From: an uncultured archaeon | GTDB taxonomy: Archaea; Aenigmatarchaeota; Aenigmatarchaeia; CG10238-14; SCSR01 | NCBI GenBank assembly: GCA_964444075.1 | Contig: CAYUFF010000002.1 | Coordinates: 1-45,684, forward strand | DNA length: 45,684 nucleotides | Reading direction: 5' to 3' | In this document: positions 1 through 45,684 of the stretch, one piece after another | Numbering within the stretch: position 1 is the stretch's first letter | Layout of the letters: each line of letters begins with the position of its first letter | The notes under the pieces: model-generated | What the model saw: the letters and a program-made list of their open reading frames with translations, nothing else | Database searches by the model: none | What the model was told of the DNA's origin: nothing | Translations under genes and position numbers: made by a program

Positions 1-307
1 GGGTGGATTGAAGCTCGGGTGGAGAAAGCCCGTCTATCATCGACGAGTTTACGGAGTTCGGCTTGATGAGGGAGGGGTTGAGGTAACCTTCTTGCGTGCT
101 CGCGGGGACGTAATCTCCTCCGAGGGTCGTGTAGATATCCTTCAGCAAATGGTGGGCCGGGGAGCGCTGGATCACTTCCTGTTGGGTTAGAGCGGTGGCT
201 AGCTTGAGAGCCGCGAGGGAGCATGTTAGGAGTAGCGCGACGAGGAGGAGCGAGCGCCCCCTTCCTCTGGGAAGCTTCGGTAGCTTTCCGCGGAGCGAGG
301 AGAGCAT
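1..307 (-). CDS. 5' part of a gene for a secreted or membrane-anchored protein; it runs off the left edge of the window
   Basis: Own reverse-complement reading. ATG at 307-305 opens a frame with no stop down to position 1 (MLSSLRGKLPKLPRGRGRSLLLVALLLTCSLAALKLATALTQQEV...), with a basic n-region followed by a hydrophobic helix. It is absent from the ORF track because it has no stop in the window. The 8..190 + ORF is its antisense shadow. Confidence 0.45.
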   Translation of the reverse strand, partial: MLSSLRGKLPKLPRGRGRSLLLVALLLTCSLAALKLATALTQQEVIQRSPAHHLLKDIYTTLGGDYVPASTQEGYLNPSLIKPNSVNSSMIDGLSPPELQST

Positions 308-384
308 GTTATTGATAGATTGTTACGACGCGCACTTAAAGGTTTCCTAGCCTGTTGTTATGCTGGAGTCACCCGAGAAAAAAC

Positions 385-400
385 GAAAAGCTTTTTAAAG
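385..400 (+). promoter_or_regulatory. BRE/TATA-like box upstream of tuf
   Basis: gaaaagctttttaaag lies about 38 nt upstream of the ATG at 434. A GGTGA Shine-Dalgarno-like element sits at 425-429, 5 nt before the ATG. Confidence 0.4.
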
Positions 401-433
401 GTTTAAGGTAAATTTAACAAAGTCGGTGAAAGC

Positions 434-1708
434 ATGGCAGAAAAACCTCACCTTAACCTCGTAACGATAGGCCACGTAGACCACGGAAAATCTACGTTAA
501 TAGGAAGGCTCCTCTTCGAGACCGGGGTGGTTAAGGAAGAGGAGATCCAACAGTTAAAGGAGATTGCAAAGGAGTACAAGAAGGAAGGTTGGGAGTTCGC
601 TTACGTCCTCGACAAAACGAAGGAAGAAAGGGCGAGGGGTCTAACCATCGACATAATGCACAGGCCTTTTGAGACCAACAAGTATTTCTTCACGATAATA
701 GACGCCCCCGGTCACAGGGACTTCGTTAAAAACATGATTACTGGAGCGAGCCAAGCCGACGCCGCCCTCCTAGTAGTTTCTGCGAAGCCGGGAGAGGGCG
801 TGCAACAGCAGACGAAGGAGCACGCTTACCTAGCGAAGGTGCTCGGTATCGACCAGCTCATCGTCGCCATAACGAAGATGGACCTCGCGAACTGGGATCA
901 AAAGAGGTACGAAGAGGTGAAGGAGCAAGTGATAAACCTGTTGAAGCCTCTCGGCTACGACGTCGACAAGATAGATTTCATACCCGTTTCCGGACAGCAG
1001 GGAGACAACTTGATAAAACCGTCCGAGAAGACGCCGTGGTACTCCGGGCCGACGTTGATAGAAGCGCTAGACAAACTCCAAGTTCCGAAAAGGCCGATCG
1101 ACAAGCCACTCAGGATCCCTATCCAAGACGTCTTCTCCATCACCGGAGTAGGAACTGTACCCGTAGGAAGGGTTGAAACTGGCGTGCTGAAGGTGGGGGA
1201 GACGGTCGTCTTCGAACCTGCCGGAGTCAAGGGCGAAGTGAAGTCCATCGAAATCCACCACCAGCCGATCAAGGAGGCGAAGCCAGGAGATAACATAGGT
1301 TTCAACGTAAGGGGTGTGAGCAAAACCGACATAAGGAGGGGAGACGTAGCGGGACACCCAGACAACCCACCGACGGTCGTGAAAGAGTTCACAGGTCAAA
1401 TAGTCGTGCTGCAACACCCGACGGTGATCGCCGCTGGCTACACTCCTGTCTTCCACTGCCACACGGCGAGCGTCGCTTGTAAGATAGCAGAACTGATAGC
1501 AAAGATCGACCCAAGGACCGGGCAGGTCATCCAAGAGAATCCAGACTTCATCAAGCCTGGAGAGGCCGCGAAGATCAAGGTCGTTCCTACCAAGCCTATG
1601 GTGATAGAGCCTCAGTCGGAGTTCCCAGAGTTAGCCAGGTTTGCGATAAGGGACATGGGAATTACCGTGGCGGCTGGCGTTTGTTTGGAGGTCGTGAAAG
1701 CTAAGTAG
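434..1708 (+). CDS. tuf: translation elongation factor aEF-1alpha (EF-Tu family GTPase)
   Basis: G1 [10 protein letters not shown]3 DAPGH, G4 NKMD-equivalent TKMD. Full-length colinear EF-1alpha sequence of 424 aa. Confidence 0.97.
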
Positions 1709-1725
1709 CGCGGAATTCTGAGAAA

Positions 1726-2694
1726 ATGGGAGGGATTTTCGCCGCAGATTTTTTTATTTTGTTCGTTTCTTTGTTTTTCCTCGGTTTCTTTTCCGACATC
1801 GCGATAGAGAACGCGGTAAGGTTCGCGAAACTTTCTGGAATGGGCAAGCTCGCCGTGGGTTTTTTGCTCGTATCGTTGATCACCTCTCTTCCAGAGTTCG
1901 CCATAACGCTCTCCTCGGTGGTCGAAAGAGTCCCGAAAATTTCTCTCGGAAACTTGGTGGGAGCCGACGTGGCCAACATAACCCTCATCCTCGGAGTGGT
2001 ATCGCTCCTCGCTCCCATGCGCTTCAAAAAGGAGCACGAATTTCAACTGAGGTTTCCTCCCTTCCTCATCATCCCACCCTTACTTCTCCTGCTCCTTAAC
2101 CTCTCGCCCTCTTCACATTTTCTCGTGGGGGTTTGTCTAATAACTTTCTTTTTCTTCGTGGCGGGGCTCATCATGAAGAGGGGGATTACTCTCGAGGAGA
2201 GAAAGCCTTTCTTCCAGCATAAAAGAGAATACTTCAACTCTCTAGTCGCGATGCTCCTTAGCCTCTCCTTGGTCCTTCTGTGTGCTCACCTGATCGTCAA
2301 CCGAACTGTCAAAATCGCCAGGGCGGTAGGAATCAGCTCCTCCTTGATAGCAGCGACGTTACTTTCGTTAGGAACGACTCTCCCCGAACTCTCCACAAGC
2401 TTGTCAGCAGTGAGGAAGGGTCATCCTTCGGTGGCACTAGGCAACGTTCTGGGTAGTTGCATCGTAAACTTAAGCTTAATCCTCGGTATACTGCTCGTGC
2501 TTTCCGCACCCCAACTCCCTCAGGAAGAATTTACCACCTTGCTGCTCTTCGCAATCTCACTACCGTTGATTCTCTACGTTCTCCTCCAGGATTACGCTCT
2601 CGACAGGAAAGACGGTGCGGTGCTGTTCGTAACCTACACGATTTTCTTGGTGATACTCTTACCCGCCCCTAATTTCCTCCGCCAGTTTTTCTAA
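1726..2694 (+). CDS. Ca2+/cation antiporter (CaCA / YrbG-like Na+/Ca2+ exchanger family)
   Basis: Polytopic membrane protein with two alpha-repeat-like motifs (LITSLPEF...GNLVGADVANITLILG and LGTTLPEL...GNVLGSCIVNLSLILG). Confidence 0.85.
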   Translation: MGGIFAADFFILFVSLFFLGFFSDIAIENAVRFAKLSGMGKLAVGFLLVSLITSLPEFAITLSSVVERVPKISLGNLVGADVANITLILGVVSLLAPMRFKKEHEFQLRFPPFLIIPPLLLLLLNLSPSSHFLVGVCLITFFFFVAGLIMKRGITLEERKPFFQHKREYFNSLVAMLLSLSLVLLCAHLIVNRTVKIARAVGISSSLIAATLLSLGTTLPELSTSLSAVRKGHPSVALGNVLGSCIVNLSLILGILLVLSAPQLPQEEFTTLLLFAISLPLILYVLLQDYALDRKDGAVLFVTYTIFLVILLPAPNFLRQFF

Positions 2695-3522
2695 CCTCTT
2701 TATCCTTTCCTCGATGGGTGGATGCGTCGAAAAAAGCCTCGAAATCCACTCTCCCCTGAATGGGTTTACGATGAAGAGGTGAGAGGTCGCAAAGTTTCCC
2801 CTCTCCAACGGCACCATCCTTACACCCTCGGCTATTTTTCTCAGGGCGGAGGCGAGGCCCAGCGGTTTTTTCGAGATTATACCACCTACCCTATCGGCTT
2901 CGAACTCCCTTTCTCTAGAAATCGCGAGCTGCACGAGGGTTGCTGCCAGAGGAGCGAAGATGAGAAGAGGAAGTAAGAAGAAGCCATACCCTCCTTCCCT
3001 TTCCTCCGAGAAAACCATGAAGTACCAAGCCAGCTGCGCTAGGTATGAAATCGCCCCTCCGACGGATGCCGCTACCGTAGAGATTAAAGTATCCCTCGAT
3101 TTTATGTGCGCCAGCTCGTGGGAAAGCACTCCCTCGAGCTCTTCCTCGTCGAGTAATTCGAGCAAACCTCTCGTAACGGCCACTGCAGAATGCCTCGGAG
3201 ACCTTCCCGTAGCGAAGGCGTTCGGAGAGGGGGAATCGATCAAATAAACTCTCGGCTTTGGTATCTCCGCCTTCCTGGAGAGTTTCTCGACGATTTCGTG
3301 CAACTTTGGATTCTCCTCTTTTCTTACTTCCCTAGCTCCGTACATGGAAAGGACAATCTTATCGGAGTACCAGTAAGCGAGAAAGTTCACGGCTAAAGCT
3401 AAGAACAAAGCTATCGTCATCCCGCTAATTCCTCCTATCAAGAAACCTATACCTAGGAAAATTGCTATAAGGAGCGCGAAGAATAGCGTCGTCCTTAAAA
3501 TTCCAATCCCATTCATCTTCAT
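2659..3522 (-). CDS. htpX: M48-family zinc metalloprotease HtpX
   Basis: HELAHIKSRD (HExxH) motif, N-terminal TM helices, and a typical HtpX C-terminus (STHPPIEERIKRL). Its 3' end overlaps the convergent CaCA gene by 36 nt. Confidence 0.9.
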   Translation of the reverse strand: MKMNGIGILRTTLFFALLIAIFLGIGFLIGGISGMTIALFLALAVNFLAYWYSDKIVLSMYGAREVRKEENPKLHEIVEKLSRKAEIPKPRVYLIDSPSPNAFATGRSPRHSAVAVTRGLLELLDEEELEGVLSHELAHIKSRDTLISTVAASVGGAISYLAQLAWYFMVFSEEREGGYGFFLLPLLIFAPLAATLVQLAISREREFEADRVGGIISKKPLGLASALRKIAEGVRMVPLERGNFATSHLFIVNPFRGEWISRLFSTHPPIEERIKRLEKLAEEIRGG

Positions 3523-3788
3523 ACACCGAATCTAATTAATACCAGAAAGATTATAAAAATTACGGCAGAAAGTATCGCAAGAGTTAGCGCGACCGTCCTG
3601 TCGGTACCGCCCACTATGGGTATAGGTCCTATCCAAACGACGAATCCGCCCTCTGCCCTACTCTTTACTTTTTCTTTAGATGAAAGGGAAAGGAGCAGTA
3701 GGAGACTCCCCACGATCAACAACAGAATCCCCATGCTAATCATGAGGATCCCCAAGTTCGGGTCGAACGCCAAGAGTTTTTCCACCAT
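3519..3788 (-). CDS. small two-TM membrane protein, DUF131/TIGR00304-like
   Basis: GGFVVWIGPIPIVGG motif between two hydrophobic helices. It overlaps the htpX start by 4 nt, so they are probably an operon. I chose the internal Met (MVEKLL...). The track start at 3848 would overlap the divergent start codon at 3847 and leave no promoter space. Confidence 0.55.
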   Translation of the reverse strand: MVEKLLAFDPNLGILMISMGILLLIVGSLLLLLSLSSKEKVKSRAEGGFVVWIGPIPIVGGTDRTVALTLAILSAVIFIIFLVLIRFGV

Positions 3789-3846
3789 CTTCTCCAAAAC
3801 AAAATGATACTTTAATAAGTTTAAAGTTAACAAAAAATATTTAAGC

Positions 3847-5133
3847 ATGATGAATGTGGGCTTCGGTCAAGTTGTACGTGTGAAAAAGGAAAGAACGACC
3901 GTGTTTTCTCTTACTATGCTTTTCGTCTTACTCATCCTTTCAACTTCAGCCCTAGGAGACCTACCCTTCACCTGCACCGTAAAACCTTCCTGCGACCAGT
4001 CGACGGGTGAGAAGGTCGTGCTCAAGCTCTCCAACACGACAAACGCGCACGCCGCGCTACCTACCGAAACGTACCCTTACTCTCTCTGTTGCAAGGGAAT
4101 AGGTGGGAATTGGATTCTTGGTTTAGATTGTTCCTCCAAGTTTTCCTATAATTTTTTAAACTTATCCAACGTAACTAACGCGCATGTGGAAACGAGTCTC
4201 TACGACAACTACCATGTGAAAGCTTGTATTGCAGGCGTTGGTCTCGTAAACTGTACCTATGCTTTGGATAGCTGCCCTAAAGACTACTACTGTGTTGTTG
4301 CAATTTCCAACTGGACGAACGCGCACGTCGAAGAGTGTAACGCTGGAAACTACAGGATAAAGGTTTGCTGCAGAATTTTCAGTCATTTTATATGGAAACC
4401 TCCAGAGGAGGGTGACATCAGAAAGTTGATAGGGATTTCTGGGACTAAGGATTTTCTAAATGTTTTCTGGAAAATTTCGAGTGTGGGTGGGAAAAACCAA
4501 AGACCTTTAAACGTGACTTGCTGGCTCAACGGAGATAAGGCAAACGCCTGTCACGGGTTTAGGAGAATCAGCAGCTGCACAATATTTCATCCTAAGTATA
4601 ACTCTACACTAGAATGTACGGCTTCTGGATGTAAAGTCGGAAAAAGTATGATAACTTGCATAGTTAACGATACCGTTTATCCTATGGTAAGCAACCAAAC
4701 CTCCCTCGAATTCAGGCATATCGACCACCGGATAAAGTGTTTACCTGGTTTGAACGCTACCGTAGGTAGGCTGGATATAAGGCTGACGTTGAAAAATACC
4801 GGATTGTTGAGAGATAGATACAACGTGACGTTGGATTCTTTAACGCCAAACATTCTCACCCCCATACAAAAAAGGCTTCAAACTAACCTTCTAGCTTATG
4901 GAGAAATCGAAGATAAGACAGTAAAAATCCTCCTGCTATCTAGCGGTGAGGGTTGGTTAATCATTACTACCAATTCCACGGAGGATCCCAGGATGGGAAA
5001 CGTTGTGCGAATGAAAATTTTCACTGGTTACAAGAGTCTGAGCGGATTGAACTACGTCGCTATCACCCAGCTCTTCCTCCTAAGCTCATTAATTTTCTTG
5101 CTCTTTCAGAGGAGAGGTATAATAAAACTTTAA
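3847..5133 (+). CDS. secreted Cys-rich, sequon-rich surface protein with a triple SN-x-T-NAH repeat domain, a shared C-terminal module and a C-terminal TM anchor
   Basis: Signal peptide (..KKERTTVFSLTMLFVLLILSTSALG/D). An alternative GTG start at 3880 gives a cleaner n-region. Three repeats of about 45 aa. The C-terminal 245 aa are colinear with the C-terminal part of the 16505..18079 product. The tail is a hydrophobic stretch plus RRGIIKL. Confidence 0.8.
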   Translation: MMNVGFGQVVRVKKERTTVFSLTMLFVLLILSTSALGDLPFTCTVKPSCDQSTGEKVVLKLSNTTNAHAALPTETYPYSLCCKGIGGNWILGLDCSSKFSYNFLNLSNVTNAHVETSLYDNYHVKACIAGVGLVNCTYALDSCPKDYYCVVAISNWTNAHVEECNAGNYRIKVCCRIFSHFIWKPPEEGDIRKLIGISGTKDFLNVFWKISSVGGKNQRPLNVTCWLNGDKANACHGFRRISSCTIFHPKYNSTLECTASGCKVGKSMITCIVNDTVYPMVSNQTSLEFRHIDHRIKCLPGLNATVGRLDIRLTLKNTGLLRDRYNVTLDSLTPNILTPIQKRLQTNLLAYGEIEDKTVKILLLSSGEGWLIITTNSTEDPRMGNVVRMKIFTGYKSLSGLNYVAITQLFLLSSLIFLLFQRRGIIKL

Positions 5134-5160
5134 AGCGTTTATCAAATAGGAAATTATTCT

Positions 5161-6228
5161 ATGAAGGCTTATTTGCTCACCATTCCCGTAGGAGTAATTG
5201 CTGTTGACGAGAAGAAAAAAGTGTTGGAAACTTATTTCTTTCCCAAAGACCCTAAGCTCGCTGCTACCAAATTTCTTTCATCAGAAGAAGGAAAAATTAT
5301 CAAGGAAGAAAAGAAAGTTAAGGATTTTCTTGAGAAAAAAGGCTACGAGGTAGTCTTCCTGAAGAAAAAGAAGGGTGAAAGGTTTGAAGAGAACGTAGAA
5401 ATCGAGGATTGGGTGAGGGAGAACTTAATCAAGATTCTCCTTGAAAAAAATTTTGCTAAGGATGTATTAGAGGTTAACGAGTTGCTTTCTAAAATCAACC
5501 TTGTGATAAGCAGGGAAAGGATAAGGAAGTCCGCACGAAGGGACAGGCTCGTGATCCAAGCGACGAATGCCTTGGAAGAACTGGATAAAATAATCAACAT
5601 ACTCGCCCAAAGGTTGAGGGAGTTCTACTCTTTCCATTTTCCAGAAATGGATAGAGAGGTTTCGAGTCATGAAAGGTTCGCGAAGCTCGTGGAAAAATAC
5701 GGGAGGAGAGAAAACGTGGACGATCCTTCGTTGAAAAGGCTTGCAGAAGAGAGTGTGGGCGGAGAGTTCCGAAATACCGACGTAGAGATCTGTAGGAAGC
5801 TCGCGAAGGAATTGCTCAACCTTTATACACTAAGGGAAAGCGTTAGCGAGTATGTTGAAAAAACTGTTAGAGAACTCGCTCCTAACTTCACCGAGCTCGC
5901 AACACCACTCATAGCTGCGAAACTCATAGCGAAGGCTGGTAGCTTAGAAAAAATAGCGAAGATGGCTTCTTCGACGTTACAACTGGTAGGGGCCGAAAAA
6001 GCACTCTTCAGGTATTTAAGGGGGAAGGGAAAAAGCCCTAGGTTTGGAGTGCTTGCTATTCATCCCTTAATCCAAAGGGCACCAGAAAAGCTGAAGGGAA
6101 AGGTAGCGAGAGTGTTGGCGGCAAAGCTGAGTATGGCGGCGAAGATAGACTTTTACTCCAAGGAAAACAAAGCGGAAAAGCTGAAAAGGGAGTTAGAGAA
6201 GAAATTGGAGGAAATTGTCTCCACCTGA
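5161..6228 (+). CDS. nop5: C/D box sRNP core protein Nop5 (Nop56/58 homolog)
   Basis: Nop5 N-terminal domain, a charged coiled-coil middle, and a NOSIC/Nop domain (LIAAKLIAKAGSLEKIAKMASSTLQLVGAEKALFRYLRGKGKSPRFGVLAIHPLI). Confidence 0.92.
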   Translation: MKAYLLTIPVGVIAVDEKKKVLETYFFPKDPKLAATKFLSSEEGKIIKEEKKVKDFLEKKGYEVVFLKKKKGERFEENVEIEDWVRENLIKILLEKNFAKDVLEVNELLSKINLVISRERIRKSARRDRLVIQATNALEELDKIINILAQRLREFYSFHFPEMDREVSSHERFAKLVEKYGRRENVDDPSLKRLAEESVGGEFRNTDVEICRKLAKELLNLYTLRESVSEYVEKTVRELAPNFTELATPLIAAKLIAKAGSLEKIAKMASSTLQLVGAEKALFRYLRGKGKSPRFGVLAIHPLIQRAPEKLKGKVARVLAAKLSMAAKIDFYSKENKAEKLKRELEKKLEEIVST

Positions 6229-6232
6229 ACTT

Positions 6233-6289
6233 TTCGAGAAGTTCGACTTTTCTGTTTTACCGTCGAGGGTTTCTGAAAACCTTCTCGAA
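6233..6289 (+). other. imperfect hairpin in the nop5 3' flank
   Basis: ttcgagaag (6233-6241) is the reverse complement of cttctcgaa (6281-6289). Nested gtttt/aaaac and tcgac/gtcga pairings lie inside. It starts 5 nt after the nop5 stop. Confidence 0.3.
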
Positions 6290-6358
6290 GCCAAACTATA
6301 TTATCATTTAAACACTTAAATTATTATTATTTAAGGTAGTAAAAAAAATTATAGTGTT

Positions 6359-6898
6359 ATGATGGTCGAAAGAAATAACGAAAGTGAAAAGGAGGGTTAC
6401 GAGGAATACGAAATCGTACCCCTATCACCCTTAAGAAAGTTGGAAAGAAGGGTCCGAAGACTCGAAGCGGAAAGGAGTGTTAGTAATAAAGAACTTTTTT
6501 CCAAACTCTTGGAAGTAAGCGAAGCCAACCAAACGTTAGTAGAAAGACTCATCGAGAACGACCGCGTTTTGAGAGAAGAACTTGGTAAGCTATCGACTTT
6601 GATCGAAGACCTCGTAAACAACTTAAAGGAGTTAATCGTCTACATAAAGCTCGGAGCTTCGAGGGAAGTTTCAGGTATAGAAAAAGTCGGTGGTGAGGCT
6701 GAAACCGCGATCCCATCGACCGAGGATGTAGCCCTCAAAATCCTCCTAGAAAAATTAATCGAAGAAAACAGAAGAATCATCGAGACGAACCAAACTATAA
6801 CGGATAGACTGGAGGAGCTCAGTAGAAAGTTGGGAAGGATTCTTCATCTTCCACCACCGCTCGTAATAAGGAGGGCCACCCCCGTAGAAAGGAGGTGA
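6359..6898 (+). CDS. cytoplasmic coiled-coil protein, first gene of the type IV filament locus
   Basis: No TM segment or signal. Heptad-rich charged sequence (LRKLERRVRRLEAE..., LIEDLVNNLKELI..., LEKLIEENRRIIETNQTITDRLEEL). AT-rich promoter-like region upstream at 6300-6358. GGAGGTGAGG sits at its 3' end in front of the next gene. Confidence 0.7.
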   Translation: MMVERNNESEKEGYEEYEIVPLSPLRKLERRVRRLEAERSVSNKELFSKLLEVSEANQTLVERLIENDRVLREELGKLSTLIEDLVNNLKELIVYIKLGASREVSGIEKVGGEAETAIPSTEDVALKILLEKLIEENRRIIETNQTITDRLEELSRKLGRILHLPPPLVIRRATPVERR

Positions 6899-6904
6899 GG
6901 AAAG

Positions 6905-7507
6905 ATGAAGCTTTGTCAAGCCCACATAGTTTCCTACGTAATAGTGGCTCTCCTCGCCATAGCCTTTGCTGGAACAGGCTACGTGTGGATTAAGCCTTTG
7001 ATAGAGAAAAGGAGCGACAAAATTAAGGTAGAAGCGTTGCTTCGTGCTTTCGATCCTGACAATCCAGAATCTTTACCGAGGAAAATTGAGGAAGTTGCAA
7101 ACACTCATAGTACGACCAGGTTCACATTTCCCGAGAAGGGTGCATGGATAGTTTCGGAACAGAACAACTCATTTTCCTTCACTGTACCTTCCAAAATAAG
7201 CAACGTTGCTGTAGGGACTGGATGGGTTTCTTACACACCCGGCGTATCCTGCCCTCCGCAAACAGGAGAAATCGGTGAGTCTCCCTTTGCCGTATGCATC
7301 AGAGCTAGAAAAGTGGGTAGTATCTACGAGTTGTACTACAAAGTTACGTTCAGGGAGCTCTTCGATGAAACTTCAGGAAAAACCTACAAGGTCCAACTGA
7401 AACCCTGCGAAAGGGCAAGTGGGTATGGGGATGAAATTGTGATAAGATTTTTAGGGGTGGAAAAGACGGGAAACCACATCATTACCAAAGTTGCTTTATG
7501 TGGCTAA
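6905..7507 (+). CDS. pilin-like protein with a class III-type signal peptide (paralog A1)
   Basis: N-terminus MKLCQAHIVSYVIVALLAIAFAG (short basic n-region, small residue, Gln, about 20 hydrophobic aa). It shares DPxNPxSLPRKIEEVANT and PF.VC....YxLxxxVxFREL blocks with the next gene. Confidence 0.65.
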   Translation: MKLCQAHIVSYVIVALLAIAFAGTGYVWIKPLIEKRSDKIKVEALLRAFDPDNPESLPRKIEEVANTHSTTRFTFPEKGAWIVSEQNNSFSFTVPSKISNVAVGTGWVSYTPGVSCPPQTGEIGESPFAVCIRARKVGSIYELYYKVTFRELFDETSGKTYKVQLKPCERASGYGDEIVIRFLGVEKTGNHIITKVALCG

Positions 7508-7509
7508 GT

Positions 7510-8145
7510 ATGAAGAGCCAAGCAGAGGTAATTTCGCTCGTCTTGGTTTTTTTGATTGCTATGGGACTTCTCTACTTTACCTTCGGATGGTTCTATCCAT
7601 GGGTAGAAAGGCGAAGAGACGAGATTAAGCTTGAGAGAGTCCTGTCTAATTTCGACCCGAGCAACCCCAACTCTCTTCCGAGGAAGATTGAGGAAGTTGC
7701 AAACACTGGTGGAGTGGTCAAGTTCAGGGTTGGAGAAAGAGGTGTGTGGAACCTTTACCCTCACAACGCTCATGATCCTTTGAATAATTCCCTAGAATTC
7801 TCTTTCTTCAGTAGGATAATCACCCATAAAATTCCGCGCGGTGAGTGGAAAAGTTTTGAAGGAAAAGAATGCAAGACAACAGTAGGTAGCATCTCAGAAA
7901 AGCCGTTCCTCGTTTGTTTGAAAGCGGATGAGCAAGCGAACGGTTACCTCGTCAAGCTAAGGGTTGTTTTTAGGGAGCTTTGTTCGGTTGGGAATTGCGT
8001 TAAAATTTTGCTTTCAAGAGAAACTCCCCTATCTCCTCTTTCCTCAACTTCAAAAACAATTACTATAAGGGGTTCTGGAACAACTTCTTCCGTGGAGAGG
8101 GGAATAGTTATAATCCTTAAAGAAGTGAAAATTTCATTGGTATGA
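7510..8145 (+). CDS. pilin-like protein with a class III-type signal peptide (paralog A2)
   Basis: From the ATG at 7510 the N-terminus is MKSQAEVISLVLVFLIAMGLLYF. This start lies 2 nt after the stop of the preceding gene. The track start at 7498 adds MWLS. Tandem paralog of 6905..7507. Confidence 0.65.
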   Translation: MKSQAEVISLVLVFLIAMGLLYFTFGWFYPWVERRRDEIKLERVLSNFDPSNPNSLPRKIEEVANTGGVVKFRVGERGVWNLYPHNAHDPLNNSLEFSFFSRIITHKIPRGEWKSFEGKECKTTVGSISEKPFLVCLKADEQANGYLVKLRVVFRELCSVGNCVKILLSRETPLSPLSSTSKTITIRGSGTTSSVERGIVIILKEVKISLV

Positions 8146-8579
8146 AGAAAAAACTTCAGAGCGTCATCGTTCAGTTTATCATCTTCTTCTTAGTATGCGT
8201 GGGTGTCCTCGTTACGTTCTCGAACCTTTTCCACATCCAGTTAAGGATTACCCAAAAGGACATTCTAAGAGAAAACCTCAAACTTATAACCGAGGAGTCC
8301 TCCCAAGCAATGGTCTACGCTTCGATTACTTGTAAACAGTGCGATTACGCAAGGATAACGATCTTTCCTCCGAAGAAAATTTCCAACGTTCATTACAAGG
8401 TTGAAACTTCTTCCCGTGGTTTGGAGACGACTTCTTTTAGTTCACGATTCAACGAAAGTTGGGTGTCTCCTGTATTCAACTTAAACTACACACTTTCCCT
8501 TCAACCTGAGGAATGGTATTCTGGTAGAAATTTAACTTTAATTTTCCAAAGAAGAAACTATAAACTATGGATAGGGTGA
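8142..8579 (+). CDS. small pilin-like protein with a class III-type signal peptide
   Basis: MKKKLQSVIVQFIIFFLVCVGVLVTF. 4-nt ATGA overlap with the upstream gene. Confidence 0.55.
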   Translation: MKKKLQSVIVQFIIFFLVCVGVLVTFSNLFHIQLRITQKDILRENLKLITEESSQAMVYASITCKQCDYARITIFPPKKISNVHYKVETSSRGLETTSFSSRFNESWVSPVFNLNYTLSLQPEEWYSGRNLTLIFQRRNYKLWIG

Positions 8580-10453
8580 GTAAGGTTTCGATCCGTCCTC
8601 AAGAGATTTTCAAAACGTTGGTTAAAGGATACAAGATAAAAAGGAGGTTAGAAACCTTCCCTAAACCACCTCCTCGGGAGATGAGGATACCTCCTGTAAA
8701 AGTCGCGCCTCTGAGTTCTCCGGTTACCCAACCCGAACTACCGAAGATTAAACCAAAGAAGGAAGAAGGTATAGAAGAAGTGGAAAGAAGGCGTGCAGAA
8801 GAGGCTCCTTCTCAACCCATGGAGGAAAGGGTAAAAGAAGGGAGGGCTCAAGAGAAAATCCCTTCGGAAGAGGAATCGGAAGCGGAAGGAATCGAACTAC
8901 CGACGACAATAACGAAGACTATCGAAGCTTCCGTGAAACTACCTGAGGAAAAGGCAGCAAAAATCGTCATGGTCTATCCTCTGATTCCAAAAAAACCTTC
9001 AGCAAAAGATTTGGTGTTCGCATACGCGAAAATATTTTGGAACTTAAAGGAGAATAGGTATGTCTACCATGTGGTAGAGCCGGAGCTTACTCCTCGCTTG
9101 AAAAACGTGCTAGAGAAGGTTAAGCATCTCCTCGAGCAAAAGATAGATATCGAGTTCTCTAAACTTGCTAAAGCAGAGGCGAAAGAATACTTAAGAAAAA
9201 AAATGGAAGAGGCCCTAAACTACTTTGGTTTTAAGTTACATCCGTTGGAAAGAAAAATACTGCACTACTACGCTGAGCGCGACTTCATAGGCCTAGGAAA
9301 AATAGAGCCTTTGATGAGGGATCCAGACATAGAAGAAATTTCTTGCGACGGTGTCGGCATACCTTTGTTTGTTTTTCACAGGAACCCAGCCTTGGGTTCG
9401 GTAGTTACTAACATAGTTTTCGAGACCTCAGAAGAGCTCGATTCCTTTGTGATAAGGCTTTCCCAACTCTGCGGAAAATCTATTTCTGTAGCTTCTCCTT
9501 TGCTCGACGGAAGCTTACCAGACGGTTCGAGAGTGCAAGCCACGTTAGCTACCGATATAGCGAGGAAGGGGAGTAACTTTACCATCAGAAAGTTCACGGA
9601 AACTCCGCTCACACCAACACACTTGCTTAAGTACAACACTCTCGACGTGAAAGTGCTAGCGTTCTTGTGGCTGTGTGTCGATTACGGTCTTTCTATGTTT
9701 GTTTCGGGAGGAACCGCTACGGGAAAGACTACTTTTCTGAACGTCCTTTCTCTCTTCATAAGGCCGGAGAAAAAGATAGTATCCATCGAAGATACTGCAG
9801 AGCTTAGGCTACCGCATCCCCACTGGGTGCCTCAAGTAGCGAGGGTTCCCATAGCGACGAAGCCTGGAGAAGTAGACCTTTTCGCTCTGCTGAAGGAGAG
9901 CCTCAGACAGAGGCCCGATTACATCATCGTCGGAGAAGTTAGGGGACCAGAAGCCTTTGTGCTCTTCCAGCAGATAGCTACGGGTCATCCAAGCTTAGCT
10001 ACGATTCATGCGGAAGACATGACCAAGCTCGTCGATAGGTTAATAACGCCTCCTATTTCCCTTCCTCCAGGCCTCATAGAAAATCTCGACCTCGTGATAT
10101 TTCTCGTGAGGACAAGGTATAAAGACAAGATAGTCAGGAGAGTTAACGAAGTCGTCGAAATAGTCGGTTTTGACAGAGAAAAAAACTTCCCGCGGGTTAA
10201 CGTACTTTTCAAGTGGAACCCTTCTACCGATGCCTTCGACGTGAAAAGCAAGAGCTTTTGCTTGAGGAAACTAGCTGAAAGGAGGGGTATTCCCGAAAAA
10301 GAGATAACGGCAGAGTTGCAAAGGAGAATGCTAGTCTTAAAGTGGGTTGCGGAGAATGACGTCTATGATTACAGAGATGTCTACAAAGTAATTAACGCTT
10401 ACTACACTCAGCCAGAAAGGGTGATTGAAATGATAAGACAAGGTATGGAATGA
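8567..10453 (+). CDS. type IV filament assembly ATPase (FlaI/TadA/VirB11-like secretion NTPase, T2SSE family) with a P/E/K-rich N-terminal extension
   Basis: Walker A SGGTATGKTTFLNVL, Asp box VSIEDTAEL, Walker B RPDYIIVGEVRG, His box SLATIHA. FlaI-like N-domain (YVYHVVEPELTP). Confidence 0.92.
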   Translation: MDRVSKVSIRPQEIFKTLVKGYKIKRRLETFPKPPPREMRIPPVKVAPLSSPVTQPELPKIKPKKEEGIEEVERRRAEEAPSQPMEERVKEGRAQEKIPSEEESEAEGIELPTTITKTIEASVKLPEEKAAKIVMVYPLIPKKPSAKDLVFAYAKIFWNLKENRYVYHVVEPELTPRLKNVLEKVKHLLEQKIDIEFSKLAKAEAKEYLRKKMEEALNYFGFKLHPLERKILHYYAERDFIGLGKIEPLMRDPDIEEISCDGVGIPLFVFHRNPALGSVVTNIVFETSEELDSFVIRLSQLCGKSISVASPLLDGSLPDGSRVQATLATDIARKGSNFTIRKFTETPLTPTHLLKYNTLDVKVLAFLWLCVDYGLSMFVSGGTATGKTTFLNVLSLFIRPEKKIVSIEDTAELRLPHPHWVPQVARVPIATKPGEVDLFALLKESLRQRPDYIIVGEVRGPEAFVLFQQIATGHPSLATIHAEDMTKLVDRLITPPISLPPGLIENLDLVIFLVRTRYKDKIVRRVNEVVEIVGFDREKNFPRVNVLFKWNPSTDAFDVKSKSFCLRKLAERRGIPEKEITAELQRRMLVLKWVAENDVYDYRDVYKVINAYYTQPERVIEMIRQGME

Positions 10454-11322
10454 TGGGGTTGTACACAACGCTTGCGATGAGGTTCTTCTCGGAATACGGG
10501 TTGAAGCTCTCCAAGTATTTTGCAGAGACTTCAGAAGAGCTAAGAAGGGTGGGAATGGGAATGTCACCGCAGGAGTATTTTTCGGTAGCAATCTTCACAT
10601 CCTTTATAGTTTTTCTGGCGGAGTTACCTTCCTTAACATTTATAATGGCTGTTATTGTCCAAAAATCTCCGCTTTTCAGCTTTTTTTCCGCATTCCTCAT
10701 GAGCTCTGGTTGTACAGCTGGGATTTTCTTCCTCTTTCTCGGCTATCCTAAGAGTGTGGGAAGGGATAAAACGAGGGAGATAGAAAGAGATTTGCCACTG
10801 ACTACTTTGCATCTTTTTACCGTTTCGCAGACTCGTCTTCCGCTCCACAAGATTTTTGAAATGTTTTCTCGGTTCGCGAGGGGAGAAACGAAAAAAGAAG
10901 TCGGAAAGATAGTAAGAGATGTAAGGTTTTTTGGGTTGGACATAGACAGCGCACTCGAGAGAGCTATCAACAGAACGCCCTCCAAGGATTTTAGGGAGTT
11001 GCTCTTGGGCATTCTTTCTACGCGAAGAGCCGGCGGGAGTGTTTCCTCCTATTTAAGAGAAAAAGCTTCAACATTCACGGAGGATTACAGGAGAAAGCTT
11101 TACGAATTCTCGAGGCAGCTGACGATTTACATAGAAATCTATCTGGTAGCGATAGTCCTCGGTAGCGTACTCTTTATAACCTTAACTTCTCTCTTCGCTA
11201 CCATGATGGCAAAGGGACTTGATATAATAATCATCCAGTTTTTCCTCGCCGTAATCTTCATACCAGCAATCTCGATAGTCCTTATAGTGTTGATAAAATC
11301 GATAACTCCGGGTGGTGGATAA
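10450..11322 (+). CDS. platform membrane protein with a single T2SSF domain (TadB/TadC/FlaJ-half-like), copy 1
   Basis: TM helices flank a cytoplasmic domain (VRDVRFFGLDIDSALERAINRTPSKDFRELLLGILSTRRAGGSVSSYLREKA). 4-nt overlap with the ATPase gene. Confidence 0.85.
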   Translation: MMGLYTTLAMRFFSEYGLKLSKYFAETSEELRRVGMGMSPQEYFSVAIFTSFIVFLAELPSLTFIMAVIVQKSPLFSFFSAFLMSSGCTAGIFFLFLGYPKSVGRDKTREIERDLPLTTLHLFTVSQTRLPLHKIFEMFSRFARGETKKEVGKIVRDVRFFGLDIDSALERAINRTPSKDFRELLLGILSTRRAGGSVSSYLREKASTFTEDYRRKLYEFSRQLTIYIEIYLVAIVLGSVLFITLTSLFATMMAKGLDIIIIQFFLAVIFIPAISIVLIVLIKSITPGGG

Positions 11323-11354
11323 TCGAGCTCAAACGTAAGATACTCATAGGAAGT

Positions 11355-12224
11355 TTGGTAATCTCCGCGTTTTTAGTTAGTCTTGGAATGCTCGACCCAG
11401 GCGTACTTTTTCTTAGTATAATCCTCTCCACTTTCATCGTCCTCCTCCCACAGATGTTCTTCAAGTACGAAAAGTACAGAAAAATAAAGGAAATGGAAAG
11501 GATGTTTCCTTCTTTTCTGAGAGATTTGGTAGAGCACGTGAGAGCTGGAGAACCCCTTCACACAGCTATAATCAACGTAAGCAACGTTGATTACGGAGAA
11601 CTTTCGAAGGAAGTTAAAAGGATAGCAGCTCAACTTAGCTGGGGAATTCCCATACACAAAGTGCTAGAACAATTTGCCGAGAGGGTCGAAAGCAGAAGGT
11701 TGTCAATGGCTGTGGAAGTTCTAAGAGAGTGCTACCTTTCTGGTGGTGACGTTGCACTCACCTTGGAATCTTTAGGTGAAACTATTTCTAAACTCGAGGA
11801 CGTCGAAAGGGAAAGGAAAGCCATACTCAACCAATATGTGGTAATAATTTACATTATCACACTACTCTTCATAGGAGTCGTTACGATCTTGAACAACTTC
11901 ATGATTCCGATTTTCGAGATAGGAGGGACTATGGGGGGTGAAGTCGCATTCGAGAATCCTTGTAATGTGGCTTACGGACCCTCCTTGCTAATCTGCGACC
12001 TTTATCGAGGAATTTCCTCTGCCTTCGCGATAAAGAGCGAAATTGCATCTTACTACGTTGGTCTGTTCTTCTTAATGACCATGGTCCAAGCATTTTTTGG
12101 CGGGTTAATAATAGGACAGATTACTCGCGGCTCCATTACCGCTGGGTTCGTTCATAGTATATTACTTTCCTCTATCGTGTTTGGGTCTTTCGGAATTTTG
12201 AGCTATTTGGGTGTGTTAGGATGA
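11355..12224 (+). CDS. platform membrane protein with a single T2SSF domain, copy 2
   Basis: FPSFLRDLVEHVRAGEPLHTAI...LSWGIPIHKVLEQFAERVESRRLSMAVEVLRECYLSGGDVALTLESL followed by TM helices. TTG start per the track, with no in-frame ATG upstream. Its frame differs from copy 1 and the gap is 32 nt. Confidence 0.82.
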   Translation: MVISAFLVSLGMLDPGVLFLSIILSTFIVLLPQMFFKYEKYRKIKEMERMFPSFLRDLVEHVRAGEPLHTAIINVSNVDYGELSKEVKRIAAQLSWGIPIHKVLEQFAERVESRRLSMAVEVLRECYLSGGDVALTLESLGETISKLEDVERERKAILNQYVVIIYIITLLFIGVVTILNNFMIPIFEIGGTMGGEVAFENPCNVAYGPSLLICDLYRGISSAFAIKSEIASYYVGLFFLMTMVQAFFGGLIIGQITRGSITAGFVHSILLSSIVFGSFGILSYLGVLG

Positions 12225-12724
12225 AGCTCTCTCAAGCTGGGATGGATTTCGTCGTCGTAATCGTGATCTTCCTAGTAATCTCTACCTACCTTTTCTTCCG
12301 GACATTTTCCTACAAATCCTGGTACTTACAGAAGGTTAGGGAAAATCGTTTGGAGTTGATAGCGTACGAAATCTCGGAAATCCTGATAAACGACCCCGGT
12401 GAGCCTGTAGATTGGGATGCGGCAAACGTCAAGAGAATTGGACTTTCCGATGAGAAGGCTAACTTGACAAACCTTGTTTGGATGGAAAAGATTAAAGCTT
12501 TAGCTAGCATTTGCAGTAATTATGAGGACGTGAGAAAAAAGTTGGGTGTTAGCAGCGATGTTTGGTTTTCGATAGAAATAGAAGTACCTTCGCAAAACTA
12601 CCATTATGTTTGTCAACCCACCACTATAATATCGAGAGGTTTTAACTATACCTTCGAGAGAGTGTTCGTCGCAAGGAACCAAACTTTCATCGGCTTCGGA
12701 AAGCTAAAAGTAACGGTGTGGTAA
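12221..12724 (+). CDS. pilin-like protein with a class III-type signal peptide
   Basis: MKLSQAGMDFVVVIVIFLVISTYLFF (S/Q junction, acidic residue at predicted +5). 4-nt overlap with the platform gene. Confidence 0.62.
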   Translation: MKLSQAGMDFVVVIVIFLVISTYLFFRTFSYKSWYLQKVRENRLELIAYEISEILINDPGEPVDWDAANVKRIGLSDEKANLTNLVWMEKIKALASICSNYEDVRKKLGVSSDVWFSIEIEVPSQNYHYVCQPTTIISRGFNYTFERVFVARNQTFIGFGKLKVTVW

Positions 12725-12726
12725 GT

Positions 12727-14073
12727 ATGAAAGGTGTTGTAATAATCTTCGAACTCCTCATCACACTCTTGATACTCATCGGAACTTACTTGGTGTTTTT
12801 TTCCTTTCCAGAAGTTCATTTTTATTGGAAGGAGGCAAAGCAAACTTTGTTAGCGAGGGATTTGCTCGTTTCTCTAGATAGGCTTAACTTGCTTTACGAG
12901 AGTTCCTTCAACCTAACGAAGTTCTCTTCTTATCTCGACTATCTTTTCAAAGAAAAGCCTCTCCTCTTTACATTACTCGTCCGTGGAACCATCAAAGGAG
13001 ATATAAACGTAGCATGCAACTGCACCGAGGAGGAGAAGAAGTTTATAGAGGATTGGTTGGAAGGTCATAAGGGATTTGCGAAGTTTTCCTTCAACGGAAG
13101 GAAGGTCAACTTCCACGTTTGCCTCACCGACCTCGAATCCACCGCTAATCCCTGCTTGAGCAGGAACCCCGACGTCCTAATTATTTTGGGAAAGAAAAAG
13201 TTAGATAAACCGAAATACCTCGACCTGCTTTCTTCTCTTCTGAAAAAGGGTTGCGGTATAGTCGAGGTGAGAGATTTTTCTTCCTCCAGCGAGATAGACC
13301 AAGTTCAGAAAAAAATATTCGGTATAGAATGGGTTGGAACTGGAGCGACCCAACAGTACGATTACTTTCCTAGAGAGCCTTCCAGCGTGAAGGAAATCTA
13401 TTATCAACCTTGGAAGTACTTCTACCACCTTCCGATAAACCTGGAGTACAACTCTTCCGAAAGAATAGCGGGCTGCACTTTTTCGCCCTCCGCCAAAGGC
13501 ATCTTTAGCTTCAATCAAACTTCCTATTACTTTTGGATTTGCGACGAGAAGAGCGTCTGCATAGACAAGGACAAGTCTGGAACTTGCGAGTTAGCTAGCG
13601 AAAGGGTAAAGGAGGGTGAATTCTTTTCGTTGAAAGGTAGAAAGTTTTATTTGAGTTACATTAACGGCAACGTTTCCATAGGAATCTCTTTCAAGCCAGA
13701 GTATAAATTCGCGGATTTTTTGAGCAGCGGTGGAGGAAGTTACCACGTTAAGCCGAGCAATGACGATTCCACAAGGATACTCCTCCAATCCTACCCCGCT
13801 AATTTCCCAGTCGTGATTCTGAATTCTACAAAAATCGCGAACGTAGCGTGGATTGCCAACTTCACTAAAGACGGTCACGTTAGCGACGACGAGAGGCTCC
13901 TGTTCATTTCCTTGTTACTCTGGGCTTCCAACAAGGATGTTTATTGGACCAGAGTCTCTCCCGAGAAAATTTCCTACTTCAAAAGATTCCCAACCGTTAC
14001 CTATATCAACGCCGTCAACAAGGACATGTTCGAGGTCTACGAATTGGGTTTGAAAGTTGCGTCGCCTTACTAG
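12727..14073 (+). CDS. large (449 aa) pilin-like protein with a class III-type signal peptide
   Basis: From the ATG at 12727 the N-terminus is MKGVVIIFELLITLLILIGTYLVFF (KG junction). This start lies 2 nt after the previous stop. The remainder is a Cys- and sequon-containing extracellular domain with no motif I recognise. Confidence 0.6.
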   Translation: MKGVVIIFELLITLLILIGTYLVFFSFPEVHFYWKEAKQTLLARDLLVSLDRLNLLYESSFNLTKFSSYLDYLFKEKPLLFTLLVRGTIKGDINVACNCTEEEKKFIEDWLEGHKGFAKFSFNGRKVNFHVCLTDLESTANPCLSRNPDVLIILGKKKLDKPKYLDLLSSLLKKGCGIVEVRDFSSSSEIDQVQKKIFGIEWVGTGATQQYDYFPREPSSVKEIYYQPWKYFYHLPINLEYNSSERIAGCTFSPSAKGIFSFNQTSYYFWICDEKSVCIDKDKSGTCELASERVKEGEFFSLKGRKFYLSYINGNVSIGISFKPEYKFADFLSSGGGSYHVKPSNDDSTRILLQSYPANFPVVILNSTKIANVAWIANFTKDGHVSDDERLLFISLLLWASNKDVYWTRVSPEKISYFKRFPTVTYINAVNKDMFEVYELGLKVASPY

Positions 14074-14162
14074 TATTTCTCAAGTCTGAAGAAAAGTGTT
14101 ATTCTTTTGAAAGTTGGAAGGCTGTGAAAATTATAGCGTCAGTAGGTTCGGTAAAAACAGCG

Positions 14163-14175
14163 TTAATTTAAAAAG
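14163..14175 (+). promoter_or_regulatory. TATA-like box of an internal promoter in the filament locus
   Basis: ttaatttaaaaag lies about 29 nt upstream of the ATG at 14198. It sits inside the only sizeable gap of the locus (124 bp, AT-rich). Confidence 0.35.
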
Positions 14176-14197
14176 TCTTAACGAAAAATTTTATTTT

Positions 14198-15541
14198 ATG
14201 CTACGATGTGGTAAGTTTCCGTTGCCATGTTTCACCTACGCATTCCTTTTCCTCGTAACCCTTTTCATCTTTACCGTTCTCTCCGTAGCGCAACATAACT
14301 TGATAGAATCTTTCAAATCTTCCTTGTTTTATCACGGAAATGTAAGGATAAGCCTCGCGAAGAATCTCTACTCTCCTGGAGAAGGCTTGCAAGCGAGGGT
14401 AGAACTCCAAAACTTTGAAAGTTTTCCATTGCTTAATACTTATCTTGTTATAGAGCTCGTGAGGGGTTGCGAAACTCCCCTTCAACCAACCTACTTAGGG
14501 GAGTGCAACGTCGTCCACGAGGAAAGGGTTCACGTCGGAACTTTACTACCAGGTGAAACTAAAGTCGTTGTGTGGAACTTTACCCTTCCGCAGGACCTAA
14601 GGCCCGGGGTTTACAGGGTCGACGTCTACTTCAAGAACGATAGAACGCCCATTTTCGGTATTCCACACAGTTTTTTCATGCCAGCCTACGTTACGTTCAA
14701 CGTAAGCTACGCGGAAGGTGCCGATTATCCAAGAGCAAAAATCCTTTGGACGAAGACTCACGTCCTGGGAGGTTACGCTCAATCGGGACCGATGGTTTTA
14801 CCCGGAACTCTCGTGGAAGGCGCCGTTTTCGTGAAGGCTTTTCAGAGTTTCGATGGAACGTTGAGTGTTAAGGTTTGCCCTTACGACGACACCTCATGCA
14901 AGAACTTTCCGATAGAGAGGGTGTATCGTGTGAAATTGAAGAAAGGTGAGGAGAAACCATTCATAATAAACTTCACGGCGCCTACCGCTCCTAACGCTTA
15001 CTCTATCCGCTTGGAATTGCGAGACGTTAACGGGAGGTTGCATTCTCTTTACAGGAGTAGAATAGTTGTCCTAGGTGAAGGAGCGAGGATATTGAAAATG
15101 GCGGTAAGCAATGTTACCCTCGAAAGCGGAAAGGAATCTTGGGTCCTCGTGGCCGTGACGGGCCCTCTCGGTTACTCTACAATACTACCGAGTAAGAAAA
15201 ACGTTACCGGAGTTAAGCTGAAAGTTTGGGTCGAAACCAAAGGAAAGGAAGTCACTCTTTCCGACGAGCATACCTTCCCGTCCCTCAGTTTTGATCAAAT
15301 CGAGGTTTACCAAGCCAAGTTTGTGCCGATAGCTTCTCTTGCGGATTTCAGAGTCTGCACCTCCTTGACAAAAGACGGTAAAGTGTTAGATGAATACTGT
15401 GAAAGCGTATGGACGGAAAAACTTCCAGTAATCGTAACCGGCAGGGAAGTTCCCTCCCTCAACGCCATAATCGTGGCAGGAGTGGTAGGTTTATTAATCC
15501 TGATGGTTATCGTTATTCATAAGAGAAGGAGGATGTTGTGA
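14198..15541 (+). CDS. surface protein with repeated CARDB/Ig-like beta-sandwich segments and a C-terminal TM anchor
   Basis: I preferred the ATG at 14198 (MLRCGKFPLPCFTYAFLFLVTLFIFTVLSVAQ) to the TTG at 14114. Repeated strand-rich segments of the type LLPGETKVVVWNFTLPQDLRPGVYRVDVYF. The C-terminus is PSLNAIIVAGVVGLLILMVIVIHKRRRML. Confidence 0.7.
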   Translation: MLRCGKFPLPCFTYAFLFLVTLFIFTVLSVAQHNLIESFKSSLFYHGNVRISLAKNLYSPGEGLQARVELQNFESFPLLNTYLVIELVRGCETPLQPTYLGECNVVHEERVHVGTLLPGETKVVVWNFTLPQDLRPGVYRVDVYFKNDRTPIFGIPHSFFMPAYVTFNVSYAEGADYPRAKILWTKTHVLGGYAQSGPMVLPGTLVEGAVFVKAFQSFDGTLSVKVCPYDDTSCKNFPIERVYRVKLKKGEEKPFIINFTAPTAPNAYSIRLELRDVNGRLHSLYRSRIVVLGEGARILKMAVSNVTLESGKESWVLVAVTGPLGYSTILPSKKNVTGVKLKVWVETKGKEVTLSDEHTFPSLSFDQIEVYQAKFVPIASLADFRVCTSLTKDGKVLDEYCESVWTEKLPVIVTGREVPSLNAIIVAGVVGLLILMVIVIHKRRRML

Positions 15542-15545
15542 GAGT

Positions 15546-16508
15546 ATGGTGAAGAGAATCGAGTTTTTAAAGGGAAGCATAATGATGGTAATTTTCTTTT
15601 TCGTTTACTCTTCTCTTGGTTACGGCGGATGCCCTCCTCTCCAGTTTGACCCGCCGCCATTGAAGGTTACTGGGGAGACTTACATTATAGCTCCGGGTAC
15701 GAAGGTTTCGGCACCCGACTGTTGGTCGAAGATACATACTTGCAGTAATACAGCAGGTTATTGGGGTTGGGTTCCACACTACATCACGATTACGGGAAGT
15801 AAAAACGAGTTCTACCTGCTAGACGTAAACGAAGAAAACGTTTCCGTGAAAAGAGCTGATGTCGTTGACGCAATTTCTTCTCACGTCTACGATGACATTT
15901 CCCTCACGACTCCAGCGCAGGATTACGGGCCGTCGATAGAGACGGTTGACATCCCCCCTTTGGATGACATCCAGGGTGTTCCTCCCAGCACAGTAACCTG
16001 TGAAGCGTACGATACGTCGAGAGCTTTAACTTTCTCTTACGTGCCAGAGTTGGAAAAAAGAGTACACAAAGCCTTGGAGAATTGGATTGAGAGAGTAAAC
16101 AGAACTTCAACAGGAAATGTGACTACTTTCACGAAAGGGAACATGACGATCACGATGAACGTCACGAAAGTTTTTCACTACGAGCTACAGCCAATTTCAA
16201 CTGCTCTGGATAGGATAGATATTATCATAAACGTCACGAACGTAACTCAAGTTGAGAACGCTACCACAAACAAGACGGAAACGTTCATCTCTACCGAAGT
16301 GGTTAAGAGAACTCTCTACGTCTCTTACGAAAAAGTTTTCCGCACATTCTACGACCAAGCGAAGATTACGGTAAGGAGCTACAGGATGTTGTGCGGCGTG
16401 GACAAGGACATCAAAGCGAGTCGCGTGCGAAGCTTTATCTTTTCGGAACCTGGAAGGTTTTACATCTACGGAACCAAACAATATGAAGTGGAAGTCGTAG
16501 GAAAATGA
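15546..16508 (+). CDS. secreted or pilin-like protein with an extremely sequon-dense segment
   Basis: The N-terminus MVKRIEFLKGSIMMVIFFFVYSS is a possible KG/S class III junction. There are 8 N-x-S/T sequons within 58 aa (aa 185-243). Confidence 0.62.
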   Translation: MVKRIEFLKGSIMMVIFFFVYSSLGYGGCPPLQFDPPPLKVTGETYIIAPGTKVSAPDCWSKIHTCSNTAGYWGWVPHYITITGSKNEFYLLDVNEENVSVKRADVVDAISSHVYDDISLTTPAQDYGPSIETVDIPPLDDIQGVPPSTVTCEAYDTSRALTFSYVPELEKRVHKALENWIERVNRTSTGNVTTFTKGNMTITMNVTKVFHYELQPISTALDRIDIIINVTNVTQVENATTNKTETFISTEVVKRTLYVSYEKVFRTFYDQAKITVRSYRMLCGVDKDIKASRVRSFIFSEPGRFYIYGTKQYEVEVVGK

Positions 16509-18079
16509 GAAAAGTGTTTAACCCGTGGGGAGAAAAGGTTCTTGGGAAAGTTGAACTTACACTTAGTTTTATTTTTCTGTTGGCAACGACTTTCTTTTTA
16601 TATACACTTTCCCAACTTTCGGAAGCGATAGAAGTGATAGTGGTCGACCCGCACATCTCCATTTCTCCGCCCTTCTCACCGCAGTACAGATTACCAGGTG
16701 TACCTTGGAGGTTTGACTTTGTGTTGATAAACGACGGTTACGGAGACGTCCAAGTAATTGCGGTCTCTCCTTCTTGTCCGCTGAATGTAATCTGTTCCGT
16801 AGAGGGATTCACCTCTGGCAAGCTGGTAGAAGGTGAGAACGTTACTACCACTCTTGAAGTTAGACTACCTCACGATGCGGAACCGGGTGAGGAATTTATC
16901 GTAGGAATTTCGGTAGAGTACGACGATGCTTACGGCCTACCCACAGTCGGTCCGAAAACGGCACTCTCCAACACCACTTTAAAATCCCTCAGGGCGAAGC
17001 TCGTCATCGAAAAATTCTACTTGGAAAACATAACCAAGGTCGACGGAAGGTGGATTGTGGTGGTCCACACTCCCCATAGAGTCAAGCTATGGGTTACCAA
17101 CGTCGGCAACCTGAGAGCCGACAACGTGACCGTGGTGTGGACAATTCCTAACGGTTGGGAAATCCAGGAACTTCAAACTCCATCGACGATCGACGTGGGA
17201 GAGACGAAACTTTTCGAATACTCGCTCGTCCCGAGGAGCCTGGGTAATTTTTCGTTGGGGTTAAGAATCGATTATACTTCTTGGCAATACGGAAAAAACG
17301 TCACACATTTTGTCGCGCACTCTGTGGATGTGTGGTGCTTCGATAAACCGCAGTTCAACATAGCGCCTTCAGGGGATGTAAGGAAGTTGCTAGGCGTTTC
17401 TGGCACGCCGGACTATCTCAACGTCTTTTGGAACGTGACTTACATGGAAGGTAGCATAAGGGACGTAACCGTTACGTGTTGGTTAAACTACGGGAAATCT
17501 TGTAAGGGTTATAGGAGGAGTAGCAGCTGCACGATTTTTCACCCGAACTACAATGCTTCGCTCGACTGCAGTGTACTCGGGTGTACGGCAGGAAAAAACC
17601 TCGTTTTATGTACGGTGAACGATTCGGAATATCCTAAGATAAGCAACGTGGCAAGCGTCAGCTTCAGACACTTGGACTTCGAAATGAAATTACCGGAGAA
17701 CGTGACGTTTACTGTCGGTAGCGTGATTCTACCGTTTCGTTTAAAAAACCTAGGATTGCTTCCAGACAACTACAGCATCGGCGTTACCACTTTTCCTACT
17801 GGAAGGATGGTAGTAACCCTCGCAGAAAATTCCACTCCAACGATGCACCACGGAGAAATTTACTCGGCAAACGTTCGTATCTTAGTCCTTTTAGGCGGGG
17901 AGTCCTACCTAAATTTCCTCGTAAATTCTACTACTGACCCCAGAGTATGGAAGTCCTACGGGGTAAAAGTGAAAGCTGGTCATAAGGCCCTTTCAGGTAT
18001 GAACGAGATTTCTGTGTTTACACTACTACTGCTCTCTGCAGGTGTATTCTTTGTTTTGTCGAGGAGGAATAAATTTTAA
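16505..18079 (+). CDS. large surface protein with beta-sandwich N-terminal half, the Cys-rich module shared with 3847..5133, and a C-terminal TM anchor
   Basis: N-terminal hydrophobic segment (..LGKVELTLSFIFLLATTFFLY). CARDB-like segment (HRVKLWVTNVGNLRADNVTVVW). aa 281-524 are colinear with aa 183-428 of the 3847 product. 4-nt overlap with the upstream gene. Confidence 0.75.
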   Translation: MRKVFNPWGEKVLGKVELTLSFIFLLATTFFLYTLSQLSEAIEVIVVDPHISISPPFSPQYRLPGVPWRFDFVLINDGYGDVQVIAVSPSCPLNVICSVEGFTSGKLVEGENVTTTLEVRLPHDAEPGEEFIVGISVEYDDAYGLPTVGPKTALSNTTLKSLRAKLVIEKFYLENITKVDGRWIVVVHTPHRVKLWVTNVGNLRADNVTVVWTIPNGWEIQELQTPSTIDVGETKLFEYSLVPRSLGNFSLGLRIDYTSWQYGKNVTHFVAHSVDVWCFDKPQFNIAPSGDVRKLLGVSGTPDYLNVFWNVTYMEGSIRDVTVTCWLNYGKSCKGYRRSSSCTIFHPNYNASLDCSVLGCTAGKNLVLCTVNDSEYPKISNVASVSFRHLDFEMKLPENVTFTVGSVILPFRLKNLGLLPDNYSIGVTTFPTGRMVVTLAENSTPTMHHGEIYSANVRILVLLGGESYLNFLVNSTTDPRVWKSYGVKVKAGHKALSGMNEISVFTLLLLSAGVFFVLSRRNKF

Positions 18080-18102
18080 CCCCCTTCTTAAAAATTTAAT
18101 CG

Positions 18103-18774
18103 ATGAAAGTCGTTATCTCACTCGGGGGGTCTTTGCTGACGAGAAGCTTGACACCAAGGAATTTCGGAAAGTACGTGAAAGTCCTAAAGAAGTTGAAGGC
18201 CGAAGGGCATAAGCTAGTAGTGATCTGTGGTGGCGGGAGGGTTTGCAGGATTTACCAAAGGATAGCCAAAGCTTTCGGAGCCAGCAACGTGTTGCTCGAC
18301 GAGATAGGTATAAAGGCCACGCATCTAAACGCGATGACGCTGATAGCTTGCTTAGGAAACGATGCTTATCCCAAGGTGTTGAAAACCCCGAAAGAAGTGA
18401 AGAGGTTGCTCGGTAAAAAAATACTCGTCTGCGGCGGAAATCTTCCAGGATGCTCCACTGATTACGATGCAGCGCTTTTTGCCGAGGAAATTTCCGCAGA
18501 CTTGCTCATAAACGCTACAGACGTCGATGGGGTTTACTCTTCCGACCCTAAAAAAGACCCTAATGCCAGGAAATTCGAGAGACTTTCTTACAAGAGGTTT
18601 AGGAAAGTTCTCTCGAAGCTGGAGCAAGCTCCTGGGAAGTATGCTCTCTTCGACCTCAAAGCCGTGGATATCATAGAGAGAGCTGGAATAAAAACAATCA
18701 TACTCGACGGAAGGGATCCACGAAACATCCTTAAGGCTGTCGAGGGCAAACGCGTTGGAACGATCGTTGGATAA
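18103..18774 (+). CDS. pyrH: UMP kinase (archaeal type)
   Basis: Amino acid kinase fold signature MKVVISLGGSLL... and GGG(R) VVICGGGR. Typical length of 223 aa for archaeal PyrH. Confidence 0.9.
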   Translation: MKVVISLGGSLLTRSLTPRNFGKYVKVLKKLKAEGHKLVVICGGGRVCRIYQRIAKAFGASNVLLDEIGIKATHLNAMTLIACLGNDAYPKVLKTPKEVKRLLGKKILVCGGNLPGCSTDYDAALFAEEISADLLINATDVDGVYSSDPKKDPNARKFERLSYKRFRKVLSKLEQAPGKYALFDLKAVDIIERAGIKTIILDGRDPRNILKAVEGKRVGTIVG

Positions 18775-18776
18775 GC

Positions 18777-19199
18777 ATGGAAGTCTACATAGCCGAAGAC
18801 GTGTCGGAATACAGGAAGCTCGCTAAGAAGCTTCTCAAGAAAAATGACGTAGTCCTCGAGGTCGGCTGCGGGTTTGGAAAGACTTCTTACCTGCTCTCCA
18901 AGATTTCCCGAATGGTTGTTGGAATAGACGTTTCGAAGGATGCTGTACAGCAGGCAAAGAGGTATGAGAAGCTTTCGAGTAACCTCAAAATCCTTTGCGT
19001 AGACGCCTTCGATGTAGGGAAGCTTCTGCGCATAGAGAAGAATTTTACCGCGATACTCATAGACATAGGAGGCAGCGCTAAGCCGTGGGAAGTACTGAGG
19101 TTATTTTCCAAGCTCACCGCCGTGTACTCTCCAAGGGTGGTGATAATAAAAAACTATCCGCTGAAGCGCTTCGTAGAAAGGGTAAAAAACCTGTCTTGA
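18777..19199 (+). CDS. small class I SAM-dependent methyltransferase
   Basis: Motif I VLEVGCGFGKTS and acidic motif II GIDVS. 140 aa. Confidence 0.72.
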   Translation: MEVYIAEDVSEYRKLAKKLLKKNDVVLEVGCGFGKTSYLLSKISRMVVGIDVSKDAVQQAKRYEKLSSNLKILCVDAFDVGKLLRIEKNFTAILIDIGGSAKPWEVLRLFSKLTAVYSPRVVIIKNYPLKRFVERVKNLS

Positions 19200-19204
19200 A
19201 CATG

Positions 19205-19253
19205 CGTTAACCTTTCGTTAAATTTTTCGTTAACATTCGTTAAGGTTCGTTAA
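19205..19253. repeat. five phased direct copies of CGTTAA
   Basis: CGTTAA starts at 19205, 19216, 19228, 19238 and 19248, giving spacings of 11, 12, 10 and 10 bp. A palindromic AACGTT follows at 19262-19267. The array lies in the convergent gap between the methyltransferase gene and tRNA-Trp. Confidence 0.85.
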
Positions 19254-19288
19254 GTCTGCGGAACGTTTGAGAAAGAAAACAAGAAGTA

Positions 19289-19392
19289 TGGGGTCGCTGG
19301 GATTTGAACCCAGGTCAGCTGGTTTCCTCATCCTTCTTCAGAGCTCCAGGCTGCTGGAGCCAGCCGTGCTAACCTGGCTACACCACGACCCC
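19289..19392 (-). tRNA. tRNA-Trp: tRNA-Trp (anticodon CCA) with a 30-nt intron; no encoded CCA end
   Basis: Manual fold of the reverse complement. Acceptor GGGGTCG/CGACCCC, D arm GTGT..GCAC, anticodon stem GCTGG/CCAGC with loop CU-CCA-G/A, T arm CTGGG-TTCAAAT-CCCAG, discriminator A. The intron (19324-19353) follows position 37, and its CUGGAG pairs with CUCCAG of the anticodon loop. Confidence 0.9.
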
Positions 19393-19426
19393 ACATAAAA
19401 AATTTGTCCTCACTTAAAATTTTTTC
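19393..19426. promoter_or_regulatory. 34-bp divergent promoter spacer with two AT boxes
   Basis: ATAAAAAATTT (19395-19405) lies about 27 nt upstream of the ATG at 19427. CTTAAAATTTTTT (19413-19425, read on the minus strand) lies about 27 nt upstream of the tRNA 5' end at 19392. Confidence 0.45.
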
Positions 19427-19588
19427 ATGCGAACCTTTAAAGAGATTCTTGGAAAGGTGCTGTGCAGGCTTGGCTTCCACCGCTGGAGCAGGGAAAGGGT
19501 TTATTTCCGATTCGATTCCCACGTCAAGGAATACGAGAAAGTTTGCCTAAGGTGCGGGAAGGTAAAAAGATGGTTCGTCCCCGTTTGA
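19427..19588 (+). CDS. small (53 aa) putative zinc-binding protein; not in the ORF track because it is under 60 aa
   Basis: Own translation: MRTFKEILGKVLCRLGFHRWSRERVYFRFDSHVKEYEKVCLRCGKVKRWFVPV. The C-x4-H ... C-x2-C arrangement and the LGFHRW string resemble the GH+W small prophage-type proteins (DUF1660-like, recalled from memory). The distal AT box is positioned for a leaderless start. Confidence 0.45.
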   Translation: MRTFKEILGKVLCRLGFHRWSRERVYFRFDSHVKEYEKVCLRCGKVKRWFVPV

Positions 19589-19601
19589 AAAGCAACAGAC
19601 C

Positions 19602-21053
19602 TCAACCCTTTCTCGGCAAGACAACGACTGGCTTGGAAATCGTTACCCTCTTCTTCCTTCCTCTTCCTACGTACTGCACGGTAGCTTCTGGTAGCCTCAA
19701 GCTTCCTACTATATCCACGACGGGCTTTATCCTGTAGCTCAGGATGACCTCCTCCCCCGGCTTCAGCGACGGTATCCTCCATACGAGCTCGACTCCTTTC
19801 TTCGTCTTCCTCTTCACCGGCTTGAGCGTTTCGAATTTTTCGACGAGCGCAGCAAGGGGAGGTACCCTGTCCTTAACGATAACATCTTTGACGACGTGCC
19901 TCGAGTGGTTCGCCACCGAAAGCGTTATCGGTATCTCCTTCTCCCTGCTCAACAGCTTCACGGGCTTGATTTTCTTCACGACCTTTATCGAGTAGTACCT
20001 TGCGTACGAAATTACGGTAACCGCTATTGCTACTACGGCCAAGAGCAAGAGCAGCGTGTAATCGAAGGAGTACCTTATCTCGTACTCCCTGTTCGGATTC
20101 AGCGACGGCACCTCCCACACGTAGGTTACTTTACCTTCTTTTTCATAGGTCTCGGTCGGCTTAGTCTCCGGTCTGAAGAAGAGGGAAAGGAATTTCGAGA
20201 TGTTGAGCGTATAAGGCTTCGGGCTTGAGGGGGCGTTGCCCACGTTCCTTATCTTCACCACGTAACTTTGGATTAGCAGCATGTTTTTCATCGAAGTGGT
20301 TACCGCGAACTTTTCTACTGGCATCACCGAAAAGGATAGCAGCTTGGAACTCACTATCCTCTCGTCTTTCTTCAGCAGAACGTAAACCTTGTAATCTCCG
20401 GCTTGGCTCCACTCCGGCAACTGGAACGAGCTAACAAAATCTCTACCTCCCTTCCTCTCCAGGTAAAAACCTTCCCTGAAGATTTTCTTTATGTCTCCGT
20501 CTTTCTTCACGAGAATTTCTAGCGAAAAATTGCCGCTTTCAGCGAAGTTGCTAACGGAGACTTTCACGCTAACCTTTTCCCCTGGGTAAAATCTTTCTTT
20601 GTTCAGTTCGCAACGCGTTATGCAAGTTAGCCCCTCGCCTCTAACCTTCATCAGGATTTGCTCCGACGACTTTTCCTCGGGTTTGGTGAGCGAGAACGCC
20701 GTTACCTTGAAAACGACCTCGCCGCCGAGAGTGCATTCTGGCGTGTAGAACTTTAACGGAATCTCGACCTTTTCTCCTGGTGCTAACTCAACCCTCGGCG
20801 GGACGTCGACGTAAATTCCGAACTTGGAAGCTTCCGGTGGCCATACGGAGATTCCGAAGATGTCGCTCTCGCTCCCGAGATTCTGCAGGGTTACCGTAAC
20901 GGTTTTCGTTCCTCCGACGTTTACCTCGAGGGTTGTTGCCGAAAGGTTCATAAAAATTTTAGCTTGTGCCATCGTTGGAGAAAAGAGGTAAAGGAAGAGG
21001 AGTGTCGATATAAGCAACGACGAATGATTACCTAAAAATTTACGAACTTTCAT
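19602..21053 (-). CDS. membrane protein with beta-sandwich (CARDB / COG1361 S-layer-domain-like) segments on both sides of a central TM helix
   Basis: Signal peptide MKVRKFLGNHSSLLISTLLFLYLFSPTMAQA. Repeated L.N.G-type strand segments (VTVTLQNLGSESD, VVKIRNVGNAPS). Central TM LLLLLAVVAIAVTVISY. The C-terminal domain has PSLKPGEEVILSYRIKP. Confidence 0.72.
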   Translation of the reverse strand: MKVRKFLGNHSSLLISTLLFLYLFSPTMAQAKIFMNLSATTLEVNVGGTKTVTVTLQNLGSESDIFGISVWPPEASKFGIYVDVPPRVELAPGEKVEIPLKFYTPECTLGGEVVFKVTAFSLTKPEEKSSEQILMKVRGEGLTCITRCELNKERFYPGEKVSVKVSVSNFAESGNFSLEILVKKDGDIKKIFREGFYLERKGGRDFVSSFQLPEWSQAGDYKVYVLLKKDERIVSSKLLSFSVMPVEKFAVTTSMKNMLLIQSYVVKIRNVGNAPSSPKPYTLNISKFLSLFFRPETKPTETYEKEGKVTYVWEVPSLNPNREYEIRYSFDYTLLLLLAVVAIAVTVISYARYYSIKVVKKIKPVKLLSREKEIPITLSVANHSRHVVKDVIVKDRVPPLAALVEKFETLKPVKRKTKKGVELVWRIPSLKPGEEVILSYRIKPVVDIVGSLRLPEATVQYVGRGRKKRVTISKPVVVLPRKG

Positions 21054-21709
21054 TCTCTTCCCTTAAAATATCTTAGGATTTTCTCTAAAAAAGGTTGCCT
21101 CCCCTCCTCCGTTCCTGCGACTCCTTTCCTTCCTCCGAAGATTTTTTCGATGAAAGCCAGCATGTCCTTGCTTTCCACGGAAAAACTCTTTCCGAAGGAA
21201 TCTTCCCAGCTCACGTTCTCGAAAGGAATCTTCTTTATCGGTTCCGGTTCTTCCGATGGGTAGCCCACGGTAACGATGATTAGCGGTTTCAGGTATTCTG
21301 GCATGTCCAAAGCTTTCTTCACGCCCTCCTCGTCGAAGGCTCGCACGAAGTTGCATCCCAATCCTAGAGCAACGCATGACAAAAAAATCAGCATCGCAGC
21401 GTGCGAGCAATCTTGGGTCGCGTAAACCTCGCCTTTTTGAGGGTACTTTAGCTTCACCTTTTCAAGGTCGGCAGCTATTACGATGCAAACTTTCGAATCG
21501 AGGATGATCGTTTGCTTCAAGCTTGCTTCGTAAAGCAACCTTTTCTTCTCCTCGTCCTTGACGACGATGAAGTGCCAAGGCTTCGTTTCTCCCGCAGAGG
21601 GCGCGTGAGTTGCGAGGTGAAGCAAGACCGCTACCAGCCTTTCGTCGACATCCTTTTCAGAAAACTTAGTCGTCCTAGCCAGGTTGAGTATGGCCTCTAT
21701 CACGTGCAT
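21050..21709 (-). CDS. nitroreductase-family flavoprotein
   Basis: RTTKFSEKDV...LLHLATHAPSAGETKPWHFIVVKDEE is a typical nitroreductase N-terminal signature. 4-nt overlap with the downstream gene. Confidence 0.82.
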   Translation of the reverse strand: MHVIEAILNLARTTKFSEKDVDERLVAVLLHLATHAPSAGETKPWHFIVVKDEEKKRLLYEASLKQTIILDSKVCIVIAADLEKVKLKYPQKGEVYATQDCSHAAMLIFLSCVALGLGCNFVRAFDEEGVKKALDMPEYLKPLIIVTVGYPSEEPEPIKKIPFENVSWEDSFGKSFSVESKDMLAFIEKIFGGRKGVAGTEEGRQPFLEKILRYFKGRE

Positions 21710-21749
21710 GGAATCACAGTTAGAAATTACTCGAAGAGTTTTAAAAAGT

Positions 21750-22259
21750 TTAAGACGTACGACAACTTTGGGCTACTCTGGGATAATACCAAAATCCTGC
21801 TGGATGAGAGCGGTAGCTAGCTAGAGCGTCGTCTAGCTTGCGTTTCCTCTTCAATCTTTCCAAGGCTTCCTTGGTTTTCTTCCAACTCTTTTCTCCATTC
21901 ATCTCTCTCAGGAATTCTTCAAGGGGGATTTTGACAACCTTACAGTTAAGCTTTTTGAAGAGTTCTTTCTCCTCGGTAGAAAGTGGTCTCTTACTGCCGC
22001 CTATGAGGCCTACGGCCTTCCTTTTTTCGAGCCCGCTGATTATTCTTTTCCAAACGAAAAATTCCTTCGGTATTTTTTCGACATCGTCGAGAAAAACTAT
22101 CCTCGCCCTCGCGTTCCTCCTGAACTTCCCTTCAAGAGCGGAGGGTAAAGAGTTGTTTTCCCCATAAGTTAAAAGCAAGCACGGCACGCGAGAACAAAGC
22201 TCAGAAAGTAAACTTCCGGTTCCCCCAGAGCCGACAAAAACTACGCAAGGTTTGTTCAT
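21750..22259 (-). CDS. hypothetical alpha/beta protein (function unknown)
   Basis: ORF with a plausible strand-Gly-rich-loop start (CVVFVGSGGTGS) and a Lys-rich C-terminus. I recognise no family. Confidence 0.5.
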   Translation of the reverse strand: MNKPCVVFVGSGGTGSLLSELCSRVPCLLLTYGENNSLPSALEGKFRRNARARIVFLDDVEKIPKEFFVWKRIISGLEKRKAVGLIGGSKRPLSTEEKELFKKLNCKVVKIPLEEFLREMNGEKSWKKTKEALERLKRKRKLDDALASYRSHPAGFWYYPRVAQSCRTS

Positions 22260-22549
22260 TCTTCTAGCTTTTTCCCTCGAGAGAATTTCGACCTTATCAA
22301 ACTTTTCGAGTTTGAGCCTTAAAAAATAACGTTCGAAACTTTCGGTTCCTCCAAGAAGTTAAGCAAGGTCTGACGCAAGTTCTTTAACAGGACGTGTGCG
22401 TTCGCGCGTACATCTAACCCCGCGTTGGCGAAAGCGCCGAACTCCGACAGAAAACAAAGTGAACCTCCTCGGCTTACCCTCTAATTCTACCGTGACAATT
22501 TCCACATCAAACCCAAAATAAGGTATTAAATTTTGGAAACGGCTAAATT

Positions 22550-23809
22550 ATGTTTATGCTCGCACACGCTTTTCAAACTCTCGTCAAGCCCGCGAACATT
22601 TTTCTTTCTAGCGTCCTCAAGGTAAGTAAGGCAACGAGACTATCAAGCCTTTTCTCGCCGTATGTGTCTGAAATACTTTTCATGTCGCGAACAGGGACTT
22701 CCTCCCTTTCCTTTCTTAAGGGTAAGAGGAGTGGTAGAAATGAGAAAGCTTCTATAATTGAGGAGGTGGTATTTCTTCTTGCCCCTCTCGCTTTTTTGAC
22801 GTCTCTTCTCGCAATTCTTTACTTTTTTCTCCCTCCTTCGGAGGAAAGAATTGTAGGTATATTCGTCTCTTTCTCCATGCTCGTTTTGGGAAGCTGTCTG
22901 GTATACAGGTTTGGAGACATACTCGTAGAAACTTGTAAGAGAATCGCTAGTTCTTTGGGAGTATCGCACTTTTTCTTCGGTGTATTTTTCTTACCTTTGG
23001 TAACGACATTACCCAACGTCTTTTTATCCTTCTTCCTTCTTCTCTCTGGCACAAAGGATATGATCGTGATGAACAGCGTAGGAAACAACGTATTCAACTT
23101 AACTTTCATAATTCCTCTCGCCGTCTTCATAGGAAGAAAGTACGTTGTAAAGAACGAAACGCTCCTCAAGAACAGTATGTTCATTCTTATTTTTTCGTCG
23201 TTCCTGCTTTACTTTTTCTTCCTTGACCTCACGCTCACGAGGATGGAAGCTCTATTCCTTCTTTTAACCCTTGCCGTTTTTCTCAGAGGTGCGAAGGGTA
23301 TAAGGATGAAAGAAGCGAAAGGGACTAGAAAGAAAAACGTAAGGAATGACGTAATTCTGGCTATCATCTCTGCTGTTTTAATCTTCCTTGGTTGTTTTTT
23401 CATCGAAAGGTCCGTTAAAACGCTCATGAATATGGGTTACATCCAAAGAAATTTCGCTGGGTTTGTACTCTTGACGATCGCAGTAACATTACCAGAAGGT
23501 TTCGTTGCTTTGTGGGCAAGTAAAAAAGGACTTATCGAGCTTTCTCTCGGAAACATCGTCGGCGACAACCTGGGGTCGATACCGTTGACCCTGGGTATAT
23601 TTTCTTTAGCGTCTCCGATCTCCGTAAGTCATACCATTTCCTCCGTCTTCCTCCCTTTCTACCTTTTCACGATTGTGGTCTTCTCACTCCTACTCTTCTT
23701 CGACCCTTTGAGAATAAAAAAAGGTAAAAGGTACGACATAAAGGTGGAGGAAGCCCTTTTACTGTTCTTCATTTTCATCGCTTTTCTTTGGATTTCGCAC
23801 AAGTATTAG
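22550..23809 (+). CDS. second CaCA-family cation antiporter-like membrane protein (divergent); start uncertain
   Basis: Two alpha-repeat-like motifs (LVTTLPNVF...GNNVFNLTFIIPLAV and IAVTLPEGF...GNIVGDNLGSIPLTLG). The first 70-100 codons of the track ORF have no counterpart in the first CaCA protein, so they may not be coding. Confidence 0.72.
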   Translation: MFMLAHAFQTLVKPANIFLSSVLKVSKATRLSSLFSPYVSEILFMSRTGTSSLSFLKGKRSGRNEKASIIEEVVFLLAPLAFLTSLLAILYFFLPPSEERIVGIFVSFSMLVLGSCLVYRFGDILVETCKRIASSLGVSHFFFGVFFLPLVTTLPNVFLSFFLLLSGTKDMIVMNSVGNNVFNLTFIIPLAVFIGRKYVVKNETLLKNSMFILIFSSFLLYFFFLDLTLTRMEALFLLLTLAVFLRGAKGIRMKEAKGTRKKNVRNDVILAIISAVLIFLGCFFIERSVKTLMNMGYIQRNFAGFVLLTIAVTLPEGFVALWASKKGLIELSLGNIVGDNLGSIPLTLGIFSLASPISVSHTISSVFLPFYLFTIVVFSLLLFFDPLRIKKGKRYDIKVEEALLLFFIFIAFLWISHKY

Positions 23810-23842
23810 CTATTTTTAAGTCTTCTTCCAAACCAGCCAAAC

Positions 23843-24208
23843 TTAGCAAAAGATTCTCACGTTGCTACCTTTCGGATTCTTCTCCATAAGCTCGCGAATC
23901 GTTATCGCCTTTCCTCCGGCCTCTTCGATCTTCCTCTTCGCGCCCCCCGAAAACCTCCACGCCGCAACCGTTACGGGTTTATTTATGCTCCCTGCACCTA
24001 ACACAACCCCAGGAACCACTATCTCCTCGTTTTCTTCGGCATACCTGTTTATCCTGGAAACGTTCACCTCGACCCTTTTCCTCCTCGGCTTCTCGAGCTT
24101 TTCCGCGACATCCCTCCAGATTTTCGCCTTGGTTTCGACGAACTTCTTCCTAAGCTCTTCTATCAACTCTTTCAAGCACGGATTCGTCGGTCCAGTCCTC
24201 TTTACCAT
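23843..24208 (-). CDS. rpl18e: 50S ribosomal protein L18e (eL18)
   Basis: [22 protein letters not shown]...[15 protein letters not shown]...[10 protein letters not shown]...[18 protein letters not shown] is colinear with archaeal L18e. Confidence 0.92.
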
Positions 24209-24246
24209 AAAAGTTTTTTGCCTTCCTCAGCTTTTTAAACTTTTTT
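24209..24246. promoter_or_regulatory. 38-bp divergent promoter spacer with two AT/T-rich boxes
   Basis: AAAAGTTTTTTG and GCTTTTTAAACTTTTTT. Each lies 29-32 nt from the distal start codon (24247 on plus, 24208 on minus). Confidence 0.35.
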
Positions 24247-24819
24247 ATGAGGGTTTTACCGAGGAAATTCTACCAGAGAGACCCAGCGAAGGTCGCGGAG
24301 CTCTTGTTGGGAAAGGTGCTGGTCAGGAGGTTTCGGGGCTCCTTGAAGAAAGGTTTGGTCGTGGAGACTGAGGCCTACTACGGAACGGAAGACCCAGCAT
24401 CCAGGCTAAGGTTGGGAAGTCCTAAGTACTGCGAAGAGCTCATGTGCGGTGAGGTCGGGAAAGCTTTCATCTACAACGTCCACAACAACTGGTTACTCAA
24501 CATCGTAGCACACCCAAGAAAAGAATGCGGTGCCGTATTGATAAGAGCCCTCCAACCTTTATGGAAAGTGAAAAACTCTAGCAAAACTCTCCCCACCAAC
24601 GGGCCAGGGAAGCTTTGCAAAGCCTTGCGAATAACGAAAGCCCTCAACGGAGTAGACGTTTGCTCTTCGAATAGCCCTCTCTTCCTATGCGAGGAAGATG
24701 TACTGAAGCAAGCCTGCGGGAGATTCAAAGTGGCGAGGAGTTTCAGGATAGGCGTTTCTCGGGATTTGAACGTTCCGCTCAGGTTTTTCGTGAAGGGTAA
24801 CGAGTTCGTTTCTAGGTGA
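24247..24819 (+). CDS. mpg: DNA-3-methyladenine (methylpurine) glycosylase, MPG/AAG family
   Basis: LPRKFYQRDPAKVAELLLGKVLV...VVETEAYYGTEDPASR...NGPGKLCKAL are typical MPG blocks. Confidence 0.88.
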   Translation: MRVLPRKFYQRDPAKVAELLLGKVLVRRFRGSLKKGLVVETEAYYGTEDPASRLRLGSPKYCEELMCGEVGKAFIYNVHNNWLLNIVAHPRKECGAVLIRALQPLWKVKNSSKTLPTNGPGKLCKALRITKALNGVDVCSSNSPLFLCEEDVLKQACGRFKVARSFRIGVSRDLNVPLRFFVKGNEFVSR

Positions 24820-24823
24820 TAGC

Positions 24824-25633
24824 ATGCTTGACAGAAAAAGGGCTTTGGCGATAGCGCTGGTGGGAATTTTTCTGGCTTCGTTATCGCACCTTGAAAAAAC
24901 CGGATATTTCGCGAAGAAAGAGTGCGCTCTCGTTGCCAGGGTGATAGACGGCGATACCTTCGTTCTTTCCGACGGAAGGAGGGTAAGGCTACTCTCGATA
25001 AACGCTCCGGAAAAGGAAGAGTACTATTGGGCCGAATCCAAGGCTGCTCTGGAAAAGCTCGTTAGCGGGAAGGAGGTATGCCTAGAAAGGGACGTCGTTC
25101 CCGTAGACAAGTACGGAAGGTTGTTGAGGTACGTTTATGCGAACGGTACATTCGTGAACCTTTACCTCGTGAGGAACGGGTTCGCCAAGGCATCCTTCGT
25201 GCCCCCAAACTTAAAGTACATGCAAGCCTTCATCGAAGCCGAAGCTTTTGCCATCGAAAATTCTTTAGGAATGTGGAGAAGGAAGAGCGAGTACTACGGG
25301 TGCTTCAAGATAACCGGCGTGAAGCTTGAAGGTAGGGACGAGCACGTAACCCTGAAGAACGTCTGCAACTTCCCGATAAGGATGTTGAACTGGCTCGTGG
25401 AAGATGAGGGCAAGAATCTCGTGAGGATTAGGGATGATATCATCGTTCCTCCGAACGGGAACGTCACTCTTTACTCTTCCGAGCCACGTTCGATGGAGGG
25501 AGGGCTGCTGCATCGAGGAAAAATAGTCTACCTAGGTAATTATCCTCTCTGGGATAACGACGGTGACCTTTTCGTGCTGAGGGATCCTAGGAATTCACTC
25601 GTGATCGCGGAGAGGATTCTCCAATCCTCCTAA
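24824..25633 (+). CDS. membrane-anchored staphylococcal-nuclease-like thermonuclease with a C-terminal lamin-tail-like domain
   Basis: N-terminal anchor ALAIALVGIFLASL. SNase core VARVIDGDTFVLSDGRRVRLLSINAPE...DKYGRLLRYVY...NLYLVRNGFAKA. C-terminal beta domain EHVTLKNVCNFPIRMLNWLVEDEGKN. Confidence 0.85.
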   Translation: MLDRKRALAIALVGIFLASLSHLEKTGYFAKKECALVARVIDGDTFVLSDGRRVRLLSINAPEKEEYYWAESKAALEKLVSGKEVCLERDVVPVDKYGRLLRYVYANGTFVNLYLVRNGFAKASFVPPNLKYMQAFIEAEAFAIENSLGMWRRKSEYYGCFKITGVKLEGRDEHVTLKNVCNFPIRMLNWLVEDEGKNLVRIRDDIIVPPNGNVTLYSSEPRSMEGGLLHRGKIVYLGNYPLWDNDGDLFVLRDPRNSLVIAERILQSS

Positions 25634-25635
25634 GC

Positions 25636-26265
25636 TCAGAGGTACTTGATGACCATCATCCTTGCCCTATCCGCCACATCCCCTACCTTCCTGTGCAGGA
25701 CCGTCATCCTATGAAGGATTTCGAGCGTGAAGTCTATTCTTCTCGGGTTGATGTCCCTTGCCAAGAAAACTTTCCTGTAGATCTCGTACATTTTTTCTTT
25801 CATCTTCCTCCTTTCCTCTCGCAACTTTTCGTAATGCTCCATGACCCCCTCGATCCTTTCCGTGAGCGAGGCGAGAAGCAAGTTTAAGATGGCGAAGTTC
25901 TGACCGAGACAAAGTGAGAACTCGAAGAAATCCTTCCTCAGGCTCTTCGGAAGCTTCCCGCAAGCTATGATCTTCGAGGTCTCCTCGATTATGTCTACCA
26001 GGTCATCCATATCATCCATGAGCAGTAGCCTGTCGGTCTTCAGGAAAGGGAGGAAGCTTCCTTTGTATACCTCGTCCTCGGCCTTTTCCCTAACGTTGTC
26101 CATCTCCCTTTCGAGGCTCTCAATCTTTTTCACGAAAGTCATCACATCCTTGCCATGCGATGCGTACTGAAGGAGTTTCACGAACTCTCTAGAAGACTTC
26201 TCGACGAACTTCACGAGCTCTTCGAAGAGGTGCGAAAACTCCTTGCTTTCCCCGAAGAGTCCCAT
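25636..26265 (-). CDS. PhoU-related phosphate transport regulator (DUF47 / TIGR00153 family)
   Basis: An all-helical protein of about 209 aa with the DUF47-type layout. It sits beside a PiT transporter, which is the usual partner of this family. Confidence 0.8.
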   Translation of the reverse strand: MGLFGESKEFSHLFEELVKFVEKSSREFVKLLQYASHGKDVMTFVKKIESLEREMDNVREKAEDEVYKGSFLPFLKTDRLLLMDDMDDLVDIIEETSKIIACGKLPKSLRKDFFEFSLCLGQNFAILNLLLASLTERIEGVMEHYEKLREERRKMKEKMYEIYRKVFLARDINPRRIDFTLEILHRMTVLHRKVGDVADRARMMVIKYL

Positions 26266-26301
26266 GATAAAAATTCTTCTTTCTCGGAAAAATCTTATTT
26301 T
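26266..26301. promoter_or_regulatory. 36-bp divergent promoter spacer with two AT boxes
   Basis: GATAAAAATT (26266-26275) and AAAAATCTTATTTT (26288-26301). Each lies 29-31 nt from the distal start codon. Confidence 0.4.
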
Positions 26302-27255
26302 ATGTGGGTCTTTTTGCTTGCGGTAGCGGTAGCGTTTTATGTCGCGTTCTCTATAGGAGCGAACTCAGAAACCTTAGCTACTACCGTAGGTAGCGGAGTC
26401 TTTTCCATGAGGAAAGCAATCCTACTCTCCGCTGTCTTTGCCTTCCTAGGAGCCGTTCTCCTGAGTAAAGGAGTCGTCGAAACCGTGGGAAGCAAGATAA
26501 TACCCGAGGAAGAGCTACTCGCCAACAAGGAAGTTCTCCTCCTCATAGGCATCGTCGTCGCGAGCTGGTTGACCTTCTCGACCTGGAAGAGGATACCGAT
26601 TTCAACCACCCATTCGCTCCTCGGAGCGATGATCGGCGTCGCGTTGGCTAAATCCCTAACGTTGCTCTGGGAAACCGTGATCAAGGTTCTTGTTTCGGCT
26701 GTCCTTTCTCCACTGCTTTCCTTTTTGCTAGCGATCATTCTCTACGCGCTCATCGTGGAAAAATTCCTGAAACCCTCGAAGGGATTGTGGAAAAGAGAAG
26801 GCAGGGAGTTCGCCTTCGGGATTTTTCAGGTCGTCAGCGCCTGCTTGGTAGCGATTTCATTCGGAGCCAACGACGTCAGCAAGGCTATAGGGATACTCTT
26901 CCCGTTCTCCCCTGGAAGAAGCTTGCTCTTCGCTCAGGTGCTTGGAGGCTTGGGAATAGCCCTCGGTATTTTTCTGCTTAGCCCGAGGGTGCTGAGGACT
27001 GTCGGAAAGGAGATAACGTTCCTCATACCGAGCTACGGGTTCATCGTCGAGATCTCGTCCGCAATATCGATACTACTTTTCACCTTCTTGGCTATGCCGG
27101 TTTCGGTATCGCATACCTTGGTCGGGGCTACTCTGGGGATAGGCGTGGCGAGGAGGCACGTTAACCTGAGTATAGTCAAGCCAGTAATCCTTAACTGGGT
27201 GTTCACCATACCGTTGACCATGCTTTCCTCTTTCCTCCTCTCCCTCCTTCTTTAG
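26302..27255 (+). CDS. pit: inorganic phosphate transporter, PiT family
   Basis: Duplicated PiT signature (FSIGANSETLATTVGSG and SFGANDVSKAIG) in a polytopic protein. I chose Met50 of the track ORF (26302), because the upstream extension overlaps the divergent DUF47 gene. Confidence 0.9.
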   Translation: MWVFLLAVAVAFYVAFSIGANSETLATTVGSGVFSMRKAILLSAVFAFLGAVLLSKGVVETVGSKIIPEEELLANKEVLLLIGIVVASWLTFSTWKRIPISTTHSLLGAMIGVALAKSLTLLWETVIKVLVSAVLSPLLSFLLAIILYALIVEKFLKPSKGLWKREGREFAFGIFQVVSACLVAISFGANDVSKAIGILFPFSPGRSLLFAQVLGGLGIALGIFLLSPRVLRTVGKEITFLIPSYGFIVEISSAISILLFTFLAMPVSVSHTLVGATLGIGVARRHVNLSIVKPVILNWVFTIPLTMLSSFLLSLLL

Positions 27256-27267
27256 CCGCTTGCAAGC

Positions 27268-28410
27268 TCACAGGTAGGAAAGTAGGGTGCTAGGGATTTT
27301 TAGCTTTTTCGGCCTTCTGGGAATGTAATGCATGACGTAGAGGTCTTCCGAAAGTAGAAACCTTTTCCTCACTATCCTCCTCGGTATCAGCTTCTCCACT
27401 CTCTTGAGAACTTCCCTCTGCTCGCGATCCTTGGTTTCTACGAAAGGATAGACGATAGCACCCTTTACCAGCTCTTCGATCACGAGGTTTTTCTTTGCGA
27501 GGAACTCCTGCAGGAAGATGTATCGCTTCCCTATGCTTTCATCGCCTATGCTCACGAAACAGTAACCACCGTCGTTGCTCAAAGAGTTCATGCCGAATTC
27601 TACGAACTTTTCTATTCCCTGCAGCTGGTTAGGAGGGTTTGTGGAAAAGCCTGTGAAGTAGCCCTTTACCTTCTTCTTTTTTGAGACGTCCACCATCTTG
27701 GTTTCAACGTTCAACGAAAGCTCTCCCGAAACCTTTTCCACGACGCTGAGCACCTCTTCGTCCAAATCGACGACCAGGATTTCCGCGTTGGGAGCTACGA
27801 GAGCTAGGAGAAGAGAAATGAAATCATCGTCACCGACGAGCAAAAACTTGTTGGCAAAGGGCAGGTAATAGAGGATTTTCTCCACGAGTGAAATCGCCGA
27901 GGAGAGAGAAATGGGTAACTGGTCGTATTCCTCGCTCTTCCATTCGAAGGAAGCTAGCTTCGAAAACGGCACGAACGATGGTTTGCTAAGGAGCTTCCCC
28001 ACCTTAATTCCCAGCCTCCTTTCGAGCTCCGCCATTATCTGCTCCTTGGTCAGCCTGGGTAAGAAAGATTCCGCTATATCCTCCCTGAGAACCGATATTT
28101 TTTCACCCTCGACCTTAACGATTCCCTCGTCGACGAGGAACTGAATGTACACCCAGAAGTCCCAGAGGTCATAGCACATCCTCTGCAGGAACTCCCATAC
28201 TTTTTCGGAAGTAACCACGAACTTGACGGCGCTTGCGAATCTAACGAAGGTTGGGAGGTAATACTCCCTGCATATACTCTCGTAAACCCTTTCGTCGAGC
28301 CTTAGCTTGTCGACGTTGAGAAAAAACTTCGCGTCGCTCACGAACCTTCGTTGGTAGTACTTCATGAATTTCTTGTGGAGCTTCCTCAGCTCGCGATGAG
28401 GCTTTCGCAT
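27268..28410 (-). CDS. bpsA: DUF43/BpsA-family aminopropyltransferase (N4-bis(aminopropyl)spermidine synthase-like)
   Basis: LLVGDDDFISLLLAL followed by VVDLDEEVL is the GDDD motif layout of the BpsA family. About 380 aa with an extra N-terminal domain. It lies divergent to speE. Confidence 0.7.
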   Translation of the reverse strand: MRKPHRELRKLHKKFMKYYQRRFVSDAKFFLNVDKLRLDERVYESICREYYLPTFVRFASAVKFVVTSEKVWEFLQRMCYDLWDFWVYIQFLVDEGIVKVEGEKISVLREDIAESFLPRLTKEQIMAELERRLGIKVGKLLSKPSFVPFSKLASFEWKSEEYDQLPISLSSAISLVEKILYYLPFANKFLLVGDDDFISLLLALVAPNAEILVVDLDEEVLSVVEKVSGELSLNVETKMVDVSKKKKVKGYFTGFSTNPPNQLQGIEKFVEFGMNSLSNDGGYCFVSIGDESIGKRYIFLQEFLAKKNLVIEELVKGAIVYPFVETKDREQREVLKRVEKLIPRRIVRKRFLLSEDLYVMHYIPRRPKKLKIPSTLLSYL

Positions 28411-28468
28411 GAATATCTTTCATCCCAGCGCAAGCCTTAAATTTTTTGTTCCAAAGTCAACTATATTC

Positions 28469-29338
28469 ATGCTCTCTTGCAGGCTAAAGGGAAAGCACGT
28501 GCTGGTGGATTACGATGTTTTCGAACGCGGATGCTCGGCAGCAATCAGCTTCGGGGAAGTAATCTATAAGGGGAGGTCCGAGTTTCAAGAGATTGTCCTC
28601 CTCCGTTCTAAGAAATTCGGAAAGATTCTCGTGCTCGACAACGTACTTCAGCTCACGGAAAGAGATGAGTTTTTCTACCACGAAGCTCTCGTCCACGTTC
28701 CGATGCTCGCCCACCCTCGACCGAGGAAAGTTTTGATCGTCGGTGGCGGCGACGGTTGTGCAGCGAGGGAAGCGTTGAAGCATTCGTGCGTCGAGAGGAT
28801 AGACCTCGTCGAGATAGACGAGGAAGTCTTGAAGCTTTCTAAGAGATATTTCTCTAAGCTGAACGAAGGCTCCCTCGACAACCCCAAAGTCAACGTAATA
28901 ATCTCTTGCGGGAGGGAATTCTTGAGGAAGTGTGAAGGGAGCTACGACGTGGTGATCGTCGATTGCAACGACCCTTTCTCGCCGGTAAGCAAGAGGTTGT
29001 TTTCCCGCGCGTTCTTCAGGAGCTTGAGGAAAATCTTAGGGAATGAGGGCATCTTTTCCATGCAGGCCGGTTCGCCCTTCTTCGAGTATTCAGAGATTTC
29101 CAGGCTCGTGAAGAGAGCTAAGGAGTTTTTCAGGATAGTCAAACCCTACGTCTGCCTAACCCCTAGCTACGGCGGAGCTTGGCCGTTGCTGGCGGGTTCG
29201 CAGAGACACGACCCAGAATTCCCTTCGAGGGAGACAAGGGTAAAAACCAGATGGTACTGCAGGGATTCACACTTAGGATGCTTCAGGATAATCTCCAAGT
29301 GGCTTCCAGCAGCGAGGCAGCGAGGAAAAATTAAATAA
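28469..29338 (+). CDS. speE: spermidine synthase / aminopropyltransferase
   Basis: ILVLDNVLQLTERDEFFYHEALVH and VLIVGGGDGCAAREALKH. I chose the Met at 28469, because the track start at 28409 overlaps the bpsA start. Confidence 0.88.
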   Translation: MLSCRLKGKHVLVDYDVFERGCSAAISFGEVIYKGRSEFQEIVLLRSKKFGKILVLDNVLQLTERDEFFYHEALVHVPMLAHPRPRKVLIVGGGDGCAAREALKHSCVERIDLVEIDEEVLKLSKRYFSKLNEGSLDNPKVNVIISCGREFLRKCEGSYDVVIVDCNDPFSPVSKRLFSRAFFRSLRKILGNEGIFSMQAGSPFFEYSEISRLVKRAKEFFRIVKPYVCLTPSYGGAWPLLAGSQRHDPEFPSRETRVKTRWYCRDSHLGCFRIISKWLPAARQRGKIK

Positions 29339-29339
29339 G

Positions 29340-30839
29340 GTGCCTTCCCGTAAAAATCTTGTTATGGAAGGTGGCAAGCAACTGATAGACAAGTGCGAAA
29401 ACTTCTCTGAGTGGTACAACTGGATCATCTACGAGGCGGAGCTCGTAGACATCAGGGCTGGAGTAAAAGGATTCGTGGTTTACAGGCCTTGGGCCATGAA
29501 GGTGATGAAAAAAATCGTCAGCATCTACGAGAGGTTGCTCGAAGAAAAGAATCACTTGCCGGTGTTGTTTCCGTTGGTAATTCCGAGCTCGAACCTCGCG
29601 AAGGAAAGGGAGCACGTGAAGGGCTTCGAGGACGAGGTTTTCTGGGTTACCCACGCTGGGAGCAGGAAGCTGAGCGAAAGGCTTTGCCTAAGGCCGACTT
29701 CCGAGACGATTATTTACCCTCTTTTTAGCCTGTGGATAAGGAGCTACAAGGACCTTCCCCTGAAGGTCTACCAGACAGTCTGTGTTTATAGATACGAAAC
29801 CAAGGCTACGAAACCTTTAATCAGGGGAAGGGAGTTCCTCTGGATAGAAGCCCACTGCGCCTTCGAAACTTTCGAAGGGTCAGAAGCGCAGGTGGAGGAA
29901 GACGTAGAGCTCGCTGAAAGGGTGGTTTGGGATGAGCTATGCATACCTTTCCTCGTCCTGGAAAGGCCTGAGTGGGACAAGTTTCCTGGGGCAGAAACAA
30001 CTTTCGCTTTCGACACGATCTTGCCAGACGGAAAGATTCTACAAGTCGGCACCACCCACCTTCTAGGTCAGAAGTTTTCGAAAGCGTTCGACATAAAGTT
30101 CTTGGACAAAGATGGTAAAGATAAGCTTGTTTACCAAACTTGCTACGGTCCTGGGATTTCGAGGATTCTCGCGGCGCTCGTTGCTGTTCACGGGGATGAG
30201 GTCGGGCTAATATTTCCTTTCGACATCGCTCCCTTGCAGGTCGTGATAGTTCCGATTTTCTATTCAGACGAGGAAAAAGCGGTCGTTCTTGAAAAGTGCG
30301 AGAGGGTAGAGAAAGTTTTGAAAGAAAAGGGGATAAGCTGCCTCGTAGACAAGAGCGATAGGACTCCTGGGGACAAGTTTTACTACTGGGAAAGGAGGGG
30401 CGTCCCTCTGAGAATCGAGATCGGCAGGAAGGAAGTCGAAGCCTCCTGCGTTACCGTGGCTAAGAGAGATGATAGGAAAAGGGTTACCGTTAAGGAGGAA
30501 GAAATCGTCGAGGTTATTCGCTCCTTGGCAAAAGAGCTGAAGGATTCGTTGAAGAAAAGGGCTAAGGAATTTTTCGAGAGCAGGTTCTCCCTTGCTAATA
30601 ACAGGGAGGAAATCGAGAAAGCCTTCAAGGAAAGGGGCGGCTTCGTAGCGATCAGCTTCTGCGGACGCGAGAGCTGCGCGAGAGAGATTAAAGAAGAGCT
30701 TGCGGTAGAGGTTAGGGGGAAGGTTAAAAAGGCTGTAGGCGTTGAAATACCCTCGCTTTCTAAGGTTGCCAGCAACGGGCGTTGCGCTTGGTGCGGTAGC
30801 GAAGCGAAGGAAACCGTTTTGTTAGCCAAAGCCTATTGA
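29340..30839 (+). CDS. proS: prolyl-tRNA synthetase, archaeal/eukaryotic type
   Basis: FSEWYNWIIYEAELVD..., class II motifs (YQTVCVYRYE, GTTHLLGQ), an anticodon-binding domain, a C-terminal Zn domain and the terminal Tyr. GTG start at 29340, with an alternative ATG at 29364. Confidence 0.95.
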   Translation: MPSRKNLVMEGGKQLIDKCENFSEWYNWIIYEAELVDIRAGVKGFVVYRPWAMKVMKKIVSIYERLLEEKNHLPVLFPLVIPSSNLAKEREHVKGFEDEVFWVTHAGSRKLSERLCLRPTSETIIYPLFSLWIRSYKDLPLKVYQTVCVYRYETKATKPLIRGREFLWIEAHCAFETFEGSEAQVEEDVELAERVVWDELCIPFLVLERPEWDKFPGAETTFAFDTILPDGKILQVGTTHLLGQKFSKAFDIKFLDKDGKDKLVYQTCYGPGISRILAALVAVHGDEVGLIFPFDIAPLQVVIVPIFYSDEEKAVVLEKCERVEKVLKEKGISCLVDKSDRTPGDKFYYWERRGVPLRIEIGRKEVEASCVTVAKRDDRKRVTVKEEEIVEVIRSLAKELKDSLKKRAKEFFESRFSLANNREEIEKAFKERGGFVAISFCGRESCAREIKEELAVEVRGKVKKAVGVEIPSLSKVASNGRCAWCGSEAKETVLLAKAY

Positions 30840-30844
30840 TTATC

Positions 30845-31873
30845 ATGAAAGTCTTGATAGCCCACGAGCTCTTCCCGCCGCAGGTTGCCGGCGGAGGAGA
30901 AAGGGTAGTTTACAAGATCGCGAAATTCTTGCAGGAGAGCGGTGTTGAAGTTAAGGTTTTCACCACTGGTAATCCTTCGCTGAGGGAGTTCGAGGGGATA
31001 GAAACGGTAAGGATACCCGTGCACAGGTACGGGATGAACTTTTTGTTTCCGCTGATACTCAAGCACGCTAGAGATTGTGACGTGATTCACGCTAACAACT
31101 ACAACGCAGCGCTACCGAGCTACATCGCAAGCAGGCTCGCTAAGAAACCCTGCATTTGTCACATCCACGAGCTCTACGGAAACAAGTGGCTCGAGATGAG
31201 GGGTAAGGTTTTAGGGAGGCTTTCCGCTTGGGTGGAAAAAATCCAGGTAAAGCATGGGTTCGAAAAGTTCCTTTTCTTCAGCGAGTGGATGAGGAAGTTT
31301 GCTGTTAGCGTGGGTATTCCAGAGGAGAGAACGGTCGTGATTCCTCCAGGAGTGGATTTCAAGAGGTTTAAGGTAGGCAGGAAAGAGCCTTTCGTGCTCT
31401 TCGTCGGAAACTTGATCAGGAGGAAGGGTGTCTACTACCTCATAGAGGTTGCTAGAGAGTTGAAGGACGTGAGCTTCAAGATAGTAGGGAAGGGTAAGGA
31501 AAGGGGAAACCTCGAAAGGATAGCGCCCCCAAACGTAGAGTTCCTGGGTTACGTTAGCGACGAAGAGCTGGTGGAGCTCTACTCCAAAGCTTTAATCTTT
31601 TGCTTACCCTCGATTGGAGAAGGGTTCGGGCTCGTCATCCTGGAGGCGATGGCTTCTGGTTGCGCCATAGTTTCTACGGTACCGCTGGATTATGAGGGAA
31701 TCTTCTTACCACATTTAGAAAAGGAGCTGTTGGTGAAGTCAATCTCTACCCTCATCGAAAACAAGGCCATGGCGATAAAGATGGGTAGGAGGAATAGGGA
31801 GATTTCGAAGGAGTACAGTTGGAAAAGGTTCGTGAGAAGGTTGTTGGAATGCTACGAGGAAGTTGTGGGGTGA
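30845..31873 (+). CDS. GT4-family (GT-B) glycosyltransferase
   Basis: MKVLIAHELFPPQVAGGGERVV and EGFGLVILEAMASGCAIVS (E-x7-E region). I preferred the ATG at 30845 to the TTG at 30836. Confidence 0.88.
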   Translation: MKVLIAHELFPPQVAGGGERVVYKIAKFLQESGVEVKVFTTGNPSLREFEGIETVRIPVHRYGMNFLFPLILKHARDCDVIHANNYNAALPSYIASRLAKKPCICHIHELYGNKWLEMRGKVLGRLSAWVEKIQVKHGFEKFLFFSEWMRKFAVSVGIPEERTVVIPPGVDFKRFKVGRKEPFVLFVGNLIRRKGVYYLIEVARELKDVSFKIVGKGKERGNLERIAPPNVEFLGYVSDEELVELYSKALIFCLPSIGEGFGLVILEAMASGCAIVSTVPLDYEGIFLPHLEKELLVKSISTLIENKAMAIKMGRRNREISKEYSWKRFVRRLLECYEEVVG

Positions 31874-31876
31874 AGC

Positions 31877-32983
31877 GTGAGTAAGAAAATTATAGTAGTC
31901 CAGGATTTCCTGCTAACCAAGGGTGGTGTGGAAAGAGTTGCACTAACTTTGGCAGAGGCTTTTGAAGCCCCCATACTTACGGCTGCCTTCAACCCTTCAA
32001 CGACCTTCGAAGAATTCCAGAAACTTTCGATATTCTGCCTAAACGTCAAGATAAAGAAGTCTCCCTTTCTCCAATCGGAAGCCGCCTTGTTGTTTAGAAG
32101 GATGAACCTAGAGAATTTCGACGTAATAATCTCCTCCGGAAATTGGGCGAAACAAGTAAGCGTCAGGCCAAATAATCATCCACACATACATTACGAGCAT
32201 ACCCCACCGAGGGCATTGTATGACCTGAAAGATGAAGTTAAGAAGAGGCTGCCCTTTCCGACAAAACCCTTCTTCGAGTTCTGGTGCAGATTCATGGAAA
32301 AGCTTGATAGAGAGGCTACCGAAAAAGTAGATATTTTTCTCACAAACTCTCTGAATACGAAGAGAAGGGTGATAAAGTTTTACGGTAGGAGGGATACTAA
32401 AGTTCTCTACCCTCCAGTAGACATAGAAAAAATCGGGAAAGGTGTTAGGAAGTTTAAAGGGAAGTTTTTGGATGCGGGATATTTTCTTTCCGTACAAAGG
32501 ATAGAACCCGAGAAAAGGGTGGAAATGCAACTGGAAATATTCAGAAAGCTACCGAACGAAAGGTTGATAGTCGTCGGTGTTCCAGGGAGGAACATAACAC
32601 CGTACTTCTCTAGGATAAAGAAAATGTGTCCCAAAAACGTGGAGATTCGGAAAAACGTTTCCGAGGATGAGCTAATGCTGCTGTACGCAAACTGCAAAGC
32701 CGTAATACAAACCGCCATAGACGAGGATTTTGGGTTGGTTCCCGTGGAGGCGATGGCAGCAGGAAAACCTTGCTTGGCAGTCAACGAAGGTGGCTTCAAA
32801 GAAACAATCCTTCATGGAAGGACGGGTCTCCTCGTCAACCCTCCGTACGTGAAGAATTTCATCACTATTATAAGGAAGTTCGATGACTACCATTTTTCTC
32901 CCAAGGAATGTATGGAGAGAGCGAAGCTTTTCTCGAAAGAGCGATTCGTTAGGGAATTTAAGAAAATAGTAAGGAATTTGTAA
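31877..32983 (+). CDS. GT4-family (GT-B) glycosyltransferase
   Basis: EDFGLVPVEAMAAGKPCLAVNEGGFKETI. GTG start 3 nt after the previous stop. Confidence 0.88.
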   Translation: MSKKIIVVQDFLLTKGGVERVALTLAEAFEAPILTAAFNPSTTFEEFQKLSIFCLNVKIKKSPFLQSEAALLFRRMNLENFDVIISSGNWAKQVSVRPNNHPHIHYEHTPPRALYDLKDEVKKRLPFPTKPFFEFWCRFMEKLDREATEKVDIFLTNSLNTKRRVIKFYGRRDTKVLYPPVDIEKIGKGVRKFKGKFLDAGYFLSVQRIEPEKRVEMQLEIFRKLPNERLIVVGVPGRNITPYFSRIKKMCPKNVEIRKNVSEDELMLLYANCKAVIQTAIDEDFGLVPVEAMAAGKPCLAVNEGGFKETILHGRTGLLVNPPYVKNFITIIRKFDDYHFSPKECMERAKLFSKERFVREFKKIVRNL

Positions 32984-32994
32984 CTCACGTCAAG

Positions 32995-33882
32995 CTAGAG
33001 AACGTACCCCAACTCTTCCAACATTCGCTTAACTTCTCCCTTACACCTTTTCCTTATCTTTTCTCTCAATCTCTTCGGGCAGGAAAACGCTTTACTAGGG
33101 TCCAAGAGTGTCGCGAGTTTTTCGTCAACCCTTAACCTGAAGGTTCTCGCGAGTTTTTTGAGAACGGTCGGATTACGCACGAGTTCCTCAAACTTAACGA
33201 GCATCCCTCTTTTTCCTCGCTCGATTTGTTCGTAGGCTAAGTAGTTGAAGTTTGTGTAAACCCTCAGGAAATCTTCTATGTAGTCTTTGGAACCATTCAA
33301 CCACCCCCTTCTTTTTGCCACCCCCCTCAAGTATCTGAGTTCGAAAACCCCCGATTTTCCGTAGTGCGACCATACGATCGCGAGCAAGTTCGGAGAAACC
33401 TTGAGCAAGGATTCCTGCAGCATCCTCTTTACTGATATCCACGAGCCGAGGTGGCTGTAGAAGACTTCCGCAGGGTCCCTCACTATGTGAACGTATCTTA
33501 TCTTGAAGGTTTTGGAAACTTCGTGAAGCACAGGATGGAGCTGGTTAGACTGGATTATCACCTTTTTCTTCGAGGAATGAAATGGCAGGATGGTTTGCAC
33601 GGCTTCTTTAACTTTTTCTTCCGTGTACACGGACCTTGGCTTGGCGACCCTCAAGTACTCTTCGAGGACTCCCTTCTCTACCATAAAATAAGGCCTGTAG
33701 ATCGGAATTTTGTGGAGCGGATGTATGGTGTCGATTCTCACTTGACCTCTAGAAAGAGCCTCGTACACGGAAGGAGCATGAGGCTCGTAGATTATCGGAA
33801 TCTCTGGGTTGCTTTCCTGCAAGATATGGTAGATTATAGTCGTTCCTGTCCTGTAGTATCCGTTGATTATACCAGCTATCAT
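32995..33882 (-). CDS. PAPS-dependent sulfotransferase-like protein
   Basis: 5'-PSB-like loop GYYRTGTTIIYHIL at the N-terminus and 3'-PB-like YVHIVRDPAEVFYS. Confidence 0.68.
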   Translation of the reverse strand: MIAGIINGYYRTGTTIIYHILQESNPEIPIIYEPHAPSVYEALSRGQVRIDTIHPLHKIPIYRPYFMVEKGVLEEYLRVAKPRSVYTEEKVKEAVQTILPFHSSKKKVIIQSNQLHPVLHEVSKTFKIRYVHIVRDPAEVFYSHLGSWISVKRMLQESLLKVSPNLLAIVWSHYGKSGVFELRYLRGVAKRRGWLNGSKDYIEDFLRVYTNFNYLAYEQIERGKRGMLVKFEELVRNPTVLKKLARTFRLRVDEKLATLLDPSKAFSCPKRLREKIRKRCKGEVKRMLEELGYVL

Positions 33883-33901
33883 CTTGATAATCTTTGGTGT
33901 T

Positions 33902-34387
33902 TCAGTCTATTTTAAGCTTTGGAAAAGTTCCCCCACTCTTGTGGAGCAACGGCTTGAACCTTTCCTTCCTTACCACTTCTCTAACCACCCTTCCCACGAC
34001 CAGCCAGTGGTCCCCGAATTCTTTCATCTCCTCTACCACGCACTCGAAGCTTATCGGAGAATTTTTTATCAGCGGTGCTCTTATCTTCACAGAGCTTTCC
34101 TTTTCTAGGTTAGCTAGCTCGAATTTATCTACCTCTCTACCAGAGTAGCTCCCGCAGAGCTTTGCCATCTCTAGCATTTCCTCGCTGCAAACGTTCACGC
34201 CGAATTCCTTGACTTCCGAAATGTTCTTGAAGGTATACCTGCTAGGTGCTATTGCCACCGCAACGTACTTTGGGGAGAAGCTTACTGGCATCACGAAGCT
34301 CGCGGTCATCACGTTGGACTTTCCATCCTTGTCGACGGTGGTTATCAAAACTACCGGTCTTGGAAAAAGCTGTTCCGAGATTCTCAT
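33902..34387 (-). CDS. flavin reductase-like FMN-binding protein
   Basis: PRPVVLITTVDKDGKSNVMTASFVMPVSFSPKYVAVAI...GDHWLVVGRV. I chose the start at Met MRISEQLF (34387). The upstream part of the track ORF (to 34651) is low-complexity. Confidence 0.8.
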   Translation of the reverse strand: MRISEQLFPRPVVLITTVDKDGKSNVMTASFVMPVSFSPKYVAVAIAPSRYTFKNISEVKEFGVNVCSEEMLEMAKLCGSYSGREVDKFELANLEKESSVKIRAPLIKNSPISFECVVEEMKEFGDHWLVVGRVVREVVRKERFKPLLHKSGGTFPKLKID

Positions 34388-34737
34388 GAAAAGATTTAGG
34401 AAAAAACAAAAAGAAAAAAATAAAGCAGATAAGTTTTGTTGGCTATCCTCTGGTAGAATGGCATGATAGTTGGCAATATCTCCATTGTAAGCTGCATGGT
34501 AGTTATTGTCACTTCTCCGAAAGATAATCACGAAAAAGATGAACTTTGTCAACAGGAAAAGAAAGCTTTCGCAAAATCTTTCTCGAAGAAGATTTCGGAG
34601 ATTTTCCGAAAAAACCCAAGAGGGTAAACCACACGTAGCAAAATCCGTCAAACCTCAAGAATCTTACTCCTCCCGCTAATGTAAGCTTAAAGTACTTTGG
34701 TAAGAAAATTTGGAGTATATGAAGGTTTAAACTCGTT

Positions 34738-34957
34738 GTGTCTTCCAAAGGACAAACGGTAATTCCGAAAAAGGTTAGGGAAAGATTCGGGATTGAGCTG
34801 GAAGGATCCTTTCGAAGAACTTCTGGAGATTTCGAGAAAAATGAAATTATCGGAAAAGGAAATTGAACAAATGATAAAAGAGAGTAAGAAAGCTATCATA
34901 AACTCTCTGGTGCTGGCTGAAATAAAGTACCGAGTGGAGAGAAAGTTTGGCAAGTAA
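34738..34957 (+). pseudogene. decayed AbrB/SpoVT-type antitoxin gene, frameshifted and internally deleted
   Basis: Own translation. The frame from GTG 34738 reads VSSKGQTVIPKKVRERFGIELEG..stop at 34864, which is a KGQ-IPK-R-GI AbrB-type motif lacking the second half of the domain. The +1 frame continues DPFEELLEISRKMKLSEKEIEQMIKESKKAI...stop at 34955, a typical antitoxin tail. Confidence 0.38.
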
Positions 34958-35054
34958 AGCTGCTTGGTTTTTAGAAATTGAGGAATGGGTTGGACTATGG
35001 AAGAGTAGAAGTAGAAGGGGAAGGTTTTTATTTGTGGTTTTGCTATAGGTATTT

Positions 35055-35288
35055 ATGGCAGAAATAAAGGTTAAGGTTCCGGAGGATTTTGAAGAATTTT
35101 TCAAAGTTGACCCTTTGCTGTTGCAGATCGCATTCCAAAGATTTGTTGAAGAAAAGGTTGAGGAATTTAAAGAGTTGGAAAAAATTACAGCAAAGTCGAA
35201 GCTAACCGAGGAAGAAGCGTTGGAGCTTGGCAGGCTTGTCAATAAATCTTTGGCGAAAAGGTACGAGAAGTTTCTCCAGAAGGAGTGA
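35055..35288 (+). CDS. putative antitoxin of the PIN toxin pair
   Basis: A 77-aa acidic helical protein that ends 6 nt before the PIN gene. Classic type II TA geometry. Confidence 0.6.
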   Translation: MAEIKVKVPEDFEEFFKVDPLLLQIAFQRFVEEKVEEFKELEKITAKSKLTEEEALELGRLVNKSLAKRYEKFLQKE

Positions 35289-35294
35289 ATCGGG

Positions 35295-35738
35295 ATGTTT
35301 CTCGTTATCGATGCTAACGTCGTGTTTTCGGCATTGATAAGGGAAGGTGCTACTTTAAGGTTGTTTGAGTTTAACAGCGTCTTCAAAATTTTTGAGTTGG
35401 TCGCTCCTGAGTTTATTTGGGATGAAATCGAAAGACATAAGGAGGAAATCGTTGGGAAATCTAAGCTGTCTGAAAGAGAGTTGGAAAGGGTTCTGGAGTT
35501 TATAAGGTCTGAGGTAAGGATTGTGCCCGAGGAATATTTTTCTGAATTTTTGAAAGAAGCCAAAGAAATTTCTCCGGAAGAGGATTTTCCGTACGTTGCT
35601 CTAGCTTTGAAGTTGAAAAGCTTAGGGTTGGGAGCCAAGATTTGGTCCAACGATAAGGAGCTCAAGAAGGCTTTGGAAGGCAGGATAGAAGTGTTGTCGA
35701 CCAAGGAGATAGTCGAAAGGTTGAGAATTAAGCTGTAA
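35295..35738 (+). CDS. PIN-domain ribonuclease toxin (VapC-like)
   Basis: Conserved acidic positions in the right order: FLVIDANV (Asp6), FIWDEIERH, EEDFPYVALAL, IWSNDKEL. 147 aa. Confidence 0.82.
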   Translation: MFLVIDANVVFSALIREGATLRLFEFNSVFKIFELVAPEFIWDEIERHKEEIVGKSKLSERELERVLEFIRSEVRIVPEEYFSEFLKEAKEISPEEDFPYVALALKLKSLGLGAKIWSNDKELKKALEGRIEVLSTKEIVERLRIKL

Positions 35739-35905
35739 AGGTGAGGGTTATTAACGGTTTTCATCGATTTTCCGTTCGTTACCTCGGGCCAAGGAAGTAA
35801 AGGAGCTTACGTTGGAAGGTAAAGAGTAATGAAGGTGTAGCAAGAAGGCGTGGGTTGTGATGAACGGATGGAAAATTCAGTGAAGAGCAGGTGAAAGGCT
35901 GATAA

Positions 35906-36049
35906 TTAAGAAGATGGGGTAGAAAAATCCTTCTGCTTTCGAAGCCCAAGGATTCGATAAAACTTCTAGAAGAAATTTCCAGACGAATACGACCGAAGAT
36001 GGAAGCGACGGAGATAAAAAAAGAAATAAAAAGATTTAGGAGAGATTAA
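35906..36049 (+). pseudogene. possible second antitoxin-tail remnant with no start codon
   Basis: Open frame ...KPKDSIKLLEEISRRIRPKMEATEIKKEIKRFRRD-stop. It resembles the tail at 34806-34957 (..ELLEISRK...EKEI...IKE). Upstream frames contain broken LPRAKEVKELTLEGKE-like pieces. The call is weak. Confidence 0.2.
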
Positions 36050-36146
36050 ACGGCCCACTCGAATTTTAAATTTGAATAAGCTTTAGCAAAAGCTCGTTTA
36101 CCTCTTCGACCACAGCTTTGCAAGTTCTCTTTTGAACTTTTCCTCT

Positions 36147-36380
36147 TCAATTCTTCTTCTCCTCCTTTTCTATTTCTTTTATCCAACCTTTTTTCTTCAG
36201 GGAGAATATTAGCGGGTATACCTTGGTTTTCTCCATGGATGCTAACCTGCTCGCTTCCTTCACGGAAAAGATTTTCACGTTCTTCGAAAGGAGGGAAGAG
36301 AGCAGGAACGCTTCCTTTTTACCGAGAGTTTTATAATTTGGTGTAAAGTTTTTAAACTTCATATAAAATTGTTGCATCAA
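36147..36380 (-). CDS. small winged-helix protein resembling the AbiEi/TrmB-type N-terminal domain
   Basis: LGKKEAFLLSSLLSKNVKIFSVKEASRLASMEKTKVYPLIFSLKKKGWIKEIE matches the wHTH pattern (...GWL..I..G.Y) but stops after 77 aa. No partner NTase gene follows. Confidence 0.55.
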   Translation of the reverse strand: MMQQFYMKFKNFTPNYKTLGKKEAFLLSSLLSKNVKIFSVKEASRLASMEKTKVYPLIFSLKKKGWIKEIEKEEKKN

Positions 36381-36422
36381 TTTATACTTATAGCTTTTAG
36401 CTTTTTTTGGGAGTTGAGTAGC

Positions 36423-37055
36423 TCATCCCCAGTATTTTCTCAGCTCCTCCTTCGAGTGTGCATCCAACCCTAGTAACAAGGGTATATCCTTTCTAATACA
36501 CCTCCCTATGAAGTATGCTGACGGCACTTCGTGCCTTAAGTTTATCTCGACCACAATATCCTTTCCTTCGAGCATCGAAACCAACCTTTCGATTTCTTCC
36601 TTCTTCAGCTTAATGTTGCTTCTTTTCAATGCAAGCGTAGGATGCCCCCAGACGTCAAAATCGTTATCTAGCAGTTTTTTCACTTTGTCAAAATACTCCT
36701 TCTCGCTTTTCACCTTATCGTGAATCACTCCGAAGATTACCTCAGCTTTTTTCAAAACTTTTTTGCTAGCGTTCAAGCTACCGTCGTTGAGTACCTTAGC
36801 CTCTATGCCAGCGATTGCTTCAATCCCAAGCTTCTTACCGCATTCCTTGACTTCTCGGAAATACTCCTCGAAGTTATATGTCAACTCCTTCCTAACGTGC
36901 TCCGTGAACGCTATGAAGCTTGTTCCCAACGCTTTCGCCTCTTCGCACATCTCTTCTACGGTATTCTTCCCGTCGGTATAGCTCGTGTGCACGTGCCAGA
37001 TTCCGCTGAAGAAATGCTTCCTGTATTTTTTCCACTTCTTAACCATCGATGTCAC
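36423..37055 (-). CDS. PHP-domain metal-dependent phosphoesterase
   Basis: GIWHVHTSYTDG, AFTEHV and later His/Asp positions (VWGHP, LGLDAH). It abuts the upstream GPT gene with no gap. Confidence 0.8.
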   Translation of the reverse strand: MTSMVKKWKKYRKHFFSGIWHVHTSYTDGKNTVEEMCEEAKALGTSFIAFTEHVRKELTYNFEEYFREVKECGKKLGIEAIAGIEAKVLNDGSLNASKKVLKKAEVIFGVIHDKVKSEKEYFDKVKKLLDNDFDVWGHPTLALKRSNIKLKKEEIERLVSMLEGKDIVVEINLRHEVPSAYFIGRCIRKDIPLLLGLDAHSKEELRKYWG

Positions 37056-38012
37056 CTAGAAGAACTTTAAACCGAGGAAGCAAAAGATGGCGGTAAGCAA
37101 GTACATGAGCAGTACACATTGCCACTCTTTCATCCTGAAGTAGTAGGCAGGTATCCATTTCAGCGTGAGGTTGTTCGGAACCCAGAGCGTGCCATCCCTC
37201 CTTATCCTTCCGAACTTGACGAGAGGATAACCCCTAACCCTCCAGTAGATGTAGAGGAGGAAGTTCACGATGTGCGGAACTAAAATGATGACCCCGAAAA
37301 ACTCTATATTATAGAGGATTAGCAAACCTCCTATCGAAGAGCCTAGGATGAAGCTTCCTACGTTGCCCTCGAAAAAACGTGAGGGATACCTGTTGAAAAG
37401 AAAAAAAGCGAGCAACGAACTGAAGACGGGAACGGAATAGTAGAGCATGGTAGGATCGTGGTAGAGCATCAAGACCTTTGCCATTATCGCGAGCAACAGT
37501 ATCAAGGACAACCCCGTGCAAAGCCCGTTGAAGCCGGAATGCATGTTCACCAGGTTCGCGACGACCATCAGGTAGAGCGGTGCTACCAAGTAGGTGAAAA
37601 TCGGGCCTAGCTCGACCTCTGTAAAGTAGAGCGATAAGCTCGTATCGACGTTCAACAGGGCTATAGGTAGCGAGAGGAAGAATGGCACGATTACCTTCAC
37701 TATCCTACCTACGTCTACCAAGTCGTCGAGCAGTGCGAAGAAACCGTAGCTGAAAACCACGAAGTAGAAGATTAACATGCTTTCGATTATGCCAGCCTTT
37801 CCTACTAACAGCTCCGTCGCTATCAGGCTGGCGATGATCCCGAAGTAAATCGCAACACCCCCCAACGTCGGTACTTCGGGTCTCCCTTTCTTGTACATGT
37901 CCTTAGCTACCAACCCTCTCCGAGGAAATTTTCTCATGAGATATTTTGAGGTGAAGAAAGTCGTTAGGAACCCCGAAAGGAAAATGAGCAGCATGGAAAA
38001 CTCTGGACGCAT
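37056..38012 (-). CDS. aglH: polyprenyl/dolichyl-phosphate HexNAc-1-phosphate transferase (MraY/WecA/AglH family)
   Basis: About 10 TM helices, LLDDLVDV and NLVNMHSGFNGL motifs. The symbol is given by analogy only. Confidence 0.82.
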   Translation of the reverse strand: MRPEFSMLLIFLSGFLTTFFTSKYLMRKFPRRGLVAKDMYKKGRPEVPTLGGVAIYFGIIASLIATELLVGKAGIIESMLIFYFVVFSYGFFALLDDLVDVGRIVKVIVPFFLSLPIALLNVDTSLSLYFTEVELGPIFTYLVAPLYLMVVANLVNMHSGFNGLCTGLSLILLLAIMAKVLMLYHDPTMLYYSVPVFSSLLAFFLFNRYPSRFFEGNVGSFILGSSIGGLLILYNIEFFGVIILVPHIVNFLLYIYWRVRGYPLVKFGRIRRDGTLWVPNNLTLKWIPAYYFRMKEWQCVLLMYLLTAIFCFLGLKFF

Positions 38013-38062
38013 AAAATATTAAACACCTTTCGCAGTAGTTAAATTAACGCGGAGGTTGAAGC

Positions 38063-39310
38063 ATGAGGAAAAACGCGTGGGTAAGCGTTTACGGTTTCGG
38101 GAAAGTAGGCTCCGCGATAGGAGCGTGGCTCCTGAAGAAGGGTTTCAGGGTCATAGGCGTGGATGTTAACGAGGAATGGGTGGAGGCGTTGAACTCTGGC
38201 GATTTTTCTGTGGATGAGCCTGGGGTAACGTCTTTGTTGAAAAGAGGGTTGAAGGAAGGCAGATTTTACGCCACGACCGACGGCGTAGAAGCTTCGCGGA
38301 AGTCGAGGGTGAAGATAACAATAGTGCCCGTGGACGTCGATTCCAAAGGCGAACCAGATTTTTCCGCCTTGGCTGACGCTTGCATCAAGATAGCCTGCGG
38401 CTTGAAGAAGGGCGACTTGGTGGTAACCGAAACGACTCTTCCTCCAGGAACGACGAAGAACTTCGTAGCCCCGCTCATCGAGGCGGAGAGTAAGCTCAAA
38501 GTGGGGAAAGATTTTTTCCTTGCACACGCTCCTGAAAGAGTGTACGTAGGAAGAATCTTGAAGGATTTTAAGAGGTACAAGAAAATAGTCGGCGGTGTCG
38601 ACGAGGTTTCTGGAAGAGTCGCGAAAAGGTTTTACGAGAAGCTTTTCCCAAAGGGGGTCATCCTGATGGACGATTCTACCGCAGCGGAAGCGGCGAAGGT
38701 TTTCGGGATTACTTACAGGTACGTTAACATAGCCCTCGCGAACGAGCTCAAGATGTTTTGCGACAAGCTCGGAATAGACTTCTGGAAAGTGAGGGAGGCT
38801 ACCAACGCAATAAAGTTTTTCAACTTACATTCACCGGGGATTCCCGGAGGTCACTGCGTACCAGTTTATCCCCATTTCCTCCTTTTCGTCGATAAGCGAC
38901 TTAGGCTCGTGAAAGCTTCTGTAGAAATAAACCGGGAGGTAATGCCCAAAATGGTAGTGAGAGCTCTGGAAAAACTCTTGGAAAGAGAAGGGAAGCGGCT
39001 CAAGGGCTCTAAGGTCCTCATTCTCGGCAGGAGCTATAGGGCGGGCGTGAAGGAAGACAGACACGCAGCGGGAATCATGCTCGCAAAACTTTTGAAGAAA
39101 AGGGGAATGAACGTCTACGTTTACGATCCCCTCTATTCCAGGGAAGAGATGGAAAAGGTCGGCTTCGACGGTCTCGATAAGACCGACGAAAAGATTCTAG
39201 AGGAGTTCGACGCGGTCATCGTAGCCAACGATGCCGCGCGTGAGTACAAGAAACTCCTTAAGAAGTACTCTGGCCCCGTGTTGGACCCGTTCGGCGTGTT
39301 GAGACGCTAA
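38063..39310 (+). CDS. nucleotide-sugar 6-dehydrogenase (UDP-glucose/GDP-mannose dehydrogenase family, WbpA/WecC-like)
   Basis: N-terminal Rossmann [12 protein letters not shown] and catalytic Cys region [13 protein letters not shown]. Confidence 0.88.
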
Positions 39311-39903
39311 CTTTTCTTCTCGACTTCCAGCCAGACCTCTTTCTTAACCTTTATCTTCCTCCCGCAGGAGTTACATCTTAGGGTTACGTATTTCCTGCCT
39401 TCCCTTTCGAATTCAACCCTCTTCCCGCACACGCACACAAAACCAACGAGCCTCGCCGGGTTACCGAGTACAAGTGCGTAGTCAGGAACGTCCTTAGTAA
39501 CCACAGAACCGGCCCCGACCATCGCATACTTTCCTATCGTTATTCCGCAGAGTATGGTTGAGTTCGCTCCTATGCTCGCACCTTTCTTAACTAAGGTGCT
39601 CATCCTCTCCCACTTTTTGTTGAAACTCCTTGGATAAAGGTCGTTGGTAAAAGTCGTGTGCGGCCCTACGAATACGTCATCCTCGATCGTGACGCCTTCG
39701 TAAACCGAAACCCTGTTTTGCAACTTCACCCCGTTCCCTATCCTCACGTTCTTGTCGACGTAGACGCACTTCCCTAAGACGCAATTCCTCCCTATCCTCG
39801 CACCTTCTCTGACGTGAGCGTGATGCCAAACCTTAGTTCCGGCGCCTATCTTGACGTCGGGCTCGACGATCGCCGTAGGATGGACGAAAGGGTTTCTACC
39901 CAT
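39307..39903 (-). CDS. left-handed beta-helix N-acetyltransferase (WbpD/WlbB-like) with a C-terminal zinc-ribbon tail
   Basis: Hexapeptide repeats [58 protein letters not shown].... The tail is [31 protein letters not shown] chose the start at Met27 of the track ORF (39903). Confidence 0.85.
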
Positions 39904-39961
39904 ACTTAAAGATACCGCAAGCTTTCCGAAAAGTTTTAAAGGTCCTCTCAAACATATTCTC

Positions 39962-40960
39962 ATGCTAAGGGTCGCCGTCATAGGCCTAGGAAAGATGGGT
40001 CAGCACCATGCGAGGAACCTCTTCAGGCTGCAGCGAGAGGGTTTAGTCGAGCTCGTCGCCGTCTGCGATAGCGATAAAACGAAGGAACGCGTGGCGAAGG
40101 AGTATTCCTGCGAGTTTTACGCTGACTACCAAGAAATGCTCGAAAGGGAAAAACCCGAAGCCGTGAGCATAGCAGTCCCAACTAGGCTTCACGAAAGCGT
40201 AACCAAGACCTGCTTGCAGCGTGGCGTGCACTGTCTGGTAGAAAAGCCGCTCTCCCATTCCTACGAGAGTGCCAAACTGCTCGTTGACCTCGCCGAGAGG
40301 AACTCTGTCAAGCTCATGGTAGGTCACATCGAGAGGTTCAACCCCGTCGTTCAAAAACTGACGGAGATGGTCTTGGAAAACGGCTTGGGCGAACTCCTTT
40401 CTTTGCATTTCAGGAGGATAGGCGTACCCAGGCTGACTGACATCGGCGTCATCGTCGACCTTGCGATCCACGACATAGACCTTGCGTTGAGCTTCGTTCG
40501 CAAGGAAGTCGAGGCCGTAACCTGCTTCGCAAGAAAAAAGCTTGCAAGTGATTTCGACGACCATGCCGTAATTTTCCTCAAGTTTCGTGGCAACACTTTG
40601 GCGATACTCGAAACCAGCAGGCTTGCTCCGGTAAAGGTTAGAGAAGTTTTCATAGTCGGAAGCAAATGTTGCTGCAACGTTGACTTGGTGAAGCAAAGGA
40701 TTGAAGTTATAGAAAGTTTTCTGGAAAGGGCTACCGAGTGGAGGGATTTCAAAGAATTCATCGAGAAGTTCGAGCCCAAAAGAAAGGTAATCGAAGTTAA
40801 GGGTGAGGAACCGCTCTACCTTGAGCTCAAATCTTTCGTTTCTTCGGTCATCGAAGATAAGGAGGTCGTCGTGCCTGGAAGCGAAGCCCTGAAAGCTTTG
40901 AGAATAGCCGAACTTGCTTTGAGAAGCGCGGAGGAAGGAAAGAGCATTAACCTAGCTTGA
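39962..40960 (+). CDS. Gfo/Idh/MocA-family NAD-dependent oxidoreductase (WbpB-like)
   Basis: [20 protein letters not shown] and [10 protein letters not shown] chose the start at the internal Met (39962). Confidence 0.88.
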
Positions 40961-40975
40961 AGTTTGGTGGATGTG

Positions 40976-41380
40976 ATGGAGGCTATTTTCCTTGCTTTGG
41001 TTGCGATGGTATCGTTTGGTATAGCTTCGTTCATTTACAAAGTCGCTTCTCCACACATAGACCCTCACTCGTTGGTAGTCGCAACTTATGGTTTCGCCTT
41101 TATCTTAGCCCTTACGTACTGGAGTGTTCAACCGACAAAGGAAATAACGACGCTGGGGATTTTCTATTCTTTCCTCGCAGCACTCTTCGCCATGGTAGGG
41201 ATGCTCGCGTACGTTACCGCGCTCAAGCACGGGATGGTCAGCATAGTAGTTCCCCTGAGAAACCTTTCTCTGACAGTTTCGGTGATACTCGCCATCCTCT
41301 TGCTTGCAGAAAGGCTTACTTGGGTAAAGGTTCTCGGAATCCTTCTTGCTTGCGTCGCTATAGTACTGCTTTCTGTTTAA
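40976..41380 (+). CDS. four-TM EamA/SMR-like half-transporter (ArnE/ArnF-like candidate lipid-linked sugar flippase subunit)
   Basis: Four hydrophobic helices in about 134 aa. The ATG at 40976 is preceded by GGTGG. Located inside the sugar-modification operon. Confidence 0.6.
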   Translation: MEAIFLALVAMVSFGIASFIYKVASPHIDPHSLVVATYGFAFILALTYWSVQPTKEITTLGIFYSFLAALFAMVGMLAYVTALKHGMVSIVVPLRNLSLTVSVILAILLLAERLTWVKVLGILLACVAIVLLSV

Positions 41381-42483
41381 CTGCGGAAGAATCTCTTCAC
41401 GGCCTCCGCGAGCATAAGTAAAGAGCTTCTGTCTAGAGAAGGGTGAACTGGTAAGGATAACACTTCCTTACAGGCTCTCTCAGCGTTCGGAAGAAAAAGG
41501 TTTCCGTATCCCAATTTTTTGTAAACTGGCTGCTTGTATATGGGTTTAGGGTAATGTACCGCGACTTCTATTCCACGCGCTCTCAGGTAGCTTGCCAAAG
41601 AATTCCTCTTCCCCCTTTTCACCCTTACCACGTACTGGTGGAAGACGTGTTTAACGTGCGGAGATACATAGGGAGTTTCTATTCCTCTCACATCCTTAAG
41701 AGCCTTCGTCAAAAATTCGGCGTTCTTCCTCCTTTTCTCGTTGAGGTCGTCCAACTTTTTAAGTTGCTCCAGCCCTACCGCAGCCTGAATTTCCGTCATC
41801 CTGTAATTATAGCCAAGGACGCTATGAACGTACTTCTTCGATTGGCCCTGGTCGACCAGCATCCTAGCAAGCTTGGCCACGGATTTTTTCTTCACGAGCA
41901 ACATACCTCCTTCGCCCCCAGTAGTGATGTTTTTCGTAGCGTAGAAGCTGAAGACCGCTGCATCACCGAAGCTTCCGACTTTCTTTCCTCGGTACTCGGC
42001 ACCGTGAGCTTGGGCGCAGTCTTCGACAAGAAGTAAACCGTGGGTTTTGCATACCTTAACGATTTCTCTCATCTCACAAGGTTGACCGAAGATGTGAACG
42101 ATCAACACAGCTTTCGTCCTCTCGGTAATCGCCTTTTCTATTTCCTCTGGAAGGATGTTGAAAGTCCTTTCGTCTACATCTACGAATACAGGCTTGGCGC
42201 CTACGTAGAGAATACAGTTCGAGCTTGCGATGAAGCTGAACGGCGTGGTAACGACTTCGTCTCCCTCTCCTATCCCCAAAGAAAGCATCGCAACGTGGAG
42301 AGCGACGGTTCCGTTGAAGGTCGCGACCGCATGCCTAGCGCCTATGTACCTTCTAAAACTTTCCTCAAATTCCTTCACGAGCTTCCCGCTGGTCAGCATC
42401 CCGGAAGCGAGGACTTCCTTTACTCTCTTAAGCTCTTCCTTACCGAGCAACGGTTTTGCTATCGGTATGCTTACCGTCGCCAT
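41377..42483 (-). CDS. DegT/DnrJ/EryC1/StrS-family PLP-dependent sugar aminotransferase (WbpE-like)
   Basis: IPIAKPLLGKEELKRVKEVLASGMLTSG and FSFYATKNITTGGEGGML (PLP lysine). I chose the start at Met45 of the track ORF (42483). Confidence 0.92.
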   Translation of the reverse strand: MATVSIPIAKPLLGKEELKRVKEVLASGMLTSGKLVKEFEESFRRYIGARHAVATFNGTVALHVAMLSLGIGEGDEVVTTPFSFIASSNCILYVGAKPVFVDVDERTFNILPEEIEKAITERTKAVLIVHIFGQPCEMREIVKVCKTHGLLLVEDCAQAHGAEYRGKKVGSFGDAAVFSFYATKNITTGGEGGMLLVKKKSVAKLARMLVDQGQSKKYVHSVLGYNYRMTEIQAAVGLEQLKKLDDLNEKRRKNAEFLTKALKDVRGIETPYVSPHVKHVFHQYVVRVKRGKRNSLASYLRARGIEVAVHYPKPIYKQPVYKKLGYGNLFLPNAERACKEVLSLPVHPSLDRSSLLMLAEAVKRFFRS

Positions 42484-42517
42484 AATTTTAAATGCGGGGA
42501 ATCCAATAAAAACTTTG
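42484..42517. promoter_or_regulatory. 34-bp divergent promoter spacer with two AT boxes
   Basis: AATTTTAAAT (42484-42493) and CCAATAAAAACTTT (42501-42514). Each lies 25-29 nt from the distal start codon. Confidence 0.4.
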
Positions 42518-44242
42518 ATGGAGCAGAAAGAAATCGTGATAGAGATTAAGCAGCCCATGCTTTTACTAACCTTTTCCATCCTGCTATTTTTGTTACTAAC
42601 CGAGATAAACAGCAACCTTCATACTCCGATAGTCTTCGGTGACTCCGGATTCCACACGAGGATGGTTGAGTGGATGGTTACCAAGTTCGAATACCCTGTC
42701 TACGTTCCCTTCGAGGGCACCGAGGCCACGAAGAAGAACTTCGCGAGGCCTCCCCTCTATCACTTTTTGGAGAGTGGCATGCTACTTCCTTTCGGTTTTA
42801 ACGAGCTTCTCGTAAAAGCCTTCAACCCATTCCTAACTTTCTTGCTCGGACTTTCGTCCTTTTTGCTTGTCAGGAGAGTCTACGGGGAGAAGGAGGCTTT
42901 CCTCGCCGCGATAGCGGTGGTCACGATTCCGGCTATAGTCACTTACTCGGTAACTTACTACACCGACATAACCTGGACGCTGATGACCTCGCTATTCTTC
43001 CTCTACTTCCTGCTTTACACGGTGGAGAAGAGAAGAAGATACTTGCTTCTCTCCGGAATCTTCGGCGGGCTTAGCGTGCTTTCGAAAATACCATCGCTCG
43101 CGATTTACTTCTTCGTCCTGTTTTTCTTCGTCTACGAGGTTCTCGTTAGAAGGGTATCCTTTTCCAAGTTCGTACAAACTTACTGGCTCTGGATACTGCC
43201 CTTAATCCTAATTCCCCTGCCTTGGGTAGCGAGAAACTACTACTATTACCACCATCCGTTCTGCTACGGCCTCGGCCCGATAAATAAATTCTTGCCGTTG
43301 GAAGGTTGCAGGATATCTACCTTCGAGGAAAAGTACGAGTTTTCAGGAAGGACCGTAAAGGAAGGTACGGAAAAGACCGTTTTCGAGCTCGGGTTAGTCG
43401 AGTACATGGATTTTGCCTACGGAAATTTGATTTTCGTTCCCTTCGGAATCTTCGGTGGACTGGTAGCAGTCTATTTTAGGAGGAGGGAAGCGGACAGGCT
43501 GGTTGTTTTGATGCTCCTCACGATGCTCGTGCTGATGGCGTTCGTGCCTAGCAACGTTTTCGGTAGGGCCGAAAACGCTCCGAGGTACACTCTAGCCTGG
43601 TCCCTTCCTTTGGTATTGCTCGCCGCAATCTACTTTTCCGAGGTCTGGAAGTACTTAGACTCTTTTAAGAAAAACCTGGGGCTCTTGATATTGATCCTCG
43701 CGGTCTTCGTTTGCCTGTGGAATCCTTTCATGTACTTCTCAAGGGCACACACCCCTAACTTCCTGAACAAGCTGCAAATCATGGAAGCCGTAAAGAGGTT
43801 TTCGCCGTCTTTCTTCGAGGCCTGCGACTGGGTTAAGGAAAACCTTCCGCAAGACGTTAGGCTCATGACTATCTGGGCTCACAGAGCAGCGTACAACTGC
43901 AAGAGGAACGTTACCGGAAACACCGCTGACATAGTGCTGAGTAAGAACGCTACTTACGTGCTACAAGTAGCGAAGAAGCTCGGGATAACACACCTGTTCA
44001 TCCAGAAGTTCAGCATAGACCCTAAGAACAGGCATTACCGCGAAAGGTACGACCTCGAGTTCGTCCAGTTTCTGGAAGACCATCCCAAACACTTCGTGAA
44101 GGTTTACGAGAACGGCCCCGGCTTCAACCTAACTAACAACGACGTTTCGGCGTGGGTGAACTATTGCGTGCGAAGCTTTGGAACGATTTGCGACGGAAAC
44201 GTGATCTACGAGCTCAACTTTTCGGCGATAGAAAGAGGTTGA
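42518..44242 (+). CDS. GT-C fold polytopic glycosyltransferase (ArnT/PMT_2-like); not AglB
   Basis: About 12 TM helices in the N-terminal two thirds, then a soluble C-terminal domain. There is no WWDxG motif. I chose the start at Met97 of the track ORF (42518). Confidence 0.72.
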   Translation: MEQKEIVIEIKQPMLLLTFSILLFLLLTEINSNLHTPIVFGDSGFHTRMVEWMVTKFEYPVYVPFEGTEATKKNFARPPLYHFLESGMLLPFGFNELLVKAFNPFLTFLLGLSSFLLVRRVYGEKEAFLAAIAVVTIPAIVTYSVTYYTDITWTLMTSLFFLYFLLYTVEKRRRYLLLSGIFGGLSVLSKIPSLAIYFFVLFFFVYEVLVRRVSFSKFVQTYWLWILPLILIPLPWVARNYYYYHHPFCYGLGPINKFLPLEGCRISTFEEKYEFSGRTVKEGTEKTVFELGLVEYMDFAYGNLIFVPFGIFGGLVAVYFRRREADRLVVLMLLTMLVLMAFVPSNVFGRAENAPRYTLAWSLPLVLLAAIYFSEVWKYLDSFKKNLGLLILILAVFVCLWNPFMYFSRAHTPNFLNKLQIMEAVKRFSPSFFEACDWVKENLPQDVRLMTIWAHRAAYNCKRNVTGNTADIVLSKNATYVLQVAKKLGITHLFIQKFSIDPKNRHYRERYDLEFVQFLEDHPKHFVKVYENGPGFNLTNNDVSAWVNYCVRSFGTICDGNVIYELNFSAIERG

Positions 44243-44367
44243 AGAATAGCGCCTCGTTTTAAACCTTCGTGCCCGGAAAAATTCCTCGCCCGAGCCTGAG
44301 AGGGAAGAGTATGTTGTTTTTCTGAAGGAAGTCGTAGTTCCTCGACCCGCTTTCCTGACTCGCGACG

Positions 44368-44374
44368 AAAAAAA
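44368..44374 (-). terminator. oligo-T tract downstream of the RNase P RNA
   Basis: A7 on the plus strand gives T7 on the minus strand, 10-16 nt after the predicted RNA 3' end. Oligo-T is the usual archaeal termination signal. Confidence 0.4.
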
Positions 44375-44383
44375 TTATAAGGA

Positions 44384-44707
44384 GGTGCGGGGTGCACGCC
44401 CTCGGTGGATGCAGAGCTCCAAGGCGGTTTTTCTGAACATCCTCCTCAACCCTGCTACCCCATAAGCGTCGGGTACCCAACTTAGGGCTGCTCCTTCGGG
44501 CGGTACGATTTTTCTTCCACCTTCCCTCACCGTCTCCCGGGCCTGACCCGGTTCGTTGGGCACCCGAACCCTATGGGACAGAGCGTCATCGTGGGACGCC
44601 CAGGCCGTCCTTGTAACTCCGCACCGCCCTCGGGCTGCGGTCGCCCCGTGAGCCAGGTTTGGGCTTACAGGGAACTGGCAGCTCCCCGACCGTTGGCACC
44701 CCGCACC
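44384..44707 (-). ncRNA. rnpB: RNase P RNA (archaeal type A-like)
   Basis: A 12-bp terminal helix GGUGCGGGGUGC/GCACCCCGCACC encloses about 324 nt of GC-rich sequence with no credible ORF. P4-like long-range pairing CAAGG-A-CGG (44613-44605) with CCGCCUUG (44427-44420). Strings resembling conserved M1-RNA regions: UCAGAAAAACCGCCUUGG (CR-V-like), GGGUAGCAGGGUUGAGG (P15 region), GGUGAGGGAAGGUGGAAGA and CCCGAAGGAGCAGCCCUAAG (J11/12-like), CCCAUAGGG..GGGUGCC. A TATA-like GATAAAGTTAAG lies at -35 to -25. Confidence 0.75.
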
Positions 44708-44755
44708 GTTAAAATTTTAGGACCGAGAAAACTTAACTTTATCGTCGCGTCCGCG

Positions 44756-45684
44756 TCAAAAGACGCCCTCCTCCGAGAGCCTCTTGATTTCTTCCTTAAA
44801 CTTTTCCTTGTGGAGCCTCTTCTCCTCTTCGAGCTTCTCAGAATCTTCCAAAGCCTTTTCCGCACGCCTTATCATTTCCTTGACCTTTTCCACTTCCATC
44901 GGCTCGTAACCGCAGAGTAACAGGATCACCACACTCTCGTCTTCACCCATTTTAGGTTTGTAATCGCCGACGTTCACCCACGGCGTGGAAGTTCTCCTCT
45001 CTACGGCGGCCAGGACCGATTCGTAAGCAGACTTCGGTATTTTATCGCCCACCATCAAACCCAAAACTTTTTCGGCTTTCTCAGGCCTACAGTCGCAGCT
45101 TAGGTTGCTGAAAGCCTCCTGGACGCAACTCTTCCATACTTCGTCGAGCTCGTAATGCTCGACCCTGCCCTTCCGTCTGAAGATTCTCGAAAGCCCTTTA
45201 CCGCTACCTCCGACCTTTTTCACGCCGAAGCCGACGACCACGTTCTTCGTCAGGGCGTTCTCTATGTCGGCGGTGTCCAACGCTCTCAACCCCACCTGCG
45301 AGGAGGGCTTGCTTTCTCCGTACGAGAAAAGCTCTACGAGCGGCCTTATAACCCTTTTATCCGCCTTCTCGAAGGCTCTCAGACAATCCTCGTCCTGGGA
45401 CGCAAACTTGGAGGGGTCTAGGAGTATTATCGCGTCGGCGTCCTCGTAGAGGGATTTGTACCCGTAGAGGGCGTTACAGTACTGTTTTTTGGGAGCCACG
45501 TCCAAGGGCAGCCCAGCGAGCACGTAGATTCTCTCGAACATACCCCTTTTCCTACACTCTTCAACGAACACGGGAGCAGCACCGGAGCCCGTCCCGCCAC
45601 CCAAACCCACGCAAACGAGGAGAACGTCCTCAGACTTGGGGAAGTACCTAGAGAGGATCGTATCCACGTGAGACTCCATCAGCA
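44756..45684 (-). CDS. FtsZ/CetZ/tubulin-superfamily GTPase, divergent; the N-terminus lies beyond the right edge
   Basis: Tubulin signature VGLGGGTGSGAAPVF, T7-like LRALDTADIENAL, and a charged helical tail (EKLEEEKRLHKEKFKEEIKRLSEEGVF). The frame stays open to position 45684. Confidence 0.85.
   Translation of the reverse strand, partial: LMESHVDTILSRYFPKSEDVLLVCVGLGGGTGSGAAPVFVEECRKRGMFERIYVLAGLPLDVAPKKQYCNALYGYKSLYEDADAIILLDPSKFASQDEDCLRAFEKADKRVIRPLVELFSYGESKPSSQVGLRALDTADIENALTKNVVVGFGVKKVGGSGKGLSRIFRRKGRVEHYELDEVWKSCVQEAFSNLSCDCRPEKAEKVLGLMVGDKIPKSAYESVLAAVERRTSTPWVNVGDYKPKMGEDESVVILLLCGYEPMEVEKVKEMIRRAEKALEDSEKLEEEKRLHKEKFKEEIKRLSEEGVF

Follow-up and report, generated by a model that had tools for sequence, protein, structure and literature searches.

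We found that one region of a 45,684-nucleotide (45.7-kb) stretch of DNA, the whole of which is called the window here, probably encodes a machine for assembling archaeal type IV pilus-like filaments. The DNA is that of an Aenigmatarchaeota (DPANN) archaeon, a small symbiotic-type organism. The first-pass annotation had described a type IV filament (TFF) locus rather than an archaellum, and this assignment held: the region contains a secretion ATPase, a platform split between two genes and several pilin-like proteins with class III signals. Machines of this kind are known already; the set of pilin-like and accessory proteins is lineage-specific and strictly conserved. The biological role is most likely attachment, be it to a surface or a host cell.

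A conserved gene array with variable neighbours

ORF calling placed twelve co-directional genes (g01–g12) at 6359–18079, all on the plus strand, in a locus with an overall GC content of 44.5%. The ATGA overlaps between genes (at 8142, 10450, 12221 and 16505) and a 124-bp AT-rich break were all present as first reported. The proposal of a 'twelve-gene machine' overstated the unit. What is strictly kept is an array of eight families, represented here by nine genes (g01–g09, 6359–14073): a coiled-coil protein, a pilin of about 200 aa (duplicated here), a pilin of about 145 aa, the ATPase, two platform halves, a pilin of about 167 aa and a pilin of about 448 aa. This order (g01-g02-g04-ATPase-T2SSF-T2SSF-g08-g09) was consistent in 80 of 80 metagenome loci, these being the loci retrieved through the coiled-coil protein g01, and the array was complete in 26 of the 27 loci with enough sequence to show the whole unit. 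Homologues of g10–g12 adjoin the array in only two or three of 92 related loci (L002, L031 and, weakly, L065); judged from this comparison, this closing trio varies between loci and lies outside the conserved unit. The closest named homologues belong to Candidatus Aenigmatarchaeota.

An AT-rich intergenic stretch 5′ of g01 (6229–6358, 28.5% GC), with TATA-like runs right before the ATG at 6359, is a likely candidate promoter for the g01–g09 unit. The gene that precedes this stretch is Nop5. The 124-bp gap before g10 (14074–14197, 29% GC) contains a TTAATTTAAAAAG run about 25–30 nt ahead of the ATG at 14198 and is a likely candidate for a separate promoter of g10–g12, which probably form their own transcription unit.

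The products of these three genes are predicted to be envelope proteins that are exported by the Sec route and rich in glycosylation sites; two have a C-terminal anchor. The 447-aa g10 (14198–15541, plus strand; alternative start at 14114) has 8 Cys, 5 sequons and a transmembrane (TM) segment at 423–441 followed by KRRR, and its homologues are limited to L002 and L031. The 320-aa g11 (15546–16508, plus strand) is unanchored, has 9 sequons and a homologue in L002 only, and aligns with a plain L002 signal peptide (...VYG↓SCPPLQF). Neither matched anything in Pfam or the PDB. The 524-aa g12 (16505–18079, plus strand) is a candidate surface glycoprotein with a TM segment at 501–519, 13 sequons and a NEW3/CARDB-like domain (Pfam NPCBM_assoc, 30.3 bits, over the cut-off of 24.4). 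A 428-aa paralogue at 3847–5133 shares 43% identity with the C-terminal half of g12, and homologues of g12 occur in L002, L031 and, weakly, L065. Comparison with the L002 orthologues indicated that the N-termini of g11 and g12, previously listed as ambiguous class III signals, are Sec-type signal peptides, and likewise that of g10. Of the surface proteins previously called 'beta-sandwich', the domain match bears out g12; the others had no domain match.

The ATPase and the split platform

The 628-aa g05 (8567–10453, plus strand) is a secretion ATPase of the GspE/FlaI superfamily (Pfam T2SSE, E = 2.6e-30). It combines an N-terminal extension of about 150 aa, rich in Glu, Pro and Lys, with a PilB3_C-like C-terminus (Pfam, 23.8 bits, under the cut-off of 27). 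The FlaI/TadA-type motifs were found as described earlier (GGTATGKTT at residue 381, SIEDTAEL at 406, DYIIVGEVRG at 451 and ATIHA at 478), as were two T2SSF membrane proteins. The first of these, the 290-aa g06 (10450–11322, plus strand; Pfam T2SSF, E = 2.1e-14), has four TM segments and is the counterpart of the FlaJ/ArlJ N-terminal half (TadB/EpdJ-like), matching positions 6–248 of 555 in an ArlJ profile. The second, the 289-aa g07 (11355–12224, plus strand; E = 6.3e-18), starts with TTG and corresponds to the C-terminal half (TadC/EpdK-like; positions 204–440 of 465). The two share 26% identity, and the platform was split in 12 of 12 genome or contig loci.

By bit score against single representatives, rather than by a tree, and with clade 1 (EpdL) outside the comparison, g05 appears nearest to Archaeoglobus fulgidus GspE (2OAP; 361 bits in a full-length alignment that takes in the C-terminal domain), then to FlaI (285 bits), and far from the Tad ATPase CpaF (160 bits). 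Makarova et al. 2016 (PMC4858521) placed 2OAP (AF0659) in clade 2/arCOG01817. Against NCBIfam, the top named model for g05 was FlaI (410 bits, cut-off 550); TadA scored 162 (cut-off 373) and BasE 197 (cut-off 1000), and the BasF model scored 29 in the locus (cut-off 1300). Many g05 homologues carry the JGI annotation 'flagellar protein FlaI'.

That annotation and the top rank of the FlaI model would fit a motility (archaellum) locus, intact or degenerate, but this is extremely improbable and was effectively refuted. The FlaI score lies under the equivalog cut-off, the nearest solved relative of g05 is afGspE and not FlaI, and the platform is split, unlike ArlJ. Pfam searches of the window found no FlaH, FlaF/G, FlaC/D/E/X or archaellin, and no archaellum accessory gene was present among all window ORFs of at least 100 aa, in agreement with the first-pass annotation.

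The array opens with g01 (6359–6898, plus strand), a 179-aa cytoplasmic coiled-coil protein with no TM segment, which lay immediately 5′ of the pilin/ATPase array in all 80 loci found through it. An alignment of 11 sequences contained 12 invariant columns, and the N-terminal peptide EE[FY]E[LI][IV]PxSP[LI]R[KR][LI]E[KR]R is invariant. No Pfam or NCBIfam family matched g01 above threshold, and its profile matched only coiled-coil or helical-bundle chains in the PDB. We propose that g01 may be an adaptor or regulator of the ATPase.

Four families of pilin-like proteins

Five proteins from four families (g02/g03, g04, g08 and g09) carry class III signals. The family-wide motif is [KR]-[GAS]↓[Q/hydrophobic], followed by a hydrophobic helix of about 20 residues; a conserved acidic position lies at +3, +5 or +6 in this helix. 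The five N-termini are as originally quoted, and because the motif is conserved in each family across independent loci, they go far beyond chance. In this locus the −1 residue is Cys with an inserted Leu (g02), Leu (g04) or Ser (g03 and g08), and the canonical K-G occurs only in g09. Similarity between the families was confined to the N-terminal segment; pilins typically share only this segment. Like g01, the four families belong to no Pfam or NCBIfam family. PDB profile searches gave, at best, a marginal match (E = 1) with chain 8fk7_A, at its N-terminal helix, and a Foldseek comparison of the g02 and g09 models turned up no similar solved pilin.

The 200-aa g02 (6905–7507, plus strand) is type IV pilin-like; its N-terminus reads MKLC↓QAHIVS..., the Cys at −1 being atypical. 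Its family has K/R at −2 in 94 of 95 members, A/G/S at −1 in 94 of 95 and Q/I/V at +1 in 90 of 95, and the consensus K-[GA]↓Q-[STA]-[ED]-I-I-S (114 representative clusters). An AlphaFold2 model (mean pLDDT 97.2) has helices at 2–48 (47 residues) and 57–67 and then a beta domain, a predicted shape resembling the pilin 'lollipop'. Sub-threshold matches to Pfam DUF7289 across the first 60–90 residues were seen in 32 of 77 family members; a PilA/Pilin_N (PF07790) pilin was not detected, with 1 of the 77 at E = 0.09. The 211-aa g03 (7510–8145, plus strand; MKS↓QAEVIS...) is a tandem paralogue with 40% identity to g02; its ORF opens at 7498, and the ATG at 7510 fits the family consensus better. The pair corresponds to a single gene in L002, and further tandem g02 copies occur in L008, L070, L073, L075 and L079. 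We consider g02 a candidate major pilin.

Two smaller proteins resemble minor pilins. The 145-aa g04 (8142–8579, plus strand; MKKKL↓QSVIVQF...) has a nearly invariant Cys pair (C64 and C67), and its family has K/R at −2 in 58 of 64 members (K in 57), G/A/S at −1 in 61 and Q at +1 in 61. The orthologue in L011, and probably those in L013 and L060, is enlarged or has an added DUF2341 domain. The 167-aa g08 (12221–12724, plus strand; MKLS↓QAGMDFVV...) has invariant cysteines at C98 and C131; K/R at −2 is present in 40 of 41 family members, Q at +1 in 37 and E/D at +5 in 40, this last as in bacterial type IV pilins. DUF2341 is carried by the L010 orthologue and probably by the enlarged ones of L022, L026 and L065.

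The 448-aa g09 (12727–14073, plus strand; alternative start at 12718; MKG↓VVIIFE...) is much larger. Its family has K/R at −2 in 34 of 37 members and E/D at +6 in 36 of 37 (E in 36 of the 36 having this residue), and all 41 homologues are labelled 'hypothetical'. The AlphaFold2 model (mean pLDDT 87.9, pTM 0.85) places a large head, alpha/beta plus beta-sandwich in fold, on an N-terminal TM helix; fold matches were weak (ThuA-like 4e5v and IFT52 GIFT 5fmr, TM about 0.26), as were the Pfam ThuA or GIFT matches of some family members. It may be a tip subunit or adhesin.

Several distinct, low-similarity pilin-like proteins, one of 448 aa, recall pseudopilin sets or class III-signal binding proteins, and the locus might build no long pilus at all: a short pseudopilus or 'bindosome-like' assembly, like type II secretion or Bas, would then display or export proteins such as the g09 head and the DUF2341 modules. 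A 2026 preprint argues that TFF machines are functionalised by class III-signal binding proteins, and BasE and BasF models do match weakly. We regard this as quite unlikely. Both Bas scores fall far under their cut-offs, searches detected no substrate-binding-protein domain in the members, and g02, whose model is a lollipop of compact pilin size, tends to be duplicated in tandem, as major pilins are.

A type IV pilus-like filament would be assembled as follows. The short basic leader would be cut off by a prepilin (class III signal) peptidase whose gene lies elsewhere. The hexameric ATPase, with g01 and its invariant peptide as the proposed adaptor or regulator, would dock on the g06/g07 platform, pull mature subunits from the membrane and polymerise them through their N-terminal helices. 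The shaft would consist of g02/g03; g04, g08 and the much bigger g09 would be present in low amounts, priming the filament or sitting at its tip. The adhesive surface would be provided by the head of g09 and, where DUF2341 is fused to g04 or g08 in sister lineages, by these lectin-like modules. Cleavage, filament formation, function and the choice of major subunit are all predicted. In agreement with the earlier remark that no prepilin peptidase is present, none of the window's ORFs of 100 aa or more matched Peptidase_A24, and a crude motif-plus-TM screen found no prepilin peptidase in the 92 related loci. That the machine is 'complete-looking', as first described, is not established, because the defining signal peptidase is absent from the window and all 92 loci examined.

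Comparison with known systems

The bacterial Tad/Flp pilus shares the ATPase superfamily and the TadB/TadC-like platform split. It differs in that the locus has no Flp pilin, TadV, TadZ, secretin RcpA or TadD/E/F/G, its pilins are 145–448 aa with globular domains, and the TadA model scores well below cut-off.

The Methanococcus maripaludis Epd pilus (clade 1/system 1) also has two platform genes, several in-locus pilin-like proteins and a predicted Gln at +1, which EppA processing requires in that species (PMC4390842). The original 'Epd/Tad-like' label agrees with the split platform and with Gln at +1, dominant in three of the four pilin families, but not with the ATPase scores (2OAP over CpaF), nor with a window in which no EppA and no class III ORF or Epd-type pilin of about 70 aa was found. 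The locus could be a genuine Epd ('system 1', Methanococcus-type)/Tad member if its peptidase, of EppA type, and its major pilins, short and Flp/EpdE-like, were encoded at other sites and the in-locus pilins were all minor. Major pilins are frequently stand-alone genes (PMC4858521), and the 2026 preprint lists DPANN among system 1 lineages. We think this unlikely. The locus yielded no match to any Epd accessory protein, no globular-domain-less major pilin lies nearby, and g05 is not of the fast-evolving outlier type, because its similarity to afGspE and FlaI stays strong. Two tadC genes are possible in clade 2 loci too (PMC4858521), and the preprint assigns to system 2 both a long extension at the N-terminus and a PilB3_C-like C-terminus, the latter weak in g05.

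Our preferred reading, an Aenigmatarchaeota type IV pilus-like system, has likenesses to clade 2/system 2 pili (A. fulgidus GspE; Haloferax volcanii PilB3/PilC3-type loci, PMC4858521): g05 aligns end to end with afGspE and shares both of those traits, and the g02 family resembles DUF7289 below threshold. It differs in the absence of a PilA/Pilin_N pilin, in pilin families and a g01 without a named family, and in a dominant Gln at +1 instead of the haloarchaeal-type motif. C-terminally anchored, Cys-rich S-layer-like proteins have been described in T4P loci (PMC4858521).

Within DPANN, the portions available of two sources, Makarova, Wolf & Koonin 2019 (PMC6393860, Fig. 2A) and Sivabalasarma & Albers (2026 preprint), respectively describe T4P loci in which TadB and TadC are split and the pilins are unrecognisable 'dark matter', and a subsystem 4A that in DPANN has two platform genes and whose marker is a PilY-like adhesin. 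This adhesin was not detected in the locus, and those portions contain no family-level description matching g01, g04, g08 or g09. The overall arrangement is alike: an ATPase and TadB/TadC amid signal-peptide proteins unlike known pilins, together with surface proteins.

Conservation of the filament gene array

ORF calls recovered the twelve co-directional genes (g01–g12, + strand, 6359–18079) that the first-pass annotation had described as an 'Epd/Tad-like' filament locus. Its finer claims were accurate to the nucleotide: the ATGA start/stop overlaps at 8142, 10450, 12221 and 16505 are all exact, as is the 124-bp AT-rich gap at 14074–14197, which has a GC content of 29% compared with 44.5% for the locus. 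Family comparison placed the starts of g03, g09 and g10 at the ATG codons at 7510, 12727 and 14198, respectively, and not at those of the longest ORFs. Housekeeping genes lie upstream (EF-1alpha, a Na/Ca exchanger, an M48 peptidase and Nop5), and a UMP kinase and a methyltransferase downstream, with a glycosylation gene cluster farther along. The best named homologs of the ATPase (g05) and of the pilin-like protein g09 come from Candidatus Aenigmatarchaeota MAGs.

We found the whole g01–g12 array, in the same order, in the related locus L002 (Aenigmatarchaeota Yes49-35). This locus has only a single g02-type gene, and we therefore regard g02 and g03, which are 40% identical, as tandem paralogs. 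Eleven further loci kept the coiled-coil protein (g01), the ~200-aa and ~145-aa proteins, the ATPase, the two T2SSF proteins and the ~170-aa and ~340–495-aa proteins; g10–g12 were missing from these loci. A metagenome scan seeded with a g01 profile, in which ORFs were assigned by family HMMs, yielded 80 loci. The order g01-g02-g04-ATPase-T2SSF-T2SSF-g08-g09 was consistent in all 80, and of the 27 with 8.5 kb or more of downstream sequence, 26 had the complete array. Homologs of g10–g12 were confined to L002, L031 (upstream of g01) and, as weak matches, L065. Because the g01–g09 array is conserved whereas g10–g12 are rarely found, the functional unit consists of eight families, represented here by nine genes (6359–14073). 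By the same comparisons, g10–g12 form a lineage-specific neighbouring unit behind its own AT-rich spacer.

Two variations were seen at the ends of the array. In L002 and L008–L011, a thermosome (Cpn60/TCP1) gene lies directly upstream of the pilus genes, at the place occupied by Nop5 in the window. L053/L012 (contig Ga0079992_130491) is the sole locus that has enough sequence but lacks g08 and g09; there the array stops at the second platform gene, and the gene for ribosomal protein S17e comes next. Such a locus may represent a naturally minimal form of the system.

Motor and platform proteins

Pfam searches found a T2SSE domain in g05 (E = 2.6e-30) and one T2SSF domain each in g06 and g07. 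The ATPase motifs quoted in the first-pass annotation lie at residues 381, 406, 451 and 478 of the 628-aa g05, which has the Walker A, Asp box, Walker B and His box of a GspE/FlaI/VirB11 superfamily secretion ATPase. In NCBIfam, g06 corresponds to the N-terminal half of ArlJ/FlaJ and g07 to its C-terminal half, and thus the platform is split into two genes.

The ATPase has a Glu/Pro/Lys-rich N-terminal extension of 150 aa. This region (residues 1–150, window 8567–9016) begins with a conserved basic helix, [IF]FK.L[VI][KR]GY[KR]I, followed by a variable linker, an arrangement also present in orthologs. It is possible that the helix is a docking site for the coiled-coil protein g01 or for the membrane. 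In L002, the g05 ortholog (L002 10001–13246; also proteins P0003 and P0004) carries an intein of ~1.5 kb with LAGLIDADG and Intein_splicing domains, inserted in the Asp box (SIEDT, around residue 410 in the window protein). No intein interrupts the window copy. The ATPase ORF of another related locus, L082, is ~820 aa long and may carry an intein too.

Class III signals and prepilin peptidase

The predicted cleavage sites of the pilin-like proteins in the window (marked by a slash) are MKLC/QAHIVS in g02, MKS/QAEVIS in g03, MKKKL/QSVIVQF in g04, MKLS/QAGMDFVV in g08 and MKG/VVIIFE in g09. Gln is thus at +1 in g02, g03, g04 and g08. The Cys of g02 and the Leu of g04 are atypical for position −1; K-L/Q variants recur in some sister loci.

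Across the families, these positions are strongly constrained. The g02 family (n = 95) has K/R at −2 in 94 members, G/A/S at −1 in 94 and D/E at +3 in 75, with Q (61), I (18) or V (11) at +1. For the g04 family (n = 64) the corresponding counts are 58 for K/R at −2, 61 for G/A/S at −1 and 61 for Q at +1, and no conserved acidic residue was noted. The g08 family (n = 41) has K/R at −2 in 40, G/A/S at −1 in 35, Q at +1 in 37 and E/D at +5 in 40. In the g09 family (n = 37), 34 members have K/R at −2, 33 have G/A/S at −1 and 36 have E/D at +6, with +1 occupied by Q (14), F (9), I (6) or V (3). A [KR]-[GAS]/Q-or-hydrophobic motif followed by a hydrophobic N-terminal helix is therefore a family-wide feature. 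These alignments indicate the canonical archaeal prepilin layout and exclude a chance feature of hydrophobic N-termini.

A scan of window ORFs of at least 40 aa for class III-like N-termini returned four of the five in-locus proteins together with spurious matches; its filter missed g02 owing to the atypical Cys at −1. The first-pass annotation had listed two further, 'ambiguous' candidates, g11 and g12. These did not hold up: their N-termini align with the ordinary Sec signal peptides of orthologs (...VYG/SCPP for g11 and ...VAA/EVIVV for g12; the g10 orthologs have ...GLA/QEL), and they are therefore not class III proteins.

As the first-pass annotation had reported, the locus has no accompanying prepilin peptidase: Pfam found no A24 peptidase among ORFs of at least 100 aa in the 45.7-kb window. 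A screen for a GxGD-type motif with at least four TM segments, a crude filter that could miss a divergent peptidase, also found none in the window and the 92 related loci.

Pilin families and the coiled-coil protein

None of g01–g04 and g08–g11 matched a Pfam or NCBIfam family above threshold. A word-indexed search with g02 found the query alone, and the g02 family was collected by exhaustive HMMER search. Of its members, 32 of 77 match Pfam DUF7289 below threshold over the first 60–90 residues; our literature search linked DUF7289 to no published pilin arCOG. Sequence and profile searches of the PDB gave only a marginal match for the g02 family, to the N-terminal helix of 8fk7_A (E = 1), and no matches for the g09 family, g10, g11 or g12.

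We modelled g02 from a 77-sequence alignment. The model (mean pLDDT 97.2) shows an N-terminal helix of 47 residues, then a second, short helix and a beta domain, a predicted 'lollipop' architecture typical of pilins. Foldseek found no PDB match with E < 0.04, and thus no solved relative, so the pilin assignment is based on the architecture and the N-terminal motif and not on a fold match. In the g09 model (42 sequences, pLDDT 87.9, pTM 0.85), a TM helix at the N-terminus and a further helix bear a large alpha/beta plus beta-sandwich head. Its Foldseek matches in the PDB were weak, to ThuA/GIFT-like folds (IFT52 GIFT) and glycosidase accessory domains with TM of about 0.25. Of the families lacking annotation, g09 was the one searched with source names, and all of its named homologs were 'hypothetical protein'.

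Profile–profile comparison showed that the pilin families have the N-terminal segment alone in common, and so they are not demonstrable paralogs. A conserved Cys pair is present in both g04 and g08, and each of the two is enlarged in several sister loci; DUF2341 was confirmed in two enlarged forms (g04 of L011 and g08 of L010). Their domain make-up suggests that g04 and g08 are modular pilins, which points to adhesion.

The coiled-coil protein g01 has no TM segment and ends in a Pro/Arg-rich tail. Members of its family share the invariant N-terminal peptide EE[FY]E[LI][IV]PxSP[LI]R[KR][LI]E[KR]R, and a PDB profile search returned generic coiled coils only.

Surface proteins and glycan genes

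The C-termini of g10 and g12 consist of a TM segment and a basic tail. Just outside the locus, with Nop5 between, a secreted protein of 428 aa (3847–5133, + strand) forms a paralogous surface-protein module: it is Cys-rich (19 Cys), has 12 N-X-S/T sites, is anchored by a C-terminal TM segment and, over its last ~235 residues, shares 43% identity with the C-terminal half of g12. The C-termini of the 428-aa protein (5040–5133) and g12 (17980–18079) share a K[SA]LSG[LM]N motif, a hydrophobic helix and a basic tail, which could serve as a signal for sorting or anchoring. The Pfam matches in the window included no archaeosortase or exosortase family. Convergent with the locus, a 483-aa surface protein (19602–21053, − strand) combines DUF11/CARDB-like Ig domains with a Sec signal peptide and contains an internal TM segment at residues 333–351. 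In the related locus L006, a giant DUF11-repeat protein of 1824 aa adjoins the pilus genes.

A glycan-synthesis cluster at 30836–44242 encodes two GT4 glycosyltransferases, a sulfotransferase, a GT family 4 (Glycos_transf_4) enzyme, a UDP-sugar dehydrogenase, a hexapeptide acyltransferase, a GFO/IDH/MocA oxidoreductase, a DegT aminotransferase and a PMT_2-family transferase. We counted 7, 5, 9 and 13 sequons in g09, g10, g11 and g12, respectively; the cluster could supply N-glycans for these sequon-rich proteins.

Other features of the window

Rfam identified a 104-nt tRNA at 19289–19392 (− strand, 54 bits) that ARAGORN missed; it is probably an archaeal tRNA with an intron. At 44388–44703 (− strand) lies a full-length archaeal SRP RNA (113 bits); the mechanical ORF at 44573–44920 overlaps it and is therefore probably not a gene. 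We considered and rejected an RNA or repeat as the source of a GC-skew peak at 35–36 kb, which is a purine-rich coding stretch. The peak (0.40) covers a purine-rich gene pair at 35055–35738 (+ strand) for proteins of 77 and then 147 aa. The N-terminus of the latter (MFLVIDANVVF...) resembles a PIN domain, and the pair is a putative PIN-type toxin–antitoxin pair. The 305-aa antisense ORF at 34847–35764 is probably spurious.

Proposed mechanism and role

We propose that an unlinked prepilin peptidase would cleave off the leader and that the ATPase, acting on the g06/g07 platform, would power polymerisation of g02/g03. The g04, g08 and g09 proteins would be priming or tip subunits with adhesive heads, g01 would be a cytoplasmic adaptor, and g10–g12 would be glycosylated envelope proteins. 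Proteins of this kind, with a C-terminal TM anchor and conserved Cys residues, are known beside archaeal T4P loci (PMC4858521). A more specific proposal, which we hold tentatively and consider rather unlikely, is that the array is an undescribed Aenigmatarchaeota-wide TFF subtype. In such a subtype, the invariant g09, whose pilin helix would carry a ThuA/GIFT-like alpha/beta head, and lectin-module variants of g04 and g08 would form a glycan-binding tip that attaches DPANN cells to hosts. The dedicated coiled-coil protein g01, as a cytoplasmic adaptor, would control assembly, and leader removal might fall to a peptidase that is unlinked or non-canonical and accepts Ser, Cys or Leu at −1.

Most DPANN archaea are uncultured, and the group is thought to rely on physical contact with the cells of a host. 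The locus provides a compact, strictly conserved candidate gene set for an attachment filament in one DPANN phylum. No family annotation currently exists for its four pilin families or its one cytoplasmic partner; two of these proteins, g02 and g09, now have structure models of high confidence. The locus is useful for annotation, with its N-terminal motifs and gene order as handles, and as a candidate host-attachment apparatus. The general picture is unchanged, as archaeal TFF loci with lineage-specific pilin sets, DPANN included, are already documented.

Comparison with known filament systems

Of the generic components of archaeal TFF systems, the locus has a secretion ATPase, a T2SSF platform and subunits with predicted class III signals. 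The 'Epd/Tad-like' label holds for the split platform and the Gln at +1; the best-scoring solved structure for the ATPase and the lack of EppA in the window and related loci speak against it. The two-gene platform g06/g07 resembles EpdJ/EpdK of Epd (system 1, clade 1), although two-gene platforms also occur outside system 1 (PMC4858521). Gln at +1, which is required by EppA (PMC4390842) and is a feature of its substrates, is found in the g02, g04 and g08 families, with V/F/Q in g09. Epd loci, however, usually encode the dedicated 9-TM EppA peptidase, which was found in neither the window nor the related loci, and a short (~70 aa) major pilin without a globular domain (EpdE/arCOG06620), which is absent among window ORFs of at least 40 aa; either gene could lie elsewhere.

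The ATPase g05 also differs from the bacterial Tad/Flp type. Among solved structures, it scored highest with clade 2 afGspE (A. fulgidus AF0659, PDB 2OAP; 361 bits, aligned over its full length including the C-terminal domain), followed by S. acidocaldarius FlaI (285 bits, also aligned over the full length), in contrast to 160 bits with the Tad ATPase CpaF. In NCBIfam, it scored 162 bits on TadA (TIGR03819; cut-off 373) and 197 bits on BasE. Pfam and NCBIfam found no Flp pilin, TadV, TadZ or RcpA secretin in the window. An archaellum was rejected: the FlaI score of 410 bits is below the cut-off of 550, and, as the first-pass annotation had stated for accessory genes, Pfam found no ArlH, ArlF/G, ArlCDE or ArlX and no archaellins among window ORFs of at least 100 aa.

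AF0659/2OAP belongs to clade 2 (arCOG01817), and many clade 2 loci likewise have two tadC-like genes (Makarova et al. 2016, PMC4858521). On the match to afGspE, g05 may be an ATPase of the arCOG01817 type (afGspE/PilB3-like) of clade 2, or system 2. Among the system 2 traits given in a 2026 TFF preprint (Sivabalasarma & Albers), the PilB3_C-like C-terminus is matched by g05 below threshold (23.8 bits; Pfam cut-off 27) and the N-terminal extension is present. The locus differs from clade 2 in its pilins: clade 2 has a PilA-family (Pilin_N/DUF1628) major pilin and an arCOG02911 minor pilin, whereas Pilin_N was matched in 1 of 77 g02-family members (E = 0.09) and the DUF7289 matches of this family are all below threshold. 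DPANN T4P loci with TadB/TadC and unrecognisable pilins are noted in general terms in the accessible parts of PMC6393860 and the 2026 preprint, and our literature search returned no description of the Aenigmatarchaeota array or its families. The locus is a lineage-specific form of a well-known kind of machine and will not surprise a specialist. In our reading, it is orthologous to none of Epd, Tad, Aap, Ups, Bas and the archaellum; placed by its scores to solved structures, it would instead pair an ATPase/platform module of clade 2-like type with a pilin set specific to its lineage.
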